Source of the DNA: a virus | Length of the DNA stretch: 44,356 bases | Reading direction: 5' to 3' (one strand) | IMG/VR virus record: IMGVR_UViG_3300044466_000065 | Coordinates: 1 to 44,356 of that record | Shown: positions 1-44,356 of the stretch, in pieces | Layout: every line of letters starts with the position of its first letter | Numbering within the stretch: the first letter of the stretch is position 1 | The notes under the pieces: model-generated | Databases searched by the model: none | What the model was told of the DNA's origin: nothing | What the model saw: the letters and a program-made list of their open reading frames with translations, nothing else | Made by a program: the position numbers and the translations under genes

Positions 1-127
1 ACCGAAGAGCTGGTTCTGAGCTGGCAGTGGCGGTAAAAGCCCCGTGAGTTGACGGGCAGACTACCCCCATTCGAGGGTTTTTACCCCCACTTGGACGAAA
101 TCCCCGGCGAAACAGGGCGGAGGCGCA
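1..127. repeat. Terminal direct repeat, copy 1 (circular-assembly overlap)
   Basis: Bases 1-127 (accgaagagctgg...ggcggaggcgca) are identical to bases 44230-44356. Confidence 0.95.
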
Positions 128-156
128 GGGTGAAGGCAGTCAAAGTGTGCTACGAA

Positions 157-186
157 TTGAGACAATCGTAGCAACTTGTAGATAAT
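157..186 (+). promoter_or_regulatory. Candidate sigma70-like early promoter
   Basis: TTGAGA (157-162), 18-nt spacer, GATAAT (181-186); relatively AT-rich stretch upstream of the first rightward ORFs. Confidence 0.35.
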
Positions 187-246
187 CTCAAAAACAGTAC
201 CTAAAGTACTCTTGTTCTAGGTAGAGGTACAAGTTACTATCTGAAT

Positions 247-432
247 ATGAGCACAGACATGAAGTTTTTGTTGGGTACGGTGATGTTGGTGGTATTGGCG
301 ATTGTGTGCCTGGACGCGAAGGTGAAGGCGGATAGCGCGCGATGGATAGAAGAGAATCGGGTATCGATAGAAGCGAACCATGTGGAGAAGAGCTGTGCGT
401 TTCTTCGAGGATGCGTAGAAGTTGGGAAGTGA
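247..432 (+). CDS. Small hypothetical protein with N-terminal hydrophobic segment
   Basis: 61-aa ORF; FLLGTVMLVVLAIVCL looks like a signal or TM segment; no clear SD. Confidence 0.4.
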   Translation: MSTDMKFLLGTVMLVVLAIVCLDAKVKADSARWIEENRVSIEANHVEKSCAFLRGCVEVGK

Positions 433-498
433 AACGCCTTTGGGCGTCGCACGGAATAGCGGCCCGTGTTTTGAAGATCACGCTAAACACAACGAAGG

Positions 499-516
499 AA
501 AAGGGATCACACAAAA
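499..516 (+). promoter_or_regulatory. Conserved early leader motif, copy 1 (GGATCACACA core 504-513)
   Basis: aaaagggatcacacaaaa directly before the ATG at 517. Confidence 0.7.
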
Positions 517-675
517 ATGACGTATCGAATTAGACAACAAGAGATTTGGGACACGTACACGTTGATAGAAGCTGGGTCAGAAGCGGAAGCCATCGCTAAA
601 GTGCTAGATGGGCAAGGAGACCAAGTGTCTTCGGAGTTCAATCGAATGGGCGATTTTAAGGCGGAGGTTGAATAG
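517..675 (+). CDS. Hypothetical protein, 52 aa
   Basis: ATG 517 follows the leader motif; hand translation MTYRIRQQEIWDTYTLIEAG...KAEVE; stop TAG 673-675; below the ORF-track cutoff. Confidence 0.6.
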   Translation: MTYRIRQQEIWDTYTLIEAGSEAEAIAKVLDGQGDQVSSEFNRMGDFKAEVE

Positions 676-676
676 C

Positions 677-1390
677 ATGGCGCTGTTCAAATTCACGCGA
701 GCGGTGGAAGTGAGTGGGAATGAGAAGACGGGGGCGGTATCGACGACGATGGTGTCGCAGGCTTCCTGTCCTCCGGAATGCGCATGGTTCAACGAAGGTT
801 GCTACGCCAATTACGGGAATGCGGGTATTTGGACTTCGGAGTTGAATGCGTTGACTGGAGGAAAGACGGCTGCTATCGACGCGAGAAAGATAGCTCGCGA
901 CGAAGCACGGGCTATCGACAGCCTTACTGGCGAGAATGACATGCGCCTACATGTGGTGGGCGATTCACGGACGAATGGCAGCGCTTCGATCGTCTCGAAG
1001 GCAGCGGAGCGGTTCATGGGGAAATTTGGGCGCAAGGTATGGAGCTATACGCATGCGTGGCGGAGGGTGGCGCGTTCGTCTTGGGGGAAGGTATCGATAC
1101 TGGCATCGTGCGAGACGGTTTCACACGTAATCGATGCGATGGCGCAAGGGTATGCTGCTGCTTTGGTGGTGGACAGGCACCCGGAGGATGGGAAAGCGTA
1201 TCGGGTGGGCGATATCGTCATGATCCCGTGTCCGGCACAGACGAAGGAAGGGGTTCAGTGCGTGGATTGCAAGCTGTGCTGGAGAGATGAGTGGTTATTG
1301 GAAGCCAAACGGTGTATCACGTTCGAGGCGCATGGGAGTGGGGCAAAGAAAGTGCGGGCGGCGTTGATACAGATTGGTGCGGCCGCTTAG
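677..1390 (+). CDS. Cys-rich phage protein, Gp88-like family (by recall)
   Basis: Start MALFKFTRAV at 677, 1 nt after the upstream stop. Motifs KTGAVSTT...SCPPECAWFNEGCYANYGN, RLHVVGDS and a C-terminal CVDCKLCW resemble the GP88-type family. Confidence 0.65.
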   Translation: MALFKFTRAVEVSGNEKTGAVSTTMVSQASCPPECAWFNEGCYANYGNAGIWTSELNALTGGKTAAIDARKIARDEARAIDSLTGENDMRLHVVGDSRTNGSASIVSKAAERFMGKFGRKVWSYTHAWRRVARSSWGKVSILASCETVSHVIDAMAQGYAAALVVDRHPEDGKAYRVGDIVMIPCPAQTKEGVQCVDCKLCWRDEWLLEAKRCITFEAHGSGAKKVRAALIQIGAAA

Positions 1391-1407
1391 TTCGAAGTTT
1401 GGGAATA

Positions 1408-1423
1408 GAAGGGAACACACGAG
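1408..1423 (+). promoter_or_regulatory. Conserved early leader motif, degenerate copy 2
   Basis: gaagggaacacacgag directly before the ATG at 1424. Confidence 0.5.
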
Positions 1424-1633
1424 ATGACAAAAGTTTTGTTGAATGGACGCGAGCGTGACAGTGTCGAGCTCGCCGATTTGGGTAGTGCGATGTTGGGAGG
1501 AGCTCGGTTTCATCTGGAATGCGCGCGGTATCCGGAGAATAACGAGCCCGCAGTGGAGTTGCTGCGCACGCTCGAGACGCTGGTCGATGCTGAGAACGAG
1601 CTCGCGTGGCGTCTGGCGAGCCTGCGCGCGTAG
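1424..1633 (+). CDS. Hypothetical protein
   Basis: 69-aa ORF preceded by a leader-motif variant. Confidence 0.65.
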   Translation: MTKVLLNGRERDSVELADLGSAMLGGARFHLECARYPENNEPAVELLRTLETLVDAENELAWRLASLRA

Positions 1634-1693
1634 TGGTGGGCTCGCATTACGCTTATCCGCGGGGTGAGCGTAGGCGCGAATCTATCGCATTTT

Positions 1694-1712
1694 GAAAGGG
1701 ATCACACAGAAC
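1694..1712 (+). promoter_or_regulatory. Conserved early leader motif, copy 3 (core 1699-1708)
   Basis: gaaagggatcacacagaac before the ATG at 1713. Confidence 0.7.
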
Positions 1713-1868
1713 ATGGGACTCACACTGAAACAGGCGCAATACATTCTCTCGGATATCACGCGCGAAGGCGTGCTGCGCGAGACGATCGTCAAGGCAATAC
1801 TCCTTGGCTGGGGCAGTCATAGCGGGCAATACCGCAGATTCTGCGCGCTATCGTCGGGGCAATACTGA
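1713..1868 (+). CDS. Hypothetical protein, 51 aa
   Basis: Hand translation MGLTLKQAQYILSDITREGVLRETIVKAILLGWGSHSGQYRRFCALSSGQY; stop TGA 1866-1868; leader motif upstream. Confidence 0.55.
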   Translation: MGLTLKQAQYILSDITREGVLRETIVKAILLGWGSHSGQYRRFCALSSGQY

Positions 1869-2038
1869 CGCGATTCTTGCCCCTTGGCTTAGCGCGTGGG
1901 GCGTTGCCGCGGTCTCTCCGGTATCTTGGAGCCTCCCCGAAGGCGCGCGCGTTTGTGGGGCAAATTCAGGGCTTGTAATCGGCAAGCCCAGCTCAAATAA
2001 AACTGTACAAAGACAGACAAAATCGTATAAAGTAGAAC

Positions 2039-2053
2039 AAAGGATCACACACA
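2039..2053 (+). promoter_or_regulatory. Conserved early leader motif, copy 4 (core 2042-2051)
   Basis: aaaggatcacacaca before the ATG at 2054. Confidence 0.7.
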
Positions 2054-2266
2054 ATGAACAGACTAAAGGCAATTGCTTCCATCTTGGCCAACGACGAAGC
2101 ATCCACGGACGAAGAATTGATGGCGCATTTCATGGCGGAATTCGGGTTCAGCCATGGCGAGGCGGAGTGGTATGTGGCAGAGCGTGGGGCCGCGCTCGCC
2201 AATCCCGCCTTTTCAGAAGCCCATCTGCGCGCGGCGGGGCGGGAGGAGGAAACCTGGCGCAGATAG
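2054..2266 (+). CDS. Hypothetical protein
   Basis: 70-aa ORF with leader motif. Confidence 0.7.
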   Translation: MNRLKAIASILANDEASTDEELMAHFMAEFGFSHGEAEWYVAERGAALANPAFSEAHLRAAGREEETWRR

Positions 2267-2333
2267 TCGAAACCCGGTTGCTCCGGGTCGTGCAGCATAG
2301 CCTACTGCGCTTTGAAGAGACAGGCTTTAACTT

Positions 2334-2350
2334 GAAAGGATCACACACAA
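2334..2350 (+). promoter_or_regulatory. Conserved early leader motif, copy 5 (core 2338-2347)
   Basis: gaaaggatcacacacaa before the ATG at 2351. Confidence 0.7.
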
Positions 2351-2740
2351 ATGAAACTCATCACACTGGCATTAGCCGCAGGCATCACGCTGTCGGCGCA
2401 ATCGCCCATCGTCGTGTCGCGGAGCGGGCAATACTTGGGAACGCTCAGCTCGAACCCGTATGACCCCAACTCCATCGCGAACCCTTACGGGCGGTATGGC
2501 TCTCCGTACCAGTCCGACAGCGTGAATAACCCGTACGGTCGCTACGGTTCGCCGTATAGCAATCAGAGCGCGAACAATCCGTATGCGACGCAGGCGCCGA
2601 TCGTGATTGCTCCGCGGCCGTCCTACACCGGCGGGTATCCGGTGTACCATGCTCCGGCGGTGCGGCCGGCCATGTCCTACTACACCCCGGTGCTGCCGGC
2701 CTATCCGATGGCTCCGGTGATGGGAGTGCTGCCCTACTAG
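2351..2740 (+). CDS. Secreted repeat protein (NPYGRYGSPY repeats)
   Basis: Signal-peptide-like MKLITLALAAGITLSAQS, then repeated NPY..YGSPY units and a Pro/Tyr-rich tail. Confidence 0.8.
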   Translation: MKLITLALAAGITLSAQSPIVVSRSGQYLGTLSSNPYDPNSIANPYGRYGSPYQSDSVNNPYGRYGSPYSNQSANNPYATQAPIVIAPRPSYTGGYPVYHAPAVRPAMSYYTPVLPAYPMAPVMGVLPY

Positions 2741-2744
2741 CCAC

Positions 2745-3065
2745 ATGGAGACAGAGAACCGGGTAAAACCGATTCCGCGGAAGCCGTTCTCGGGTCTGTC
2801 CCGGGAGCGGCTTTCGTCGTCGCATCCGGACTTGCTGCGGTCGGCGGCGTATGCCGAGGCGTCGTATCTGCTCGCCTATTTCGGGGATGATGCGCTCAGT
2901 GGGTTAGCCGTGTACTTCGAGGCCATCGCCGAGGATTTCAGAGCGCGCGTGCGCCGGCGGGACCAGGCGTCGAAGCTCGCCGCCGCGGAGGTGCTCGAGG
3001 ATTTGCGTGTCCGTTATCCCCATCTGCATGTGCAGCCTAATCAGCAAGCCAAGCTCAAAAGTTAA
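2745..3065 (+). CDS. Hypothetical protein
   Basis: 106-aa ORF, 4 nt after the upstream stop. Confidence 0.65.
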   Translation: METENRVKPIPRKPFSGLSRERLSSSHPDLLRSAAYAEASYLLAYFGDDALSGLAVYFEAIAEDFRARVRRRDQASKLAAAEVLEDLRVRYPHLHVQPNQQAKLKS

Positions 3066-3071
3066 TCATTC

Positions 3072-3086
3072 GAAAGGATCACACAC
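3072..3086 (+). promoter_or_regulatory. Conserved early leader motif, copy 6 (core 3076-3085)
   Basis: gaaaggatcacacac before the ATG at 3087. Confidence 0.7.
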
Positions 3087-3242
3087 ATGAACACACAACA
3101 GGCATTAGAGGACGCATTGACGTTCCTCGAATCACTCGGCGTCAAAGGCGGCGACGTGCACGATTACTTCGCGCAGGCTATCGAACGGCTGAAAGCCGCC
3201 GCTCCGGCGGCGATGGCAAGCGAACTCGAGGTCATCCTGTGA
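3087..3242 (+). CDS. Hypothetical protein, 51 aa
   Basis: Hand translation MNTQQALEDALTFLESLGVKGGDVHDYFAQAIERLKAAAPAAMASELEVIL; its stop TGA overlaps the GTG start of the methylase gene (GTGA). Confidence 0.6.
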   Translation: MNTQQALEDALTFLESLGVKGGDVHDYFAQAIERLKAAAPAAMASELEVIL

Positions 3243-4120
3243 TCTATCAGGGCGATGCTCTCGAAACCCTCCAGACCCTGCCGAGTGAATCGGTCCATTG
3301 CGCGGTCACTTCGCCGCCCTACTACGGGCTGCGAGACTACGGCATTGCCGGCCAAATCGGGCGCGAGATATCGCCCGATGAATACGTGGCTCGCCTCGTC
3401 GAGGTGTTCGCCGAGGTGCGGCGCGTATTGCGTCCCGATGGCACGCTCTGGGTCAATATCGGCGATTCCTATGCCTCGCGCAAGTCCTCGGATGGGTTGA
3501 AGCCCAAGGACATGGTCGGCATCCCCTGGCTGCTCGCGTTCGCGTTGCGCCGGGATGGCTGGTACCTCAGGCAGGACATCGTGTGGGACAAGCCCAACGG
3601 CATGCCAGAGAACGTGGCCGATCGCTGCACCAAGACCCATGAGTACGTATTCCTGCTCTCGAAAAGCGCCACGTACTATTTCAATGCCAAGGCCATCGAG
3701 GAACGAGCCATTCAGGCGGGGCGCGTGCGGGCCGATAAGATGGGCGGCAACAAGGGGGACAAGGTCCATCATTCCCCCGGCAAGGTCTTCACCGGGAGCG
3801 ACACGCGCCGGTGCCGCGCCGTCTGGAACCTGAATACCCGTCCGTTGAAGGACGCCCATTTCGCGCCGTTCCCCATCGAGTTGCCGGAGCGCTGCCTGTT
3901 GGCGGGCTGCCCGGAAGGTGGCACGGTTCTTGATCCGTTCTTCGGGGCGGGCACGACTGGACTCGCCGCCCTCAAGAATGGCCGGGAATTCATCGGCATC
4001 GAACTGAACCCGGAGTACGTGGCGCTCGCCGAGGCGCGCATCGATGGCGAGTATCCGCTCTTTGCCCCGCTCGCGCCGCCCTGCTCGGTGAGCGCCGAGG
4101 GCAGTCTGGTGTACGCATGA
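3239..4120 (+). CDS. DNA methyltransferase, N6_N4_Mtase family (beta class; SPPY motif, m4C-like)
   Basis: Catalytic motif VTSPPYYGLRDY near the N-terminus and AdoMet motif VLDPFFGAGTTG near the C-terminus; no partner restriction enzyme. Confidence 0.92.
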   Translation: MIYQGDALETLQTLPSESVHCAVTSPPYYGLRDYGIAGQIGREISPDEYVARLVEVFAEVRRVLRPDGTLWVNIGDSYASRKSSDGLKPKDMVGIPWLLAFALRRDGWYLRQDIVWDKPNGMPENVADRCTKTHEYVFLLSKSATYYFNAKAIEERAIQAGRVRADKMGGNKGDKVHHSPGKVFTGSDTRRCRAVWNLNTRPLKDAHFAPFPIELPERCLLAGCPEGGTVLDPFFGAGTTGLAALKNGREFIGIELNPEYVALAEARIDGEYPLFAPLAPPCSVSAEGSLVYA

Positions 4121-4296
4121 AAGTCGGAGACCGTGTTCTGCACAAGGCCACCGGGCGGGTGGCTTACGTCGAGCGCCACGCCTCCGATATACCAGGAGGA
4201 CTCCGGCTTGACCGTTCCATCGAAGGATTCTCCTGGTGGAACGCTCAGGATCTGAAAAAGCTGCCGGCGCTCAAAAAGAAGAGGCCAAAGCCATGA
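4117..4296 (+). CDS. Hypothetical protein, 59 aa
   Basis: ATGA overlap with the methylase stop; MKVGDRVLHKATGRVAYVER... with basic tail KKKRPKP. Confidence 0.55.
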   Translation: MKVGDRVLHKATGRVAYVERHASDIPGGLRLDRSIEGFSWWNAQDLKKLPALKKKRPKP

Positions 4297-4517
4297 TCCG
4301 GAGGCAATCATTCGCCCATAAAGGCATTCGTATGACCGGCGAGGCGGTGCCCACCGAGTACAACGAGATCTCGATCACGCGCGCGAGCCGCTCGACGCTG
4401 CGCTGCCATTTCTGCCTGGAGCCGGCCGCCGGGGAGCGGTTGCGGCTGGGGTTGGTGCGGGCGCGGGTGTGCCCGCCTTGCCGCGTTGCCCGCAATATTC
4501 CGTTGGAGGTTGTATGA
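4293..4517 (+). CDS. Small zinc-ribbon-like protein
   Basis: ATGA-coupled start; CHFC...CPPC cysteine pairs. Confidence 0.55.
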   Translation: MIRRQSFAHKGIRMTGEAVPTEYNEISITRASRSTLRCHFCLEPAAGERLRLGLVRARVCPPCRVARNIPLEVV

Positions 4518-5125
4518 GTCTGCCCCGTCCGATCATCCCCTCGCCCGCGCCGCCGCTCGAGAGGGAGATCCACCCGTATACCGATCCCAGGCCCAAGGTG
4601 TTCGAGGGCGCCACCACTCCGCTGGCCGTCGACGTGGCCAATATGGGCAACGCGCCGCGGCTGCCGGCGGCCGAAGGCGATTATCGTAAGCGCATCCGCG
4701 AGCGCACCAAGGCCAAAGAGAAGGCCGGCCTGAAGTCCAATCCCTCCGTCAAACGCAGGGATCTGATCCCGGGCCACGAGATTTACCTGATGATCTGTCA
4801 GCAAATCGGGGGTGATCCGGAGGCGAAGAAGACCATCACCATCGATGCCGGCGAGGAGCGTACCGCCATGAAAGTGCGGGTCAACTTCTACAGTTGGCGC
4901 CAGGCCACCATCCGCGAACTCGGCCCCGACTTCGCCAAGGACAACCACCTCCAGGACATCAAGGTGTATCTCGATCCGGTGCTCGATGAGAATGGGGTGA
5001 TCGTGCGCCACCCGCGCCGGCATATCCCCAAGTCCAACGGCAAGGTGATTTTCTATAGCATCCGCTCGATGAGGGAGATGCAGGCGCTGTCGCAGGCCCT
5101 GCCGCAATTGGGGGTAGCACCATGA
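4514..5125 (+). CDS. Hypothetical protein
   Basis: ATGA-coupled start (MSLPRPII...); 203 aa with protein-like composition. Confidence 0.7.
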   Translation: MSLPRPIIPSPAPPLEREIHPYTDPRPKVFEGATTPLAVDVANMGNAPRLPAAEGDYRKRIRERTKAKEKAGLKSNPSVKRRDLIPGHEIYLMICQQIGGDPEAKKTITIDAGEERTAMKVRVNFYSWRQATIRELGPDFAKDNHLQDIKVYLDPVLDENGVIVRHPRRHIPKSNGKVIFYSIRSMREMQALSQALPQLGVAP

Positions 5126-5475
5126 AAACCTGGCTGCATGACGGCATGGACACCAACGACGACCACTATCCCACTCCGAAGCCCGAGCATACCTTCGCTA
5201 CGATCTGGCCGGACGCGGCGCCGCGCGATGAACGCGATTCAACCTGCCCGTGGTGCAAGCTCCCCTTGATCGAGTGCGCCTGTGAAGAGCCGGAGCCTGA
5301 GCCGGTGCGCTGTGTCGAATGCGGCATGCCCCTGCTCTACTGCGAGTGCGACAAAAGAATTCTCGAGGAGGAGATCCTCGCTGATCAGGATGCCGCGGCC
5401 CAAGCCGCCGAGGAGGAAGGCGCGTTCGACCCGGAAAAGGACGAGCCGTTCGACCCCAGATTGGGGGAACGATAA
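5122..5475 (+). CDS. Cys-rich acidic hypothetical protein
   Basis: ATGA-coupled; CPWC, CAC, CVEC and CEC motifs; acidic C-terminus. Confidence 0.7.
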   Translation: MKTWLHDGMDTNDDHYPTPKPEHTFATIWPDAAPRDERDSTCPWCKLPLIECACEEPEPEPVRCVECGMPLLYCECDKRILEEEILADQDAAAQAAEEEGAFDPEKDEPFDPRLGER

Positions 5476-5660
5476 TGGACTGGCTCTGCTATACCGCCGC
5501 CCTGCTCGCCTGCGGCCTCACCCTCGGCAACGTGCTGGTGGCTTCGTGGTCATACGGCAAGACGGACAAGCGCATCATGGACCTGGAGGCTCGGCTGGCC
5601 GGCCTCGAGCGGGTGCGCTCCGCCGATCCCTACGTTTATACGCAAGCCGATCTGGAATAA
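5475..5660 (+). CDS. Small membrane protein
   Basis: TAATG coupling; N-terminal TM segment LCYTAALLACGLTLGNVLVASW. Confidence 0.6.
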   Translation: MDWLCYTAALLACGLTLGNVLVASWSYGKTDKRIMDLEARLAGLERVRSADPYVYTQADLE

Positions 5661-5661
5661 T

Positions 5662-5714
5662 TATCTAGATTTGTGTAAAGGGGTATTGACATCTATCTAG
5701 ATGAATGAGATTAT
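5662..5714 (+). promoter_or_regulatory. Sigma70-like promoter flanked by two TATCTAGAT palindromic boxes
   Basis: TTGACA 5686-5691, 17-nt spacer, GATTAT 5709-5714; TATCTAGAT at 5662-5670 and 5694-5702. Confidence 0.5.
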
Positions 5715-5721
5715 AGGTACA

Positions 5722-5739
5722 GAAAGGATCACACACACA
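5722..5739 (+). promoter_or_regulatory. Conserved early leader motif, copy 7 (core 5726-5735)
   Basis: gaaaggatcacacacaca before the ATG at 5740. Confidence 0.7.
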
Positions 5740-6006
5740 ATGACTGTTAACTTCCACCCGCACGAGGCCGATCAGGCCCGCTTCGAAGCCAAGATCGTCC
5801 AAGGCACCGCCTGGTTCTCCATCGTTGCCAACGACGGCGTCTCCAACTTCACGCTGTTCATCGATCCCCGCAAGATCGGCCACGTCATGGGCCAGATGGA
5901 GAAGGCGCTCGGCGAGATGGAAACCATCGCCGCCCACCTCGACCGCGACTCCGATGCCGAACTCGCCCCCGCGGGCGTCTCCGAACAAGACGGGGTGGCT
6001 GTCTAA
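5740..6006 (+). CDS. Hypothetical protein
   Basis: Start MTVNFHPHE follows the leader motif; the track ORF start at 5701 lies inside the promoter. Confidence 0.7.
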   Translation: MTVNFHPHEADQARFEAKIVQGTAWFSIVANDGVSNFTLFIDPRKIGHVMGQMEKALGEMETIAAHLDRDSDAELAPAGVSEQDGVAV

Positions 6007-6929
6007 TGAGCGACAATCTCCCGATGAAGATGGGTCTGGCCGAGGTCCAGACCCTCGGCGCTTTGCTCGCCAAGTCCGGCTATTTCCAGGATGCCAAGGA
6101 CGCGGCGCAGGCGTGTGTCAAGGTGTTGGCAGGGCAGGAGTTGGGTCTGCCCCCGATCGCCTCGATGATGGGCATCTCCTTGATAAAAGGGAAGGTTACC
6201 CTCTCCGCCAACCTCATGGCCGCCTTGATCCGCCAGCATGGCTACGACTTCCGCGTTGAGCGGCTCGAACAGGATGGCTGCACCCTCTCCTTCCTCGCCA
6301 AGGATGGCAAGGAACTCGGCAAGTCCACCTTCACCGCCAAGGATGCTCAGGCCGCCGGCATCCGCGGCGACATGTATAACAAATACCCCCGCAACATGTA
6401 CTTTGCCCGGGCGATCAGCAACGGGGCCAAGTGGTTCACGCCGGAGATCTTCGGCGGCGTGCCCGTCTACTCGGATGGCGAACTCGGTGGCGACGAGGGA
6501 GAGGTGGTTCAGCCGGAGCCTGCTCCTGCCCCCGTGCCTGCGCGCCAAACGGCTACGTCTGTACGCATCGAGGGTGCCCGCCAGCCCGTCGAGGAGGCCA
6601 AGCCTGCCCCGGTGCCTCTCCCCGACATAGAGCCGCGCCTCGCCGAACTGTACGCGCAGGCGACCGGGTTTGCCGAGACGGTGCAAATCGTGACCGGGTT
6701 CAAGCCGATCATCAACGAACTCACCGGCTCCGAGCACGAGTACTATCGCATCATCAATTCGCATGGCATGCAGCACGGGAATGAGTTGCAGGGAAAAACC
6801 CGCGGGCAGATCCGCAAAGTGATTAAAGACTTGTATGAGTACTGTGCGACGATCGCTAGCCCGCCTCCCCCCGATCCGGCTGAAGCGGCTGAAGCCTGGG
6901 ATGCTCTCGCGGAGGGCACCGATGTATAG
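6006..6929 (+). CDS. RecT/Redbeta-like single-strand annealing protein (tentative)
   Basis: GQELGLPPIASMMGISLIKGKVTLSANLMAALI and YPRNMYFARAISNGAKWF resemble phage SSAP families; a Gp157-like gene follows two genes downstream. Confidence 0.55.
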   Translation: MSDNLPMKMGLAEVQTLGALLAKSGYFQDAKDAAQACVKVLAGQELGLPPIASMMGISLIKGKVTLSANLMAALIRQHGYDFRVERLEQDGCTLSFLAKDGKELGKSTFTAKDAQAAGIRGDMYNKYPRNMYFARAISNGAKWFTPEIFGGVPVYSDGELGGDEGEVVQPEPAPAPVPARQTATSVRIEGARQPVEEAKPAPVPLPDIEPRLAELYAQATGFAETVQIVTGFKPIINELTGSEHEYYRIINSHGMQHGNELQGKTRGQIRKVIKDLYEYCATIASPPPPDPAEAAEAWDALAEGTDV

Positions 6930-7335
6930 AACCCACGGCATGAGGAACAGCCCCGAGAACGAGGCTTGGCACGCCATGAAACAGCGGTGCAACAACCCGA
7001 AGAGTCAGGCTTACAAGAACTACGGTGGCAGGGGCATCCAGGTCTGTCCCGAATGGGCTTCCTTCGAAGCCTTCTACCGGGACATGGGACCGCGCCCGAG
7101 TCCCAAGCATAGTCTCGAACGGATCGACAACGAGCGAGGCTACGAGGCAGGGAACTGCCGCTGGGCCACTCTGATCGAGCAGCACCAGAACACACGCTAC
7201 TCCCGGTTCCTGGAGTTTGGCGGAGAAACCAAAGCCTGCGCCGAATGGTGCAGGGAACTCGGCATCAAACCATCGACGCTGTGTGACCGGCTGAAACGGG
7301 GATGGTCCGACGAGATGGCTTTAGGATACCGATGA
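6922..7335 (+). CDS. Homing-endonuclease-associated AP2-like DNA-binding protein (paralog of 41947..42360)
   Basis: EAWHAMKQRCNNPKSQAYKNYGGRGIQVCPEW...SLERIDNERGYEAGNCRWAT, a recurrent phage motif; start overlaps the upstream stop. Confidence 0.7.
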   Translation: MYRTHGMRNSPENEAWHAMKQRCNNPKSQAYKNYGGRGIQVCPEWASFEAFYRDMGPRPSPKHSLERIDNERGYEAGNCRWATLIEQHQNTRYSRFLEFGGETKACAEWCRELGIKPSTLCDRLKRGWSDEMALGYR

Positions 7336-7919
7336 AGAACAACACCAAGTCAATGACCCTCTACCACATAGAGGAAGACCTCCTGATGATGGCGGATTCA
7401 GAGGCGCTGGTGCCTCAGGACCAGCTTCAAGAGTTCCAGGAGTTGTTCGCCGCTAAAACCGAGCAAGCCCTCATGAAAAGGGGTTCGTGCATCCGCGCCA
7501 TCTCCCACCTTGAGGCGCAGATTGCCGGCGCCCGTGCCGAGGAGAACCGCATTGCCGCCTGGCGCGGCAGCCTTGAGTCTGGCCTCGCCCGCTTCAAGGA
7601 TTACCTCGTCAGGTGCATCGAACTGTCGGGCCAGAAGAAAGTCGAGGCCGACAACGGCTCGCTTGCCATCCAGGCGAATCCGGAGAGCGTCGAGATCACC
7701 GATTTGGATCAGGTGCCCGACGAGTTCAAAACCGTCACCGTCAAGATGCCGGCCATGCTCTGGCGGGAAATATGCACCGAGTACCGGCCCGCCGATCTCA
7801 CCGGCTGCGATGCCACCTTCACCGCCTCCAAGACGCAGATCAAGGCAGCCTTGAAGGAAGGGCGCGACGTGCCCGGGGCCGATACCCGTTTCGGGAAATG
7901 GTCTCTTCGGGTACGCTGA
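7332..7919 (+). CDS. Siphovirus Gp157-like protein
   Basis: ATGA-coupled; N-terminal coiled coil, then SLAIQANPESVEITDLDQVPDEFK...IKAALKEGRDVPGA, as I recall for the Gp157 family. Confidence 0.6.
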   Translation: MKNNTKSMTLYHIEEDLLMMADSEALVPQDQLQEFQELFAAKTEQALMKRGSCIRAISHLEAQIAGARAEENRIAAWRGSLESGLARFKDYLVRCIELSGQKKVEADNGSLAIQANPESVEITDLDQVPDEFKTVTVKMPAMLWREICTEYRPADLTGCDATFTASKTQIKAALKEGRDVPGADTRFGKWSLRVR

Positions 7920-7923
7920 CCTC

Positions 7924-8292
7924 ATGCTGCCGGGCCTGCTCAAGAAGTTCGGCTTATCCAAGGACGGGGGCGTGTCCCCCGTCGAACCCGTTTTACCCCT
8001 TGGCATACGTGATAAGAAGCGCTTCAACGAACTCGATCGCCTGATCGCCGCTGGTTACGGGGAGATCAGTCAAGACAAGATCCCCGACGAGGTGATGATC
8101 GCCGTCGAGGAAGGCAAGCCCGTGCCGCGGCGCCGCCCTGCCAATGAGGCGAATCCCTTCGCCGCGCCGGCCAAGCCGAAGAAGCCGCCGCGCCAGATGA
8201 CCCAGGAGAAGATCGAGCGGCGCCGGTATCTGGCTAAGCAGCGGTATGACTACAGATTTCCCGGAAGGAAGCAATTGAAAGGAACCGAATGA
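7924..8292 (+). CDS. Hypothetical protein
   Basis: 122-aa ORF in tightly packed operon context. Confidence 0.65.
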   Translation: MLPGLLKKFGLSKDGGVSPVEPVLPLGIRDKKRFNELDRLIAAGYGEISQDKIPDEVMIAVEEGKPVPRRRPANEANPFAAPAKPKKPPRQMTQEKIERRRYLAKQRYDYRFPGRKQLKGTE

Positions 8293-8630
8293 TAGAAATC
8301 AACCAGTCATTTAAAGAAGCCAATACCACCATCGGCATGGGACCGGCCACGGTGTTGATCACTCCGCCCATTGGGTCCGGCTACTTTATCGCCCGAGTCC
8401 CGCTGTTCGCCGATCAGGCCATCCAAATCTTTCCAAAGTTCTCGACTGTGGGCTGCGGGTTCGCTCAAGAGGAAGACTGGAATACCAACTTGCCGATCAC
8501 TCTTCCGGCAGAAGAGATTTACCGCCATATCGAGCACAACAAGAAGTACTCCGAAATCACCGAAGATCAGGCAATCGCGGCGATTAAGGAACTGCAGCAG
8601 TGGTGGACAAGCCAGAGGAATAGCGAATGA
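8289..8630 (+). CDS. Hypothetical protein
   Basis: ATGA-coupled 113-aa ORF. Confidence 0.7.
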   Translation: MIEINQSFKEANTTIGMGPATVLITPPIGSGYFIARVPLFADQAIQIFPKFSTVGCGFAQEEDWNTNLPITLPAEEIYRHIEHNKKYSEITEDQAIAAIKELQQWWTSQRNSE

Positions 8631-8830
8631 CGAAGGATCACCTGAACAAAGTGCGCGAGGCCATTGCCTGCCTCGAAGAGGCCGCCAGCTACATCTCGCG
8701 CGATTTCTGCATAGCCAGGAAGCTGCACACCCGCATCCAGGATGCCGGCGACCGGCTGGTCGAGGTGCGGGAGGAGATCCAGATGCGGCTTGAGGCCGAA
8801 GAGAATTTCAAGAAAGCGGTGTCCCGATGA
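8627..8830 (+). CDS. Hypothetical protein
   Basis: ATGA-coupled 67-aa ORF. Confidence 0.65.
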   Translation: MTKDHLNKVREAIACLEEAASYISRDFCIARKLHTRIQDAGDRLVEVREEIQMRLEAEENFKKAVSR

Positions 8831-8964
8831 AACCCATGCGTGTTGTTGCTGTCGGTGAGGACGGTGCCGTCAAGGTGCGACCGCTCACCTGGTCTGAGCG
8901 CCTCGCCTACGGCTTCGGCCATGCCGCGGGCTGGCTGGCCGCCAGGATCTTCAGGCGTGGCTAA
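8827..8964 (+). CDS. Hypothetical protein, 45 aa
   Basis: ATGA-coupled; MKPMRVVAVGEDGAVKVRPLTWSERLAYGFGHAAGWLAARIFRRG; competes with an alternative long start of the next gene. Confidence 0.35.
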   Translation: MKPMRVVAVGEDGAVKVRPLTWSERLAYGFGHAAGWLAARIFRRG

Positions 8965-9304
8965 GATCCCCGCCGCGAAAAGCCCGCATGAGGAAGCCTT
9001 TGCCATCGCCTGGAAGGCCCTCGGCGGGCCGCCGCCCGAGCGCGAGTGGCGCTTTGCCCTCCCCGAAAGGCAGTGGCGCTTCGATTTCTGCTGGCCCAAG
9101 GCAATGGTTGCCGTTGAGATCGACGGTGGTGTCCACGAGGGCAAAAGCCGCGGTAGGCATATGCGCCAGGGCGGCTACGAAAAGGACGCCGAGAAATTGA
9201 ACGAAGCAAATTTCCTGGGCTGGCGCGTGTTCCGGCTGACACCATCCATGATGCAGCCGCTGCTACTCGAGCGCCTCGCCTGGGAGATAAGGCGGTGCCT
9301 GTGA
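8957..9304 (+). CDS. Vsr/DUF559-like (PD-(D/E)xK fold) endonuclease; start uncertain (GTG 8957 or ATG 8921)
   Basis: FDFCWPKAMVAVEIDGGVHEG...DAEKLNEANFLGWRVFRL matches the very-short-patch-repair-like endonuclease core. Confidence 0.6.
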   Translation: MAKIPAAKSPHEEAFAIAWKALGGPPPEREWRFALPERQWRFDFCWPKAMVAVEIDGGVHEGKSRGRHMRQGGYEKDAEKLNEANFLGWRVFRLTPSMMQPLLLERLAWEIRRCL

Positions 9305-9507
9305 GACCCCTCGGCCTAACCCAGCAGGACTACGAGGAGCTTGAAAACCCCAGCCGCGCGGCGGAACCGGTTTCCCCTTTACCGTCCCTCACCTGGGGGG
9401 AAGAGTGTTTGTTTGTAGCAGCTTGCGCCTTCTTCCTCACCCTCATCGCCTTCTTCTACGTTACTGCACTGTTGTGCAGAATGGTCACGGGGAGGTGGCC
9501 GCGATGA
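9295..9507 (+). CDS. Small membrane protein
   Basis: GTG start; TM segment CLFVAACAFFLTLIAFFYVTALLC. Confidence 0.5.
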   Translation: MPVRPLGLTQQDYEELENPSRAAEPVSPLPSLTWGEECLFVAACAFFLTLIAFFYVTALLCRMVTGRWPR

Positions 9508-9686
9508 TCATCCTCAACGTGCTCGAAGAAACCCGCATGCCGGCGCTCGCCTCGCATGCCGATGACGACGGCTCGGTGGTGGTCACCACCTTGGGCAGCC
9601 GGGTGCGCCTCGACCCCCGGAACCTCAAGCTTCAGGTGCTGGTCCGTATCGCATTAAGCCTGGCTTTAGGAAGGCATTCCAAGTAA
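9504..9686 (+). CDS. Hypothetical protein
   Basis: ATGA-coupled 60-aa ORF. Confidence 0.5.
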   Translation: MIILNVLEETRMPALASHADDDGSVVVTTLGSRVRLDPRNLKLQVLVRIALSLALGRHSK

Positions 9687-9695
9687 GCTAGAGCC

Positions 9696-9986
9696 ATGAT
9701 TGACAAGCTAGTCTCCAACGCAGGGGAGAAGATCACGGGGAGACCATGCGAACTATGCCGAAACACCGGCATCGTCTCACTCGTAGGTAGACCGGCGCGC
9801 GTTCGCTTCGAAGATATCTGGAAGTGGCAGGCCCCCTGCGGCTGCCATGCTGGGGACCAGTGGCGGAAGGAAGCGCAGGTCTGCCTCGCGCCGCCGCCGT
9901 GCGAGGTGTGCGGCAGGCTCGCCGAGGTCACCCTCACCACCTACCCGCGCTGCGTGAAGTGCGATCTGGGTCGGCGGTGTTGCTAG
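9696..9986 (+). CDS. Cys-rich hypothetical protein
   Basis: CELC, CGC, CEVC and CVKC cysteine pairs. Confidence 0.6.
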   Translation: MIDKLVSNAGEKITGRPCELCRNTGIVSLVGRPARVRFEDIWKWQAPCGCHAGDQWRKEAQVCLAPPPCEVCGRLAEVTLTTYPRCVKCDLGRRCC

Positions 9987-9993
9987 GCGGCCA

Positions 9994-10176
9994 ATGTCTT
10001 ATACCGATTTGATGGACGCGCGGGACATCATTGAGGTGGCGCTTCTCAAAGTGTATGAAGAGCAGGGATTTACACCTGCCTGGCACACCCTCTCACATGC
10101 CGAGAGTCATATCAGCGGGCAGGCTCGGGAAGCCTTGCGCGGGATCGCATGGAAAGTCGAGCGCCCGGAGCGATGA
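9994..10176 (+). CDS. Hypothetical protein
   Basis: 60-aa ORF. Confidence 0.6.
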   Translation: MSYTDLMDARDIIEVALLKVYEEQGFTPAWHTLSHAESHISGQAREALRGIAWKVERPER

Positions 10177-10370
10177 GGGGAGTGACCTACATCCGCCGCA
10201 ATCCGTTCCGGTTCTCGATCAACGAAGGCGGCTGGGGGTTCGTCCTTTCCCACGGCATGGAGTTCGGCGAAGGCAATGATACCTACGGCTTCTGCTACCC
10301 GCTTTCCTTCCTTGGCATCCATCCCCGCTGGACCTGGCGCGGCTGGTTCAAGAACCTGCGGAAGGTATGA
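10173..10370 (+). CDS. Hypothetical protein
   Basis: ATGA-coupled start (MRGVTYIRRNPF...). Confidence 0.6.
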   Translation: MRGVTYIRRNPFRFSINEGGWGFVLSHGMEFGEGNDTYGFCYPLSFLGIHPRWTWRGWFKNLRKV

Positions 10371-11055
10371 GATGTTGCTTAAGCAGTTAGCCTTGTACGC
10401 TCGCGTCTTCGACGCCGCGCACTTCTTTCTGCCCTCAATTCCTATGCTTCACAGAGGTGCATGGTATATGGCCGGTGCGGCCATGCCTCGCGGGGCGAGG
10501 TTATCTTTGCTGCGCGCTTCGCTTGCTCTGACTGCGCGCTTCGCTTGCCCTGAAACTCGTCGGGCCACTTGCTACCTAAGTAACGAGTGGCCCGATCTGT
10601 CTAGTAGGTGCGCCGTTGAGCGCAGTCCGATCTTAACACATAACCTATGGAGATTCCCGAGCAGACGCACCGGGACCTACCACCCGGTCCCGATCGCGAT
10701 AACCCACGGTTTCATCCGTCGCTTTCCGCAGGTGGCTTCGATCTTGGGTATGCCACCAACCTGTCCGAATTCCTCTGCGCCGGGGAAGAGTTCCTCTCGG
10801 GGATGCACCGGTGCTGGGACTTGGACCCGCACCGTCCGACCATTTCAGGCCGACCGGTCCTTCTGCCGTATCAAAATACGGCGTACACTCCGCAGAGACG
10901 CTTTACGTGGTCTGTTAGGATACACCGGTCGACGCAGGCTATGTCCTGTCATTGACTGTTCCACGCTGATGCTGAGATTTATGCCTCATATCACGGCTGC
11001 GCCTACCAGAGCGCGCCACCTTCCGATGACCTCAGAAGTATACACCTAAACTCGT
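10371..11055 (+). other. 685-bp ORF-poor, hairpin- and repeat-dense segment (candidate structured RNA or replication origin)
   Basis: Only non-protein-like ORFs cover it. Stable local hairpins, an exact 17-nt direct repeat (10510-10526 and 10532-10548) and three ACCGGT-centred palindromes. It is the only large gap in an otherwise overlapping gene array. Confidence 0.5.
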
Positions 11056-11775
11056 ATGCCCAAGCGGAAAATTGTGAGCGACGTTGACGCCTACGACCGC
11101 ATGCCTGCGGCACAGTTCACCGCGCCGCCGCTTAAGCCCAAGCGGAAGAAGCTGAATCCACGCCAGCGCAAGCGCCTTCGCCAACAGTTAAAGGTGGTTC
11201 CCGACCAGTGGTACAAGCGCTACATGAACCACCTCCGCTCCCAGAAGTGGCGGCTGTTCAAGGTCAACATCCTCGCCGAGCGGGGTACGATGTGCGAACG
11301 CTGCGGGAAATTCGGTAAGCAACTGGAGCTACACCACATCAACTATGCGAGGATGGGCCACGAATTACCCGAGGACGTGAAGCTCTATTGCAGAGACTGT
11401 CACACCGACATGCACCGGCACCGGTCGTGGAAGGGCCGAGGCAAAAAACTAATTACGGAGAAGCACATGGCAGAAGAGACTCCGAAATCCCCGGAAAATT
11501 CCGGTGAAGCGAAAGAGCATCTGCACGAGTGGGAGAACCTGGAACCGGGCAAGTGGCGATGCACCATCTGCCAGATAGAGGGCATCGGCCCGGTGAAGTA
11601 CGTGTCGAAGTGCTTGGTCTGCGGGTATCCGGCCGCCCTGCACCTCGGCGGCCCCGACGACCACGGCTACCCCTACGTGCACGTCACGCTCGAGGACGTG
11701 GAGCTTTGGAGAAAAGCGGGCGACTCCGAGCAGGCGATCATGTCGCGCATCGCAGCAAGGGGCATGGCCGAATGA
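11056..11775 (+). CDS. HNH nuclease with Arg/Lys-rich N-terminus and C-terminal zinc ribbon
   Basis: CERCGKFGKQLELHHINYARMGHELPEDVKLYCRDCHTDMH is an HNH motif; N-terminal KPKRKKLNPRQRKRLRQQLK; CTIC...CLVC. Confidence 0.8.
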   Translation: MPKRKIVSDVDAYDRMPAAQFTAPPLKPKRKKLNPRQRKRLRQQLKVVPDQWYKRYMNHLRSQKWRLFKVNILAERGTMCERCGKFGKQLELHHINYARMGHELPEDVKLYCRDCHTDMHRHRSWKGRGKKLITEKHMAEETPKSPENSGEAKEHLHEWENLEPGKWRCTICQIEGIGPVKYVSKCLVCGYPAALHLGGPDDHGYPYVHVTLEDVELWRKAGDSEQAIMSRIAARGMAE

Positions 11776-11966
11776 ACATCGAGCGGGCCTGCTGTACCTG
11801 CCAATGGTGGGATCGGAAGAGCTTCAAGAAAGCGGAGCGCAACACCGGCTGGTGCCGCATCCTTCCGCCGAGGAATAACGGCGGAGACGAATCGTACTGG
11901 GGCTGGCCTCTCACCTACGACGAAGATTGGTGCAGCCGGTATCAGCCGCGCGAGGAGGCGAAGTGA
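11772..11966 (+). CDS. Small Cys/Trp-rich protein (tandem paralog 1)
   Basis: ATGA-coupled; CCTCQWWDRK...GWCRILPP...WCSRYQP. Confidence 0.6.
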   Translation: MNIERACCTCQWWDRKSFKKAERNTGWCRILPPRNNGGDESYWGWPLTYDEDWCSRYQPREEAK

Positions 11967-12160
11967 TGGACAAGATCTGCCGGAACTGCAGCAACTGGTC
12001 AGCTCGCAACACCGACGTCGGAATTTGCACCCTCAACCCGCGGGTCTGGGCCGGTAGCTGGGAGTACCCTGCGCAGTTCGCTATCGACACCTGCAGCCAC
12101 TTCGAGGCAACCACCGTGCTCGCGCCCGTCGCGAAAGGGAAGGGCAAGAGTGCTGCCTGA
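11966..12160 (+). CDS. Small Cys/Trp-rich protein (tandem paralog 2)
   Basis: TGATG coupling; CRNCSNWSAR...GICTLNP...TCSHFE has the same cysteine spacing as the upstream gene. Confidence 0.6.
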   Translation: MDKICRNCSNWSARNTDVGICTLNPRVWAGSWEYPAQFAIDTCSHFEATTVLAPVAKGKGKSAA

Positions 12161-12404
12161 CTGGCTTCTCCTCCTGTGGTGGCAGATCTTCCCGCCGCCC
12201 ATGATCTGGATCAGAGTCGTCTGCCACGGCTACCATGATGGCGAGAACGAAATCCAGATCCGCATCATGCGCCTCAACGTGCGCGGCCCGTTCTCCTCTA
12301 CGCTCGAGCGCATCGTACAGCAGGGCGGCATCATCACGCCGCACCAGTTCGTGCCGCTCGCCAAAGTCTTCACCGTGGAGGAGATCGATGGCCAGGCACT
12401 TTGA
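12150..12404 (+). CDS. Hypothetical protein (start uncertain: GTG 12150 or ATG 12201)
   Basis: ORF bridging neighbours with short overlaps. Confidence 0.45.
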   Translation: MLPDWLLLLWWQIFPPPMIWIRVVCHGYHDGENEIQIRIMRLNVRGPFSSTLERIVQQGGIITPHQFVPLAKVFTVEEIDGQAL

Positions 12405-13602
12405 GAACTGGCTCAAGGCGTACATGAGTTACACCGCGGCGACAGAACCGCCCGCCATTTTCAATTACTGGGTTGGGGTGAGTACCATCGCGGCCGCCTT
12501 GCAGGGGAAGGTGTATCTGGGAATGGGTTTATTCGAGTGGACTCCCACTTCGTACATCATCCTCGTCGGACCCAGCGGCTGCGGCAAGTCGAGCGCCATT
12601 CACTCCGGCATGAACCTGCTGCGCCAGGTGAAGGGAATTCACTTCGGGTCCGACACCCTGACGTGGCAAGCGATGATCGACGAGCTGCTCGCCACCACCG
12701 TCACCCGCGGCAAGGGCACGCAGCGCCGCCACTCCTCGATAACGTATGCCGTCGATGAGCTGGGTACTTTCTTGAACCCACGCGACAACAAGCTGATGTC
12801 GAGTCTCACGAAATTGTGGGGCGGAGACGGCGGGCAGAACTTCTCGAAGTCGACGAGGGGCGAAGGATTGCTGGAGGTGATGCGGCCGCAGCTTAACCTT
12901 CTGGCCGGCGCAACGCCATCCTGGATATCGGAGCATCTGCCCCCCGCGCTGATCGGCGGCGGGTTCACCAGCCGCTGCGTACTCGTGTATGCCGAAGCGA
13001 AGCAGAACCTGGTGGCCTACCCGCGGCGCGCGAGTTTGCAGCAGGGACTCGGCGAGGTGTGGAAGATGGGACCGAAGCTCACCGAGGATCTGGTTGCCAT
13101 CTCGAAACTGCAAGGCGAGTTCACCCTCAGCGAAGAAGCGTATGCGCGCGGCGAATCCTGGTACGAGCAATCATCGAAGCTGCCTCCAGTGGGTCTGCCC
13201 CCAGAACATTTTTCCGGTTATTTAAATAGGCGCCAGGCTCACATGCATAAGCTCGCGATGTCGTTGAGTGCGGCTGAAAACAATTCGCTGATCATCGAGT
13301 CCCGGCATTTGGATGAAGCCATCATGATGCTCGAGACAACGGAGAGAACCATGCCGGTAGCCATCGCCGGTCTCAATGAGGAACTTCGTCCTGCGATCCG
13401 GGTCGAAGAAGTTCTACGCCGGTATGGCTCTGTAAACCAAGTCGATCTCTACGCTCGGTTCAAAAACAAAATGGACTGGCGGACTTTTATACAAATCCTG
13501 AAGCAGCTTGAAGACGCCGGCATGGTTTGCGAAACACACACCGCCACCGGCCGCGCGGTGCGCTGGCTCGGAGCACAACCAAAAGACTCGCTGCCGAGTT
13601 AG
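12388..13602 (+). CDS. DUF3987-like P-loop NTPase (putative replicative helicase or primase-associated)
   Basis: GGAGGAG RBS then ATG 12388 (MARHFENW...); Walker A ILVGPSGCGKSS; VDELG; overall layout typical of DUF3987 phage proteins. Confidence 0.8.
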   Translation: MARHFENWLKAYMSYTAATEPPAIFNYWVGVSTIAAALQGKVYLGMGLFEWTPTSYIILVGPSGCGKSSAIHSGMNLLRQVKGIHFGSDTLTWQAMIDELLATTVTRGKGTQRRHSSITYAVDELGTFLNPRDNKLMSSLTKLWGGDGGQNFSKSTRGEGLLEVMRPQLNLLAGATPSWISEHLPPALIGGGFTSRCVLVYAEAKQNLVAYPRRASLQQGLGEVWKMGPKLTEDLVAISKLQGEFTLSEEAYARGESWYEQSSKLPPVGLPPEHFSGYLNRRQAHMHKLAMSLSAAENNSLIIESRHLDEAIMMLETTERTMPVAIAGLNEELRPAIRVEEVLRRYGSVNQVDLYARFKNKMDWRTFIQILKQLEDAGMVCETHTATGRAVRWLGAQPKDSLPS

Positions 13603-16600
13603 CGCGGCATCGGATACGTGTCAGGGTAGAGACCCTTCAGGCGATCCCGCATGAATTGGCGCTGCCGATGCGGACCGGCAGGCGTGCCGCTCTCCTCGAG
13701 ATTCTGTTTCTTGTCGCGCATCATGAAGCTTCGGTGATACGTCCCCAGAGTGCGCTCGAAACTCTGCGGCAGAATCTTGTTGATCTTGGCGATCTCCTCG
13801 TGGACTAGCGCCCGTTCCTCCGGGTTGCCCGTCCGGCTATAGGCGGCATTATATTTGCGCTGCATCCCGTCGAGCAGCCCGTTGTAGTAGATCGACAATT
13901 CCGCATTGGCATACTGCTGCTCCTGCGCCTTGGCCGCGCGGCCGGACCGGGCACCGAGCGCCACGCCCACCACCTCGGCGACATGCGAGGGATTGGATGT
14001 GTCGATGCCGACGACCTTCTCGCCGCTGGCGCTGCTGATCTGCTTGTCGCGCAAGGTTTCCCTCGCCCGCTCCGCTCTCGCCATCCAAGCCGGCACGAGC
14101 GCCTTGAAGACTTGCTCCGACACCGGGCCGCCTTCGACGGCAGCCTTCATGGCAGTCATGAGTTGGCCGCCCCACGGGCCACCCACTTCCTCGCCTATAT
14201 TCCAGAACCCTGTCTTGGCGTTCATCCTGCCGCCGAACATCTTGATGACCTCGTCTACGCCCGGGATGGGATCCGCCTGGCTGAAGGCGTCTTTCAAATC
14301 GTACGGGCCGATCTTGCTATTCGCACCGTTGATGGCATAGTCGGCCACTTCCTCACTCGTGGACCGGGCGATCAGTTCTCGGACCGTCTGCTGGATGTCG
14401 AGGTAGGGATCCTTCGTACCCATCCACTTCCGGAACCAGGTGCCGAGCGCATTGATCAGAGCCATGAGGGGTGCGGCTCCCAAGAAACCCCGGAGGCCGC
14501 CGAGAAATAACTGCGTGATGAATAACTTCTTCTTGGCCTGGCTCTGCGTCTGAAGCCAGATGTTATTCATCAGGAAACTTTTGAAGATGAGCGGTATCGC
14601 CAGCCCGCGCTGGAGCATGGAACGGTTCGAAGGCTCATGGCTCCCCTGCGCCTTGAGCACCACATCCCTGGCTGCCATGTAGGGATCGGGGTGGCCTTGC
14701 TTGGCGAAGGCCCGGGAGCCAGCCAGGAGACCGACACGCCGGGTCCACTCCTCGCTCCACTGGTGGCCGGCCAGACTCCATTCGCCGAACGTCTTGAAGA
14801 GCTTGTCTATCCCCCGGCCCACGCCCTGCACGTCGGTTCCCCCCTCCTTGCCGAAGCCGAGGGGATGGAGGCCGAAGATGCCGGTGAGTCCCTGCTCGAA
14901 GGTGGAGATGTTGGCGAGGCCGGCGATCTGGTGGGCGTTGCTGTCGCCGGTCAGCCCTTCGCCCCGGCCCCGTTGCAGCACTGCCCAGTCCTCTTCGGAG
15001 AGGCCACCGGTGTAGTTCTCCTGGTAGGTTTCGTACTCGCCGCCACCGCGCAGCTTCATCCGCACCTTGTGGCTAGTCCGGTCATAGGCCCGCTTGGTGT
15101 AGACCTTGGTCACATCATGCATCGCCCGCGTGATTTCCCAAGCGGCTCTGGGCATGCCGACCTCGGCCGACAACACCTGAGCGACGTTGAGCACCTGGAC
15201 GAAGTTCTGGTAGATCTGCACGGGACCGAAGCCGAGGAACCAGGTAGCGGCGGCGCCGACGATCGAGTTGTTCTGCACCTTCGGATTGAGAAGGGCGGTC
15301 TTGGTGTCCTTCATCAGGTCGGTCAGGCGGTTGACGTGCGAGGTGTCGACGATGACGTTGCTGCCGCTCACCATCTCGTTGCGCCACTTTTCCGCATCGA
15401 GTACGGACTGCTCGAGGTTCCCGCGCTGCTCCGTCCGCCCGATGTGATTGGCAATCGAGGAGACGTAGGCGGAGAAGGCGCGCTGCGCGTCCCGGCTGAA
15501 GCCCTTGGTTCCCTTGCGGCGGTTCAGGCGGGAGAAGAAGGAGCGCTGGTTCATCGAGGCCGCGATGATCTGGTCGAACGCCGCTTCGAACGTGGCACGC
15601 TGCTCGGCGGTCAGGTTGAGATCCGCCGCGAGTTTGCCGGCCAGTTTCCTGGTGACGGCAGGCGGAAGATACCCGGCATCCCGCGCCTCGGCGGTGGTAT
15701 TCTCCATGATCCTGATGCCGCCGGGTTCGATGGTAATCCCTTCGTCCCGGTAGCGCTCCTCCATAGCCCTGGCCGCATCCTTGGCGGCGTGCTCGGTCGG
15801 GAGGTGCTCGACCTGATCGACTTGCAGTTTGCCGTTGGCATCGCGCCTCTTGGCTACGACCATCCACTGGCCGAAGCGATCCAGAGGAAAATAGTTTCCG
15901 CGCATCTTCTCGTCGAACTGCGCGTTGATCTCGGCGGTGGCTTTGGCAAGTGCATCCGGGTCGGAGATCTCGCGCTGGAGTTCGGAGATCGTCGCCTGCC
16001 GCAGCGCTTCCCAGGAGTCATGGAAGAACTGCTGGATCTGGTGGTAGACCTCGTAGCCCTTTTCGCTGACGCCGTAGAGGTCGCCGGTACGGGCCAGTTC
16101 CTCGGGAGAGAGCTTGCGTTGAAACGTGTCGCTCGCCTTGGTGGCGGCAAAGGCCAGATCGCTGACGGCTTGCGCCTGCTCCGATCCGAGATTGCGCCAT
16201 GCCTTGGCGATCTCCCCGCCCCGGTCCTTCCACCGGAAGACTTCTATCTCCAGCCGGTCCTTGGCCTTGAGCATCGCCTGGATGGGAGCGAAGTCCTTGA
16301 ATTTCCAGGCCGCCCAGCGGAACTGGGTGAGGAGGCGCTGCAACCTTCCGAAGCTTTTGACCGAATCTTTGAAGCGGTCTGCGGGAGGAAGGTTCGGGTT
16401 GGTGGCATCGGGCATCGCGCCCAACGGAGGCAGCGGGGGCGGTTCCACCCGGGCCTGACCCGGCAGTGGGGGAGGCTGCCCGGAAACCTGCGCTGGCTGG
16501 CCCTGTAGCGAGCCGGTGGGCTGGGTGGCTGTGACGGACGCCGGACGGGCAGCGGGCGCTCCTGGGCTAACTGGCGGTGCAGCAGAGGGCATCAGCCGAG

Positions 16601-19400
16601 CCTTCATCGAGATGTCAGCAGGAAGCTCGCGGTTCTGGTGGAACCCAGCAGCAATCGATTGCTCCGGGTAGTCAGCCTCGATGAGCGGGTGGTTGGTCGG
16701 GATGTCGACGTAGTAGACACCGCCGTTACCCGCCACCTGCTTATCAGCGTAAGCCTGAGCATAGACGGGATCACTGGAAAACCAGCGAGGCCCGTCGATG
16801 GGCACGTCCTTCGCGCCTCCGCTATACATCCGAGTCATGCCGGGTTTCGGCGGTGGCGGCGCAGCAGCGGGCATTCCTGCACGCCTCTCCGCTTCGACAA
16901 TCTTCTCCGCCTCCTGGAATATGTCTATCGCCGCCATCCGCACCTGCGGACCGTACTTGGCCACGATCGCCTCGACGAAATTCCCAACATGAATCAATCC
17001 ACGGGCCACGTCGCCCCGGATCGAGAGCGCCATCTTGCTGATGACTTTCGGATCGAGGAAGGCGCCCATCGAAGCCCGTCCGCCGGTGAAGAGACCCATC
17101 TTGCGGAGTTCTTCGTCGGCTGCTTTGCCTTCGGCATCCCACTTGTCGAGCGTACTCTGAGGCACAGGTTCCTCGACCCCCGCAGCCTGGAGAGTACTGT
17201 CAACGAACACATCCTCGCTGCGCGCAGGCTGAGGGCCGGTCGGGGTATCTACCACCATGTCGGCATCGGGAGCCTCAGGCTTCAGGGTTGTCGGCCTACT
17301 CCAGTCGATGTTTCCCTGCTCGTCCGTCGAGATGCCCTGTTGGGCGAGCCATGCCCGGTACTCGGGCACGTTGATGTTTGGCCCAGGTGCTGCCGCAGAG
17401 GGAGGTGCCACTGGCTGCGGAGGCTGGACATTGACGCCCGGCCGAACAGCTCCGATATCGTGGAAGCGCGGCTCCGGCGTTCGCCCCTGTGCCTCTTCCA
17501 CGCTCTTCGCCCACGTCAGCAGATCCGCTCTCGTCGGCGCAGGTTCCGGTGCGGCTACCGATGGTGCCGGTTCGGGGGTAGTCTCCCAAACCTCGATCAG
17601 CTTCTGCCGGATGTCCACAGCCTGCGGGTCTTCCGATCCCAGCCACTCCCACAGAAGCTCGTGCACCTGCGGGTCGTTGGGATGCACCGGGTCACCCCGC
17701 ATCGACAACCGGCGACTTATCTCTTCCCGCGCATCGCCAAGCAACACGGCAGCCGGGTCCACCACCCTCTCCTGCGGGATCACGCCGGCGCGCCGCTGCT
17801 CCTGGCTCTGCCTTTGGAATACCTGCGCCGACTGCTCGGCAGGACTCGTTCCCGGGGCAGGCGTCTGCGTCGGACCCGTTAACCCGAAGGCTTCGGCTGA
17901 TGCACGGGCCGAGGGAATCATGCCTGTTCCGGGGGGAGTCGGTGCGTAAGGAAGCGGCGGAAGCGGTGGCACCGGGCGACCACTGTAGTTGAAGTCCTGG
18001 AGTTGCCGGGTGCGGAACACCTCGGCGGATTCTTCAGCCGGACCCGGTGGCGGCGTCGGTATCGGCGGGCCGAAGGCTTCAGCGGATCTACGGGCTGCAC
18101 CTCCCCCAGGACTGAGATCCTTAGGCGGCACTCCGGTGGCAGGTTGGATGATGAACTGAACCGGGGGCGCGGCTTTCGCGTTGTAGGCGTCGAAGTTCAT
18201 CGTCCGCTTGGTCATCGGTGAGGGCTTCTCCGGGCGATGCGCCAGATGCCCGCCGCCCTCCATCAGGAAGCTGAAAAGGAATGTCTCGAATAGCCGCCAG
18301 AACGTGTCGGTCTGCGGGATGTTGTAGTACTTCTCATGCAGGATCGCCATGATCTCCTGCACCAACTCGGTGATGGAACCGACACTAGCCGTTGCGAGAA
18401 ACCCCTTGGTGATACCTCGCATGGCGAGGAAGGGAGCAACGCTGTTGAGAGCAGCGATGAAAGCACCGACTCCCACAGAGGAGCCGGGCGCTTTGACGCC
18501 GAGCTTTTCCATCTCGTTGTAGCGTTGCCCGATATCGTTGGTGGCGCTCGCCACGAAACCGCCAAGGGGACCACCGGCGATTGTGCCCGCTACCGTGAAG
18601 GCCATCGGGCCGAACATCTTACCCAGCCTGAACCCGGCGTAGTCCATGATCGTGGACTTACCCGTCGCCACGTCCTCGTGGGTTGGCCCCTCATAATCCA
18701 TGTAACTCCGGAACGTCGGATCGGTGATCCACGGCTTCTTGAGTTCGCCAATATCCTCGGAGAGAGGTTTCTTTTTCTTGTATTTGTCTTTGACTAAACT
18801 CGCCTTGGCGTTTTCCTGTGTCGCGACTAAGGCTTGGAGGGTGGCAATGGCATTGTTGGGCAAGTCTTTCAGACTCGCCGCCGCGCCCTGCGCCCCTAGG
18901 ACCGCACCCGGACCAACGGATGCCCTGACTCCCGTATTGACCGCCTGCCGCATGATGTCGGGTAAGTTGGCGGGTGCAGGCTCAGGCCCACCAGGTGCCA
19001 ATCCCGGAGGCAACGGAGGCGGAGGCACTACTGGAGTCCTGGTGGTTATCGTCGTGCGTCCATCCGGACCCACTGACGAGGTCACATACTGAGGACGTGC
19101 CACGGTGAGTTGAGGCACGCCGCTGACGCGAGGCGCAGGCGCACCAAAGACAGGCGCAGAGGGACTCTGTTGAGGAAGCCCCCCTGTTGCAACCGCCGGG
19201 GATACCGCCGTTGCCGACGGAGCTTGGCCCACCGGCACCACGCCAGTGGGCATAGGTTGAGCAGCAGTGGGAGCAACCCCCACGGGAATGACTCCCGGCG
19301 GCATGGGTAGGGGTGCTCTACTTACCCCGGCAGGAGCACTCACGGAGACGCCGCTTATTGGAATAACTCCAGGCGGCATGGGAAAAGCTCGGCTGCTCAT
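13599..19400 (-). CDS. Giant virion-associated protein, PLxRFG-domain type (1,933 aa)
   Basis: NYFPLDRFGQW motif (DNA 15870-15887); Pro-rich N-terminal repeats MPPGVIP; hydrophobic segments; last gene of the structural module. Confidence 0.88.
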   Translation of the reverse strand: MSSRAFPMPPGVIPISGVSVSAPAGVSRAPLPMPPGVIPVGVAPTAAQPMPTGVVPVGQAPSATAVSPAVATGGLPQQSPSAPVFGAPAPRVSGVPQLTVARPQYVTSSVGPDGRTTITTRTPVVPPPPLPPGLAPGGPEPAPANLPDIMRQAVNTGVRASVGPGAVLGAQGAAASLKDLPNNAIATLQALVATQENAKASLVKDKYKKKKPLSEDIGELKKPWITDPTFRSYMDYEGPTHEDVATGKSTIMDYAGFRLGKMFGPMAFTVAGTIAGGPLGGFVASATNDIGQRYNEMEKLGVKAPGSSVGVGAFIAALNSVAPFLAMRGITKGFLATASVGSITELVQEIMAILHEKYYNIPQTDTFWRLFETFLFSFLMEGGGHLAHRPEKPSPMTKRTMNFDAYNAKAAPPVQFIIQPATGVPPKDLSPGGGAARRSAEAFGPPIPTPPPGPAEESAEVFRTRQLQDFNYSGRPVPPLPPLPYAPTPPGTGMIPSARASAEAFGLTGPTQTPAPGTSPAEQSAQVFQRQSQEQRRAGVIPQERVVDPAAVLLGDAREEISRRLSMRGDPVHPNDPQVHELLWEWLGSEDPQAVDIRQKLIEVWETTPEPAPSVAAPEPAPTRADLLTWAKSVEEAQGRTPEPRFHDIGAVRPGVNVQPPQPVAPPSAAAPGPNINVPEYRAWLAQQGISTDEQGNIDWSRPTTLKPEAPDADMVVDTPTGPQPARSEDVFVDSTLQAAGVEEPVPQSTLDKWDAEGKAADEELRKMGLFTGGRASMGAFLDPKVISKMALSIRGDVARGLIHVGNFVEAIVAKYGPQVRMAAIDIFQEAEKIVEAERRAGMPAAAPPPPKPGMTRMYSGGAKDVPIDGPRWFSSDPVYAQAYADKQVAGNGGVYYVDIPTNHPLIEADYPEQSIAAGFHQNRELPADISMKARLMPSAAPPVSPGAPAARPASVTATQPTGSLQGQPAQVSGQPPPLPGQARVEPPPLPPLGAMPDATNPNLPPADRFKDSVKSFGRLQRLLTQFRWAAWKFKDFAPIQAMLKAKDRLEIEVFRWKDRGGEIAKAWRNLGSEQAQAVSDLAFAATKASDTFQRKLSPEELARTGDLYGVSEKGYEVYHQIQQFFHDSWEALRQATISELQREISDPDALAKATAEINAQFDEKMRGNYFPLDRFGQWMVVAKRRDANGKLQVDQVEHLPTEHAAKDAARAMEERYRDEGITIEPGGIRIMENTTAEARDAGYLPPAVTRKLAGKLAADLNLTAEQRATFEAAFDQIIAASMNQRSFFSRLNRRKGTKGFSRDAQRAFSAYVSSIANHIGRTEQRGNLEQSVLDAEKWRNEMVSGSNVIVDTSHVNRLTDLMKDTKTALLNPKVQNNSIVGAAATWFLGFGPVQIYQNFVQVLNVAQVLSAEVGMPRAAWEITRAMHDVTKVYTKRAYDRTSHKVRMKLRGGGEYETYQENYTGGLSEEDWAVLQRGRGEGLTGDSNAHQIAGLANISTFEQGLTGIFGLHPLGFGKEGGTDVQGVGRGIDKLFKTFGEWSLAGHQWSEEWTRRVGLLAGSRAFAKQGHPDPYMAARDVVLKAQGSHEPSNRSMLQRGLAIPLIFKSFLMNNIWLQTQSQAKKKLFITQLFLGGLRGFLGAAPLMALINALGTWFRKWMGTKDPYLDIQQTVRELIARSTSEEVADYAINGANSKIGPYDLKDAFSQADPIPGVDEVIKMFGGRMNAKTGFWNIGEEVGGPWGGQLMTAMKAAVEGGPVSEQVFKALVPAWMARAERARETLRDKQISSASGEKVVGIDTSNPSHVAEVVGVALGARSGRAAKAQEQQYANAELSIYYNGLLDGMQRKYNAAYSRTGNPEERALVHEEIAKINKILPQSFERTLGTYHRSFMMRDKKQNLEESGTPAGPHRQRQFMRDRLKGLYPDTYPMPR

Positions 19401-19409
19401 TGAGAATCC

Positions 19410-20777
19410 TTACTTACGGGGTGGCGGCACAACCTGCCACTTACCATCCGGACCCGCCCTCCAGACTTCTCCGGTTATGGGATCGTATCCGTCCGTCTTT
19501 GGATTGGCCCAAGCTGGAGGATCTTTTGGTGGTATCGGCTTCCCTTGTGCCGCTTGCGCTCGGGCATAGTTACGCATGGCGAGGGAATATACCTGCCTCT
19601 CCTGTTCCGCCGGATCGATCGGCTGATAGGGCTTGCCAGCGTTGTAAGCGGCTTGCATGTTGTTCCGCTCCTGACCGTATATACTGTCACCCGCTTCTTT
19701 CATGAAGGGCAGGAGTTTCTCGTTACCCTCCTTGGCGGCCATCCTCGCAGAGTTAGCCTGCGCCACAGCCAGATGACCTTGGTCGACTTTAAGCTTCTGC
19801 CTAGCAAGATCATCGAGACTAGCGTTGCGTTTTTGAAGGGCTTGGAATTCCGCCTCGTCGTTAGCGACTTTTCTCACAGCGAGGTTGTAATCCAAATCAG
19901 CCTGTCTGGCTGTCTCTTGTCGGGAAGTCTCAAGCGAGGCGGCGTTCTTCTCGCCGGTCGCAACTTCTCTCCCCTTGAATCCTGCCGCTCTATCCCTTTC
20001 GGCTTGGTCTAACGAAGCCTGAGCAGCAGCCTGTCTGGCCTTCCTTCGCTCGTCCGCGCTCTGGGCTTCCCTGCGCTCGCCCTGGCTCTTATAGTCTCCG
20101 ATTTTGGCTTCGCTCTCCAACTTATCCTGTTGAGCCTTGGCCTGCTTGGCCTGCCACTCACGTTCTGCTAACTCACGGGCAACCTGCATTTGCCGCTGCT
20201 GCGCGAGCGTGTTATACCCAGCAGTTACTGCGTTAACGGCGTTACCAATGCCGCTCTCTCCGGGGTATCTAGCACGGGTCATCTGCTGCCCTGCCGCCAG
20301 CGCAATACCGGCTAAGCTGGGGTCAGTCAACCTATCCCAGATACCTGGTTTCTTAGCCTCAGCAGGCGGCTGCCATGTGCCCGCACCGGGACTTCCAGGA
20401 GGAATAATCGTATCAATCAACTTGTTGTCTTTGTCGAAGACGCGCTTAGTCCCATCGTTATCTTCCTCTGTATAACCTCCGTCCGGATCGTAAGTCGTTT
20501 TAGCGCCCCTCTTCCCTGCCGGTTTTGGAGTAACAGTCCCGAGAGTCTCACCGAGCGACGGCGGCATCGTGCGCGGCGCACCCGGAGTAGGCATCGTGGG
20601 CCTGCCGAGCACCTCGCCACGTTGGGCCATGCCGCCGCCTCCATATCCAGGAGGAGTGCGGGCGTTCGGGTTGATCCCCGGCGTGCCGAACCCAGGATTG
20701 ACTACCGGAGCGATGCCTCCGAACTTCTGCGCGAGAGCCATCAGCAATTGCGGATTAATGGGTGGTACGGCTGGCAT
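19410..20777 (-). CDS. Internal virion/coiled-coil protein
   Basis: 455 aa; Gly/Pro-rich N-terminus and a long charged coiled-coil centre (AKQAKAQQDKLESEAK...). Confidence 0.8.
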   Translation of the reverse strand: MPAVPPINPQLLMALAQKFGGIAPVVNPGFGTPGINPNARTPPGYGGGGMAQRGEVLGRPTMPTPGAPRTMPPSLGETLGTVTPKPAGKRGAKTTYDPDGGYTEEDNDGTKRVFDKDNKLIDTIIPPGSPGAGTWQPPAEAKKPGIWDRLTDPSLAGIALAAGQQMTRARYPGESGIGNAVNAVTAGYNTLAQQRQMQVARELAEREWQAKQAKAQQDKLESEAKIGDYKSQGERREAQSADERRKARQAAAQASLDQAERDRAAGFKGREVATGEKNAASLETSRQETARQADLDYNLAVRKVANDEAEFQALQKRNASLDDLARQKLKVDQGHLAVAQANSARMAAKEGNEKLLPFMKEAGDSIYGQERNNMQAAYNAGKPYQPIDPAEQERQVYSLAMRNYARAQAAQGKPIPPKDPPAWANPKTDGYDPITGEVWRAGPDGKWQVVPPPRK

Positions 20778-21779
20778 TTATCTGACTCCTGCGAGAAGCT
20801 GACCGATCGAGGGAATGGGGTTGCCGCGCGCTTGCGGCTTGAAGACGGGGGCGACGGGGGTGTGCGGACCGAGGTGCGCGTAGGGCGCGGGCGTGGTGGT
20901 GGTGCCGCCCTGGAACGCGGCGAGCATGGGCAGCGCGGCGAGGAGCTTGCCCACTCCCGGCTGCTGCTGCTGCTGTTTGCCTCCGGTCTGCGTCTGTGGC
21001 GGGGGCGGCTGGGTCGGCTTAGTCCGATCCGGCGTGGTGAGCACCGGCCCGTGTATGTCGGGAGGCGTCTTCGGCCACGAGTCGCCAATGACAACGGGCG
21101 GATTCGGCTTCGCGGGTTGGAACGTATCACCTATCTCGTATCCACCTCCGGTCTGCGGGAAATCCCAATAGGTCTTGTAGTCGCCTTTGGTCTGCGGCAA
21201 ATCCCAGTAGGTCTTGTAATCGCCGCGTTTAATCGGATCATCCGGATCAGTGGTATCCCAAGTCGTCGTCTCAAACTTGTACGGCGGAGGATTCGGATCA
21301 TAGTCCTCGACCTTATACTCGCCGGGAAACGGGTAACTCGGATCGGTGAATCCGGTGACATCTGTCGTGAAAGTGGGGTTCCCGCCGCCGCCACTGCCGC
21401 CACCGCTGGGATAGAACCCGCTTCCTCCGGGCAAGGACGAGAGGTACTGGTTTACGTCGTAGTTCGGTGTGTATCCAAGGTATTGGAGAGGATCCGTATC
21501 ACCGATGACCTCAGTGGTATAAGTCGGATTACCTGTGCCAGGATCAAACCCCGCCGGACCGGTTCCTCCGGGCGTCTCGGTGGTCTGCCCCTCGTTGGGC
21601 GTCGTCGGAGCCGTGCCCCCCGATTGCGCTATCTGATCCTCCCAGGAGGTGACTGGCGTGTTGTAGCCGTAGGGATCGTAAGCACCGTAAGGATTGTTAT
21701 AGTTCCACCAATAGCCGCCATCCCCATACGGATTGTAGCCCCCGGTATTGCCTGGCGGTCGGTTGCCAATGTATTCCAT
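20778..21779 (-). CDS. Low-complexity Tyr/Pro/Gly/Thr-rich structural protein with tandem repeat
   Basis: KRGDYKTYWDLPQTKGDYKTYWDFPQT tandem unit; abuts its neighbours. Confidence 0.75.
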   Translation of the reverse strand: MEYIGNRPPGNTGGYNPYGDGGYWWNYNNPYGAYDPYGYNTPVTSWEDQIAQSGGTAPTTPNEGQTTETPGGTGPAGFDPGTGNPTYTTEVIGDTDPLQYLGYTPNYDVNQYLSSLPGGSGFYPSGGGSGGGGNPTFTTDVTGFTDPSYPFPGEYKVEDYDPNPPPYKFETTTWDTTDPDDPIKRGDYKTYWDLPQTKGDYKTYWDFPQTGGGYEIGDTFQPAKPNPPVVIGDSWPKTPPDIHGPVLTTPDRTKPTQPPPPQTQTGGKQQQQQPGVGKLLAALPMLAAFQGGTTTTPAPYAHLGPHTPVAPVFKPQARGNPIPSIGQLLAGVR

Positions 21780-21789
21780 GTCAGTCTCC

Positions 21790-22692
21790 TTACCCGAAGA
21801 AGTTGCTGGTGCCGCCAGGAGGTGTGCCTACCGTGGTGCCAGTCGGTACGATCGGCGGAGTCCCGGCGGTGGTTCCCTGTTTACGCATCTGCTCGATGAT
21901 CTGCAGCAAAGCCGGAATACTCAGCCCGGCGCCGATGATGGCTGACGCCGTACTCGGCTGCGGCACCTTCACCTCTGACACCGCCTCGGCCCCGAACGGC
22001 TGACGGATCAGGTTGCCATAATTCAGCAGATTCTCATACGGTAACCGCTGCTCATACTCGTACCGGTTGGCATTCTCGTTCCGCTGCGCTTCCTCCTGCG
22101 CCCGGATCTGCGCGCCCACCGCGCCCGTGATCTGCCCCGGCGCCGTGAGATTCGCCTGCAACTGCGGGATGTTCTGCATCGTCTGCATCGCCTGCTGCTG
22201 AGCAGACAGATAGCCCTGGTTCGCCAAACCAGACGACACTTCTCCCGCCACGCGCTCGGCATCGCGCACCGCCTGCGCCTCCCCGATCGACTGCCTCGAG
22301 CCGCCATAGCCGCCGCTGGCAATCCCCTGGTGCCGGATGGCCGGCAGCGCCCGCGTCAGCAACTGATCGCCGATGGGTGCCACGGCCGCCGAGATCGCAT
22401 TCTTCAGGTACGGGTTCGTCGCCGGATCCCGCCCCGCTCCGAGGTTGAACTCCGCGCTCTTCGTCCCGAGTTCAGCGAGGTACTGCGCCGGGGTGGCCGC
22501 AGCGCCGGTCTGCCGCAACGCCGAGAGTTCGTCTTGATTAAAATCAGCAACCCGTGGTTCGGGACTCAGCTTCGGTCCACCCTGCTGATACAATCGCGTG
22601 CTTTCATCAACAAACTGCTTCAATGCCGGTTGTTGGAAGCTTGGGTAGTTAGTCGTTGAGGTTGCGACGTTACCGCCTGCGGATTTTCCCAT
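21790..22692 (-). CDS. Putative internal virion protein
   Basis: 300 aa; GAGGA RBS; Gln/Ala-rich with protein-like composition. Confidence 0.8.
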   Translation of the reverse strand: MGKSAGGNVATSTTNYPSFQQPALKQFVDESTRLYQQGGPKLSPEPRVADFNQDELSALRQTGAAATPAQYLAELGTKSAEFNLGAGRDPATNPYLKNAISAAVAPIGDQLLTRALPAIRHQGIASGGYGGSRQSIGEAQAVRDAERVAGEVSSGLANQGYLSAQQQAMQTMQNIPQLQANLTAPGQITGAVGAQIRAQEEAQRNENANRYEYEQRLPYENLLNYGNLIRQPFGAEAVSEVKVPQPSTASAIIGAGLSIPALLQIIEQMRKQGTTAGTPPIVPTGTTVGTPPGGTSNFFG

Positions 22693-23191
22693 TATGATTC
22701 CTCACTTCCATGATTAAGGTTACGTAAGCAGGTTCAAATCCGAGCGGGGCCAAAAGTCTGGTGAGACCTTTCCTGCCACTAGCTTCCAATCGCTCACATT
22801 GGTTCTCGCGGGCGTAAGCCTCAAGGGCCACGCGAGCGTGACCGCCCCAGTCCCGGAAGGAAATCCCCTGAAGGAGCACGATTCGCAAAACCCTCAAACA
22901 GGGGTACTCAGTACACTCGGTTAGAATCACACCAAGGAGTTCAGCCCCGTCGCCAGCCAACGCTACCCACACCTGCATTTTGTCGGCAGCGATGTACGCC
23001 TTAATCGAGCTTTCGCTTAACTCTCCGTGGCAATGTTTGAGGGCTTCGGCGAAGTAGGGCGTCAATCTCACGAACACCGCAGGCTCGATGGCCATCTCTG
23101 AATTGAGGCGCGTAACCTGGATTCGCCGGGGGGCCAACTGTTTGGCTATCGGAAGCGGCGAGATTTCTTCCAGAACTTGTTCAGTATTCAT
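22670..23191 (-). CDS. Hypothetical protein, possibly GNAT-like fold (gene X, intact copy)
   Basis: Start MNTEQVLEE at 23191; C-terminal LE.YAR..QCERLEASGRKGLTRLLAPLGF resembles an acetyltransferase fold (weak). Confidence 0.7.
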   Translation of the reverse strand: MNTEQVLEEISPLPIAKQLAPRRIQVTRLNSEMAIEPAVFVRLTPYFAEALKHCHGELSESSIKAYIAADKMQVWVALAGDGAELLGVILTECTEYPCLRVLRIVLLQGISFRDWGGHARVALEAYARENQCERLEASGRKGLTRLLAPLGFEPAYVTLIMEVRNHNGKIRRR

Positions 23192-23264
23192 GGTTAAATG
23201 AGTGAGCGGATGGATGCGGCAAACACCCATCCGCTCGACAGTCAGGAAAGGATGAGTTTCCCGA

Positions 23265-23837
23265 ATGCCTGAAGCCAATTCTATCTACCGCTACAAGACG
23301 GTTGACGATCTTATCGCAAAACACGTCCCCGATAGACAACCGGGCCAATGCTGGCTTTGGGTTGGCGCGACCAGCAAGGGATACGGCAGTTGTATCTGGC
23401 GATATAAGCCCTACAAGGCGCATCGGCTGGTGTACGAACACCTCGTCGGTGCTATTCCTGAAGGCTTGCAGCTCGATCACTTGTGCCGAAACCGCCGGTG
23501 CGTAAACCCTGCACACTTGGAACCAGTCACGATGGCGGAGAATATTCGCCGGGGCATAAACTACTGGCGCGAGAGAAAACACTGCTCGAAGGGTCATGCC
23601 TATGATGCTGCCAACACCCATATCAACGGATCTGGGGAAAGGGTCTGCCGGGAGTGTAAACGCCAGAGCTATCACTGGCAGGGCGGGATTTGGAACCGAG
23701 ACAAAACTCACTGCGTTCACGGCCATGCCCTTGATGCCGCTAACACCTACATCCAAAAAAACGGATCTCGCCACTGCCGGGAATGTCACCGCCAGTGGGA
23801 CCGCATCTATCGCGCGAAGAGGAAGCTGACGGCTTAG
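23265..23837 (+). CDS. HNH homing endonuclease (HNH_3-like), antisense to the structural operon
   Basis: CWLWVGATSKGYG...AHRLVYEHLVGAIPEGLQLDHLCRNRRCVNPAHLE plus repeated C..GH......C..C units. Confidence 0.9.
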   Translation: MPEANSIYRYKTVDDLIAKHVPDRQPGQCWLWVGATSKGYGSCIWRYKPYKAHRLVYEHLVGAIPEGLQLDHLCRNRRCVNPAHLEPVTMAENIRRGINYWRERKHCSKGHAYDAANTHINGSGERVCRECKRQSYHWQGGIWNRDKTHCVHGHALDAANTYIQKNGSRHCRECHRQWDRIYRAKRKLTA

Positions 23838-23942
23838 CTCAATCGCCATCTCAGAACTGAGCCGGGTAACTTGCAACTTGCGCGGGGCAAGCTGCTTGGC
23901 GACCACCGGAGCTTCGATGATAGGCGTTTCTTCAAGTGTCAT
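23838..23942 (-). pseudogene. Displaced 5' fragment of gene X (diverged duplicate of 23081..23191)
   Basis: MTLEETPIIEAPVVAKQLAPRKLQVTRLSSEMAIE versus MNTEQVLEEISPLPIAKQLAPRRIQVTRLNSEMAIE; ATGA-coupled to the tail fibre stop; homology ends at the HNH stop codon. Confidence 0.55.
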
Positions 23943-25645
23943 GGTGTAGCCGCCGCCGCTTCAAGTGCCTCGACTTTCGCCTTCAGTTGTTTGATGGCAA
24001 GAATGGCGTGCATTAGGCATTCATGAATGTTGACACCGAGTATTTCGACCTCCTCGGGATCGTCCGGAGAGAGCTTACCAAGGCTCTTGGATACTGTTCC
24101 CGGCAACACCTGTTCAATTTCCTGCGCGATGAAGCTTAGAACGCGCGTCCCTTCGGGCGTACCGGCGAGGCCATTGTAAGTGGCTTCGATTGGGCGCAAC
24201 TGAGCGATGATGTCCAGCCCGCCCTGAAGATCTTTCACGTCGCGCTTCACGCGCGCATCTGACGCTATTGTCCAAGCCGAAGTGGTGGGTTTTGCCGCGC
24301 TATCTGTCGATAATTGCAACTGGTAGGCAGGCCCGGCTGTACCGATACCCACATTGCCGGTGCTCTGAATGGTCACAGCACGGGTACGAGTCCCGCCAAC
24401 GTCGAAGCCGTGATTGTAGCCGTCGTAGCGCGTGCCGAAACCACCCTCGGCCCAGAGACGGGAAGCGGTGTCCCAAGCCGGCGCGGCACTGAAGGGCAAA
24501 TGGATATAGTTAGTCTGAACCTGCCCCACATTATTCAGGTTGAACGCGGCGCCTTCGATGTTGCTCAGCCAGGGCGTTTGGGAAGTGCCGGGCGGAGCGG
24601 CCCAGGAGGCGTCTTCGCGGAGGTACTTAGTGATCCCAGCGGTGGTGCCGGGAGTAGGCACGGTACCGCCACGACCGGACGCGCCGCTGGCGATCATGGG
24701 CAGTGCGTTCAAAGTAACATCCGCGGTAAGTGCGCCGCCGCCGGACAGGCCGGTCCCTGCGATCACTTGCCTCGAAGTGGGCACGCCCGCCGCCGGAGCA
24801 CCCGTGATTTTGGCATAGGCGAGCGAAGTGATCCAGGCCGGATCGGGATAACTGCCGAGGACCGACACCGCGTTGGTGACTTGAGCGGCAGTGTAGTCGC
24901 CGCTCGCTGCGATGACAGCCCCGGTCCTGGTGAACACGCTGGTGACGGCACTGGCCGGCAGGGCAGTCCAGGCTCCATCGCCTCTGAGCCAGTTACTCGC
25001 GCTGGGTGTACCTGACCCAAGACGTGCTACTGCGAAGATGCCAGAAGTGGTATCGGCAGCAGCATGAACGTGCGCCGCAGGCGTGAAAGTAGTAGGTACG
25101 CCGGTCAACTTCGAGTAAGCCAGACTCGTGATCCAGCCAGGATTGGCATACGATCCGAGAATGGAGACGGCGTTAGTCACTTGCGCGGCCGTGTAATCTC
25201 CACTCGCCGCAATGACATCTCCAATGCGCGTGAAGACGCTCGTGACTGCCCCAGCACCACCGCCGCCGGGAATCGTCACCACCGTGCGCGTGCCGTCGTC
25301 TGTGGCCGTGACGCCTGCGCCCACGAAGTTGAGGATCGTTCTCGTGGTGAGGGCAACGCCTTCGTCCTGGACGATGGTATAGCCGCCACCACCTCCTCCG
25401 CCACCGCTCATCGCGTGCCACGCGCCGGCGTAATAAACGTAGTACCCGGCCCCCGCTCCCGGGTTCCAGTCAGTGCCATCGGCGTAGGCTAGCATGCCCT
25501 CCCGCGGCTTAGCTGGTGCCACATGCCAGACCTTGTGAATAGAATCGCGGTGCCGGTTGATATCGATCTGCTGGTCCTCGGCCACGCTCCACAGCATCTT
25601 CAGCCCTTCGCGGGTATCGTCGGGGAGCGGCCGGTCTAGTGGCAT
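23939..25645 (-). CDS. Tail fibre with C-terminal intramolecular chaperone (peptidase S74) domain
   Basis: C-terminal SDARVKRDVKDL...LRPIEATY...SFIAQEIEQVLPGTV...AIKQLKAKVEALE; internal roughly 100-aa duplicated module; poly-Gly linkers. Confidence 0.88.
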   Translation of the reverse strand: MPLDRPLPDDTREGLKMLWSVAEDQQIDINRHRDSIHKVWHVAPAKPREGMLAYADGTDWNPGAGAGYYVYYAGAWHAMSGGGGGGGGYTIVQDEGVALTTRTILNFVGAGVTATDDGTRTVVTIPGGGGAGAVTSVFTRIGDVIAASGDYTAAQVTNAVSILGSYANPGWITSLAYSKLTGVPTTFTPAAHVHAAADTTSGIFAVARLGSGTPSASNWLRGDGAWTALPASAVTSVFTRTGAVIAASGDYTAAQVTNAVSVLGSYPDPAWITSLAYAKITGAPAAGVPTSRQVIAGTGLSGGGALTADVTLNALPMIASGASGRGGTVPTPGTTAGITKYLREDASWAAPPGTSQTPWLSNIEGAAFNLNNVGQVQTNYIHLPFSAAPAWDTASRLWAEGGFGTRYDGYNHGFDVGGTRTRAVTIQSTGNVGIGTAGPAYQLQLSTDSAAKPTTSAWTIASDARVKRDVKDLQGGLDIIAQLRPIEATYNGLAGTPEGTRVLSFIAQEIEQVLPGTVSKSLGKLSPDDPEEVEILGVNIHECLMHAILAIKQLKAKVEALEAAAATP

Positions 25646-25646
25646 G

Positions 25647-27227
25647 TCATAGGCTCGCTGTCGGCTCGAGGTCTAAGTCAAAGCCGATGAGTTTCCAGTT
25701 GACGCCCTCGTGGAAGCATTGCACGCGATAGGAAAGATACCGGAACGTGCCGAAGAAGCCGAGCTTTACGGTCTGGCCCTGCGTGAACAGTTGCGCCGGC
25801 TGCCACGAGACCGGAGCCTTGCGGCCCATCGAGAAACCTATGGTGATCGAGAAGGTGATGCCGTCGTCACACACGAACTTGGGCCAGATCTCGCGCATCA
25901 CCGCCAGGCGCCCGTGGTCGATGACGATCTCGCCGCGCGACGTCCCCTTCACCGCCACGCCGATGCGCTCGACGTAGTTCACGGAAGCATCCCCCACATC
26001 CACGGTTTCCCCATTGACCCGGAGGCGGAGCGCAGTCGACGCCAGCGCCAAGCCCTCGGAGGCCCGCTCGTAGATGTTGTATTCCCAGGTGATGGGATCT
26101 TGTGCGGCCCAGGTGCCTACCACCGAGGCCCAGGAGTTGGTGCTCGGCGTGGACTTGCTGGGACCGGCGGCAATGGCGTGGTTGTTGTCTTCGAGGTCGC
26201 GGATCGCCCAGGTGTCGAACTGCCAATTCCATACAAGGGCGCGGTTGGTGGCCTCCGTCCCGCCGGTGGGAAAGCAGATCCAGACTTCCTTGGCATTCAT
26301 CTTCCGGACGACGCGCACTTTGTCGTAAGAGGTGGCGGTCAGTTGCGAGAAGAACCAGCGCTTCGTGCGGTCGTAGCCTATGCTGGTGACGCTCTGGAGA
26401 TCGTGAATGACGAAGTCGTCGGCGGTCACCTGGAATACTTTGTTGAGGAAGGTGACGGCGCAGCCTTGCGCCAGTGCCCCGATCTCGCTGAAGACCCGCC
26501 GGAAAGCCATGATGTCCTGGCCGCCGATAAAAGTCATTGCCCACGTCTGCACGCCGGTCATGATCATGAGCTGGTTGCCGACCTGGAGGGCGTCGATGAT
26601 GCGGTCCTCGCCTTCGGAGAGCGAGATCTGCCCGGCGTCGAGCGTCTCGTCGGCCACATCCCAGGAGGGCGGGATTCCCAGCGGGTCAGCGGGGTGCGAC
26701 CACATGACCAGCCGGTCGTCCCGCTCGCCTGAGATCGTTACGTCGAGGGCGACGAGGAAATTCTTGAAAGGCGTGATTACCTTCGCTCTGTGCGTGGCAG
26801 GCCAGTTAGGCAGATCGGCTAGATCCGCTGCTGCGTTAGGCAGATCCCAGTACTGCGGCACGTCGACGCCATTGTTCAGGATCAGGTGATCGTTGAACAT
26901 CCCGCCATTCCAGAAGTCCTGGGTGGTTCCGGTATAGGGACCGGCGAGGCGGGTGATGTCGGTGACGGTGTCGCCAGTGAGAGCAATGACCTGCTGCAGA
27001 CCCGTGTAGACCCAGTACCGGCCGGCGAGGCCGTGGACGAAGAAGAGTCCGTAGGGAATGGGCGAGCCGGCGAAGTTGATCAAGGTACGCCAGGAGGGTG
27101 CCCGCTGCACACCTCCCAGTTCGAATTGCACGTTGCGGCAGTCCGACCAGAAGTTGGGCGGCAGATCGTAGGGCGGCTGGTCTGTGATCAACCCGGTCTT
27201 GCCGACGAAATTGACAGGCACGATCAT
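25647..27227 (-). CDS. Large tail structural protein (nozzle/tail-tubular-B-like by position)
   Basis: ATGA-coupled start MIVPVNFVGK at 27227; 527 aa; sits between the adaptor-like gene and the fibre gene. Confidence 0.75.
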   Translation of the reverse strand: MIVPVNFVGKTGLITDQPPYDLPPNFWSDCRNVQFELGGVQRAPSWRTLINFAGSPIPYGLFFVHGLAGRYWVYTGLQQVIALTGDTVTDITRLAGPYTGTTQDFWNGGMFNDHLILNNGVDVPQYWDLPNAAADLADLPNWPATHRAKVITPFKNFLVALDVTISGERDDRLVMWSHPADPLGIPPSWDVADETLDAGQISLSEGEDRIIDALQVGNQLMIMTGVQTWAMTFIGGQDIMAFRRVFSEIGALAQGCAVTFLNKVFQVTADDFVIHDLQSVTSIGYDRTKRWFFSQLTATSYDKVRVVRKMNAKEVWICFPTGGTEATNRALVWNWQFDTWAIRDLEDNNHAIAAGPSKSTPSTNSWASVVGTWAAQDPITWEYNIYERASEGLALASTALRLRVNGETVDVGDASVNYVERIGVAVKGTSRGEIVIDHGRLAVMREIWPKFVCDDGITFSITIGFSMGRKAPVSWQPAQLFTQGQTVKLGFFGTFRYLSYRVQCFHEGVNWKLIGFDLDLEPTASL

Positions 27228-27913
27228 GGAATGCCCACCTCTGTCTGGTAGCCCAAGAGGGCGTCCTCCCCGGAGCCGACAACGGCGCGGCGCATGGACT
27301 CTAACCTCGAGGTGGTTTCCTGGGCGATGCGGCGGCGGGCCTCGGCGCGGTCCTGCCCGAACAGCGTAGCGGCCTCGTTGTCGCGGATGTTGCGCGCCAC
27401 ATGCCAACCGGCTTCGGCAATCAGGATGTCCTCACCCTTGACGCTCCATATATTGGTACTGCTGGGACCGGATAGTTCGGTGTCCCGCCGATAGTAAAAG
27501 AACTGGACCGTGTAACTGATATCGGGAGTGGGGTAAAACTGGATGTTAGCCGGATTTTGACCCTGGAGATTGAAATTGCGGGGTCTGCCCCGCGCGTCCC
27601 GGCCCATCGTCTGGATATGCTCCTGGTAGCCGCCGTATACCTTAAACGGTTGAGCGTAGTATTTGGTGTCAGTGGTGGCCTTGCATATATAAACAATGTC
27701 ATCGGCCATCTCGATGAAATCGCTCGGCATCTGGAGCCACTGTTCCCCGGCTAAGGCTTCGGTGTTCTGTTGACTTTGCAGGAACCACGGATAGGGCGGG
27801 GTCTTCTCAAGCACCCGCTGCGCCTGGCGGATCTCCGAGTAGATCATGGTGTCAATGTCGGTGCGCTGGCCTAACCTTCCAGCAAGCAGCGATTTCATAT
27901 CATCGAGAGTCAT
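27224..27913 (-). CDS. Head-tail adaptor / tail-tubular-A-like protein (by position)
   Basis: 229 aa in tight operon context. Confidence 0.65.
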   Translation of the reverse strand: MTLDDMKSLLAGRLGQRTDIDTMIYSEIRQAQRVLEKTPPYPWFLQSQQNTEALAGEQWLQMPSDFIEMADDIVYICKATTDTKYYAQPFKVYGGYQEHIQTMGRDARGRPRNFNLQGQNPANIQFYPTPDISYTVQFFYYRRDTELSGPSSTNIWSVKGEDILIAEAGWHVARNIRDNEAATLFGQDRAEARRRIAQETTSRLESMRRAVVGSGEDALLGYQTEVGIP

Positions 27914-27916
27914 GGC

Positions 27917-28630
27917 TTACCACCCAAACTCCAGCACGATGCAGTAGCCCGAGCCTCCGGCCCCACCAGGATTCGCTACGGCGGCGTTGCAGGCTCCGCC
28001 TCCGCCCCCGCCCCCGCTGTTCGCAGCGGCCGCCACTCCCACAGCGGAACCGTTTCCTCCTCCCTGCCCGCCATTGGAAACAGCACCGGCCACGGGAGGA
28101 TTGCCATCTTCTCCAGCACCTCCGGGGAAGGTGGCATCTCCATTGTTAGTGGTAGTTTGGGGACCACCACTGTTATAAGCTGCGCCAATCTGGCCACCGC
28201 CACCCCGGCAGTAGACGACGGGACCGGGACCAGTGAAGGTCGTTTCGCCCCCGACCCCGCCTTTGACCGTACTCCCCACGCCTCCTGCCCCGCCCGCGCC
28301 AATCGTGACCGTGGCGGAAGCAATGGCTCCGACGGAAAGCCAGGTTAGCCCGGTGCCGCCGCCGCCGCCGCCGCCGCCGCCAAAGCTGCCTGTGCCACCT
28401 GCCCCGCCGCCCGCCCCGCCCCCAAGACAGTAGATGAGAACATACTTCACATTGGTGGGTCGGGTCCACGTAGCAGTGGCCGGGAAGGCCCGGACGGCCT
28501 TCAAGAAGGTGATCGACTGCATCACCGTCTTGATCAGGCGGATGTGGTCGTCGCCCGAGGAGACGGCGTCGGTCGAGAGCGGATTGGTGGGGACCAGATC
28601 CCCGATGCCCGTGCCTGTTTCAAGCCCCAT
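27917..28630 (-). CDS. Glycine-rich tail-fibre-like protein
   Basis: N-terminal GDLVPTNPLSTDAVSSGDDHIRLIK fibre-type motif followed by GGxGG-rich beta-helix-like repeats. Confidence 0.78.
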   Translation of the reverse strand: MGLETGTGIGDLVPTNPLSTDAVSSGDDHIRLIKTVMQSITFLKAVRAFPATATWTRPTNVKYVLIYCLGGGAGGGAGGTGSFGGGGGGGGGTGLTWLSVGAIASATVTIGAGGAGGVGSTVKGGVGGETTFTGPGPVVYCRGGGGQIGAAYNSGGPQTTTNNGDATFPGGAGEDGNPPVAGAVSNGGQGGGNGSAVGVAAAANSGGGGGGGACNAAVANPGGAGGSGYCIVLEFGW

Positions 28631-29312
28631 GCGTTACCTCCTCCGCAGCGCGCCCTTCGTAAATGACTGTGGTATTGTCCACTCTATGTTCCTCGTAGCG
28701 AGGCAGCGAATACATCTTGTTGCCCCAGTGGCCGACCAGGGCGCTCGTATCATGATCGACCCAGATGGGGATGCCTGCTTTTTCGAGCTTCTCGCAGAAC
28801 CCCCAATCTTCACCCACCCAACGCTGTTCATTCTCGAGCCAGCGCACCGGGAACCACGGCTTTTTAATATCGTGAAACACCGTGGCCTTGATCATCATGA
28901 CGCCGGTGCCGACGCGCCAGACCTTCTCGAGTCCGGTCGACCGCTCGCAGGGAATGAGCTTGCCGTTCTCGTCGAAGCCGAGGCAGGCGGTCTCCATCGG
29001 CGGATCCACCTTGGTGGCGATGTTACAAGCGACGACTGCCCGCTGGTGAGTGAGCAGCCGCGCGACAACAGAGGCCGGGAACGATTGATCGGTGTCAATG
29101 AACAGTAAGTGCGTGAAGGAGTACTTCAACGCCATCTCGCCGAAGTGCTGGCGCGCCGCCCACAGCATGGAGGTCTTGTGGTTCAAGACCGCCATCTCGA
29201 TTTGAGGCTCGTGGCGCATCGTCTGGGTGAGCATGTTGCACATGGCCATCCCGAACTGATCCGACCAGTGGCCTGTGGTGGGAAACCCGACCAACACTTT
29301 GGCTGAGATCAC
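28620..29312 (-). CDS. GT-A fold glycosyltransferase (family-2-like)
   Basis: GGGAGA RBS then GTG at 29312; LLFIDTDQSFP (DxD), GTGVMMIK, GEDWGFCEKLEKAGIPIWVDHD. Confidence 0.72.
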   Translation of the reverse strand: MISAKVLVGFPTTGHWSDQFGMAMCNMLTQTMRHEPQIEMAVLNHKTSMLWAARQHFGEMALKYSFTHLLFIDTDQSFPASVVARLLTHQRAVVACNIATKVDPPMETACLGFDENGKLIPCERSTGLEKVWRVGTGVMMIKATVFHDIKKPWFPVRWLENEQRWVGEDWGFCEKLEKAGIPIWVDHDTSALVGHWGNKMYSLPRYEEHRVDNTTVIYEGRAAEEVTHGA

Positions 29313-29335
29313 GCGAGTTGTCTCCCGGCTTCGAG

Positions 29336-30550
29336 TTAGATGACCACCATATTGCCAATGTAGGCGCAGGTTTCCTCGGCGAGCACCTCGAGTCCGCACT
29401 CGGTGAGCCAGCCGTCGATGATCGAGTCGGTGCCCTTGTCCTGTTGATCCTCCATCAGCTTGGTATCGCGGAGGAAGCGGTACTTCAGAACCGTGGGATC
29501 GAGGATGAAGGCTGCATTCGTATACTGCGCGTGCACGTTCATGAGCGGGTGCGTCTTGAACCCGATCTGCCCCTGCGGCAGGGTCCACACATTGAGGTTC
29601 ATGCCGAACATTTTGACGATGCCGTCCTGGTTGATGACCGAATCGGTCTTAGCCAGTTTGTTCAGCGAATTCAAAAACCCATTGCCACAGAATGCGATTC
29701 TCTGATCGCCGGCGCGGGTATCCCAGTTCCAAATCGGGTACGTCGCATCCATGAATGTGGAGGTCGTAATACCCGTGCTGGATTGGAAGATGGTCACGTT
29801 CGAAGTGATGAAGCTCCGGAGGCCGCCCGTGGTGCGGGTCAGGTTGCCGGTGGCTTGCGGCGAGGGGTCGACGACTTCCGAGGCCAGCCCGTACAGGAAC
29901 TGCATCTCGATGTCGCGGCCGTGAGCAAATGTCGCGCGCTCCCGGTCGTTCTTGTAGGCATCGCCGGTGCGGGCAAAGGTCTTATCGGCGGTGCCCGTAA
30001 CGGCCCAATTCGTGCGGAAGATCTGGCAGTAGTTGGTGTACTTGGTCGGGTTGTTCGAGACGCTAGCAGGGCGAGTCGAACCTTCGCCGAACGCCGTGCC
30101 GAGCGCGGTCAGGAAAGTGCCGCCGGTGGTGAGGGCCACAGGCGTGGTTCCAAACTGGCCGCGCTTGAGCACCACCGTCGTATCGTTTGTGACCGACGAT
30201 ACAAGAGCAATTTCGACGTTGGCCGCCACGTAGGACACCGGCTCGGTGGTGCCGATCGTGTCGACCTTGATGAGTTGGTTGGGGCGAAGCGCGAGGGCGC
30301 CGCCGGTCACCGTGAGTGTGCCGGCAGTGGTGGCTCCGGCTGCGGTCAGCGTCAAGCGGATGACGGTGTTGCGCTCATTCCACCACGAGAACTGCGGATC
30401 AGTCACCGAGGAAGAACCGAGCTTCTCGGTGAGGGCAAACAGCGGCGACTTGCCGTTGGGGTTGAGGAAGAGGATGGTCTCCCGGAAAGATTTGGGGCGC
30501 TCGTCGGTGCCCCAGTCATCGGTGGCGCGAACGCCTGCGAAAAATGCCAT
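29336..30550 (-). CDS. Major capsid protein (HK97-fold type)
   Basis: 404 aa; AGGAGAA RBS; follows the scaffold gene; composition and length typical of podovirus capsid proteins. Confidence 0.85.
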   Translation of the reverse strand: MAFFAGVRATDDWGTDERPKSFRETILFLNPNGKSPLFALTEKLGSSSVTDPQFSWWNERNTVIRLTLTAAGATTAGTLTVTGGALALRPNQLIKVDTIGTTEPVSYVAANVEIALVSSVTNDTTVVLKRGQFGTTPVALTTGGTFLTALGTAFGEGSTRPASVSNNPTKYTNYCQIFRTNWAVTGTADKTFARTGDAYKNDRERATFAHGRDIEMQFLYGLASEVVDPSPQATGNLTRTTGGLRSFITSNVTIFQSSTGITTSTFMDATYPIWNWDTRAGDQRIAFCGNGFLNSLNKLAKTDSVINQDGIVKMFGMNLNVWTLPQGQIGFKTHPLMNVHAQYTNAAFILDPTVLKYRFLRDTKLMEDQQDKGTDSIIDGWLTECGLEVLAEETCAYIGNMVVI

Positions 30551-30572
30551 TGAAGTTCTCCTGGTCTAAGCC

Positions 30573-31610
30573 CTAACGGCCGTTGCGCGCGTGGTTCACC
30601 ATATCCGCGAAGACGTTGAAGGATGGGGTTGGTGAAGGGGCAACGCTGCCGGGACCGAGCGGGGTGCGGGCAACGATGTTGCCGTTCCCGTTCTGGTATT
30701 GGGGCTGGGCCGCAGGAGGCTGTTGAGCATTAGGTGCTGGGGCATTGGTGGAGGGAGACAAGCCGAGCATATTGCGTACCAATATGCCGATCTCCCGGGT
30801 GGCGATGTCCCGGGTGAGTCCCGGATTACCGCGGTTGGCCTGTATGTAGAGGGCCGAAATTCTGTCGATCTCGTGCTTGGGCACTTGCCGCAAGTCCTGG
30901 TTGACGGTAAAGAAATCGTTCTCGGCCTGATGCACGGCAAACATCTGCTGGATGGTCGACTGAACCACATGCGCCATCTGCTGCCGGATCTGGGGATGCT
31001 CGGCAATGATCTGCGGCATCTGCTGCTGGAGCGTGGCGACGGTCGCCTCGTAGGCATTGAGCGTGATGTCCGCTGCCATGTCCGGTAAAACGCGCTCGGG
31101 CTCGGTCGCCATCATCAGCGCGCGATCGGGGGTGAGTTGATAAGAAGAAGCAATCTGCTGGCGCACCGTGTCGCGCACTTGCGCGTGTTGAGCCGCCTGC
31201 TGCTGCTGCGACATGGGCGGCGCTTGCTGCGCGTATTGCTGCGGAGCTTGCTGCTGAACCTGCGGCTGAGGCTGTTGATACTGCGGCTGCGGTGGGCGCT
31301 GCTGCTGCGCGTTGAGCGCACCAACGGCGGGCGGCGCTCCGTTAGCCCCTTTCCCGATTGAGGGCACTACGGGCTGCGGAGGCTTCGGTTCAGCCGGCCC
31401 GCGGGCGTGGCCCATGATGTCGGCGAGCACTGACTCCTGGCGGGCCGCAGTTTCTTTGCCAGGCGCGCTCGAAGACGGAGGAGGAGAGGCGGAACTGTCT
31501 GAAGGCGGGGCTGCGGAGGTGCCTCCACCGCCAAGATCCGCCCCCCCTCCCTCGCCCTCGATCGAGAGAAGGCCCAACTTCATTTCATCAAAACTACTCT
31601 TCTTCCACAT
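30573..31610 (-). CDS. Scaffolding protein
   Basis: Gln/Pro-rich low-complexity centre (QQQRPPQPQYQQPQPQVQQQAPQQ), helical C-terminus, between portal and capsid; ATG 31610 preferred over TTG 31616. Confidence 0.7.
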   Translation of the reverse strand: MWKKSSFDEMKLGLLSIEGEGGGADLGGGGTSAAPPSDSSASPPPSSSAPGKETAARQESVLADIMGHARGPAEPKPPQPVVPSIGKGANGAPPAVGALNAQQQRPPQPQYQQPQPQVQQQAPQQYAQQAPPMSQQQQAAQHAQVRDTVRQQIASSYQLTPDRALMMATEPERVLPDMAADITLNAYEATVATLQQQMPQIIAEHPQIRQQMAHVVQSTIQQMFAVHQAENDFFTVNQDLRQVPKHEIDRISALYIQANRGNPGLTRDIATREIGILVRNMLGLSPSTNAPAPNAQQPPAAQPQYQNGNGNIVARTPLGPGSVAPSPTPSFNVFADMVNHARNGR

Positions 31611-31929
31611 TTTCAATCTCTCGCTTCAGTACTTCGATGGCATTTCGCCAGTTTTCGGCGAGGCGCTCGGGAGCCTGCCGGGCCATGTCAAGCCCCTCGC
31701 AATATCCCTGGAGGATTGCGGATTGTTGGAGCTGCTCTCCCACCAGGGGCTTAGTCGCAAGCTCATCGCGCTTATAACGAAGAATGGCTCCGAGCTCACG
31801 GCGCAATATACGCCAGCCTGGGTGCTGCTCAAGAGCTTCAAGGTGGGTGACGTCATTGCGGTGCTCCGCCAGCTCCGTTGACCATGCTTGCAATCGCTGC
31901 TGTCGGACTTGTTCCGGGGTATCCGCCAC
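31594..31929 (-). CDS. Hypothetical protein (start uncertain; overlaps the portal 3' end)
   Basis: 111-aa helical ORF; GTG 31929 or TTG 31893. Confidence 0.5.
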   Translation of the reverse strand: MADTPEQVRQQRLQAWSTELAEHRNDVTHLEALEQHPGWRILRRELGAILRYKRDELATKPLVGEQLQQSAILQGYCEGLDMARQAPERLAENWRNAIEVLKREIENVEEE

Positions 31930-33793
31930 CGCCTTCGCCTCCCATTGCCTGCCCCGCGGGGACTAGATTTCCGGCCTGCGCCTGCTGCATCGCCGCCTCA
32001 TCCGGGGTGATCCGGAACTGCGTGATGTTCTTCAAACCCGCCAGACTCGCCATGTGCCCGAAGATGCGCGAGATGTCGTACTGCTGGGCGATCTGCGGGT
32101 TCTTCCCGATCACCGAGAAGATCTCTTTCCACAGCGTTGCTTGCGCGAACCGGTCCACCGGCAGCGTGCCGTCGACGGGCACGTAATCGAATTCGCCCGT
32201 GATCATGGTCTTATCGACGTTGACGAACTTGGTGCCCTGCATCAAGTCCCCCGCAATCCTAAACATTTTTTCTTGGTCGTAAAACTGTTGTAAGTTCGCC
32301 ACCATTTTGCGGGATAGGCGGCTCCATCCCAAGGCGGAGGCGAAGTCGCAGAAGGTCTTCATGCGGTTCGCCCCCTGCGCGGCGGCGGTGCGTACTTCGG
32401 TAGCCGTTTTTCGCCCACGCCCGAGCGAACCCATGAGGGAATCATTCGACCCGGTGATCTGCTGCATCAGCCCTTCGGTGAACTGCGTGTCCGAGAGATG
32501 CCCTCGCGTCGGGTCGACGTTCATCAGTTCAGCGACGGCAGACCGCACGTCGGTGCCATAGCCTGTGCCCGGGCGCATGCGGACGATCCGTCCGGGTCCG
32601 CCGTCGATCAAGTCTTTCACATTGATCCTGTCCGGATCGATGATCAGATTGCCGTTGAGCGAACGCCGCACCGAGAACATGTGCGTGTTGTAGAGCCAGT
32701 TGATCACGTCGTTCAGCGGCTTGGTGACTTCCATCATGCCGCGCGTCGAGGTGTCGTAGCCATCGGTCTCCCAGGCGATCACGTCATAGGGGAACTTGCA
32801 ATGGCGCAAACCGAGCGGCGAAGCTTTGATGATCACCGAGTTGTTGGCGACGTAGAATTCCCACTTCTGGTAGTACTTTCCAGGCAGCTTCCACTCCGCT
32901 GGAATCACGTTCACCACTACCCGGAAGATGCCGACTTTGCCAGATTTGAGATCTTTCGAATCCCAGATCTTGTCGGCAGCAAGCATGTTGTCTTTCGAAC
33001 CGGAAGTCGACGGAGCCATGACATTGCCGCCCACGCCAAAACTGCCGCCTTCGAGTTCATCGAGATTAAACAGATCCCACTCGTTCTTCATCGAGCGGAG
33101 ACGGTCAATGCCCATGAGTAGGGTATGTCCGCAGAACTCGCCGTCCTGAAAATTAACGAGGGGGACGCCGGGATCTGGATAGAAATCGTAGGGCCTACAG
33201 TTGGTCAGGATGTTGCCGCAATACCCCTCGACCCGCTCCTCAACCAACTCCCAACTGGGATCGGCACCCAGATCAATCCCACCGAGGGTGGGAGCCATTG
33301 GGACATACTCGGAGAAGATCTCAGAGCGCTTGACGTAGTCGGAGGAAACTACCCCGAGTCCATACTTTATCGAATCAATGAGCCAGATATACTCATTAAC
33401 TGCCATGTCTCCAATGTCCTGATTGTATGCGATTAACGCCTCTAAACATTGAGTACTTTGCTCAGTTTCTCCATGCCTTCCGCGATATTGCCACACTGGG
33501 TCGCGGCCAAGAAACACACTAGTCGCGTAAGTGTGTGATGTCAACGCAAGGGCGTAGCTGTAAGGCAGTATCACTTCGCTGAACTGCGATGCGGACCCCT
33601 GTTCCCGCGCTCTCTGCTTCTTCGAGGACATCTCTGTCTCTGGCAAATAAGCCCTAAATAGATCCTCAGATTTCCGCCATTTCTCGTGACGAGAAGACAT
33701 TCTATTCCTAGAACCCTGGAACAAATGGAGGATTTTGTCCAGAATCTCGCGGTGAGTCTCAGAATCAAACGGCACGGTAAACTTGCCTCTCAT
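31853..33793 (-). CDS. Portal (head-tail connector) protein
   Basis: ATG 33793 after a GGGGGG RBS; about 646 aa; EVILPYSYALALTSHTYATSVFLGRDPVWQYRGRHGE resembles podovirus connector proteins; lies between TerL and scaffold. Confidence 0.85.
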   Translation of the reverse strand: MRGKFTVPFDSETHREILDKILHLFQGSRNRMSSRHEKWRKSEDLFRAYLPETEMSSKKQRAREQGSASQFSEVILPYSYALALTSHTYATSVFLGRDPVWQYRGRHGETEQSTQCLEALIAYNQDIGDMAVNEYIWLIDSIKYGLGVVSSDYVKRSEIFSEYVPMAPTLGGIDLGADPSWELVEERVEGYCGNILTNCRPYDFYPDPGVPLVNFQDGEFCGHTLLMGIDRLRSMKNEWDLFNLDELEGGSFGVGGNVMAPSTSGSKDNMLAADKIWDSKDLKSGKVGIFRVVVNVIPAEWKLPGKYYQKWEFYVANNSVIIKASPLGLRHCKFPYDVIAWETDGYDTSTRGMMEVTKPLNDVINWLYNTHMFSVRRSLNGNLIIDPDRINVKDLIDGGPGRIVRMRPGTGYGTDVRSAVAELMNVDPTRGHLSDTQFTEGLMQQITGSNDSLMGSLGRGRKTATEVRTAAAQGANRMKTFCDFASALGWSRLSRKMVANLQQFYDQEKMFRIAGDLMQGTKFVNVDKTMITGEFDYVPVDGTLPVDRFAQATLWKEIFSVIGKNPQIAQQYDISRIFGHMASLAGLKNITQFRITPDEAAMQQAQAGNLVPAGQAMGGEGGGGYPGTSPTAAIASMVNGAGGAPQ

Positions 33794-33863
33794 GAGAGTT
33801 CCCCCCAAAGAAAAGTCATCGAGGAGAGGGCGATGACCGCCAGCAAAAAGGCATCGAGGTTGT

Positions 33864-33956
33864 TCACTTGCGGAGCTCCATTATCAGGTACACGATCCCC
33901 ACCAGGACGACGCACAGGATCAGGATTTCCGGCCACGTCATCTCGCGCTTCCACAT
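33864..33956 (-). CDS. Candidate 30-aa single-TM peptide
   Basis: Hand translation MWKREMTWPEILILCVVLVGIVYLIMELRK; competes with the overlapping ORF 33790..34053. Confidence 0.3.
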   Translation of the reverse strand: MWKREMTWPEILILCVVLVGIVYLIMELRK

Positions 33957-34049
33957 GGGCTCCAGGCCCTTCAAATCCTGGAAGCGTAAAGGTGTGCGGC
34001 CCATAGAGGAACTTCATATTCGCATGTAAACGCGGATAGGCGTGAATTT

Positions 34050-34247
34050 TCATCGTGGGAAGAGCCTCGCCCCGCCTCCGACGCCGAGTTGATGGCTGAC
34101 GAACAAGAGCAGAATGATCAGCAAAATCGCCCCGACAATCCAAACAATCGGTTGCGGGAGGGCGAACTTCACGCAGACCCACCAAAGCCCGTAGCCAACG
34201 ACGGCGAACACGATGATGTAAATGATCAACTGAATTAACTGATCCAT
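34050..34247 (-). CDS. Two-TM small membrane protein (holin-like topology)
   Basis: LIQLIIYIIVFAVVGYGLWWV and IVWIVGAILLIILLLFV hydrophobic helices. Confidence 0.55.
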   Translation of the reverse strand: MDQLIQLIIYIIVFAVVGYGLWWVCVKFALPQPIVWIVGAILLIILLLFVSHQLGVGGGARLFPR

Positions 34248-34257
34248 TTGTTCTCCT

Positions 34258-35769
34258 TCATGGGCAGAGCCTCCAGCCCGCGGTCTCGAGTTGTTTCATG
34301 GAACCTTGACCGGCTAGATCGTTGAAGTCGCCCATGCCGTCGCCGAGTTCGAGCACGAGTGATACGGCCATCGCCGTGGCGTCCATCAGATCGTCATGGT
34401 CGCAGCCGGGGTAGGTCTCCCACTGCGCGAGCCAGTCGATCATGTCACGCCGCACGTAGAGTTTCCCATTCGAGGCGAGGCCGGCGAGCGATTGCCGGAT
34501 GCGGATGGGCTTGGCGCGCTGGTCCTTGTAGATCTCGACGACGTGGAAGCGGCCGCGCTTCTTCATCTGCTCGTCGAGGTACCACTTGAGCGTGGCCTGA
34601 TAGGCGATGCCTTCCACGCGGCAGCGGATGGGTTTCCATTTCCCGGCGAGTTCGAAGAACTTATTGGCGGACCAGTCCGGATGGTGGCTGCGGGAAGTGG
34701 ACATCTCGAGCACGTAGACATCGCGATTGGCGGTCATTCCGACGATAACGTGCGCCTCGAAGTCCTTCGACGACATGCCTCCCGCCACCTGTGCGGCGCT
34801 TGGAGGAGGCACAGGATCAATAGCATAAGCGGTGACCATATTGGCGGGAGGTGTTTCATAGAAGCGAAGGTCAGAGGGGCGGAAGAACTGGCCTTCGTCC
34901 GGCACCAGCCAACATAGCTTTTCCCGCGCGAAGTAGGCCCACTGATTCTCACGGCGCGCCGCGGCTTCCTCCCGGTCGATCTCCTCGCTGGGGAAGCGTT
35001 CCTCCCACCGGCTGCGCCCCGCCTCATCCCGGATGCCGAACTTTCTGAACTTGTAGTCCGGGTTGTGCTCGGCCTTGGCGATGAGATCCTGCGGCCGCAT
35101 GGGCGTATTGGAGAGCACCATCTTGCGATTGGGCGCTTCACTGCGCGGAGCCATCGTATTGAAGATCGAGGCGTAGACGAGTTCGTTGAGCTTGGCGCGC
35201 TGCGTCTCGTTGCCCACGTTCTCCTCGGTCTGCACGTCGTCGAGGATCACCAGGTCCGGGCGGAAGTTATTGATGTTGAGGCCGCGCACCGAAGAGGTGA
35301 TGCCGAGGGCGACGAGGGTGATGGTGGTTTCTGGTTTCTGCGGCGCAAAGCGGCAGAGGATGTCGAGGCGGTCGGAATTCCACACGCTGCCGGGGCGCAG
35401 GCCGAACACCTGCGCGAAGGAAAGACCGTCCTCGGAGTTCCCTTCGATCAGCCGGCGCAGCCAGTCGCCGGACTCATGCGCCTTGTCGGTCGATGCGCCG
35501 AGGTAGGCGATGGTGCGCGAGGCACGATAGGCGACCGACCAGGCCACGAAGGAGCGGAGCAGGGTGGTCTTGGCTCCTCCCCTGAAAACCGAGAAGGCGG
35601 ACAGATTGACGTCAGGATCAATCAGGTCGGCCCACATGTCGCGGTGGAATTCCGGGCTCGACTGGCGGAAGGCAGAGGGGAAGAAGGTGCGGCAGAACAG
35701 CTCCCCGTCGGTGGCGCACAGCGATACTAATTCGTTGAGGTCGACGGACGGGGAGCGTGCCTGCTTCAT
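34258..35769 (-). CDS. terL: Terminase large subunit
   Basis: Walker A-like VFRGGAKTT, Walker B DLVILDD, C-terminal nuclease-like half; 503 aa. Confidence 0.9.
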   Translation of the reverse strand: MKQARSPSVDLNELVSLCATDGELFCRTFFPSAFRQSSPEFHRDMWADLIDPDVNLSAFSVFRGGAKTTLLRSFVAWSVAYRASRTIAYLGASTDKAHESGDWLRRLIEGNSEDGLSFAQVFGLRPGSVWNSDRLDILCRFAPQKPETTITLVALGITSSVRGLNINNFRPDLVILDDVQTEENVGNETQRAKLNELVYASIFNTMAPRSEAPNRKMVLSNTPMRPQDLIAKAEHNPDYKFRKFGIRDEAGRSRWEERFPSEEIDREEAAARRENQWAYFAREKLCWLVPDEGQFFRPSDLRFYETPPANMVTAYAIDPVPPPSAAQVAGGMSSKDFEAHVIVGMTANRDVYVLEMSTSRSHHPDWSANKFFELAGKWKPIRCRVEGIAYQATLKWYLDEQMKKRGRFHVVEIYKDQRAKPIRIRQSLAGLASNGKLYVRRDMIDWLAQWETYPGCDHDDLMDATAMAVSLVLELGDGMGDFNDLAGQGSMKQLETAGWRLCP

Positions 35770-35772
35770 CGG

Positions 35773-36165
35773 TTATTTGTGGGCGGTGTGCGCGGCCGGT
35801 GTGGTGGCCGCGACGGGAGGATGCTTGTCGTTCTTGTCATCCTTGGTGTCCTTGGGTTTGGCCGGATCGCCGAAGGCCATGTCGCGGACGTGCTGGAAGG
35901 CCCAGCGGTCGTCTTCGGCCATGCGGCGGTGTTCGTCAGGATCGTCGAAGGGGCCGCGGCTCAAGGCGAGATTCGCCACGGCGCGCCACCGGAGCTTGAT
36001 GGACAGGTCGGCATCCTTCCAGGCGGGCACCTTGTCGCCCGACTTCCAGTAAGCCGCCCAGGCGGCAAAGAGTTTCTCGGCCAGCCCTTCGGCGGTATGC
36101 TCCGGACCCGGCGCCGGGAGCGGAGTAGGCTCGGGCTTCGAGTAGCCCGTATCTTTTTCTTGCAT
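35773..36165 (-). CDS. Hypothetical protein
   Basis: AAGGAGAA RBS; 130 aa. Confidence 0.7.
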   Translation of the reverse strand: MQEKDTGYSKPEPTPLPAPGPEHTAEGLAEKLFAAWAAYWKSGDKVPAWKDADLSIKLRWRAVANLALSRGPFDDPDEHRRMAEDDRWAFQHVRDMAFGDPAKPKDTKDDKNDKHPPVAATTPAAHTAHK

Positions 36166-36226
36166 TTGTTCAATTCTCCTTGGATCGAATCAAACGAGTA
36201 ATCGAATCTGAGTCCCTCGCGAGGAC

Positions 36227-37159
36227 TTACTTTCCTTTGCCCTTGGCGATGATGCCTCCCGCCAGTGGCGGCTTAACGGCCATCGCTGCCCCGCCGATGG
36301 CAGTCTTGCGGGACATAAGCGGAGCCTCCAGCGCCTCCGCGTCTGCGGCAGGAGCCGTGGAGATTTCGCGGTAGGTCACGTCGACGGTGAGCGAGCCGTC
36401 GCCGCCGGTCACGTCGGCGGGTTCGATGTGGAGCATCAACGCCGTCGCCTCGGGCGCCACGTTCTGCGGGTAGGGCAAGCCGGTCATTGCTCCGGTCGAT
36501 GAGGCCGGGGTATCGAGGAGGCCGGCGGCGGGGAGAGTGTTCGAGACCGCGGTACCCCCTGCCTTGACGACGAGCAGGTTGGCACCGGCCACGTAGGCGA
36601 GCGTGCCGAAGGTGTAGGAGAGCGCGGCGGAGACGAACTGGAGCGCGATGCCGGCGGCGGGCGCGGGGACGAGCGAGATGGGCGTGGCCACCAGAGCCAG
36701 GAGTTGCGCCGAGGTAACCGAAGCCTGGCCGGTGATGGGTTCCGGCAGATCGACCGGCTCGTCGGTGGCATGCTGCTTCTTCTTCAAAGGCAGCGGCTTC
36801 ACATCGCGCCGCAGATCTTCCTGGACATCGGTGGCGACTTGGCCGACGACGGCCCAATCGGTCTGGACGTCCGGTGAGAGCGCAGCCCATTGCGGATGGG
36901 GACCGAGGATGTCGATGGCCCTCTCATCTTTCGACTCGCCGGCGGATGCTTCAAAGAGGATAGGCGGCGGGGGCGGCGGGGCTTCCTCCCCGGCATCGAT
37001 CGACTGCTGGGCGACGAGGTACCAGGCGTTCTTGACGGTACGCTGGGTCTCGCTCCAGGTGGGGATGGGGGCGAGCGTCTCGGCCGTCATCCAGTCGAGC
37101 ATCTGAGCCTTGGCCGTGTAGAGGCGCTCGGCGAGTTCTTCCATCGTGGTGGTTTGCAT
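36227..37159 (-). CDS. Hypothetical (possibly structural) protein
   Basis: 310 aa; N-terminal region resembles the N-terminus of 35773..36165; beta-rich C-terminal half. Confidence 0.72.
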   Translation of the reverse strand: MQTTTMEELAERLYTAKAQMLDWMTAETLAPIPTWSETQRTVKNAWYLVAQQSIDAGEEAPPPPPPILFEASAGESKDERAIDILGPHPQWAALSPDVQTDWAVVGQVATDVQEDLRRDVKPLPLKKKQHATDEPVDLPEPITGQASVTSAQLLALVATPISLVPAPAAGIALQFVSAALSYTFGTLAYVAGANLLVVKAGGTAVSNTLPAAGLLDTPASSTGAMTGLPYPQNVAPEATALMLHIEPADVTGGDGSLTVDVTYREISTAPAADAEALEAPLMSRKTAIGGAAMAVKPPLAGGIIAKGKGK

Positions 37160-37657
37160 CTAACTTTCCTGTTCTTCGAGGTTGGCTTCGAGGGTGAGGG
37201 GAGCGGTGGCGCGCCGGGAGAGCGCCCGCTCGCGCGCCTCATTAATAATGTTCACGTCGACCTGCAGGTGCGAGTGGACGTGCATGTCGGTCGAGTAGCC
37301 CTTGGGGTTGATGTAGCCGAGGGCGGTGAGCGAGAGCTTGGCGGCGGTGAGCAGCTCGCGCGACTCGAGTTCGTTCTCTTCGAGACGGCGATCGATTTCA
37401 TCCAGCGAGCGGTGCGCGAGGCTGTTCAATTTTTCGGTGATTTTGGCACCGACAAACACCGCCTCCGTATTTTGTTCCTTGCAGGCTTCTAAATACGCAG
37501 CCTGGAACAGATCGTTGTGGAGGACCGTACTGACGTACTGACGACCGAGGTTCAATTCGATGGCTGCTTCCCTCAACTGCCGATGCGGATTGGCGAGGAG
37601 CCATGACAGCAAAGCCCGGTGCCGATGATTCAAACTCTTGAGTTCAGTGGCCAGCAT
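37160..37657 (-). CDS. HTH protein, possible terminase small subunit
   Basis: First gene after a 206-bp intergenic gap; REAAIELNLGRQYVSTVL HTH-like segment; coiled-coil centre. Confidence 0.45.
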   Translation of the reverse strand: MLATELKSLNHRHRALLSWLLANPHRQLREAAIELNLGRQYVSTVLHNDLFQAAYLEACKEQNTEAVFVGAKITEKLNSLAHRSLDEIDRRLEENELESRELLTAAKLSLTALGYINPKGYSTDMHVHSHLQVDVNIINEARERALSRRATAPLTLEANLEEQES

Positions 37658-37824
37658 TCAGATTCCTAAAAGAGAGGGCCGATGAACCTAGTCAGCGCCC
37701 ACCGGCCCTTCCCCCCGAACGGGGATGGATCACACGAGCGACCCGTCCGAGGAACCAATCAACCAGATTGTGCCCAATTTCCAGTCAAAGGCCACGCAAG
37801 AGAAACTCGCGACCTAATGGGGGT

Positions 37825-37854
37825 ATGGTACGCCTCTTCAATAAGATCAGTCAA
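37825..37854 (-). promoter_or_regulatory. Candidate promoter for the morphogenesis operon
   Basis: Minus-strand TTGACT (37854-37849), 18-nt spacer, TACCAT (37830-37825). Confidence 0.3.
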
Positions 37855-37863
37855 TAAATAGGT

Positions 37864-38430
37864 TTATTTCCTGCTTTTGAGAAACGGGCCGAGTACCTTC
37901 GTTTTGGGACCGGGGGCTCTTTCCGGATCGGGAAACGCTTGGGCGAGCGAGACTCCCAGACGGGGCTGCGGGCGCTGCGCGGGAGGGGCGTTCCTCTGCT
38001 GGCCCTGAAGGATTCTATTCATCTCGCCGCCCGATACTTCCTGCGGAGTGACATACCGATCCTGGTCCCACTTGCCGGGAGCACCGTACTGCGCGTACTG
38101 GCTTTCGTTGGAGAAGGTCGGGTGGTTGGGCTTCTTGAAGGTGTCGGGCCAGTGGCCTCCCTCATCCGGGCGAAAGCCCGCCTTGAACGCTCCCCGCAGA
38201 TCGTAGTCCTCGCCCGAATCGTTGGGCGCGTATTGTTGTTTCCATACGCCGAACTGCACTTCCTCGAGCGGAGTGAGCGGGGTATCGTAGCCTCCGGGGC
38301 GCCCGCGGGGATTGGCAGCGGCGGCATCGATTTGATCCTGCTCGAACTGCCGGCGCGCGGCGACTTGCTCGTCGGTATCGTAGCGGTAGGTGGCTACGCC
38401 TTGCTGGGGGGATAACCGTGGCTGGGGCAT
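37864..38430 (-). CDS. Hypothetical protein
   Basis: 188 aa; conserved-looking DYDLRGAFKAGFRPDEGGHWPDTFKKPNHPTFSNES segment. Confidence 0.72.
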   Translation of the reverse strand: MPQPRLSPQQGVATYRYDTDEQVAARRQFEQDQIDAAAANPRGRPGGYDTPLTPLEEVQFGVWKQQYAPNDSGEDYDLRGAFKAGFRPDEGGHWPDTFKKPNHPTFSNESQYAQYGAPGKWDQDRYVTPQEVSGGEMNRILQGQQRNAPPAQRPQPRLGVSLAQAFPDPERAPGPKTKVLGPFLKSRK

Positions 38431-38433
38431 AGC

Positions 38434-39201
38434 TTATCCTTGACCGAGCTGGCCTCGGAGCCACTGAATCAACTGCGCTTGTTGGGGATTGGACTGCGAA
38501 GGATCATACGTCGAGGTGGGGGTCGAGTAGTTCCACATGCCATTCTCGTCAGCGCGAGAGACGGTGGGAGCGGGGCCGCCCCAGCCGGTGTTATTGATGC
38601 CGGCGGCGTAGCGGGCGGCTATGTCCTCTGGGCGGTCACCCCGCTGGAGTTGGAACGCGCCCATCCCCGCGTCCTGGATATCTCCCTTGCCGAAATCGAG
38701 GCCGTAGATGGGAGCACTCGGGGCGGAGGAACCGGGCGAGGCCATGTTGTTGAGGTTCTGCGAAACGACATTGGCGCCGAAGGTCTGCCCGACCTTACCT
38801 GCGGCTTCGGGAGTTAAATAATTTGTGTTCGGATTACCGGGGGAAGCGAAGCTCACAGGCTGATCGTTGATCGACGCACCCACGTTCTGCGCCCATGGGT
38901 TCTGGTCACCCCAGAAGCCGCCGGTGCCTGCGGTGGAGGGGGGAGGCGGGAGTCCGGGGTTGGTTTGCGGCGTCGAGGGCGGAGTGGAGCCGCCCGCGAG
39001 TGGACCTTGGACGCCGGGCTGCTCGTAGCCGCCGGTGGCGGGTGGATGCTCCCCCATCCCCGGAGGGATTTGCCCCGGAGGCGCTCCACCGCCGAGGATG
39101 GGCGTGCCGGGGAGCGAGGCGAGTTGCTGGCCGAGACCGCCGCCGCCGAAGAATGGGTTGTCGATCGGGCGGCCGAATTCATCGAGCTTGGTGGCAGCCA
39201 T
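38434..39201 (-). CDS. Gly/Pro-rich hypothetical protein
   Basis: 255 aa; low-complexity N-terminal half and globular C-terminal half. Confidence 0.72.
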   Translation of the reverse strand: MAATKLDEFGRPIDNPFFGGGGLGQQLASLPGTPILGGGAPPGQIPPGMGEHPPATGGYEQPGVQGPLAGGSTPPSTPQTNPGLPPPPSTAGTGGFWGDQNPWAQNVGASINDQPVSFASPGNPNTNYLTPEAAGKVGQTFGANVVSQNLNNMASPGSSAPSAPIYGLDFGKGDIQDAGMGAFQLQRGDRPEDIAARYAAGINNTGWGGPAPTVSRADENGMWNYSTPTSTYDPSQSNPQQAQLIQWLRGQLGQG

Positions 39202-39332
39202 TAGGTGAGCTCCTCTACTTCATTGGCGTCTTCGGCAGGCGCGTAGTCGGGGGCGACGGGAGGGACGTCGGGCGAGTCCGGCTCGAATAGTTCATCGAAC
39301 TCAGGATCGGGAGGATCTTTCGGGGACGGCAT
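39201..39332 (-). CDS. Small acidic protein, 43 aa
   Basis: ATG 39332 (MPSPKDPPDPEFDELFEPDSPD...); TAATG coupling to the next gene. Confidence 0.4.
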   Translation of the reverse strand: MPSPKDPPDPEFDELFEPDSPDVPPVAPDYAPAEDANEVEELT

Positions 39333-39439
39333 GGATGCAGTATATCCTTGCCCTTTGTTTTCTGCCAGAATTAAACGAGCCGCGTGGCGTTCGAGCGCCA
39401 CCCGACTCTGACCGAATGCAATCTGTAGAGGAGATCGCA

Positions 39440-39982
39440 ATGGCTGACATCCAGTCTAAACCGCTTGCGCCATTATCCGAGAAAGACCGCGCCAAATTCC
39501 CGTCGAAAGTAGACAGGCGCTCCGATTCGGAGTGCTGGTTGTGGAAGGGTAGAGTTTCTGTCAATGGGTACGGAATGTTTCCTTGCTTTGGGAAACGCGC
39601 CATTAAAGCCCACAGAATCGCCTATTTCCTCGAGTACGGTATTGATCCTGGTTCGCTCTGCGTGTGCCACAAATGTGATCAAAGGTTGTGCGTCAATCCA
39701 AACCATCTGTTCCTTTGCACCAAGCACGAAAACGCGCTGGATGCTTCTGCCAAAGGACGGCTGAAGTGGAAAGACGATCACCTCTGGCGAAAACATCCGG
39801 AGGAGGTGCTGCACGGGGAACGTCAAGGTATGGCGAAGCTGAAGGAGACCGAGGTCGTCGAGATTCGGAAGATGTACGCCAGCGGCTTATGGCTTCAACG
39901 AGAGATCGCCGCCAAGTTCGGGGTGGCTATGAGCCGGATCTCTGCTATCGTCACCCGAAAGCACTGGAAACACATTCCATAA
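39440..39982 (+). CDS. HNH homing endonuclease (HNH_3-like) with C-terminal HTH
   Basis: GGAG RBS; ECWLWKGRVSVNGYG...KAHRIAYFLEYGIDPGSLCVCHKCDQRLCVNPNHL. Confidence 0.88.
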   Translation: MADIQSKPLAPLSEKDRAKFPSKVDRRSDSECWLWKGRVSVNGYGMFPCFGKRAIKAHRIAYFLEYGIDPGSLCVCHKCDQRLCVNPNHLFLCTKHENALDASAKGRLKWKDDHLWRKHPEEVLHGERQGMAKLKETEVVEIRKMYASGLWLQREIAAKFGVAMSRISAIVTRKHWKHIP

Positions 39983-40012
39983 AAAAAGGGCACCCGCTAG
40001 AGGAGGGTGCCC
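39981..40012 (-). terminator. Rho-independent terminator (for the PEP-CTERM gene; may also act bidirectionally)
   Basis: Minus-strand reading GGGCACCC-tcctctagc-GGGTGCCC followed by TTTTTTT. Confidence 0.75.
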
Positions 40013-40055
40013 TGAGTTTCGTAGTTGTTTAATCTTCCTGGAGGAGAAGATTTGC

Positions 40056-40763
40056 TTATCCTACAACCTTTCGCTTGGCCGCGTAAAGACCGATCAAACC
40101 AGCGCCCATAAGGGCGTAGGTGGCAGGCTCGGGGACGACATCGCACTCGGTGCCGACGCAGAACGGATCCACTCCCGGCGCGGCGTAGAACTGATCGATC
40201 AAACTGATCGTCGCGTAGCCGAGGCCCTCGGTATCGGAGCCCACCAGGAAAATGTCCTTGATGATGCGAAGATCGCGATAAGGGCCATCCAGAATGGCTA
40301 TATCCGCAAGCGGACCGCCGGGAGCATCCACCTGAGCCTGACCGGCTACATGGAGGAAGGGCACGGTGCCAAGGACAGTCTCCACCACTTGGGCGAACGA
40401 CTGGTCGCCGACGACGGCTCCGTTAAACAACAACCCCACCGCGCCGAGGGCAGGGAACAACGGATTCACCGAGAGGTCATAGGCGATCACGAAGTCAGCC
40501 GAAGCAAAGCCGCCGTTGCTGAGAGCGGTGAAGCCGCCGGCAAAGCGGATCTGGTTATTGACGAGGGTGACATCGATGCCGCTGGCGTCCAAGGGGGCAC
40601 ACACGCCGATGCCGCCGCAGGTGCGGGTGAACTCGAAGTTATCGATGGTCAATAACCCGCTCGAAAGACTACCGCCGGGGAGGAGGAGCGTTGATAACAA
40701 AGTGGCGCTGGCGGGGGAGAGCGAGGCGAGCGCAAGCAGGGACGCGAGGACGAGAGTTCTCAT
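40056..40763 (-). CDS. PEP-CTERM sorting-domain protein (secreted or cell-surface)
   Basis: Signal peptide MRTLVLASLLALASLSPASA; C-terminal VPEPATYALMGAGLIGLYAAKRKVVG gives PEP motif, TM helix and basic tail. Confidence 0.85.
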   Translation of the reverse strand: MRTLVLASLLALASLSPASATLLSTLLLPGGSLSSGLLTIDNFEFTRTCGGIGVCAPLDASGIDVTLVNNQIRFAGGFTALSNGGFASADFVIAYDLSVNPLFPALGAVGLLFNGAVVGDQSFAQVVETVLGTVPFLHVAGQAQVDAPGGPLADIAILDGPYRDLRIIKDIFLVGSDTEGLGYATISLIDQFYAAPGVDPFCVGTECDVVPEPATYALMGAGLIGLYAAKRKVVG

Positions 40764-40841
40764 GAGAATGGACCTTTCGGAAAGTGCCCTTTCGAACGGG
40801 CACTCGTGGAAGCAAGATTACCAGAGGAACATGACGTTCCG

Positions 40842-41312
40842 CTATACCGAAAATCCGGCGGCGCGCAGCTCGGCGGTGCGCTGCTCGATGGCGGCAGCTT
40901 CCCCATCTTTCTCTTTGTCGAAAGCCCACCAGCCGGCCGAATAGACTTCCCACAGGTCGTCGCCGTTATTGACCACGAGCCAGTACTGCGATTCGGTGAC
41001 ATAGCCGTCGGGGGTGGGGACTAAGATGTCGAAGATCAGACTGGGCCAGTTCTCCTTTGCCCACGCCAGTACGCCGTCAGCCGTCGCCTCGGTCGGATAG
41101 TCGACGGGATTGAGCGGGTAAACCGGCGTGGTAAAGCCATAGCCGAGGTTCACGCTCCAGGGGCGGTTGTAGGTGGAGGGGCCGACTTCCTCACGGTTGT
41201 GGGTATAGTAGAGCTTCTTGTTCCACGGGCTATAGAGATAGCCCTTCATCGCGCGGACGAGGATCTTCGAGGGATCGATGGCGGCGGCGGCGGATTCTTC
41301 CTGGTCTGGCAT
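40842..41312 (-). CDS. Hypothetical protein
   Basis: AGGAGAAGAA RBS then ATG 41312; 156 aa, Trp/Tyr-rich. Confidence 0.7.
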   Translation of the reverse strand: MPDQEESAAAAIDPSKILVRAMKGYLYSPWNKKLYYTHNREEVGPSTYNRPWSVNLGYGFTTPVYPLNPVDYPTEATADGVLAWAKENWPSLIFDILVPTPDGYVTESQYWLVVNNGDDLWEVYSAGWWAFDKEKDGEAAAIEQRTAELRAAGFSV

Positions 41313-41329
41313 TTCTTCTCCTGGACGGA

Positions 41330-41827
41330 CTATTTCAAAATGGAATCTAAGCTTTGAAGGGGAGTGGCCTTGGCTTTGAGCTTGGCGACCTGCGCCACCA
41401 CGTCGGACCGGCTCGAGACTTCGCGGCGCTTGTCGACGGGCAGCGAATAGAACCGCGCGGCGGCGTCGGCCTCGGGAATCTTGAGCAGGATGGCCAGGGC
41501 CCGCACCGTGATGCTGTGCGATTTCTCGCCGCGGCGCAGACCCCAGTCTCCTGACTTTAAGAGGTCGAACAGTTTGTCCGCCTTCTGACGGGCCGCCTCC
41601 GGCGAGCCGCGAGCGGTGCAGTACGCCTGCTGAATCCGGGCAATCAGTCCCCAATAGAGAAGGTCATCTATCACATTCTGCGGGAGTTCCGCTAGATTGT
41701 ACACCGACTGCTGCCCGTCTTTCCAGTCAAAATAAAGGAGGCCGGTTTTGGTGTCCCAATCGATCCGCGAAGTAATGTGAAGCGGCGTGCGGCGCTTGCC
41801 GTTGGGGGATGGTTCAGAATCAGGCAT
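41330..41827 (-). CDS. Hypothetical protein
   Basis: 165-aa ORF after an AT-rich intergenic region. Confidence 0.68.
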   Translation of the reverse strand: MPDSEPSPNGKRRTPLHITSRIDWDTKTGLLYFDWKDGQQSVYNLAELPQNVIDDLLYWGLIARIQQAYCTARGSPEAARQKADKLFDLLKSGDWGLRRGEKSHSITVRALAILLKIPEADAAARFYSLPVDKRREVSSRSDVVAQVAKLKAKATPLQSLDSILK

Positions 41828-41946
41828 TTCTACCTAGCCATCATAGCGCATAACTAGGAATAGCTAGATAAATATTTGCATCCCGTAAGTGTAAGCGCCC
41901 TGGAACAAAACAAATCGATTCTGAATACCCCAGTTTGCGGGGCGGC

Positions 41947-42360
41947 TTATTTTCCGAGGTCAGCGAGGAAAGCAGCCACGATGGGATCAACAGGGGTTCT
42001 GCTTTTATTGTTCATCTGCTCTTTCGGAGTGGCCCACCGGACATTGCCGGGTTCGTAGTTGCCGTTGTTGTCGATCCGGTCGATCCAATGTTTTGTGGAC
42101 GGCTTCGGACCAACATGCTCGTAGAAGGCCAGAAAGTCCTGCCGCCACTCCTGGCAGATGGTGATACCGCGTCCGCCATAGTTGTGGTAGCTGATGTGTT
42201 TAGGATTGGTGCAGCGGCTAATCATCCCATGCCAAGCTTCATATTCGGCGCTCCATCGCATGCCGTGTTGGCGCTTCCGGCGGGGATGTACAATCGGGGT
42301 TGGTGGCAATGGGTTCCTCCAGAACTCTTTGCTGCTTGGCTCGCGGTGCTCTAACACCAC
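41947..42360 (-). CDS. AP2-like DNA-binding / homing-endonuclease-associated protein (paralog of 6922..7335); start uncertain
   Basis: EAWHGMISRCTNPKHISYHNYGGRGITICQEW...WIDRIDNNGNYEPGNVRWAT. Confidence 0.7.
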   Translation of the reverse strand: MVLEHREPSSKEFWRNPLPPTPIVHPRRKRQHGMRWSAEYEAWHGMISRCTNPKHISYHNYGGRGITICQEWRQDFLAFYEHVGPKPSTKHWIDRIDNNGNYEPGNVRWATPKEQMNNKSRTPVDPIVAAFLADLGK

Positions 42361-42371
42361 GGGCCTTCAAT

Positions 42372-42401
42372 ATTTTAGGGTGCTTTTATAGGCGGGGTCA
42401 A
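42372..42401 (-). promoter_or_regulatory. Candidate sigma70-like promoter
   Basis: Minus-strand TTGACC (42401-42396), 18-nt spacer, TAAAAT (42377-42372). Confidence 0.35.
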
Positions 42402-42411
42402 GGCGAATCGA

Positions 42412-42423
42412 AGTGATATCACT
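42412..42423. promoter_or_regulatory. Perfect 12-bp palindrome AGTGATATCACT (operator-like)
   Basis: Seen directly; lies 10 bp upstream of the candidate -35. Confidence 0.4.
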
Positions 42424-42433
42424 GATAGCCCTG

Positions 42434-42634
42434 CTAGCGAGGCGGGGCTGCGATCGTTTCAGCGCGCGGCGGCTTGCGCATCAGCACCGAGCGCCGGTCG
42501 CGAATCCACAAAACCCGTCCCGTATCGTGAGACGCTTTTCCGCACTCCCCGCACCGGAGGCAGCAGTACTCGCCGGTGTCCGCCAGCGTCACGGCGGCGG
42601 CGCGGCACATCGGGCATTTCAACGAGGTGAGCAT
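42434..42634 (-). CDS. Small zinc-ribbon protein
   Basis: CPMC...CLRCGEC cysteine pairs; no RBS, because the ATG directly follows a terminator-like T-run. Confidence 0.45.
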   Translation of the reverse strand: MLTSLKCPMCRAAAVTLADTGEYCCLRCGECGKASHDTGRVLWIRDRRSVLMRKPPRAETIAAPPR

Positions 42635-42670
42635 AAAAAGGGACGCCCCGGAGTGGGATCTGCCGGGGCG
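42635..42670 (-). terminator. Terminator-like hairpin plus T-run
   Basis: Minus strand CGCCCCGG-cagatcccact-CCGGGGCG, then tccc and TTTTT. Confidence 0.45.
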
Positions 42671-42884
42671 CGTTCACACACAACAAAAGACTGACGTTCC
42701 TGATTATGGCACGGATACCGCGGCATCGGGAGAAATCGCGGTACCCGCGCCTGGACAACAAATGAAAGACTTTCAACTGCCTGGATTATCGCCGATCCAA
42801 TCGAAAGAAGTCCAGAGACACGAAAGCCGCGGCTCTGATCAACCGCGGCCCCCGTGCATATGGCCTGCTAGAGCCCCAAGCCTA

Positions 42885-43022
42885 TCACGATTTCTTCGGC
42901 TTCGCCTTCCCCGCCTTCGACAGAGCAATCGCTACAGATTGAGCTGGCTTGTACCCCTCTTTGCGAAGAGTGCGGATGTTCGCAGAAACCGCGGCCTCGC
43001 TCTTCCCCTTCTTCAGCGGCAT
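42885..43022 (-). CDS. Small basic conserved-looking phage protein, 45 aa
   Basis: GGAGGA RBS; hand translation [45 protein letters not shown]; below the ORF-track cutoff. Confidence 0.7.
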
Positions 43023-43032
43023 CTTCTTCCTC

Positions 43033-43425
43033 CTAAGCCTTCACTAGGTAAGGCCGGTCCTGTTCCTTCCAAATCTCCTCAAGTAGCGCCAGCGCGGCCG
43101 CTTCCTTCTCCGGAGTGCCGCCCGTCACTCGGTAGATAGGCTTTCCGTCCGCCGTTTTCACCGACGGGATCAGCCATCCTGCCGCCACCAGCATCCGCAG
43201 CCCACGCTCCAGCCTCTTCTTCGTAGTCTTCCGTCCCTTTTCCCCCGCCTTTACCACCAGCTCGGCGAAGTCCACCGCCACGCACGCCTCGTTGAATCGC
43301 TGATACGACAACAGGCACCACAGATGGTGCGCATACGGATCGATCCCCCGATCGCGCATCAATCCAATGGGGATGTTTACGTACCCTTCGGCTCGCGGCG
43401 GCGCAGGCAATACCCGTAGGACCAA
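43033..43425 (-). CDS. Winged-helix-like DNA-binding protein (regulator or replication-initiator-like); TTG start uncertain
   Basis: [30 protein letters not shown]... layout typical of wHTH phage proteins; first gene of the leftward accessory operon. Confidence 0.55.
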
Positions 43426-44229
43426 GGAAATTTACCCCCAAAAACACGAACACCCCCGAAGGGGTACCCGTGCGTTAAAGTGCTTTCGGACGCCCTCAGC
43501 GTATCATAAATCCCACTTTTTCCACAGCCCCCACAAAAAACCAGTTGCGCCCACTCGCCCTCCAGGTCCATCATGGGAACCGTTAAAGTGCTGCTCGGCT
43601 TCACATCCCGAAGGACCGCAGAGGAGTCCCCAAACCGGACGCGCCAGATCGGATCTGCGCTTTCCGGAGCAAGCTCCTCATCGCCACGCGGCCCCTTGCG
43701 TGCTCCCCTCGCGGCCACGCCTGCTGCACCTTCAATCGCGAGGACGGCTCCTACAGTTGACCTCCACGCCTCCACAATACAAAACGTGTCTCCACGGGGC
43801 GTTCAGGTTGGGCTTCCACATCACGAGGCGGGCCTCAAAACCTCCGACTCGACGAGCGCAACGACGTCAAGAGCGCTCTGAACCGTGTGGAATCGGGGCC
43901 TCCTGCCCCCTAACTAGGCTCGCCGCGACAACACAGGATCGGCTTGCCCGTGTGGGGGATGAGAGGGGGCATCCAATAAAGCTCCGTCTCCGAATACGGT
44001 AACCGTAAGCCCGCTGTTCCCCATCTCCGTACCCTGAAAATACCTGCGTATTTCGCTGCGTGGCTAACTGAAAGCGGACCCGCCCCCGGCCTGGGGGTGC
44101 CCCGGCCCTATGTTGCATGCAGGGTGCATGCAGTGCATGCTCGTAATCGGCAAGCCTGGCCGCGTCCCACATCGTGAGACGCAGGTCGTCGACAGCACGC
44201 GCAGCGTCTGGTCGTCGACCGTCTTTCCC

Positions 44230-44356
44230 ACCGAAGAGCTGGTTCTGAGCTGGCAGTGGCGGTAAAAGCCCCGTGAGTTGACGGGCAGACTACCCCCATT
44301 CGAGGGTTTTTACCCCCACTTGGACGAAATCCCCGGCGAAACAGGGCGGAGGCGCA
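44230..44356. repeat. Terminal direct repeat, copy 2 (circular-assembly overlap)
   Basis: Exact 127-nt copy of bases 1-127 at the end of the window. Confidence 0.95.

Follow-up and report, generated by a model that had tools for sequence, protein, structure and literature searches.

The closest analogues of the element described here are the Start-Associated Sequences (SAS) of Cluster K mycobacteriophages, whose function is unproven in the published description (Pope et al. 2011, PMC3203893), and the ACA- or CA-rich translational enhancers that are targeted by the small RNA GcvB (Yang, Figueroa-Bossi & Bossi 2014, PMC3879156, citing Sharma et al. 2007). In the SAS account, these are 13-nt asymmetric repeats in a single orientation, confined to the non-structural half of the genome and placed a few nucleotides from the start codons of some non-structural genes, with a strong preference for ATG; they contain a Shine-Dalgarno core, are conserved beyond any possible 16S pairing, stand before unrelated gene families across subclusters, and are essentially absent from the host genome (PMC3203893). 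The motif that we describe shares this length, asymmetry, single orientation, placement and start-codon preference, as well as the Shine-Dalgarno core, and it likewise precedes unrelated gene families. However, its consensus, AARGGAWCACACA, is unrelated in sequence to the SAS consensus given there, 5′-GGGATAGGAGCCC, and we therefore regard it as an analogue of SAS and not as a member. It occurs in 7 copies as opposed to the 11–19 reported for SAS, in different phages with a different host phylum, and what it conserves in addition is a CA repeat, for which an enhancer role has precedent. About half of the SAS sites, in the same account, have upstream 17-bp imperfect inverted repeats (ESAS), whereas no inverted repeat is shared upstream of the motif sites, where hairpins are unrelated or absent. 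In addition, a complement of the motif lies in a hairpin loop of the late-operon leader, and the SAS account, in the parts that describe the sequences, mentions no such partner (PMC3203893).

For the ACA enhancers, translation falls when any base of an ACA triplet close to the ribosome-binding site is altered, and expression of dppA drops more than 100-fold when four of its ACAs are replaced (PMC3879156); that each ACA base matters would explain the base-by-base conservation of the motif. In both systems the ACA repeats lie in or adjoin the ribosome-binding site, and the reported independence of the effect from exact spacing is counted as a further likeness (PMC3879156). The known enhancers, however, belong to enterobacterial host genes, are individual in sequence and mostly have their ACAs upstream of the Shine-Dalgarno sequence (PMC3879156), whereas here one identical phage cassette is reused, with the repeat between Shine-Dalgarno and AUG, and its enhancer role is putative. 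Such enhancers double as targets of GU-rich single-stranded RNA; for the motif the counterpart is a candidate only, the loop sequence GUGUGAUCC.

In the promoter-early stem-loop (PeSL) cassettes of T4-like phages (Arbiol et al. 2010, PMC2839356; Comeau et al. 2014, PMC4122927), as here, conserved intergenic regulatory sequence flanks small variable early ORFs and bounds indels and replacements. PeSLs are composites of promoter and terminator that are mutually similar within one genome (PMC2839356, PMC4122927), whereas the motif intergenic regions share 13–16 nt, plus one 22-nt pair, with a recognisable promoter in two or three of them, and belong to a 44-kb phage with SU10-like portal and capsid. 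The host-takeover module of the Bacillus phage SPO1 (Stewart et al. 1998, as summarised in PMC6873191) also clusters small early genes at one genome end, and its promoters and ribosome-binding sites are typical of highly expressed genes, which we count as a likeness; in that summary, the sites are described as strong and not as one repeated string with a conserved spacer (PMC6873191).

T4 RegA is a phage repressor that acts on a sequence shared by several early starts, and the stoperators of Cluster A mycobacteriophages are asymmetric sites that follow transcription in both arms and to which the immunity repressor binds. Among phage antisense RNAs, P1/P7 c4 RNA, P22 sar and the prophage RNA DicF mask ribosome-binding sites: a loop or single-stranded sequence pairs with the ribosome-binding region and blocks translation. 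The phage-internal antisense RNAs c4 and sar have one target region each, and we know of no described case in which one anti-tag is directed against a tag common to many early cistrons of the same phage.

A 13-base motif precedes seven small early genes

The window, that is, the whole stretch of 44,356 nt analysed, is the complete 44-kb genome of an uncultured phage. The phage is probably virulent; no integrase or repressor was recognised among the phage proteins scanned, and no contig longer than the phage (prophage-sized) was found except one of 89 kb, about twice unit length, which is most simply a two-copy assembly.

The motif is a 13-base string in which a strong ribosome-binding site is joined to a CA-repeat spacer, and it stands ahead of seven small early genes. 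A preliminary description had reported its core, GGATCACACA, before early ATGs, and both the core and all seven ATGs are confirmed: the core occurs exactly six times on the + strand (Table 1), where 0.11 copies are expected and 0 of 100 dinucleotide shuffles reach six. With the wider consensus AARGGAWCACACA at up to one mismatch we find seven sites against 0.17 expected, and these include the degenerate copy that had been noted before the ATG at 1424. At up to two mismatches GGATCACACA is found 32 times against 34 expected, which is chance level, so only near-exact copies are meaningful. The 13-mer lies 1–4 nt from the start codon, which is ATG, at 7/7 sites; the spacer from GGA to ATG is 8–11 nt, and at every site two to four overlapping ACA triplets lie between Shine-Dalgarno and AUG.

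Table 1 Features of the early motif region and the late-operon leader
Feature	Coordinates	Strand	Sequence or signal	Exact core	Context
Motif copy 1	501..513	+	AAGGGATCACACA	504-513	3 nt 5′ of ATG 517 (52-aa ORFan)
Degenerate motif copy	1409..1421	+	AAGGGAACACACG		2 nt 5′ of ATG 1424 (69-aa ORF)
Motif copy	1696..1708	+	AAGGGATCACACA	1699-1708	4 nt 5′ of ATG 1713
Putative sigma-70-like promoter	2004-2031	+	TGTACA (2004-2009)-16-TATAAA (2026-2031)		Read by eye; site 2039 begins ~7-8 nt downstream
Motif copy	2039..2051	+	AAAGGATCACACA	2042-2051	2 nt 5′ of ATG 2054
Motif copy	2335..2347	+	AAAGGATCACACA	2338-2347	3 nt 5′ of ATG 2351 (129-aa protein)
Motif copy	3073..3085	+	AAAGGATCACACA	3076-3085	1 nt 5′ of ATG 3087
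Sigma-70-like promoter	5686..5714	+	TTGACA-17-GATTAT, extended TG		Predicted start ~5721
Motif copy	5723..5735	+	AAAGGATCACACA	5726-5735	4 nt 5′ of ATG 5740, head of RecT operon
Terminator-like hairpin H2	37676-37708 (element 37668..37708)	-	Loop CUGACUAG		Predicted in 9/9 leaders folded
Hairpin H1	37716..37749	-	Stem CGGACGGG/CCCGUUCG, 18-nt loop with GUGUGAUCC		Late-operon leader
Sigma-70-like promoter	37825..37854	-	TTGACT-18-TACCAT		Late leader; position conserved in relatives

All motif-led copies lie on the + strand within 501–5735. No late gene was found to have one, as had been claimed; the late genes, major capsid gene included, get by with ordinary GGAG sites, which counts against reading the motif as an extended translation-initiation region. 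The broader claim, that no uncoupled early cistron lacks the motif, is borne out within the first 5.8 kb, where 7/7 starts with a gap of at least 21 nt are motif-led. Gene 247–432 is without it, and early and middle genes past 6 kb use GGAGG-type sites or coupling. A related string listed at 42665–42676, GTTCACACACAA, is actually at 42672–42683, is followed by no start codon and appears to be a chance match. The 9-mer GGATCACAC has seven copies in the genome, all on one DNA strand, namely the six exact early sites and 37727–37735; simple arithmetic for a random 9-mer gives a chance expectation of about 0.3.

The surroundings of the sites differ. Hairpins lie upstream of sites 501, 1696, 2039 and 2335, the one before 1696 being strong (~1633–1688, followed by AUUUUG; z-score −3.4), and site 3073 has neither hairpin nor promoter. 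The promoter-like string at 2004–2031 received no call from the promoter scanner. At 5686–5714 relatives have TTGACA/TTGCAA-17-TACTAT, and ATCTAGAT palindromes at 5663–5670 and 5695–5702, predicted to pair, flank this promoter; from its predicted start, the transcript would have the motif right at its 5′ end. The 17-mer AGAAAGGATCACACACA at this site is invariant across 7 related loci retrieved with RecT, the orthologue of site 2335 is kept in 5 relatives, and the GGAACACACA form seen in the degenerate copy is found again before other genes of relatives. The 129-aa product of ATG 2351 has an N-terminus that, by inspection, looks like a signal peptide.

The earlier proposal that the motif is a compact phage promoter is rejected. 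The site at 3073 (core at 3076) begins 10 nt past the stop codon at 3063–3065, which leaves no space for a promoter, and it therefore acts on polycistronic RNA; the cores at 5726 and 2042 lie at about +1 of separate sigma-70-like promoters, of which the one before 2042 is putative.

The motif bounds cassette exchange among related phages

Across 34 distinct site contexts from about nine related genomes, exactly 13 positions have near-maximal information content, which drops sharply on either side, and the motif heads at least 18 unrelated small ORF families in related uncultured phages. The blastn comparisons are mosaic: homology between genomes spans the intergenic region, ends at the motif or ATG, and restarts with the stop codon of the ORF that was replaced. 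Unrelated ORFs are exchanged from start to stop codon between conserved intergenic scaffolds, made up of a hairpin, sometimes a promoter, and then the motif as putative ribosome-binding site. The promoter-like string at 2004–2031 is conserved in relatives, where one and the same promoter and motif stand before at least five different ORFs, a bounding of ORF replacement like that of PeSLs.

It could be argued that the motif is an ordinary Shine-Dalgarno sequence whose uniformity is a by-product of recombination or duplication at cassette junctions, in other words a scar or linker. The replacement breakpoints do fall at the motif or ATG, and a 22-nt repeat (1976–1997 and 3038–3059, 91% identical) upstream of two motif copies indicates that intergenic pieces have been copied. 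Yet orthologous sites are identical over exactly 13 nt while the adjacent promoter or gene has diverged or been replaced, homologous recombination would not be efficient over as little as 13 nt, and a scar does not predict low structure at all seven sites, so that we find this explanation improbable. In the reading that we favour, the scaffold-bounded exchange implies that selection and recombination both keep the motif uniform.

The motif as a probable extended translation-initiation region

We read AARGGAWCACACA as an extended translation-initiation region that heads each independently translated cistron of the variable leftmost early region, and give this reading a probability of about 0.6. 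The predicted opening energy from −20 to +12 around the start codon is 3.0–6.5 kcal/mol at the seven motif-led starts (4.5 kcal/mol at site 501) and 7.3–19.5 kcal/mol at the 38 other starts (Mann-Whitney p = 1.7e-5), and the motif-led starts are predicted to be the least structured among all 45 in the genome. A translation cassette with a CA-rich enhancer was one of four readings in the preliminary description, which are partly supported overall, and it is the best backed of them: the Shine-Dalgarno core, the fixed position, the lowest predicted structure and the copy just past a stop codon argue for it, as does the published activity of ACA enhancers (PMC3879156).

The 5′ half of the motif, (AG)AAAGGA, would act as the Shine-Dalgarno sequence by pairing with UCCUUUCU, the last 7–8 nt of 16S rRNA in a typical bacterium. 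In the 3′ half, UCACACA(CA)n, ACA repeats occupy the 8–11 nt up to the AUG and are unable to fold onto their G-poor neighbours. Ribosomes would thereby be offered an open landing site of high affinity at small early genes that have no recourse to translational coupling. For both the pairing with 16S rRNA and the enhancer effect, we extrapolate from other bacteria. At the two sites where the motif is predicted to lie at the very 5′ end of the transcript, we infer that a bound ribosome might also shield the mRNA from decay.

Among 185,579 GTDB species representatives the 17-mer occurs at most once per genome, and an ATG follows directly in 12 of 21 exact matches, from many phyla; in IMG/VR, an ATG lies within 8 nt downstream of 59 of 121 exact 14-mers. 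Judging by these placements, the string would work as a good ribosome-binding site elsewhere too. In more distant relatives, CA-containing spacers make up 2–3% of Shine-Dalgarno-led starts, which is background with no enrichment, and the motif design is therefore clade-specific and not a general host rule, a point against the reading. One relative, L162 (TerL 60% identical), has AAGGAGACAC(AC)nATG before its terS-like and major-capsid genes and so applies the design to late genes, a point in its favour.

Past GGA, the positions W C A C A C A hardly vary and have no complementarity to the usual CCUCC, from which the host's 16S rRNA may differ. The U/A and C that follow GGA are more constant than a plain unstructured spacer would strictly require, which counts against the reading.

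A conserved stretch that exceeds the Shine-Dalgarno sequence and is limited to one gene class would also suit the operator of an RNA-binding translational regulator, either phage-encoded, like T4 RegA, whose reliance on a shared sequence at early starts has its counterpart here, or from the host, such as CsrA. The CsrA consensus core is ARGGAU, which is contained in AAGGAUC, and the motif holds AAGGAU or AGGGAU, with a further GGA 7 nt upstream at site 501. However, high-affinity CsrA sites sit in hairpin loops and the motif does not lie in a predicted one, the GGAAC variant is without the U of the core, and neither an RNA-binding domain nor a RegA-like family was found among the early proteins scanned, most of which are ORFans. 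An operator of this kind therefore seems quite improbable to us.

A complement of the motif lies in the late-operon leader

A new observation is that H1, a covarying hairpin in the leader of the late operon, displays in its loop a complement of the early motif. The loop sequence GUGUGAUCC is the reverse complement of + strand 37727–37735, which is the sole GGATCACAC outside the six exact early sites, and the exact complement of the early core GGAUCACAC. The preliminary description had placed GATCACAC correctly at 37728–37735 and left it uninterpreted; its suggestion that the motif binds a regulator thereby gains a candidate partner. In the H1 stem, 98.6% of cells are paired with double-sided changes in 6/8 pairs, none of 500 shuffles is as good, and slid controls are 36–56% paired. 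GUGAUCC is invariant in 10 distinct leaders, whereas the loop flanks and the stem vary. The leader has its own sigma-70-like promoter and a second, terminator-like hairpin, H2, which is followed by a UCUCUUUU tract at 37668–37675; the first late gene has its start codon (37657) shortly downstream of this tract. An exact complement in a conserved late-leader loop suggests a recognition function beyond translation itself.

The late-leader loop may be an antisense partner of the early leaders. In that case GUGUGAUCC would pair with GGAUCACAC, and the motif would serve as a recognition tag common to the early cistrons, in addition to an enhancer role or in place of it. The acting RNA would be either a terminated leader transcript of about 150 nt or the 5′ UTR of the late mRNA, and pairing would cover the last 3 nt of the Shine-Dalgarno sequence plus the spacer, shutting off or timing translation of the early cistrons, on the model of c4, sar and DicF and with a logic similar to GcvB, in which a GU-rich region pairs with CA-rich enhancers. 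Besides the covarying display of the constant GUGAUCC, the promoter and H2, such pairing is favoured by the predicted accessibility of the target 9-mers (1–2.7 kcal/mol to open) and by the presence of both early motif and late loop in 8/8 genomes with both regions readable, although this co-occurrence is not independent evidence because all the genomes belong to one clade. We nevertheless consider it doubtful. The complementarity is just 7–9 nt; two lineages have a shorter loop, CUCGUGAUCC, while their early motifs are still GGAUCACACA; no co-variation of loop and motif was found across the leaders compared; the GGAACACACA variant sites would pair badly with the loop; some relatives have a weak U tract behind H2; and in duplexfold the whole loop pairs more strongly with GC-rich coding sequence than with the motif sites. 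GUGAUCC is also complementary to GGAUCAC, the universal 16S tail, so the loop could bind ribosomes instead.

The seven GGATCACAC copies on one DNA strand, including that of the oppositely transcribed late leader, together with the asymmetry of the site, recall the stoperators of L5 and raise the question of a DNA-level site such as a roadblock, or else a compact promoter or an RNA processing site, the last of which, proposed in the preliminary description as RNase processing, the observations neither favour nor disfavour. We judge this group of readings highly improbable. They have against them a fixed distance to the ATG and the Shine-Dalgarno core within the string. Unlike stoperators, the late copy runs opposite to transcription, and its position in a loop flanked by a covarying stem points to RNA. 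The scanned proteins and contigs, with no recognised integrase or repressor and no over-length contig but the two-copy-like one, also stand against a roadblock, and the promoter form meets the lack of room at site 3073 and the promoters already upstream of two sites.

Under the translation-initiation reading, the motif most likely gives swappable early genes fast, structure-free translation, and its complement in the late leader hints at a built-in off-switch.

A conserved motif heads seven early cistrons of a complete phage genome

The first 127 bp of the window recur as an exact direct repeat at its end (1-127 = 44230-44356), and these identical ends, together with the length, indicate that it is a complete phage genome of 44,356 bp, circular or terminally redundant. 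An identical terminase protein is present on more than 20 metagenome contigs, every one of 50 kb or less, and an 89-kb metagenome contig carrying a related phage, about twice the unit length, is most simply a two-copy (concatemer) assembly. The window contains no tRNA, and no known Rfam family was found in a gathering-threshold scan of its whole length or in E-value scans of 1-6100 and 37600-37900. A search for cultured phage relatives returned none, the methyltransferase gene being the sole match. No integrase was recognised among the proteins scanned, and the phage is probably virulent. A host search of GTDB genomes by RecT profile gave no match; the source metagenomes are from soil and sediment. 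The phage-encoded PEP-CTERM protein, whose homologues (50-88% identity) all lie on phage-like metagenome contigs of phage length or, in one case, twice that length, is a hint that the host is Gram-negative and has an exosortase system.

Features of the phage genome and of the late-operon leader
Feature	Position	Strand	Details
Early and replication genes	247 to 13,602	+	DUF7227, DNA methyltransferase, RecT, Gp157/Gam-like, HNH protein, primase
Motif sites (13 nt), first position	501, 1409, 1696, 2039, 2335, 3073, 5723	+	
Late genes	37,657 down to 13,599	-	large terminase, SU10-type portal, SU10-type capsid
Sigma-70-like promoter, late leader	37854-37825	-	
Leader between promoter and H1		-	about 70 nt
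Hairpin H1	37749-37716	-	18-nt loop UCGCUCGUGUGAUCCAUC
Hairpin H2, terminator-like	37708-37676	-	followed by UCUCUUUU U tract
AGGAA Shine-Dalgarno sequence and first late gene start codon	start codon 37657	-	
PEP-CTERM protein, phage-encoded	40056-40763	-	C-terminal sorting motif

A 13-nt string, hereafter the motif, precedes seven early ATG codons. As a preliminary description of the sequence had reported, GGATCACACA occurs in six exact copies, all on the + strand, where shuffled sequences give 0.11. Allowing two mismatches brings the count of GGATCACACA to chance level; the consensus AARGGAWCACACA with one mismatch finds seven sites against 0.17 expected, the seventh being the degenerate copy before the ATG at 1424. 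The 3′ end of the motif lies 1-4 nt from the ATG at every copy, and GGA and ATG are 8-11 nt apart. Only the first 5.8 kb of the window carries the motif. There, every start with an upstream gap of at least 21 nt is motif-led apart from that of the first gene (247), so the earlier statement that all uncoupled early cistrons carry it holds for this region and fails for the first gene and for the later early genes, which use GGAGG-type sites or overlapping stop/start codons. Its absence from the late genes was borne out: these have ordinary AGGA or GGAG sites with varied spacers. A related string placed by the same description in another intergenic region, GTTCACACACAA, lies 7 nt from the position given and has no gene downstream. 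The motif-led ORFs of the window gave no matches in a PHROG scan, and the three of them scanned against Pfam had none.

The first early gene lacks a Shine-Dalgarno sequence, and its ATG follows 6 nt after TTGTTC-17-TACTAT (212-249); it may be translated from a leaderless mRNA. The surrounding 191-250 is 90-93% conserved in relatives, with homology ending at the ATG at 247. Two motif copies are preceded by a 22-nt direct repeat with 91% identity (1976-1997 and 3038-3059), which lies once between genes and once within the 3′ end of gene 2745-3065 and records earlier copying of intergenic cassette sequence. GATC occurs 307 times in the window against 158 expected from base composition, about twice the expectation, and a beta-class DNA methyltransferase is encoded at 3239-4120. 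A link between the motif and GATC avoidance or methylation was rejected, as GATC is over-represented and the T to A variants of the motif destroy it.

The motif is fixed while the genes behind it are exchanged

About a dozen genomes of related uncultured phages, 58-99% identical at the protein level, were found by searching with RecT, terminase and primase; they carry the same motif, chiefly as GGATCACACA or GGAACACACA. Across 34 distinct site contexts the information is near-maximal over exactly 13 positions and almost nil on both flanks, and the motif heads at least 18 unrelated families of small ORFs. Ahead of the RecT operon, the 17-mer AGAAAGGATCACACACA shows no variation, whereas the adjacent upstream promoter and downstream first gene diverge. 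By blastn, the intergenic regions 191-250, 424-513, 1633-1715, 1890-2058 and 2263-2350 are conserved, and ORFs 517-675, 1713-1868 and 2054-2266 are swapped for unrelated ORFs in relatives, homology stopping at the motif or ATG and restarting at the stop codon. The promoter-like string and motif at 2004-2051 are followed by five different ORFs, depending on the genome.

The motif is absent from two more distant phages with 42% primase identity (L241 and L242). L162, a relative with a 60% identical TerL, has AAGGAGACAC(AC)nATG before its terS-like and major-capsid genes (3880-3903 and 10940-10963) and lacks the hairpin leader described below; three 13-bp repeats that include GGCCCACACA also stand in tandem near its left end, at 520-555. 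Related phages outside the clade and L162 show no enrichment of CA spacers. The design is, on sequence comparison, a clade-fixed solution and not a general host requirement, and the phage's own late genes do without it. The same two observations speak against the motif being simply the host's general ribosome-binding context, as far as phages allow this to be judged.

An RNA-level element, not a promoter

The proposal that the motif is a compact phage promoter can be rejected. Site 3073-3085 starts 10 nt 3′ of the preceding gene's stop codon, and site 5723 lies 8 nt downstream of a good, separate sigma-70-like promoter, TTGACA-17-GATTAT with an extended TG (the -10 of the RecT-operon promoter in relatives is TACTAT). 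With the motif 8 nt past this promoter, the A of AGAAAGG would be the first base of the RecT-operon transcript. Site 2039 is placed in the same way relative to a conserved TGTACA-16-TATAAA, which we read as a promoter by inspection. Hairpins precede sites 501, 1696 and 2335, among them a strong one at 1633-1688 (z = -3.4) with AUUUUG behind it. From the stop-codon-adjacent site, the separate promoters and the upstream hairpins, we conclude that the motif is an RNA-level element heading cistrons, with or without a promoter of its own.

The -35 of the RecT-operon promoter is bracketed by two copies of TATCTAGAT (5663-5670 and 5695-5702), each with the palindrome ATCTAGAT. They and the related CTAG-rich strings near 215-225 and 41835-41870 probably serve as operators of a putative DNA-binding regulator. 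Two relatives (L244 and L245) carry a winged-helix ORF (MarR/HTH_36-like, weak Pfam matches) in their region aligning to about 43.0-43.4 kb of the window.

A probable translation-initiation cassette with a CA-rich enhancer

The best-supported reading of the motif, to which we give a probability of roughly 0.6, is one offered by the preliminary description, a module-specific translation-initiation cassette with a CA-rich enhancer; the evidence for it includes low opening energies and an experimental precedent for ACA triplets. The (AG)AAAGGA portion is complementary to UCCUUUCU, with which 16S rRNA usually ends in bacteria other than enterobacteria, and the Shine-Dalgarno half of the model would suit a host 16S tail ending in ...CCUCCUUUCU. 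The GGA of the motif corresponds to the first three bases of canonical GGAGG, and the 8-11-nt spacer therefore gives an aligned spacing of about 6-9 nt, inside the usual optimum. The predicted opening energy from -20 to +12 of the start codon is 3.0-6.5 kcal/mol at all seven motif-led starts and 7.3-19.5 kcal/mol at all 38 others examined (p = 1.7e-5). The spacer itself is made of overlapping ACA triplets. In Salmonella, any base change in an ACA near the ribosome-binding site reduces translation, independently of the exact position of the triplet, and expression falls more than 100-fold when the four ACAs of dppA are replaced (PMC3879156).

The string also often serves as a ribosome-binding site elsewhere. 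Among 185,579 GTDB species genomes, the exact 17-mer has 21 matches, 12 of them directly before an ATG, in Actinobacteria, Firmicutes, Chloroflexi, Nitrospira, Acidobacteria, Alphaproteobacteria and a CPR bacterium; none of these genomes holds more than one copy, and none of the matches comes from a phage relative. A scan of IMG/VR viral contigs for the exact 14-mer gave at least 121 matches, mostly unrelated single ones, and 59 of the 121 matches listed have an ATG within 8 nt.

A conserved hairpin loop in the late-operon leader is complementary to the motif core

A seventh GGATCACAC lies at 37727-37735, between two late-strand genes, and on the late strand the H1 loop UCGCUCGUGUGAUCCAUC includes the exact complement of the early motif core. 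We collected ten distinct versions of this leader. The arms of H1 pair as CGGACGGG/CCCGUUCG, CGGGCGAC/GUCGCCCG, GGGCAGC/GCUGCCU and GAGCGGG/CCCGCUC, with 98.6% of cells in the stem paired over the ten leaders and changes on both sides in six of the eight pairs; none of 500 shuffles paired as well, and slid controls were 36-56% paired. GUGAUCC is invariant in the H1 loop of all ten leaders, most of which have GUGUGAUCC, and the H2 loop CUGACUA(G/A) is conserved in the distinct leaders except those of L153 and L126. As modelled, the leader resembles a promoter-proximal terminator or an antitermination leader. It matches no Rfam family, and a pattern search for further leaders (TTTCGGGCG...CGGGAAAWGGG) yielded only relatives already known and chance matches in coding sequence. 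By our own arithmetic, an 18-nt loop would hold the complement of the 9-mer core by chance with a probability below 1e-4 (7-mer, below 1e-3), which makes it unlikely, as far as sequence statistics go, that the complementarity is accidental.

One explanation is antisense control. The shared leader GGAUCACAC on all independently translated immediate-early cassettes would be a tag and GUGUGAUCC in the H1 loop an anti-tag; accumulated late-leader RNA would then pair with every tagged ribosome-binding site and so time or stop early protein synthesis. By analogy, a GU-rich loop pairing with a CA-rich early enhancer fits the GcvB paradigm, and an exact complement of the early core is improbable by accident. 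However, the pairing extends over only 7-9 bp, the GGAAC variant sites would pair poorly with the loop, and two lineages have a 7-nt version of the loop without a matching change in their early motifs. When the whole H1 loop was run against the early mRNAs (duplexfold), it showed no specificity for motif sites. No co-variation of loop and motif was found, and the genomes compared all belong to one clade; of the more distant relatives, L241 and L242 lack the motif, and those with 35-41% identical TerL were not readable over the regions concerned. We therefore regard the circuit as unlikely, although the idea of a regulator binding the motif now has a testable candidate partner in the late-leader loop.

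The motif core GGAUCAC is also the sequence of the seven bases that come before the anti-Shine-Dalgarno CCUCC in the universal 3′ tail of bacterial 16S rRNA. The loop GUGAUCC is therefore complementary to the 16S tail as well as to the motif, which weakens the antisense explanation. H1 could instead present an element that binds ribosomes, for example a standby site or 5′ stabiliser, and the match of the early motif to the rRNA tail would then be a coincidence.

Relation to known systems and significance

The closest described phenomenon is the Start-Associated Sequences of Cluster K mycobacteriophages, whose function the 2011 account left open (PMC3203893). In the features given there, those sequences resemble the motif in being 13 nt long, asymmetric, in a single orientation and a few nucleotides before non-structural ATG starts, in combining a Shine-Dalgarno core with further conserved bases, which in the Start-Associated Sequences cannot pair with rRNA and in the motif probably cannot, those after GGA being unable to pair with the usual CCUCC, and in being kept before unrelated gene families. 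The motif differs from them in sequence, lacks ESAS repeats and belongs to unrelated phages, and is, by that description, an analogue and not a member. The PeSL cassettes of T4-like phages (PMC4122927) show a similar exchange, but here the ribosome-binding motif is all that the intergenic regions have in common. Small early genes at one genome end with sites of the highly expressed type recall the SPO1 host-takeover module as outlined in PMC6873191.

The clade provides a second, simpler start-associated example, its additional conserved bases forming an ACA repeat, and because ACA-repeat enhancer activity has experimental precedent, the enhancer hypothesis is directly testable. The conserved intergenic scaffolds form a "plug-and-play" expression slot for quickly exchanged small early genes, all of them ORFans here and likely host-takeover or anti-defence genes; such slots are of use in phage engineering and in locating these genes in metagenomes. 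Should the late-leader loop truly pair with the tag, this would be a new, translation-level timing of the early-to-late switch, in which one phage-internal antisense RNA has many targets and is aimed at a translational enhancer, and it would suggest a testable function for the start-associated sequences of other phages.

Follow-up and report, generated by a model that had tools for sequence, protein, structure and literature searches.

The DNA analysed here is a 44,356-nt stretch of viral sequence (the window), in whose rightward module a gene for a 96-aa Cys-rich protein, g96 (9696..9986, plus strand), is followed by two small plus-strand genes (9981..10375), a segment without a gene-like ORF, a plus-strand HNH endonuclease cassette (11053..11434) and a plus-strand gene for a 102-aa protein (11467..11775). 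An earlier note, made by eye from the sequence, had called the segment ORF-poor, and a crude GC3-based gene map bears this out, with the segment as the longest stretch of the rightward module that lacks a gene-like ORF. The segment holds a conserved folded element. The g96 gene lies upstream of this element in most element-bearing loci, the two small genes are missing from one homologous locus (L001), where g96 adjoins the element directly, and the 102-aa gene is conserved whether or not a relative carries the element. A search for tRNA and tmRNA genes found none. Identity between the terminase and its counterparts in cultured phages reaches 33% at most, too little to infer a host.

Alignments A1 and A2 and an nhmmer profile place the element at 10386..11052, with a length of about 660 bases in the window and 550-650 nt in homologues. 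Its 5' edge is sharp, at GTTAGCCTTGTACGC, and its 3' edge lies directly past GAAGTATACACCTAAAC. About 11 sequence variants are known from independent soil metagenomes, and L015 is a 99% twin of the window sequence. Matches of the nhmmer profile are confined to one small clade of uncultured soil phages. Scans of IMG/VR for the element returned the L001 contig only, and the element was absent from the primase-anchored IMG/VR loci (L029-L041) by both nhmmer and covariance model R1, which was built on the 3' domain (10898..11046). Zero matches were obtained by blastn against 50,697 phage records, and exact and degenerate patterns of the invariant core had 0 matches in 185k reference genomes. In a cmscan against Rfam 15, with gathering cut-offs as well as permissive ones, the window region (E <= 10) and five homologous loci (E <= 5) gave chance matches only, and the same searches gave no match to the HEARO/omega, GOLLD and ROOL RNAs with which the segment had been compared. 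The chance matches were Flavi_NKV_CRE, at E = 5.3 within the HNH gene, and RMST_1, at E = 1.1 elsewhere. The element family is very small and previously undescribed, and it matches no Rfam family.

One proposal for the segment was a degenerate or ORF-less group I or II self-splicing intron carrying its homing endonuclease, and an adjacent nuclease of the HNH homing type, a large RNA-like structured segment and a presence/absence polymorphism are all in keeping with it. However, no group I or II model matched at permissive E-values, there is no reverse transcriptase, and relatives without the element show a different 2.5-kb module and not fused flanks. Because complete genes flank the element, with four different genes at its 5' edge across homologues and a complete gene on the 3' side, no exon is split by it, and the intron is effectively refuted.

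The element is thermodynamically more stable than its shuffles and than coding DNA of the same phage. Against dinucleotide shuffles, the window sequence has a minimum free energy z of -3.1 on the plus strand and -4.2 on the minus strand, and four homologues give -4.25/-4.49, -3.31/-3.66, -3.54/-4.92 and -2.23/-4.31 (plus/minus), an overall span of -2.2 to -4.9. For genomic background, six coding segments of 650 nt from this phage served as controls and range from -0.9 to +0.5. Counted over about four independent lineages per segment, and inflated by shared ancestry because the lineages are few and the segments are recombinant mosaics, the covariation signal amounts to 24 double-change pairs in the plus-strand consensus (125 pairs, 96.8% of cells paired) and 31 in that of the minus strand (139 pairs). 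The corresponding shuffles gave 13.6 +/- 2.1 and 15.3 +/- 2.3, with 0 of 500 reaching the observed value in either case, and sliding gave 3-7 and 2-7. Whole-module swaps can mimic such a compensatory signal. A multi-helix nested fold is maintained by compensatory substitutions, with invariant blocks in its loops and junctions, and the combination of compensatory changes above controls with folding energy below both shuffles and genomic background is the generic mark of a structured RNA. Folding z and covariation in about 11 homologues lend strong support to the suggestion that the segment is a large structured nucleic-acid element.

All six local stems listed in the earlier note are present (10468-84, 10486-500, 10560-95, 10670-93, 10731-57 and 10865-82), and the alignments set them in a larger architecture. 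At the 5' end, a hairpin at 10398..10419 (CGC..GCGTC-TTC-GACGC..GCG) has one G-C pair changed to A-T in five of ten sequences, and all its cells are paired. It is followed by a variable subdomain (10440..10505; columns 60-135 of A2), which in the window is of type A, with hairpins at 10470-82 and 10487-99. In three homologues (L007, L011 and L017) an unrelated type B takes its place and contains a mini-ORF of 20-23 codons that ends in TAG, with an ATG 2 nt later; the mini-ORF is followed by TAGGTATG. A direct repeat described earlier as 17 nt long is present as a 22-nt tandem duplication at 95% identity (10510..10553, plus strand), and occurs in the window and L015 alone. It is offset by a 1-nt loss, which leaves a net gain of 21 nt over the single copy in L001 and so preserves the reading frame. 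Next comes a long 16-bp hairpin, inverted repeat I1 (10560..10595), in which sequences of the L001 type have mismatches that read as A.C on the plus strand and G.U on the minus strand.

The most conserved part is a central core (10645..10781) with hairpins at 10670-77/10686-93, 10706-09/10716-19 and 10731-57 and the motif AACCTGT. The first of these hairpins occurs as GGGACC/GGTCCC, GAGACC/GGTCTC and GGTACC/GGTACC. The last, GGTGGC and GCCACC around a 15-nt loop, is otherwise invariant and reads CATGGC/GCCATG, two in-register double changes, in a distant locus (L045) that carries the core alone (nhmmer E = 8e-13). No 3' domain was found in L045 by R1 with filters off, and a similarity to this domain noted by eye (AGGATACACC) was dropped as unsupported by that search.

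A bracketing helix, CTCTGCG/CGCAGAG (10773-79 paired with 10891-97, spanning 10773..10897), has four double changes and reads TGTCGCG/CGCGACA at the same columns in other lineages. It encloses an insert specific to the window (about 10780-10890) that contains the 10865-82 hairpin and two ACCGGT sites; the length and sequence of the insert vary between lineages. The 10865-82 hairpin is thus present, but in the window and L015 alone. The three ACCGGT-centred palindromes are likewise in the sequence, but two of them fall in the private insert and show no conservation across the family. Over the whole window ACCGGT occurs 9 times against 9.3 expected, and only its local clustering is unusual. Neither of the two long-range pairings proposed earlier is conserved, as both lie in or depend on the window-specific insert or duplication. 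The 3' domain (10898..11046) consists of nested helices at 10906-10/10961-65, 10926-38/10945-58 and 10967-76/10985-93 with an invariant block, GGTCTGTTAGGATACACCGGTCGACGCAGGCTATGTCCTGTCAT; helices 22, 24 and 25 of this domain have 3, 1 and 3 double-change pairs, respectively. A tetraloop-receptor interaction (CCUAAG/UAUGG) was considered and dropped, as CCTAAG is not conserved.

Both strands pass every test of folding and covariation, and several measures were used to weigh one against the other. The minus strand has the better energy in all five lineages, and RNAalifold gives -132.5 for it and -104.6 for the plus strand. Among the 90 pairs that the predictions for the two strands share, the non-Watson-Crick cells include 45 G.U on the minus strand against 14 on the plus strand, or 18 against 7 when counted by column, and A makes up 38% and C 15% of the unpaired columns on the minus strand. 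Against the minus strand, some helices favour the plus strand, as 10926-58 does with three G.U pairs, and folding in L045 is better for the element-sense strand. A scan for sigma-70-like promoters found none on either strand, and no recognisable terminator is conserved, the one terminator-like hairpin (10485-10501) being missing from the type-B variants. A 1933-aa protein, considered as a possible N4-like virion RNA polymerase that uses hairpin promoters, has no Pfam or PDB similarity. Our call, a soft one, is for the minus strand, antisense to the early operon, as the likelier functional strand.

Across the element, the plus strand also holds a stop-free frame (10372..11049). Its ATG at 10372 lies one base past the upstream TGA and six bases past GGAAGG, and its TAA (11047-49) ends six bases before the HNH ATG. 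The long ORF had been noted earlier as lacking an RBS, which is true of its 10276 start but is limited to that start, because the second possible start, at 10372, follows GGAAGG. The frame contains no stops in 15 of the 15 element-bearing loci checked and one in L014, close to the 3' end; the remaining five frames have 2-13 stops in element-bearing loci. Such openness has a chance of p 0.0007-0.005 per sequence by dinucleotide shuffles, and it also holds in variants recovered by an ORF-independent DNA scan. A shadow ORF of a minus-strand gene was ruled out, as every minus frame has 2-13 stops.

These observations raise the question of a real gene at 10372-11049, encoding a fast-evolving, highly basic, disordered protein that is conserved in composition only, with the structure incidental to a GC-rich sequence. 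Besides an open frame in all operon-embedded members and a plausible RBS, such a gene would explain the coupling-type junctions of the frame (TGA-G-ATG, ATGA and TAGATG), the several indels in multiples of three (21, 12 and 12 nt) and the prediction of the frame by gene callers as a hypothetical protein, with six such clusters (P0001-P0006) in public databases. However, pN/pS ranges over 0.76-1.08 for the ORF frame, 0.67-1.13 for the other frames and only 0.20-0.29 for neighbouring genes, and GC1/2/3 in frame is.52/.60/.60, against a GC3 of.64-.80 in the neighbours. Blocks of 40-45 nt show zero synonymous change, and the open frame differs among homologues relative to the conserved blocks, so that invariant 45-nt blocks are read in different frames. 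The product belongs to no Pfam or PHROG family, has no protein homologue outside the element and is modelled by AlphaFold2 with a pLDDT of only 40.9, and the core in L045 lies outside any long frame. A protein gene would also leave unexplained the 24-31 compensatory pairs and z values far below those of real genes. We consider it highly improbable. The comparison of covariation with codon-like change that had been proposed as a check gave compensatory pairs above controls and a pN/pS in frame no different from that in the wrong frames. There is no protein-level selection on the frame, and in this respect the early dismissal of the ORF was correct; it had overlooked that all members within the early operon keep the frame open. 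We infer that the frame is a pass-through, with a fast-evolving basic peptide as the alternative.

The HNH cassette has its ATG at 11056, as previously reported, and its HNH motif at aa 80-121, and it separates the element from the next gene. The protein matches PF01844 (E = 5e-5, above the cut-off) and 18 PHROG families, of which 16 bear the annotation HNH endonuclease; Pfam recognised no domain besides HNH, the RuvC nuclease domain known from IscB included. Cassettes encode 137-150 aa. In L007 the gene stands alone with 150 aa, and in the window the cassette has no stop of its own and the HNH frame runs into the downstream 102-aa gene. L014 retains the element but precisely lacks the cassette, its HNH-less junction being …GAAGTATACATCAAACC|TGCCGAGG…, where homology to 10886-11052 joins straight to homology to 11435-11500. 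In L045 a 46%-identical HNH gene adjoins the diverged core in inverted orientation, an arrangement that fits homing, and related HNH genes in L043 and L046 occur where no element is present. With an HNH catalytic motif and presence or absence at an identical junction in close relatives, the gene is probably a free-standing homing endonuclease, whose putative target is the conserved element DNA. It is a separate mobile insertion and probably not a partner of the RNA.

The opposite view, that the plus strand acts as a cis-acting leader, as a guide-like RNA of the HEARO/omega kind for the HNH protein, or in translational control of HNH and the downstream genes, has several points in its favour. 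The HNH gene adjoins the element in most members, including the diverged L045 pair. Its ATG lacks a Shine-Dalgarno sequence and follows the open-frame stop by 6 nt, its N-terminus is rich in Arg/Lys, and the plus strand is the sense strand of the operon and shows covariation too. Against this, the element exists without HNH (L014), the core is inverted relative to HNH (L045) and HNH occurs without the element (L043 and L046), which speaks against an RNA acting with the HNH protein as had been suggested. There is also no HEARO match, the protein is HNH-only by Pfam, composition and G.U statistics favour the other strand, and translating ribosomes would unfold a plus-strand structure. A plus-strand role of this kind is improbable.

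The genomic position of the element bears on its function. All seven element-less relatives examined (L002, L004, L005 and L029-L032) have a DUF1376/Phage_rep_org_N-like gene and DnaB in the slot, and this 2.5-kb module of replisome organiser and DnaB lies between the same flanking genes as the element. Neither a DnaB nor a replisome organiser was found anywhere in the 44-kb window. A DUF3987 primase is encoded 1.3 kb downstream of the element, and the sole distant homologue of g96 (L042) has a DnaB gene directly downstream of it. Because element-less relatives hold the organiser and DnaB in the same slot, our leading guess from this synteny is that the element may serve in replication initiation or its control. 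The replacement is circumstantial, as early regions of phages are mosaic hot spots.

In its DNA-level form, the proposal makes the element an origin or initiation element of replication that stands as an alternative to the organiser and DnaB, either a DNA origin, a single-strand site or the template of a primer or regulatory RNA like ColE1 RNA II. The same neighbourhood argues for it, and good folding of both strands and a core that occurs in either orientation to HNH suit a site in DNA. Conserved iterons are absent, however, the tandem repeat that had been read as such being a duplication private to the window and L015. No AT-rich unwinding region is seen (GC 0.58 against about 0.60 for the genome), the long-range nested helices with tolerance of the G.U type resemble RNA and not duplex DNA, and the open frame is left unexplained. 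We regard an origin as possible but unlikely. More speculative, and rather doubtful, is a minus-strand RNA gene of about 600 nt with a product-less, frame-flexible sense ORF shaped to let coupled translation cross it; the RNA together with g96 would make up an RNA-based replication module that replaces the organiser and DnaB.

Considering all the above results, the reading that we prefer, at about even odds (roughly 0.5), is an undescribed family of structured elements, most likely RNA, in the early/replication block of soil phages, with the minus strand the likelier functional strand and the HNH gene separate from it. The structure could act in single-stranded DNA and not in RNA. According to this preferred reading, the element would be embedded in a tightly packed, translationally coupled rightward operon, and because of that position its sense strand would be kept stop-free as a pass-through whose product is irrelevant. 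Ribosomes would cross from the upstream to the downstream genes, avoiding polarity or Rho termination, and may re-initiate at the HNH ATG beyond the stop. An HNH homing endonuclease would have inserted beside the element, probably targeting its conserved DNA.

GOLLD and ROOL are large ornate structured RNAs that have Rfam families and are often borne by phages or prophages. Like them, the element is several hundred nt long and phage-borne, with a multi-domain nested covarying fold and invariant loop and junction blocks. Unlike them, it has no match in Rfam 15, is spread very narrowly in one soil-phage clade, and is not intergenic beside tRNAs but sits inside a translationally coupled operon with one frame open. 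With HEARO and the omega RNA of IscB it shares the position of a structured segment directly upstream of an HNH-domain ORF, but it has no HEARO match, the 137-150-aa nuclease lacks the other IscB domains by Pfam, and the element persists without HNH or inverted to it. The cassette resembles free-standing HNH homing endonucleases of phages in being present or absent at an identical junction between conserved sequences and in the recurrence of related HNH genes beside the same conserved core; it differs from them in that the window cassette has no stop of its own and reads into the next gene. Among replication systems, the lambda ori lies within gene O, and ColE1 RNA II is a structured primer RNA of about 550 nt. 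The element recalls interchangeable replication modules and the lambda ori in occupying the organiser and DnaB slot within a translated frame, and ColE1 RNA II in size but not in sequence. Unlike origins of the iteron type, it has neither iterons nor an AT-rich region, and its link to replication is one of synteny.

If the element is an RNA, it would join the few large structured RNAs described from phages as a new class, with the unusual property that the same or the opposite strand is kept translatable without a conserved protein. We know of no described precedent for such a dual constraint of structure and product-less translatability. For annotation, it means that gene callers list the element as a hypothetical protein. 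For one family of free-standing HNH homing endonucleases, the element also provides a candidate target that is well defined. Because it alternates cleanly with the organiser and DnaB module, its function can be put to the test, by asking if a protein module for replication initiation can give way to an RNA or DNA element.

The segment at window 10386-11052 is a real, conserved, structured and previously undescribed element. An RNA is its likeliest identity, with a lean towards the minus strand. Cultured-phage records held no match to it. As its long plus-strand frame had already been translated by gene callers, a protein search could be used and returned six clusters with their contigs; the search with the neighboring HNH nuclease gave one IMG/VR contig (L001), and an ORF-independent scan with an invariant 24-mer gave six more JGI contigs. 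The set comprises about 11 distinct sequences of 550-650 nt with ~80% identity to the window, and the small size of this family limits the confidence and reach of the findings. The homologues are mosaics built from a few alternative sub-modules: the 5' subdomain is of type A or B, the two conserved halves are separated by an insert whose length varies, and the 3' part has two variants. The 5' edge is sharp, at GTTAGCCTTGTACGC (window 10386), where four different upstream genes adjoin, and the 3' edge lies immediately past GAAGTATACACCTAAAC. In L001, the gene of a 96-aa Cys-rich protein (g96, window 9696-9986, plus strand) adjoins the element at a microhomology (GTGTTGCT / ATGTTGCT), and two small genes found within window 9981-10375 (9994-10176 and 10149/10173-10370) are missing.

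The earlier note had proposed 10371-11055 as a candidate structured RNA or replication origin. On a crude GC3-based gene map, the rightward module (~2.3-13.6 kb) is tightly packed and this is its longest stretch without a gene-like ORF; the six stems, the tandem repeat and the HNH ATG at 11056 were all present in the sequence. Folding was clearly better than chance, with z = -3.1 on the plus strand and -4.2 on the minus strand of the window and -2.2 to -4.9 in four homologues, against -0.9 to +0.5 on either strand for six coding stretches of 650 nt taken as controls from this phage. The RNAalifold consensus contained 125 pairs on the plus strand and 139 on the minus strand. Double-change pairs numbered 24 on the plus strand (shuffles 13.6 ± 2.1, 0/500; slid controls 3-7) and 31 on the minus strand (shuffles 15.3 ± 2.3, 0/500; slid controls 2-7), counted on the same alignments that had yielded the structures; this covariation rests on about four independent lineages per segment, and the modules recombine. 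Compensatory change is seen in the hairpin at 10670-93 (GGGACC/GGTCCC, GAGACC/GGTCTC and GGTACC/GGTACC), in the helix bracketing the variable insert (CTCTGCG/CGCAGAG in the window, TGTCGCG/CGCGACA elsewhere) and likewise in nested helices of the 3' domain. The hairpin at 10731-57 does not vary inside the family, but the distant locus L045, which holds a 130-nt homologue of the central core (494-635, minus strand), has CATGGC/GCCATG there, two in-register double changes.

Other features of that note fared less well. Both proposed long-range pairs are confined to the window and its 99% twin, as are the 22-nt duplication and the 10865-82 hairpin. Three ACCGGT copies do cluster in the segment, but two of these palindromes are private to the same pair of sequences, and the motif is not over-represented in the whole window (9 copies, 9.3 expected). 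The HEARO/omega, intron and iteron readings failed their defining tests, and no Rfam family matched the window or five homologous loci, permissive mode included.

Both strands of the element pass all tests, and the minus strand as the functional one is a lean, not a result. It has the lower MFE and z-score in 5/5 lineages and the lower consensus energy (-132.5, against -104.6 for plus). Where the two strands share a predicted pair (90 pairs), non-Watson-Crick cells are G.U in 45 cases on the minus strand and 14 on the plus strand, or 18 and 7 when counted by column. The minus strand is also purine-rich overall, with 38% A and 15% C at unpaired positions; high A and low C at such positions are usual in structured RNAs. 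Against this stand a 3'-domain helix (10926-58) with three G.U pairs on the plus strand, and L045, in which the element-sense strand gives the better fold.

The long ORF across the element had been dismissed as a gene, and protein-level selection on it is indeed absent. Its frame has no Pfam or PHROG match, its GC1/2/3 is.52/.60/.60 (GC3 of neighboring genes.64-.80), and its pN/pS of 0.76-1.08 is equaled by the two wrong frames, with 0.20-0.29 for g96, HNH and primase in their true frames. Invariant nucleotide blocks are read in differing frames among homologues, offset from the window over ~300 nt in L014 and ~100 nt in L001, and AlphaFold2 with a six-sequence alignment gave a mean pLDDT of 40.9. 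One plus-strand frame is nevertheless stop-free along the element in every family member except L014 (one stop near the 3' end), variants recovered by the DNA scan included, whereas the other five frames hold 2-13 stops; the chance probability of an open frame of full length is ~0.0007-0.005 per sequence (dinucleotide shuffles). Its start/stop junctions are like those of real genes: TGA, then G, then ATG in the window, with GGAAGG six bases upstream; an ATGA overlap in L007, L010 and L014; TAGATG in L012; and, in type-B variants, a mini-ORF of 20-23 codons ending in TAG with an ATG 2 nt further on. The 22-nt duplication is paired with the loss of 1 nt, a net +21. We infer that the sense strand carries an unusual open frame that is selected for its openness and is product-less. 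Such a frame would let coupled translation pass through the element and would spare the HNH gene and the replication genes from polarity; the HNH gene lacks an SD and begins 6 nt past the stop of the open frame. The L045 core occupies a divergent intergenic position outside any long frame, which fits the frame as a consequence of context. The composition of the adjoining 93-aa ORF of L045 (513->232) is once more random-like, with GC1/2/3 at.49/.56/.62. At window 10647-10955, a second plus-strand frame runs through the core for 309 nt without a stop, so that 2/3 sense frames are open there; this is the frame that is open at full length in L014.

The 239-aa HNH ORF (window 11053-11775) is a composite of an HNH cassette (11053-11434) and the next gene. 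The cassette is precisely missing in L014, where the element adjoins the next gene, and forms a separate 150-aa gene in L007. In the window it has no stop of its own and reads through in frame into a conserved 102-aa gene (own ATG 11467), crossing the native upstream region of that gene (GGAG at 11456-59). More distant HNH relatives (46-62% identity) occur in other contexts; the element is absent beside those in L043 and L046, and in L045 the core homologue lies directly upstream of the HNH gene (656-1063, 46% identity) on the opposite strand. Recurrent adjacency with variable orientation and presence/absence polymorphism is expected for a free-standing homing endonuclease that targets very conserved DNA; neither a 5' leader nor a fixed pair of RNA and protein would be expected to show it. 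From these comparisons, the HNH gene is predicted to be an independent homing cassette. The window phage and its relatives are rich in free-standing nucleases, such as another HNH-type gene in the early module (window 6835-7335, phrog_3377) and opposite-strand HNH_3 genes in L007 (8930-9475) and L014 (3052-3636).

At about 44 kb, the window appears to represent a nearly complete genome; for comparison, the related contigs L001 and L004 measure 45.2 and 43.8 kb. Its early module (plus strand) comprises methyltransferase, RecT-like, HNH, Gam-like, g96, element, HNH and DUF3987 primase, and its late module (minus strand) terminase, portal, major head protein, tail fibres and an orphan 1933-aa protein. 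The ORF of the latter (13599-19400) overlaps the convergent primase gene by 4 nt, shows no Pfam or PDB similarity and has PHROG matches solely to giant families without a known function. The DNA methyltransferase gene (3239-4120, phrog_67) and the PTPS/QueD-like genes found near this region in relatives (L007 4445-4789) hint at DNA modification.

Seven element-less relatives (L002, L004, L005, L029-L032) carry a DUF1376 / Phage_rep_org_N-like gene and a DnaB helicase gene between the same flanks (2476-4635 in L005, for example). The window has neither anywhere, and its slot instead holds g96, the small genes, the element and the HNH gene. This occupancy of the slot fits a live rival to the RNA reading, in which the element is a replication origin or acts in initiation. 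The sole distant homologue of g96 is a 129-aa protein with 62% identity in L042 (921-1825). Its gene runs into the beginning of a DnaB helicase gene, a link between the Cys-rich protein and replication modules. Considering the slot alternation and this DnaB link, a replication-related role is our best guess, on circumstantial grounds, for the function of the element in these phages.

Follow-up and report, generated by a model that had tools for sequence, protein, structure and literature searches.

The free-standing homing genes of phage T4, the Seg and Mob genes, move by what has been called 'intronless homing': each is an endonuclease gene standing on its own between conserved genes, and they are patchily distributed among close relatives, within mosaic regions. 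According to PMC2988022, RNA hairpins occur at the 5' end of I-TevI, segB and mobE of the Aeromonas phage Aeh1, the insertion of mobE splits nrdA in that phage (cited therein), and homing of a T4 intron can proceed through illegitimate, one-sided, microhomology-mediated repair (citing Parker et al. 1999). In fungal mitochondria, mobile endonuclease ORFs carrying a foreign gene terminus have been described in atp6 of Allomyces macrogynus and in atp6, atp9, cox2 and nad3 of Glomus (PMC3630166). In these cases the endonuclease ORF brings a diverged gene end that becomes part of the working gene, and the native end remains nearby as a remnant that matches element-free relatives, the inserted copy being foreign.

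Here we analyse a phage locus that shares features with all of these systems. It lies in the window, by which we mean the whole stretch of 44,356 nucleotides analysed (IMG/VR virus record IMGVR_UViG_3300044466_000065), where an HNH endonuclease gene and its leader, together called the cassette, interrupt the start of a gene that we call gene X. As with the T4 Seg and Mob genes, the cassette is a stand-alone gene between conserved genes, patchy among close relatives and in a mosaic region, with RNA hairpins like those of I-TevI, segB and mobE, and it is a putative homing gene. Unlike them, it lies antisense within a late operon whose genes are translationally coupled, occupies four junctions, and has a leader from which the downstream gene takes its new start, the native start codon being left behind. 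The fungal mitochondrial ORFs are, in our analysis, the nearest published parallel for the product, of which the window would be a mirror image: in the fungal cases the 3' (C-terminal) end is duplicated and the ORF lies in sense, often as an in-frame fusion, whereas in the window a phage gene has its 5' end duplicated beside an antisense ORF, and the remnant keeps a coupled start codon. One-sided repair in T4 would share with our case one homologous and one microhomology junction, and thus entry without full flanking homology, but it was experimental and concerned a group I intron, whereas the case in the window is natural, population-fixed and intron-free. Likewise, mobE of Aeh1 is an HNH homing endonuclease gene within a phage gene whose function is retained, but there the gene is left as two functional pieces with no duplication, whereas in the window it is whole again by means of a foreign 5' duplicate. 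The kind of event, invasion by an endonuclease gene with duplication of a gene end, is known already; new beyond the first observation are the family of cassettes among fibre-side junctions, the structured leader and an apparently protected antisense frame.

The features of the locus are collected in Table 1. The stop codon of the tail-fibre gene (TGA, 23941..23939) shares bases with the ATG of copy A at 23942, in an ATGA overlap; copy A is gene X cut off after codon 35, and it opens a long bridging ORF. The stop codon of the HNH gene (TAG) occupies 23835-23837, its last base directly adjoining the end of copy A. The ATG of the complete gene X comes 73 bases past the HNH start codon, and the bridging ORF ends in a TGA (23183..23181) whose first base lies 8 nt past the A of that ATG. 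Gene X is itself situated between the fibre gene and the ejection-protein genes. The initial annotation had these coordinates right throughout, as well as the ATGA coupling, copy A, the HNH_3 gene and the restart of gene X at 23191, and the antisense ORF of 253 aa that it described is present in the ORF list.

Table 1. Features of the locus between the tail-fibre gene and the end of gene X (positions in the window).
Feature	Position	Strand	Description
Tail-fibre gene	25645..23939	-	568 aa; Peptidase_S74 C-terminal chaperone domain (Pfam PF13884), tail-fibre PHROGs
Bridging ORF	23942..23181	-	253 codons; from the resident gene X ATG through the HNH antisense and the leader
Copy A	23942..23838	-	The 35 codons of the resident gene X start; encodes MTLEETPIIEAPVVAKQLAPRKLQVTRLSSEMAIE
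HNH_3 gene	23265..23837	+	190 aa, free-standing, antisense to the structural operon
Leader hairpin 1	23237..23269	-	Spans the sequence complementary to the HNH start codon and its GGAAAG ribosome-binding-like motif
Leader hairpin 2	23204..23236	-	Stem of 13-14 pairs, rich in G+C; 12 nt separate its end from the gene X ATG
Cassette leader	23192..23264	-	Stretch separating the HNH start codon from the new start of gene X; from the alignment of 11 cassettes
Copy B	23191..23084	-	Codons 1-36 of the complete gene X; 'MN[ST]EQ' head type
Gene X	23191..22670	-	173 aa, complete; starts MNTEQVLEEISPLPIAKQLAPRRIQVTRLNSEMAIE

This arrangement recurs stably in at least 14 contigs. Six independently assembled contigs (L033-L037 and L039) span it with 99.8-100% identity and at most five base differences, and all 14 contigs encoding exactly this fibre protein, which come from different samples, agree in gene order; an HNH-less version of this same phage was not found among the 14. 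No match came up when the region of 4 kb was searched as DNA in 50,697 phage records, and this left no cultured relative to use as a reference.

We gathered neighbourhoods of gene X from IMG/VR, JGI, ENA and Logan contigs. Gene X is a conserved podovirus gene that belongs to a small family of 21 homologue clusters; it gave no match to Pfam, PHROG or PDB sequences, its distant homologues are annotated as 'putative acyltransferase', and its AlphaFold model (pLDDT 55) is too poor for a fold search. Seven loci (L012, L016, L019, L020, L021, L022 and L023) lack the HNH gene and contain an S74-type fibre gene that is ATGA-coupled straight to one intact gene X, with no second copy. Four more (L004, L010, L017 and L018), also without HNH, contain the small genes gp95 and gp119, wholly absent from the window, between the fibre gene and gene X. 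Syntenic relatives therefore differ in the presence of the HNH gene at this one locus, with these 11 empty sites against others that carry one or two cassettes.

In DNA alignments, the window is collinear with the empty loci through the 3' end of the fibre gene, the ATGA and copy A, and homology stops after ...GCGATTGAG C, at 23838/23837. Past this point the relatives continue into gene X (CCTGCC GTC TGG...) and the window into the complement of the HNH 3' end. The empty site that was to be sought in HNH-less relatives was thus found in seven loci, with the break located exactly at 23838/23837, and none of the seven contains both copies of the gene start, since each has a single one.

The two copies in the window consist of a core of 21 codons and of heads of 14-15 codons each, which look unrelated. 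The cores (23900..23838 and 23146..23084) are identical at 46 of 63 nt (73%) and at 18 of 21 amino acids, and 12 of the 17 nucleotide differences fall at codon position 3. The best local match of copy A elsewhere in the window is copy B, with a score of 29 versus 14.3 +/- 1.1 (maximum 19) in a shuffle control, and tblastn recovers the match with an E value of 2.7e-8. The homology of the two DNA copies, first put at about three quarters identity in the core, is thus upheld above all shuffles and does not vanish under proper statistics.

Each copy resembles a different set of relatives. The head of copy A matches the heads at the empty sites of L012, L019, L020 and L022 at 35 of 39 nt, these being of the copy-A type (their gene X starts MTIEETPIIEASPVAKQLAPRKLQ...), and its core peptide is the same as that of the functional alleles of L001 and L016, with no frameshift and no stop. 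The core of copy B is closest to HNH-linked loci (63/66 nt with L013 and 58/66 nt with L030). Its head type, MN[ST]EQ[VA][LV]EE, occurs in the window and in L001, L002, L011, L013, L030 and L031; it is found directly behind the HNH leader in all seven of these loci and at none of the 11 empty sites. As judged from these alleles, copies A and B are of different lineages, which answers the question that had been raised about their origin: copy A groups with the empty-site alleles and copy B with the HNH-linked ones. Because their differences are mostly at third positions, the copies look like two functional alleles joined together, as opposed to a duplicate that decayed in cis. The endonuclease ORF is hence flanked by two diverged copies of the 5' end of the gene it invaded, of which the native one resembles element-free relatives and the one in the working gene is foreign.

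The HNH protein matches Pfam HNH_3 (E 1.3e-14; 54 bits, cut-off 24.8) and phrog_826 (E 5e-55), and consists of an N-terminal HNH motif followed by two Cys/His repeats, which number one or two among its homologues. Residues D71, H72, N81, H84 and N93 do not vary among 10 homologues, and the predicted HNH (beta-beta-alpha-metal) catalytic motif is intact. The family found in the cassettes is star-like, with pairwise identities of 56-70%, and the nearest homologue is the second HNH of L027 (70% identity). The gene is a separate ORF on the opposite strand, outside any intron or intein, with gene X complete downstream; an intron origin was dropped after an Rfam scan of positions 22500-24500, which gave no intron or other RNA family (E <= 1). 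A sigma-70 promoter scan found none for the HNH gene, and a terminator scan produced a single weak terminator-like site, inside it.

A leader of 70-86 nt is conserved in every cassette between the HNH start and the downstream gene; its sequence occurs once in the window, where it ends ...TCATTTAACC ahead of the gene X ATG, and it has no match in Rfam. As RNA of the - strand, in the sense of gene X, it folds into two adjacent hairpins with -42.1 kcal/mol (z = -5.9), and the fold of the + strand is poorer (-32.9 kcal/mol, z = -2.5). Among 11 leader sequences, 98% of the alignment cells are paired (99% in hairpin 1), versus 39-54% when the partners are slid, and five pairs of helix 2 show compensatory changes. 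Around one fifth of the pairing cells are G.U on the - strand, which would be mismatches on the other strand. This strand bias suggests that the leader may act in the late (structural) transcript.

Comparison of the loci indicates that the HNH gene and its conserved two-hairpin leader form a cassette that is mobile among four gene junctions. Cassettes occur between the fibre gene and gene X (the window, L001, L002 and L030), between the fibre gene and gp95 (L003, L005-L009 and L024), between gp95 and gp119 (L026 and L027), and between gp119 and gene X (L013, L025, L028 and L027). L027 and L029 contain two cassettes each, and L011 has a decayed, frameshifted remnant. The right end of the cassette supplies a replacement start for the downstream gene, and nearly all right ends bear AACCAT(G/A), including those at gp95 and gp119 sites, apparently a relic of a ...CCATGA junction.

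Of the eight distinct left junctions, seven still have the downstream gene's native start codon on the cassette's left, together with 0 to 105 nt of native sequence beyond it, the 105 nt in the window being the longest by far. The clearest case is L005, which reads ...TAG GAAGAAACCGT ATGAC|TTACGAAG, i.e. ...GAAGAAACCGTATGAC|TTACGAAG, where TTACGAAG corresponds to the HNH stop, and presents a new GCAGGAG-N6-ATGAC ATACGC after the leader; the empty L010 reads ...TAG GAAGAAACCGT ATGAC|GTATACC, i.e. ...GAAGAAACCGTATGAC|GTATACC. The retained sequence is (A/T)TGAC(C) of gp119 in L026 and L027, five codons of a 'MAEA'-type gene X at the second cassette of L027, ATGA plus TGGA(A/G) in L001, L002, L013 and L025, and CAATG in L003; the exception is L030, with the cassette joined within the last codons of the fibre gene. 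These varied joins point to repeated illegitimate joining on the left side. No obvious target sequence common to the four junctions was found beyond ATG or ATGAC, which argues against simple site-specific homing for every move. A transposable element generating target-site duplications was also considered and rejected: the repeats range from 3-6 nt to 111 nt and are diverged, and the sole protein of the cassette is an HNH nuclease, with no transposase.

Gene X is mosaic at a scale of 100 nt, and in the window it is 97% identical to that of L013 at 100-200 nt and 100% identical to that of the empty-site locus L016 at 400-500 nt. True parental genomes were not found among the loci gathered and the nearest HNH is 70% identical, so that, with such a patchwork in gene X, these loci do not reveal how far co-conversion extended or which way the transfer went. 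Neither in the window nor at the empty sites is there a Shine-Dalgarno sequence ahead of gene X; its translation is therefore probably dependent on coupling.

We consider it likely that the locus arose when a cassette linked to the gene X start of its donor, a related phage, recombined into a junction of the type fibre-ATGA-gene X. The ancestor would have had a fibre gene ATGA-coupled to gene X, as is still the case in seven relatives, and the incoming cassette would have comprised the antisense HNH gene and its leader of approximately 73 nt with two hairpins, physically attached to the gene X start of the donor. On the right, the exchange would have been homologous, within gene X or beyond, and the join on the left illegitimate, linking codon 35/36 of the resident gene X (...GCGATTGAG C) to the HNH 3' end (CTAAGCC...), probably at a microhomology of a few bases, for which we propose GA[G/A]C, of 4 bases only. 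The product would be the resident fibre gene and 35 resident codons of gene X, followed by HNH, leader and a gene X with a foreign 5' end. The initial annotation had likewise proposed an insertion into the 5' end of gene X that brought a heterologous start and left a truncated fragment, and the comparisons bear this out. Its reading of the locus as a footprint of homing is more tentative: HNH may have triggered the event by cutting the empty allele, and the genome with the fibre-ATGA-gene X junction was presumably the recipient. It had further suggested co-conversion from a related phage, and on this point the 'MN[ST]EQ' head is cassette-linked in 7/7 loci, gene X being a fine mosaic with no known parental genomes.

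The same product would result from a swap of host-range modules in which the endonuclease took no part: a genome already containing the order fibre, HNH and gene X would have received the 3' segment of a fibre gene from an HNH-less phage, with the incoming tract running 105 nt into the donor's gene X up to an illegitimate join beside the HNH gene. Mosaicism is pervasive, and C-terminal modules of the fibre are indeed exchanged in this group (S74-type versus ...LTTT-type, in proteins of 295 to 639 aa). However, this swap needs the same illegitimate join, gives no reason for its position exactly at the HNH stop codon, and leaves unexplained the native start codon kept at 7/8 distinct left junctions, and we regard it as unlikely.

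An ancestral duplication is also improbable. In this scenario, the first insertion, at a ...CCATGA, gave rise to a long 5' repeat, whose primitive state is kept in the window, and the short ATG ATG GA(A/G) found in L001, L002, L013 and L025 is a copy A with in-frame deletions. The window and these four loci do have in common the junction GA(G/A)|CTA(A/G)GCC, two in-frame deletions would convert ATG..ATG GCG ATT GAG into ATG ATG GAG, and the AACCAT(G/A) at cassette right ends, even at gp95 and gp119 sites, would be what remains of the CCATGA. But the junction match extends over only 6-7 nt, and in two of these loci, L013 and L025, the gene ahead of this short junction is gp119 rather than the fibre gene. 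In addition, copy A is intact, with the core peptide of functional alleles (L001 and L016) and third-position differences, and its head differs from that of the linked copy B, which indicates that they were not copied from one gene. With a copy A both intact and allelically distinct, an ancestral duplication is possible but less likely than the entry of a cassette with its donor start.

The bridging ORF runs codon for codon opposite the HNH gene and on through the leader. Stops in a codon-aligned opposite frame require TTA, CTA or TCA codons in the gene. This frame is open across HNH and leader in 11/11 intact cassettes, and is broken only in the decayed cassette of L011. A single open antisense frame is no surprise, because 35% of the 190-codon windows in the structural genes of this phage are open in that frame, and the weight is carried only by a pooled comparison with matched control genes. 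Pooling the 11 cassettes, none of 116 HNH leucines is encoded by TTA or CTA and there are three TCA codons, all within the last eight codons; in the flanking genes, 68 of 755 leucines are TTA or CTA (Fisher p = 5.7e-5 versus HNH, a value whose weight is lowered by shared ancestry, as it is for the control genes). Stop-creating codons are thus about tenfold rarer in HNH than in the flanking genes. The depletion is seen despite the lower GC3 of HNH (0.61, versus 0.73 in structural genes), and gene X of the same loci, with a GC3 of 0.62, has 2-4 such codons in each of 10 copies. Leucine codons have changed synonymously at least 17 times among the cassettes, never to TTA or CTA. A change from TTG to TTA, for example, leaves the HNH protein as it is, yet closes the opposite frame.

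The antisense ORF starts at the abandoned native ATG in 8 of the 11 cassettes, and it always ends at -5 to +10 nt from the downstream ATG; we rejected the latter as evidence, since the conserved ...TTTAACCATGAACAGTGA has stops in three frames. We also sorted 80 more distant HNH homologues from IMG/VR by orientation, with unreliable orientation calls: by one heuristic the frame was open in 13/19 antisense-embedded versus 7/31 co-oriented genes, and a second heuristic moved many loci between classes and gave no significant difference. The opinion of the initial annotation that the 253-aa ORF is probably not functional is doubtful, considering that the frame is open in all 11 intact cassettes and that the codons that would close it are depleted; from this codon usage, the ORF has probably been kept translatable.

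It is conceivable, and we suggest it only tentatively, that translation across the insert is selected because it keeps coupling and avoids transcriptional polarity, with copy A as the entry point. Ribosomes leaving the fibre gene would re-start at the abandoned native ATG of copy A, cross the stop-free antisense frame and the two-hairpin leader, terminate at -5 to +10 nt from the replacement start, and presumably be released at the Shine-Dalgarno-less start of gene X. If so, copy A would be no debris but an entry ramp, and the endonuclease gene would have a built-in limit on the harm it causes to its host. It is a very different matter, and very unlikely, that the 253-codon ORF or copy A alone codes for a functional protein and that the duplication is kept for this product. 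The frame is open and ATGA-coupled, gene callers annotate the ORF in public contigs and stop-creating codons are avoided, but the ORF has no family match, its sequence beyond the first 35 residues is dictated by the complementary HNH codons, and the ORFs of relatives start with only 2-5 native codons, indicating that the part derived from gene X is dispensable. Finally, an assembly chimera of two co-occurring phage strains, which could bring together copies from different allele lineages, can practically be dismissed, because contigs with no more than five base differences span both junctions in six samples and the gene order is the same in 14/14 fibre contigs.

The entry of a cassette together with its donor gene start, as we favour it, would make this locus a natural record of a selfish endonuclease gene entering a compact phage operon without homology on both sides, with the host gene restored by a start region that the element brings along. 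The four junctions lie beside the tail-fibre gene, a host-range module, which would link the mobility of the endonuclease to the mosaicism of this module. Moreover, if the open antisense frame is indeed selected, it would represent an unrecognised way for a mobile gene to cut its cost.

The HNH gene of the window is accompanied by a conserved two-hairpin RNA element, for which Rfam holds no family. Equivalent leaders were found in L001, L002, L003, L005, L011, L013, L025, L026, L027 and L030, all related phage contigs, and the element shows compensatory changes and G.U pairs solely on the strand of the structural operon. In the HNH proteins the nuclease domain is followed by a Cys/His repeat (THC..GH.Y...NT.I...G.R.CR.C) that is present once or twice: there are two copies in the window, and one each in L001, L013 and L025 as well as in the first L027 cassette. 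Repeated zinc-finger DNA-binding modules have been described in phage homing endonucleases (PMC10448857), and the repeats of this HNH family resemble them. The window also contains a further HNH-like ORF, 27% identical to the studied HNH and likewise surrounded by minus-strand ORFs; the frame codon-aligned antisense to it is not open, being covered by two separate antisense ORFs.

Cassettes vary in number, integrity and junction. L027 and L029 each contain two, which are diverged (60% amino acid identity) and occupy the adjacent gp95/gp119 and gp119/gene X junctions. In L011 the cassette is decayed, with frameshifts that break the HNH gene and a 1-nt insertion (ATGAAATACTGA) that disrupts the start of gene X, consistent with the loss phase of the homing-endonuclease life cycle or with poor assembly. 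L030 has a different type of left junction, where the 3' ends of the HNH and fibre genes overlap convergently by ~24 nt and the fibre protein ends in ...ALELAAMGSSDGI in place of ...LELAAATP.

The fibre genes, among them the four placed in the table, have a conserved N-terminus and swapped C-terminal modules, either of the S74 chaperone type or of a type ending in ...RTVQLTTT, with proteins of 295 to 639 aa. The zone of C-terminal exchange adjoins the HNH cassettes. As deduced from comparing the window with L003-L010, L017, L018 and L024-L029, most relatives contain two small genes of 95 and ~119 aa (gp95 and gp119, the latter of two diverged types) between the fibre gene and gene X; these are absent from the window, L001, L002, L030 and the seven empty-site loci.

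Coordinates of the features compared
Feature	Sequence	Position	Strand
Gene X/next gene overlap	window	22670-22692	
Stretch lacking gp95 and gp119	window	23191-23939	
Two-hairpin leader	window	23204-23269	-
Studied HNH	window	23265-23837	+
Fibre gene	window	23939-25645	
Further HNH-like ORF	window	39335-39982	+
Fibre gene	L001	3988-4875	
Fibre gene	L005	1273-2694	
Fibre gene	L010	2063-3352	
Decayed cassette	L011	3441-3920	
Empty junction	L012	1-460	
Divergent end	L012	555-700	
First cassette	L027	1911-2378	
Second cassette	L027	2824-3414	
Variant left junction	L030	100-200	

Among the empty sites, L012 diverges from every gene X homologue past ~555; this stretch is probably a chimeric assembly end, and the junction of interest in L012 is corroborated by L019, L020 and L022. 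Gene X overlaps by 23 nt the following gene, which encodes an ejection-protein-like product of 300 aa (phrog_4287), and overlaps are tight throughout the block from fibre to ejection protein. Because of this tight overlapping, the block may tolerate insertions only when they come with a duplicated junction.

Follow-up and report, generated by a model that had tools for sequence, protein, structure and literature searches.

We consider it probable, at roughly 60%, that a gene on the genome of a soil phage is an accessory single-gene cassette whose product, an exosortase-sorted, lectin-like protein, alters the surface of the infected cell to the benefit of the phage. The gene encodes a protein with a PEP-CTERM sorting domain, its ORF is under purifying selection, and the cassette, which some members of its phage lineage do without, has passed between at least three unrelated phage backbones along with structured 5' and 3' UTRs. 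The window, by which we mean the whole stretch of DNA analyzed (44,356 nt), is the complete phage genome of ~44.2 kb; it has identical 127-bp sequences at its ends and encodes a terminase, a portal, an SU10-type capsid and tail fibre genes, and an earlier sequence-only reading of this DNA was thus right to treat the gene as phage-borne. Syntenic contigs of ~44 kb were found in other samples. The window contains no tRNA genes, and among its scanned ORFs were neither lysogeny genes, including an integrase or repressor, nor an exosortase. Since integrase and repressor are missing from the scanned ORFs, the cassette is probably expressed during lytic infection and not by lysogenic conversion; the cassette-bearing tailed phage is probably virulent, and classical lysogenic conversion probably does not apply to it. 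A motif scan detected a single PEP-CTERM copy in the window, and likewise a single one per matched phage locus; one related cassette is located on the integrase-bearing contig L011.

The gene occupies positions 40056..40763 on the minus strand, where it had been reported, as an ORF of 235 aa with an ATG start. The classical signal peptide attributed to it (aa 1-20, 40704-40763) is apparent by inspection and from conservation in the homologue alignment: the N-terminus, MRTLVLASLLALASLSPASA followed by TLLST, has the n-h-c layout of a Sec signal peptide, with a basic n-region (R2), a hydrophobic core and ASA at positions -3 to -1 of an ASA/T cleavage motif, a layout common to all homologues. The C-terminus, VVPEPATYALMGAGLIGLYAAKRKVVG, matches PF07589 at residues 210-232 (40068-40136) with 28.7 bits against a gathering score of 20.7 (E 1.3e-6), and TIGR02595 at the same residues of the 235 with 23.3 bits against a cut-off of 16. 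Within this sorting domain, VPEP (210-213) is followed by the hydrophobic stretch ATYALMGAGLIGLYAA and by KRK (229-231), and AlphaFold2 predicts a helix at 213-234. The sequence-only reading, which had described such a VPEP-helix-KRK anchor and proposed the HMM search, is borne out on both counts. In a comparison of 60 homologues, phage and cellular, P211 never varies and E212 and P213 hardly do; the PEP motif is kept in all complete homologues, including all complete phage copies, and the basic cluster is kept as well. Judged by its sequence, the cassette product is a genuine PEP-CTERM protein. Alignment also reveals conserved Cys pairs (C49/C55, and FCV..C near residue 205), which would fit an exported protein.

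Between these signals the AlphaFold2 model (pLDDT 87, pTM 0.75), which consists of a signal helix, a ~12-strand sandwich and a terminal helix, places a beta-sandwich domain at about aa 30-195, the sandwich comprising ~185 residues and ~19 kDa. This mature domain is the most conserved part of the protein, and its residues F43, D90, FNG113-115, E128, KD169-170 and Q191 are conserved from phage to cellular homologues. It is covered by no NCBIfam family or Pfam domain, a sequence-profile search of the PDB returned no match to it, and the window protein as a whole has no match in PHROGs. The flocculation protein family PepA (NF033554) was rejected as an assignment, having scored 28.6 bits against a cut-off of 80 and only through the C-terminal tail. 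Foldseek comparison to carbohydrate-binding modules (CBM6, CBM32, CBM61 and similar) gave E values down to 5e-7 with TM scores of only 0.3 to 0.48, where a shared fold calls for more than 0.5, a weak resemblance, and glycan binding by a lectin/CBM-like domain is a guess from the predicted fold.

Thirty close homologues of the protein were found. The cassette is present in L001, L023, L030, L044, L048 and L073, and three close relatives of the window phage (L070, whose terminase is 95% identical, L075 and L076) lack it at this locus. A further relative (L074) carries a frameshifted copy, which indicates that the gene is dispensable. Both the ORF and the UTR elements recur in 65-kb phages, beside DNA polymerase A, and in a third backbone group that includes an integrase-bearing contig. 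In the protein tree the phage copies form one clade within which backbones are intermixed. Sharing of the cassette by unrelated phages suggests that phages make use of the host surface-sorting pathway. The description of the gene as a moron agrees with its absence from the three relatives, its carriage by at least three unrelated backbones and its own terminator; the deviating base composition that can mark a moron is not seen here. A palindrome, GTTAGTSACTAAC, flanks the cassette in the 65-kb phages and was considered as its boundary, an idea we discarded because the palindrome recurs about every 2 kb there. A 76-kb contig (L027) with a 44%-identical homologue was not counted as a fourth backbone, its phage nature being unconfirmed.

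Values of dN/dS for the ORF range from 0.07 to 0.32, and this selection, with the conservation of the sorting motif, bears on the possibility that the product is a membrane protein that acts independently of exosortase. Its C-terminal helix would then keep the beta-sandwich tethered to the inner membrane on the periplasmic side, where the protein would act in exclusion, like the known phage inner-membrane proteins T4 Imm or Sp and P22 SieA, or would modulate lysis, while the PEP motif persists as a relic. A signal peptide combined with a C-terminal transmembrane helix would give a type I, periplasm-facing protein even if unprocessed; furthermore, no exosortase was found among the scanned phage ORFs. 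However, over a dS of 1 to 2.8 a mere relic should have drifted, while P211 is invariant and E212 and P213 nearly so in the 60 homologues, all complete phage copies included, the basic cluster is kept and dN/dS is low. We therefore regard this explanation as unlikely.

Upstream of the gene lies an extended -10-like element, TGGTAATCT (pattern TGnTAnnnT; 40813..40821, minus strand), which is positionally conserved in cassette-bearing loci of this phage type and ends ~9 nt upstream of a 5' hairpin. In the 65-kb phages TGGTATAGT, TGGTATGCT or TGGTATACT stands at this position. The element occurs only once in the window, and a strict sigma-70 scan did not call it; by its sequence pattern it may act as a promoter. 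A homologous element is also present at the same locus in the three relatives that lack the cassette, so the element may belong to the phage backbone. The sequence-only reading had called the cassette self-contained, which is partly borne out, by a terminator of its own and a candidate promoter that may be that of the backbone. A sigma-54 promoter upstream of the gene was rejected, as no -24/-12 match was found in 40764-40900 even with three mismatches allowed. The cassette contains an exact match to each of the motifs CCUCCAGG, CGTTCGAAAG and TGGTAATCTTG; in the window as a whole, those of the 5' hairpin loop and of the promoter-like element are unique, and that of the 3' loop has three further exact copies.

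The 5'UTR stem-loop, AGUGCCC / GUUCGAAA / GGGCACU (40782..40803, minus strand), had been noted as a 7-bp hairpin. Folding of the 82-nt upstream spacer supports it weakly when taken alone (z = -2.4, with 4 of 200 shuffles as good), and compensatory changes provide the firmer backing for its 7- to 8-bp stem. Among homologous cassettes, 83% of cells are paired and five of six pairs are changed on both sides, a level reached in 0 of 500 shuffles, and slid controls gave 33 to 48% paired. The stems covary (GUGCCC/GGGCAC, GCCUC/GAGGC, UGCUC/GAGCA) around an invariant loop. The mRNA probably begins at or close to this stem-loop. A Shine-Dalgarno-like GAAAGG, read from the sequence, lies at 40773..40778 on the same strand, 9 nt upstream of the ATG, and homologous cassettes have GGAAAGG or AGAAGGGA at this position.

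Downstream of the ORF, a hairpin with a CU-rich/GA-rich stem (3' hairpin 1; 40031..40052, minus strand) presents a 6-nt loop, CCUCCA (40039-40044), that is invariant in the alignment of cassettes. Over 13 distinct cassettes its stem is 81% paired, with five of seven pairs changed on both sides (18 cells) and 0 of 500 shuffles as high; slid controls gave 42 to 59%. A covariance model, R1, matches the window at 40006-40053 with 46.8 bits, a span that includes the adjoining C/A-rich single-stranded linker UAAACAACUACGAAACUC (40013..40030, minus strand), of which the core AACAACWAC is conserved. Elsewhere R1 matches only directly 3' of the PEP-CTERM ORF in phage loci, including loci left out of model building, with the exception of one weak match in L006 (E 0.64). 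The linker leads into a rho-independent terminator, GGGCACCC / UCCUCUAGC / GGGUGCCC followed by U7 (39981..40012, minus strand), whose T-run overlaps the stop codon of a convergent HNH gene (39335..39982, plus strand). The strength that had been ascribed to this terminator is supported by folding of the 81-nt 3' region (-26.9 kcal/mol, z = -3.9, with 0 of 200 shuffles folding as well); a consensus terminator scanner missed it because the scanner allows loops of up to 8 nt and this loop has 9. An equivalent GC-rich hairpin and T-run follow the gene in most other phage loci. Structured 5' and 3' UTRs thus travel with the ORF between phages.

No Rfam family matches the region at threshold. The mmgR family (RF00519) gives a full-length match of 25.3 bits against a gathering score of 41 (E 0.012 over 1.4 kb, 0.0009 over 111 nt), and it has no match at gathering score in 16 related loci. 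Like the phage element, mmgR/suhB, a small RNA of the CCUCC-type anti-Shine-Dalgarno kind, has a short 5' hairpin, a single-stranded linker and a U-tailed terminator hairpin; unlike it, mmgR carries its CUCCC motif in the linker, whereas the phage element carries it in the hairpin loop and is the 3'UTR of a protein gene. It is rather unlikely that the cassette is a mobile unit of two functions among unrelated soil phages, in which an exosortase-sorted glycan-binding surface protein, by which a tailed phage would for the first time be seen to use the PEP-CTERM/exosortase pathway, would be joined by a 3'UTR small RNA whose CCUCCA loop pairs with Shine-Dalgarno sequences and reprograms translation. 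Quite unlikely, in our estimation, is a version in which RNA is the selected cargo and the protein is secondary or co-selected, with a small RNA derived from the 3'UTR module (CCUCCA-loop hairpin, C/A-rich linker and terminator) pairing with Shine-Dalgarno regions of host or phage mRNAs. The invariant loop and covarying stem, the restriction of the module in three backbones to the 3' side of the PEP-CTERM ORF (bar the weak L006 match) and the sub-threshold resemblance to mmgR would all be expected of such an RNA. Yet the ORF itself is under clear purifying selection, and it is kept in four cassettes from which hairpin 1 is absent (L023, L024, L048 and L050) as well as in L011, where a different CCUCC-type hairpin, unmatched by R1, takes its place; Rfam offers no family at threshold, and a role as 3' stabilizer accounts equally well for a hairpin.

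In the reading that we prefer, of an exosortase-sorted surface protein, the gene would be transcribed during infection from a sigma-70-type (extended -10) promoter, unlike the sigma-54 promoters typical of proteobacterial PEP-CTERM genes, and the mRNA would be bracketed by the 5' stem-loop and the 3' hairpins, including the terminator, which are likely to stabilize it. After export by Sec the product would stay in the inner membrane, anchored by its C-terminal helix, until the host exosortase cuts at the PEP motif and hands the protein to the cell surface or the exopolysaccharide matrix, where the lectin/CBM-like domain may bind surface glycan and tether polymer to the infected cell. PEP-CTERM/EpsH has been proposed as a sorting system, and most of its genes stand alone as operons of one gene (PMC1569441). 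When the PEP-CTERM protein PepA is overexpressed, soluble exopolysaccharide declines and the bound form increases (PMC9850573), and loss of an exosortase changes both the PEP-CTERM exoproteome and how cells adhere to polysaccharide (PMC12188702). What the phage would probably gain is an altered surface of the infected cell. Receptors might be masked against superinfecting phages and against wasteful adsorption of progeny, in line with the surface remodelling and superinfection exclusion that the sequence-only reading inferred for the protein; the infected cell might also be kept in a floc of susceptible neighbours. A decoy that floods the host exosortase would instead block sorting of host PEP-CTERM proteins and loosen the matrix, so that progeny leave flocs or biofilm. 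The cassette looks made for strong and stable expression, given its extended -10-like element, 5' stem-loop and strong terminator, and host PEP-CTERM proteins do keep exopolysaccharide on cells (PMC9850573, PMC12188702), but a sorting tail would suffice for jamming, while the mature domain is the most conserved part and is under purifying selection, which makes a decoy quite improbable.

Sequence relationships indicate a cellular origin of the phage gene, in a large family of PEP-CTERM proteins that match its product in size. Its distant homologues fall in 1131 representative clusters, a large unnamed family whose source names include Phycisphaerae and Acidobacteriota, and chromosomal contexts of homologues were seen in L009, L025, L026 and L029. 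Beside the closest cellular homologue (L029) is a gene for CcsA that places the contig near Phycisphaerae, at 58% identity; the Phycisphaerae MAG loci matched through CcsA are without a homologue of the PEP-CTERM protein. A tblastn search of the protein against 50,697 GenBank phage records gave no match, and a scan of 185,579 species genomes for the phage-clade motifs returned no relative and no close copy. In terminase and capsid, identity to cultured phages is only 32 to 42%, and the hosts of these phages are as varied as Vibrio and Microcystis; terminase homologues carried no informative organism names. Since the scanned ORFs of the phage include no exosortase, the host would have to supply it. 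PEP-CTERM genes are normally chromosomal (PMC1569441), but it is extremely improbable that host DNA was mis-joined into a phage contig here, since assemblies made independently from many samples, and drawn from three data sources, place the gene at one and the same locus, the G+C content of the cassette is not distinct from that of the surrounding genome (0.597, or 0.60, at 40001-41000 versus ~0.60 genome-wide), and the scanned species genomes hold no close copy.

Cellular substrates of the PEP-CTERM/exosortase system (EpsH, XrtA), for example, the floc protein PepA of Zoogloea and Aquincola (PMC1569441, PMC9850573), have the same signal peptide, variable mature domain and PEP-helix-basic tail as the phage protein, and more than 65% of cellular PEP-CTERM genes are, as the phage gene appears to be, single-gene transcription units with a non-coding leader (PMC1569441). 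The single phage copy compares with a median of eight per cellular genome (PMC1569441), a feature of host genomes, so that a difference is expected in a phage. The phage gene differs from its cellular counterparts in residing on phage genomes and being optional there, in having no sigma-54 element upstream and no exosortase on the same replicon, and in a mature domain that matches no named PEP-CTERM family. Envelope proteins are also encoded by phage morons and accessory genes such as lambda bor and lom, T5 Llp, phi80/N15 Cor and P22 SieA, which are targeted as lipoproteins, as beta-barrels or by plain membrane helices. By analogy, the phage PEP-CTERM gene is likewise small, independent, dispensable and variably present, and export to the envelope of the infected or lysogenic cell, with exclusion or receptor masking, is plausible for it; unlike them, its product uses an exosortase sorting signal, and it has no sequence or PHROG similarity to them. 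Literature searches on PEP-CTERM and exosortase in phages, prophages and viruses returned no described tailed-phage substrate and two passing mentions only, of a PEP-CTERM-type protein, HOG10, in Dehalococcoides IME1 elements (bioRxiv 10.64898/2026.09.15.751708) and of TIGR03118 proteins among host-derived genes on Yellowstone viral contigs (PMC11003980). These too are PEP-CTERM/exosortase-interaction tails on virus-like elements, but they belong to other protein families and other elements, and the reports do not analyze how they move, whether they are under selection or what RNA structures flank them.

Exosortase sorting is widespread in bacteria of soil, sediment and biofilms and has been the subject of few experimental studies. 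At 235 aa and with strong expression predicted, the phage protein is a compact model substrate for studies of exosortase processing. The cassette also narrows host prediction for several uncultured soil phage lineages to bacteria with an outer membrane, exopolysaccharide and an exosortase, as the sequence-only reading had anticipated for exosortase-bearing lineages, and its structured UTRs, moving with the ORF, provide a clean natural example of regulatory RNA that travels with a moron. A conserved, phage-mobile and selected exosortase substrate would show that this pathway matters in the conflict between phage and host.

The ORF at 40056..40763 (minus strand, ATG start) encodes a 235-aa protein which, host exosortase co-occurrence aside, belongs to the PEP-CTERM class by every feature assessable here. 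Its N-terminus, MRTLVLASLLALASLSPASA followed by TLLST, is organised like a Sec signal peptide. At the C-terminal end, VVPEPATYALMGAGLIGLYAAKRKVVG matches both Pfam PF07589 (28.7 bits, gathering score 20.7) and NCBIfam TIGR02595 (23.3 bits, cutoff 16) over residues 210 to 232, confirming the PEP-CTERM protein that the sequence-only reading had placed at this position. Further NCBIfam matches, PepA, THxN, and XDP1 among them, covered the tail only and scored far under their cutoffs, and no named PEP-CTERM subfamily fits the protein. The mature part returned no family match in Pfam, NCBIfam, or PHROG, and a sequence profile search against the PDB gave no match. An AlphaFold2 model computed on a 31-sequence alignment (pLDDT 87, pTM 0.75) comprises an N-terminal helix, a sandwich of ~12 strands (residues 32 to 194), a linker modelled with low confidence, and a terminal helix (213 to 234). 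Foldseek searches against the PDB returned jelly-roll and carbohydrate-binding modules and Bdellovibrio Bd1399, with TM scores of only 0.3 to 0.48, and searches against predicted viral structures matched distal tail-fibre domains no more strongly. The predicted fold class is a lectin/CBM-type beta-sandwich, and glycan binding by the mature domain is a reasonable guess from this model.

The window is a phage. Using PHROGs, we assigned a large terminase (34258-35769), a portal (31853-33808), and a major head protein (29336-30550) on the minus strand, which also encodes tail fibre, tail, and DNA-ejection-like proteins, while the plus-strand arm carries genes for an N6/N4 methylase, a RecT-like protein, a primase, and a Gp157-like protein. 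Bases 1-127 recur exactly as a direct repeat at 44230-44356; these identical ends indicate a complete genome of ~44.2 kb, which is either circularly closed (an assembly overlap) or terminally repetitive. Contigs related to it have lengths of 43.8, 44.0, 44.7, and 89.1 kb, and the last may, judging from its size, be a dimer. No integrase or repressor was found among the window ORFs scanned, and no tRNA genes were found in the window. The closest cultured phages are Vibrio phage VS-ABTNL-3 and Microcystis phage Mel-JY34, at only 32 to 42% identity in terminase and capsid. The structural module ends in a 1933-aa ORF (13599-19400, minus strand) with no Pfam domain and with PHROG matches solely to families of unknown function. 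At 10510-10553, within ORF 10276-11049, a 22-bp unit, CTGCGCGCTTCGCTTGCTCTGA, is repeated twice in tandem at 95% identity. Four HNH endonuclease genes are spread over the 44 kb (6835-7335, 11056-11775, and 39335-39982 on the plus strand; 41947-42360 on the minus strand). Two of them flank the cassette formed by the PEP-CTERM ORF and its adjacent elements, one being convergent on the cassette terminator. Their number and positions vary between close relatives (L001, L023, and L070 to L077), the pattern expected for homing endonucleases.

With the terminase as anchor, we retrieved eight more relatives from group A, the ~44-kb contigs that are syntenic with the window. One of these, L070, has a terminase 95% identical to that of the window and keeps flanking homologues of 41330-41827, 40842-41312, and 38434-39201, and the cassette is missing; its position is occupied by a 392-aa ORF (L070 5065-6243) in which we read a putative cytosine-5 methylase-like PCGPFS motif. 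The cassette is likewise absent from L075 and L076, in which the neighbouring genes are parted by a short noncoding stretch (~345 bp in L075), and present in L073 and L074. The L074 gene (4075-4756, on a contig shared with L024) aligns across three reading frames, which reflects either decay of this copy or a misassembly. The cassette locus is a hot spot at which cargo varies, and presence or absence of the gene there among close relatives makes it optional. Such behaviour defines a moron, which the gene had been proposed to be. In G+C content, the gene does not stand out from the genome.

The noncoding unit in L075 (5162-5505) and L076 (~5710-6060) consists of the same promoter-like element, a hairpin, and a terminator. 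Its hairpin loop includes GGAGGAG, which is complementary to the CCUCC loop of the cassette, and the unit could be a small RNA gene. Upstream of the cassette, the mechanically called ORF 40842-41654 (minus strand, 270 aa, TTG start) has homologues of 156 to 158 aa in L070 and L075 that align from an internal ATG at 41310-41312. This ORF is probably over-extended, the real gene being ~40842-41312, which would end 20 nt upstream of the promoter-like element of the cassette.

A word-indexed search recovered 30 protein homologues (36 to 88% identity), all metagenomic and without informative names. Their phage contexts fall into groups that are mutually unrelated by tblastx with the cassette masked. 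Besides group A, these are group B, ~65-kb phages in which the gene follows that of a 2294-aa LPD38-domain protein and is convergent on DNA polymerase A, and a looser group C (L016/L017, L021, and L011), which carries a phage replication initiator and, on L011, an integrase. A 44%-identical copy lies on L027, a 76-kb contig of unconfirmed viral status. The LPD38-domain protein of the 65-kb phages is placed comparably to the 1933-aa ORF of the window. Three of these phages (L003, L006, and L013) also contain a 13-bp palindrome, GTTAGTSACTAAC, 10 to 11 times per 20 kb, or about every 2 kb (in L003 at 985, 3110, 5210, 6725, 9915, and 12447), both between genes and within large ORFs; it was not found in the window or in the other phage types.

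An exhaustive profile search of 1.84 billion representative proteins yielded 1131 clusters with E <= 1e-3, of which 307 had E <= 1e-10, with members mostly of 210 to 250 aa and the same three-part architecture, along with some tandem forms of ~450 aa. Distant members were chromosomal wherever context could be read. A cellular homologue on L009 belongs to a tandem array of three PEP-CTERM genes (10001-12878) adjoining genes for two-component and sigma-54 activator proteins, and those on L025, L026, and L029 lie in ordinary chromosomal neighbourhoods. Source names of members include Acidobacteriota (MEP7362786.1) and Phycisphaerae (NLX21832.1), and the CcsA encoded beside the best-scoring cellular homologue shares 58% identity with CcsA from Phycisphaerae MAGs. 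In a small neighbour-joining tree, the phage copies formed one clade relative to the two cellular sequences included, with backbones A, B, and C interleaved inside it. Pairwise dN/dS was 0.07 to 0.32 at dS of 0.7 to 2.8. Altogether, these comparisons show that the phage gene is optional, has been exchanged horizontally, and is under selection, and that its product, at the level of sequence, bears every hallmark of an exosortase substrate.

When the regions flanking the ORF were aligned across all loci, the flanking elements appeared to travel together with it. A promoter-like element, TGnTAnnnT (TGGTAATCT at 40813-40821, minus strand), lies 50 to 70 nt upstream of the ATG across loci and reads TGGTATAGT, TGGTATGCT, or TGGTATACT in group B; since it also occurs in group A relatives lacking the cassette, it may be part of the phage backbone rather than of the cassette. 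A few nucleotides downstream begins a 5′ stem-loop (40782-40803, minus strand), in agreement with the upstream hairpin noted earlier; the spacer hosting it has z = -2.4. In group A and part of group C, its loop, GUUCGAAA, is invariant and its stems carry compensatory changes, with 83% of cells paired (33 to 48% in slid controls) and five of six pairs changed on both sides, while the group B hairpin is longer and centred on GAACGUUC. Downstream of the stop codon, a 3′ hairpin (40031-40052, minus strand) combines an invariant CCUCCA loop with covarying CU-rich and GA-rich arms, with 81% of cells paired (42 to 59% in slid controls), five of seven pairs changed on both sides, and 18 double-change cells. 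None of 500 shuffles equalled either hairpin, a statistic that overstates significance because the sequences are few and related.

The 3′ hairpin is followed by a C/A-rich linker (core AACAACWAC) and by a terminator (39981-40012, minus strand; 8- to 9-bp GC stem, 9-nt loop, and seven U) that closes the unit. The strong intrinsic terminator predicted there is upheld by the 81-nt 3′ region (-26.9 kcal/mol, z = -3.9), and a simple scanner, which accepts no loop longer than 8 nt, missed it for that reason alone. A covariance model of the 3′ hairpin and linker gave 22 matches at E <= 1, 21 of them directly downstream of a PEP-CTERM ORF, including loci outside model building; the exception is a weak match elsewhere in L006 (12.9 bits, E 0.64). 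The model matched nowhere else in the window and nowhere in the cellular loci. Rfam mmgR/suhB (RF00519) aligned over its full span at 25.3 bits, below the gathering score of 41, and none of the related loci reached any Rfam gathering score; we read this resemblance as shared layout, not membership. The gene is shown to be bracketed by conserved RNA structures, and the conserved 3′UTR module is the most unexpected lead. Proteobacterial PEP-CTERM genes have been described as sigma-54 controlled (PMC1569441, PMC9850573), whereas the region upstream of the phage gene gave no sigma-54 -24/-12 match. The cellular PEP-CTERM array of L009 does hold a perfect sigma-54 consensus, TGGCACTGGGATTGCA, at 13450-13465, upstream of the next gene.

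As far as computation reaches, these results support the earlier interpretation of the protein as an exosortase substrate. During infection, the gene would be transcribed from a sigma-70-type promoter into an mRNA that may be protected at both ends, and the protein would be exported by Sec, cleaved by an exosortase at VPEP, and transferred to the surface or matrix, where it might bind a surface polymer. [quoted passage not shown] Alternatively, the tail could act as an exosortase-independent membrane anchor, which is unlikely given strict conservation of the PEP motif and the mature domain. The same strict conservation speaks against the protein being a decoy for the exosortase, a slightly less probable explanation, and it is just as doubtful that the RNA is the real cargo. 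An assembly artefact is excluded by many independent assemblies.

As a substrate for exosortase sorting, the phage protein would work like known envelope morons, but through a different sorting pathway. Within an incomplete coverage of the literature on PEP-CTERM in phages and viruses, the only earlier reports were two brief remarks on PEP-CTERM-like tails of virus-like elements; as far as this coverage shows, such sorting appears not to have been analysed before in tailed phages. The most economical benefit to the phage is a remodelled surface of the infected cell, which might lead to exclusion, keep progeny from adsorbing to debris, or favour retention in floc.
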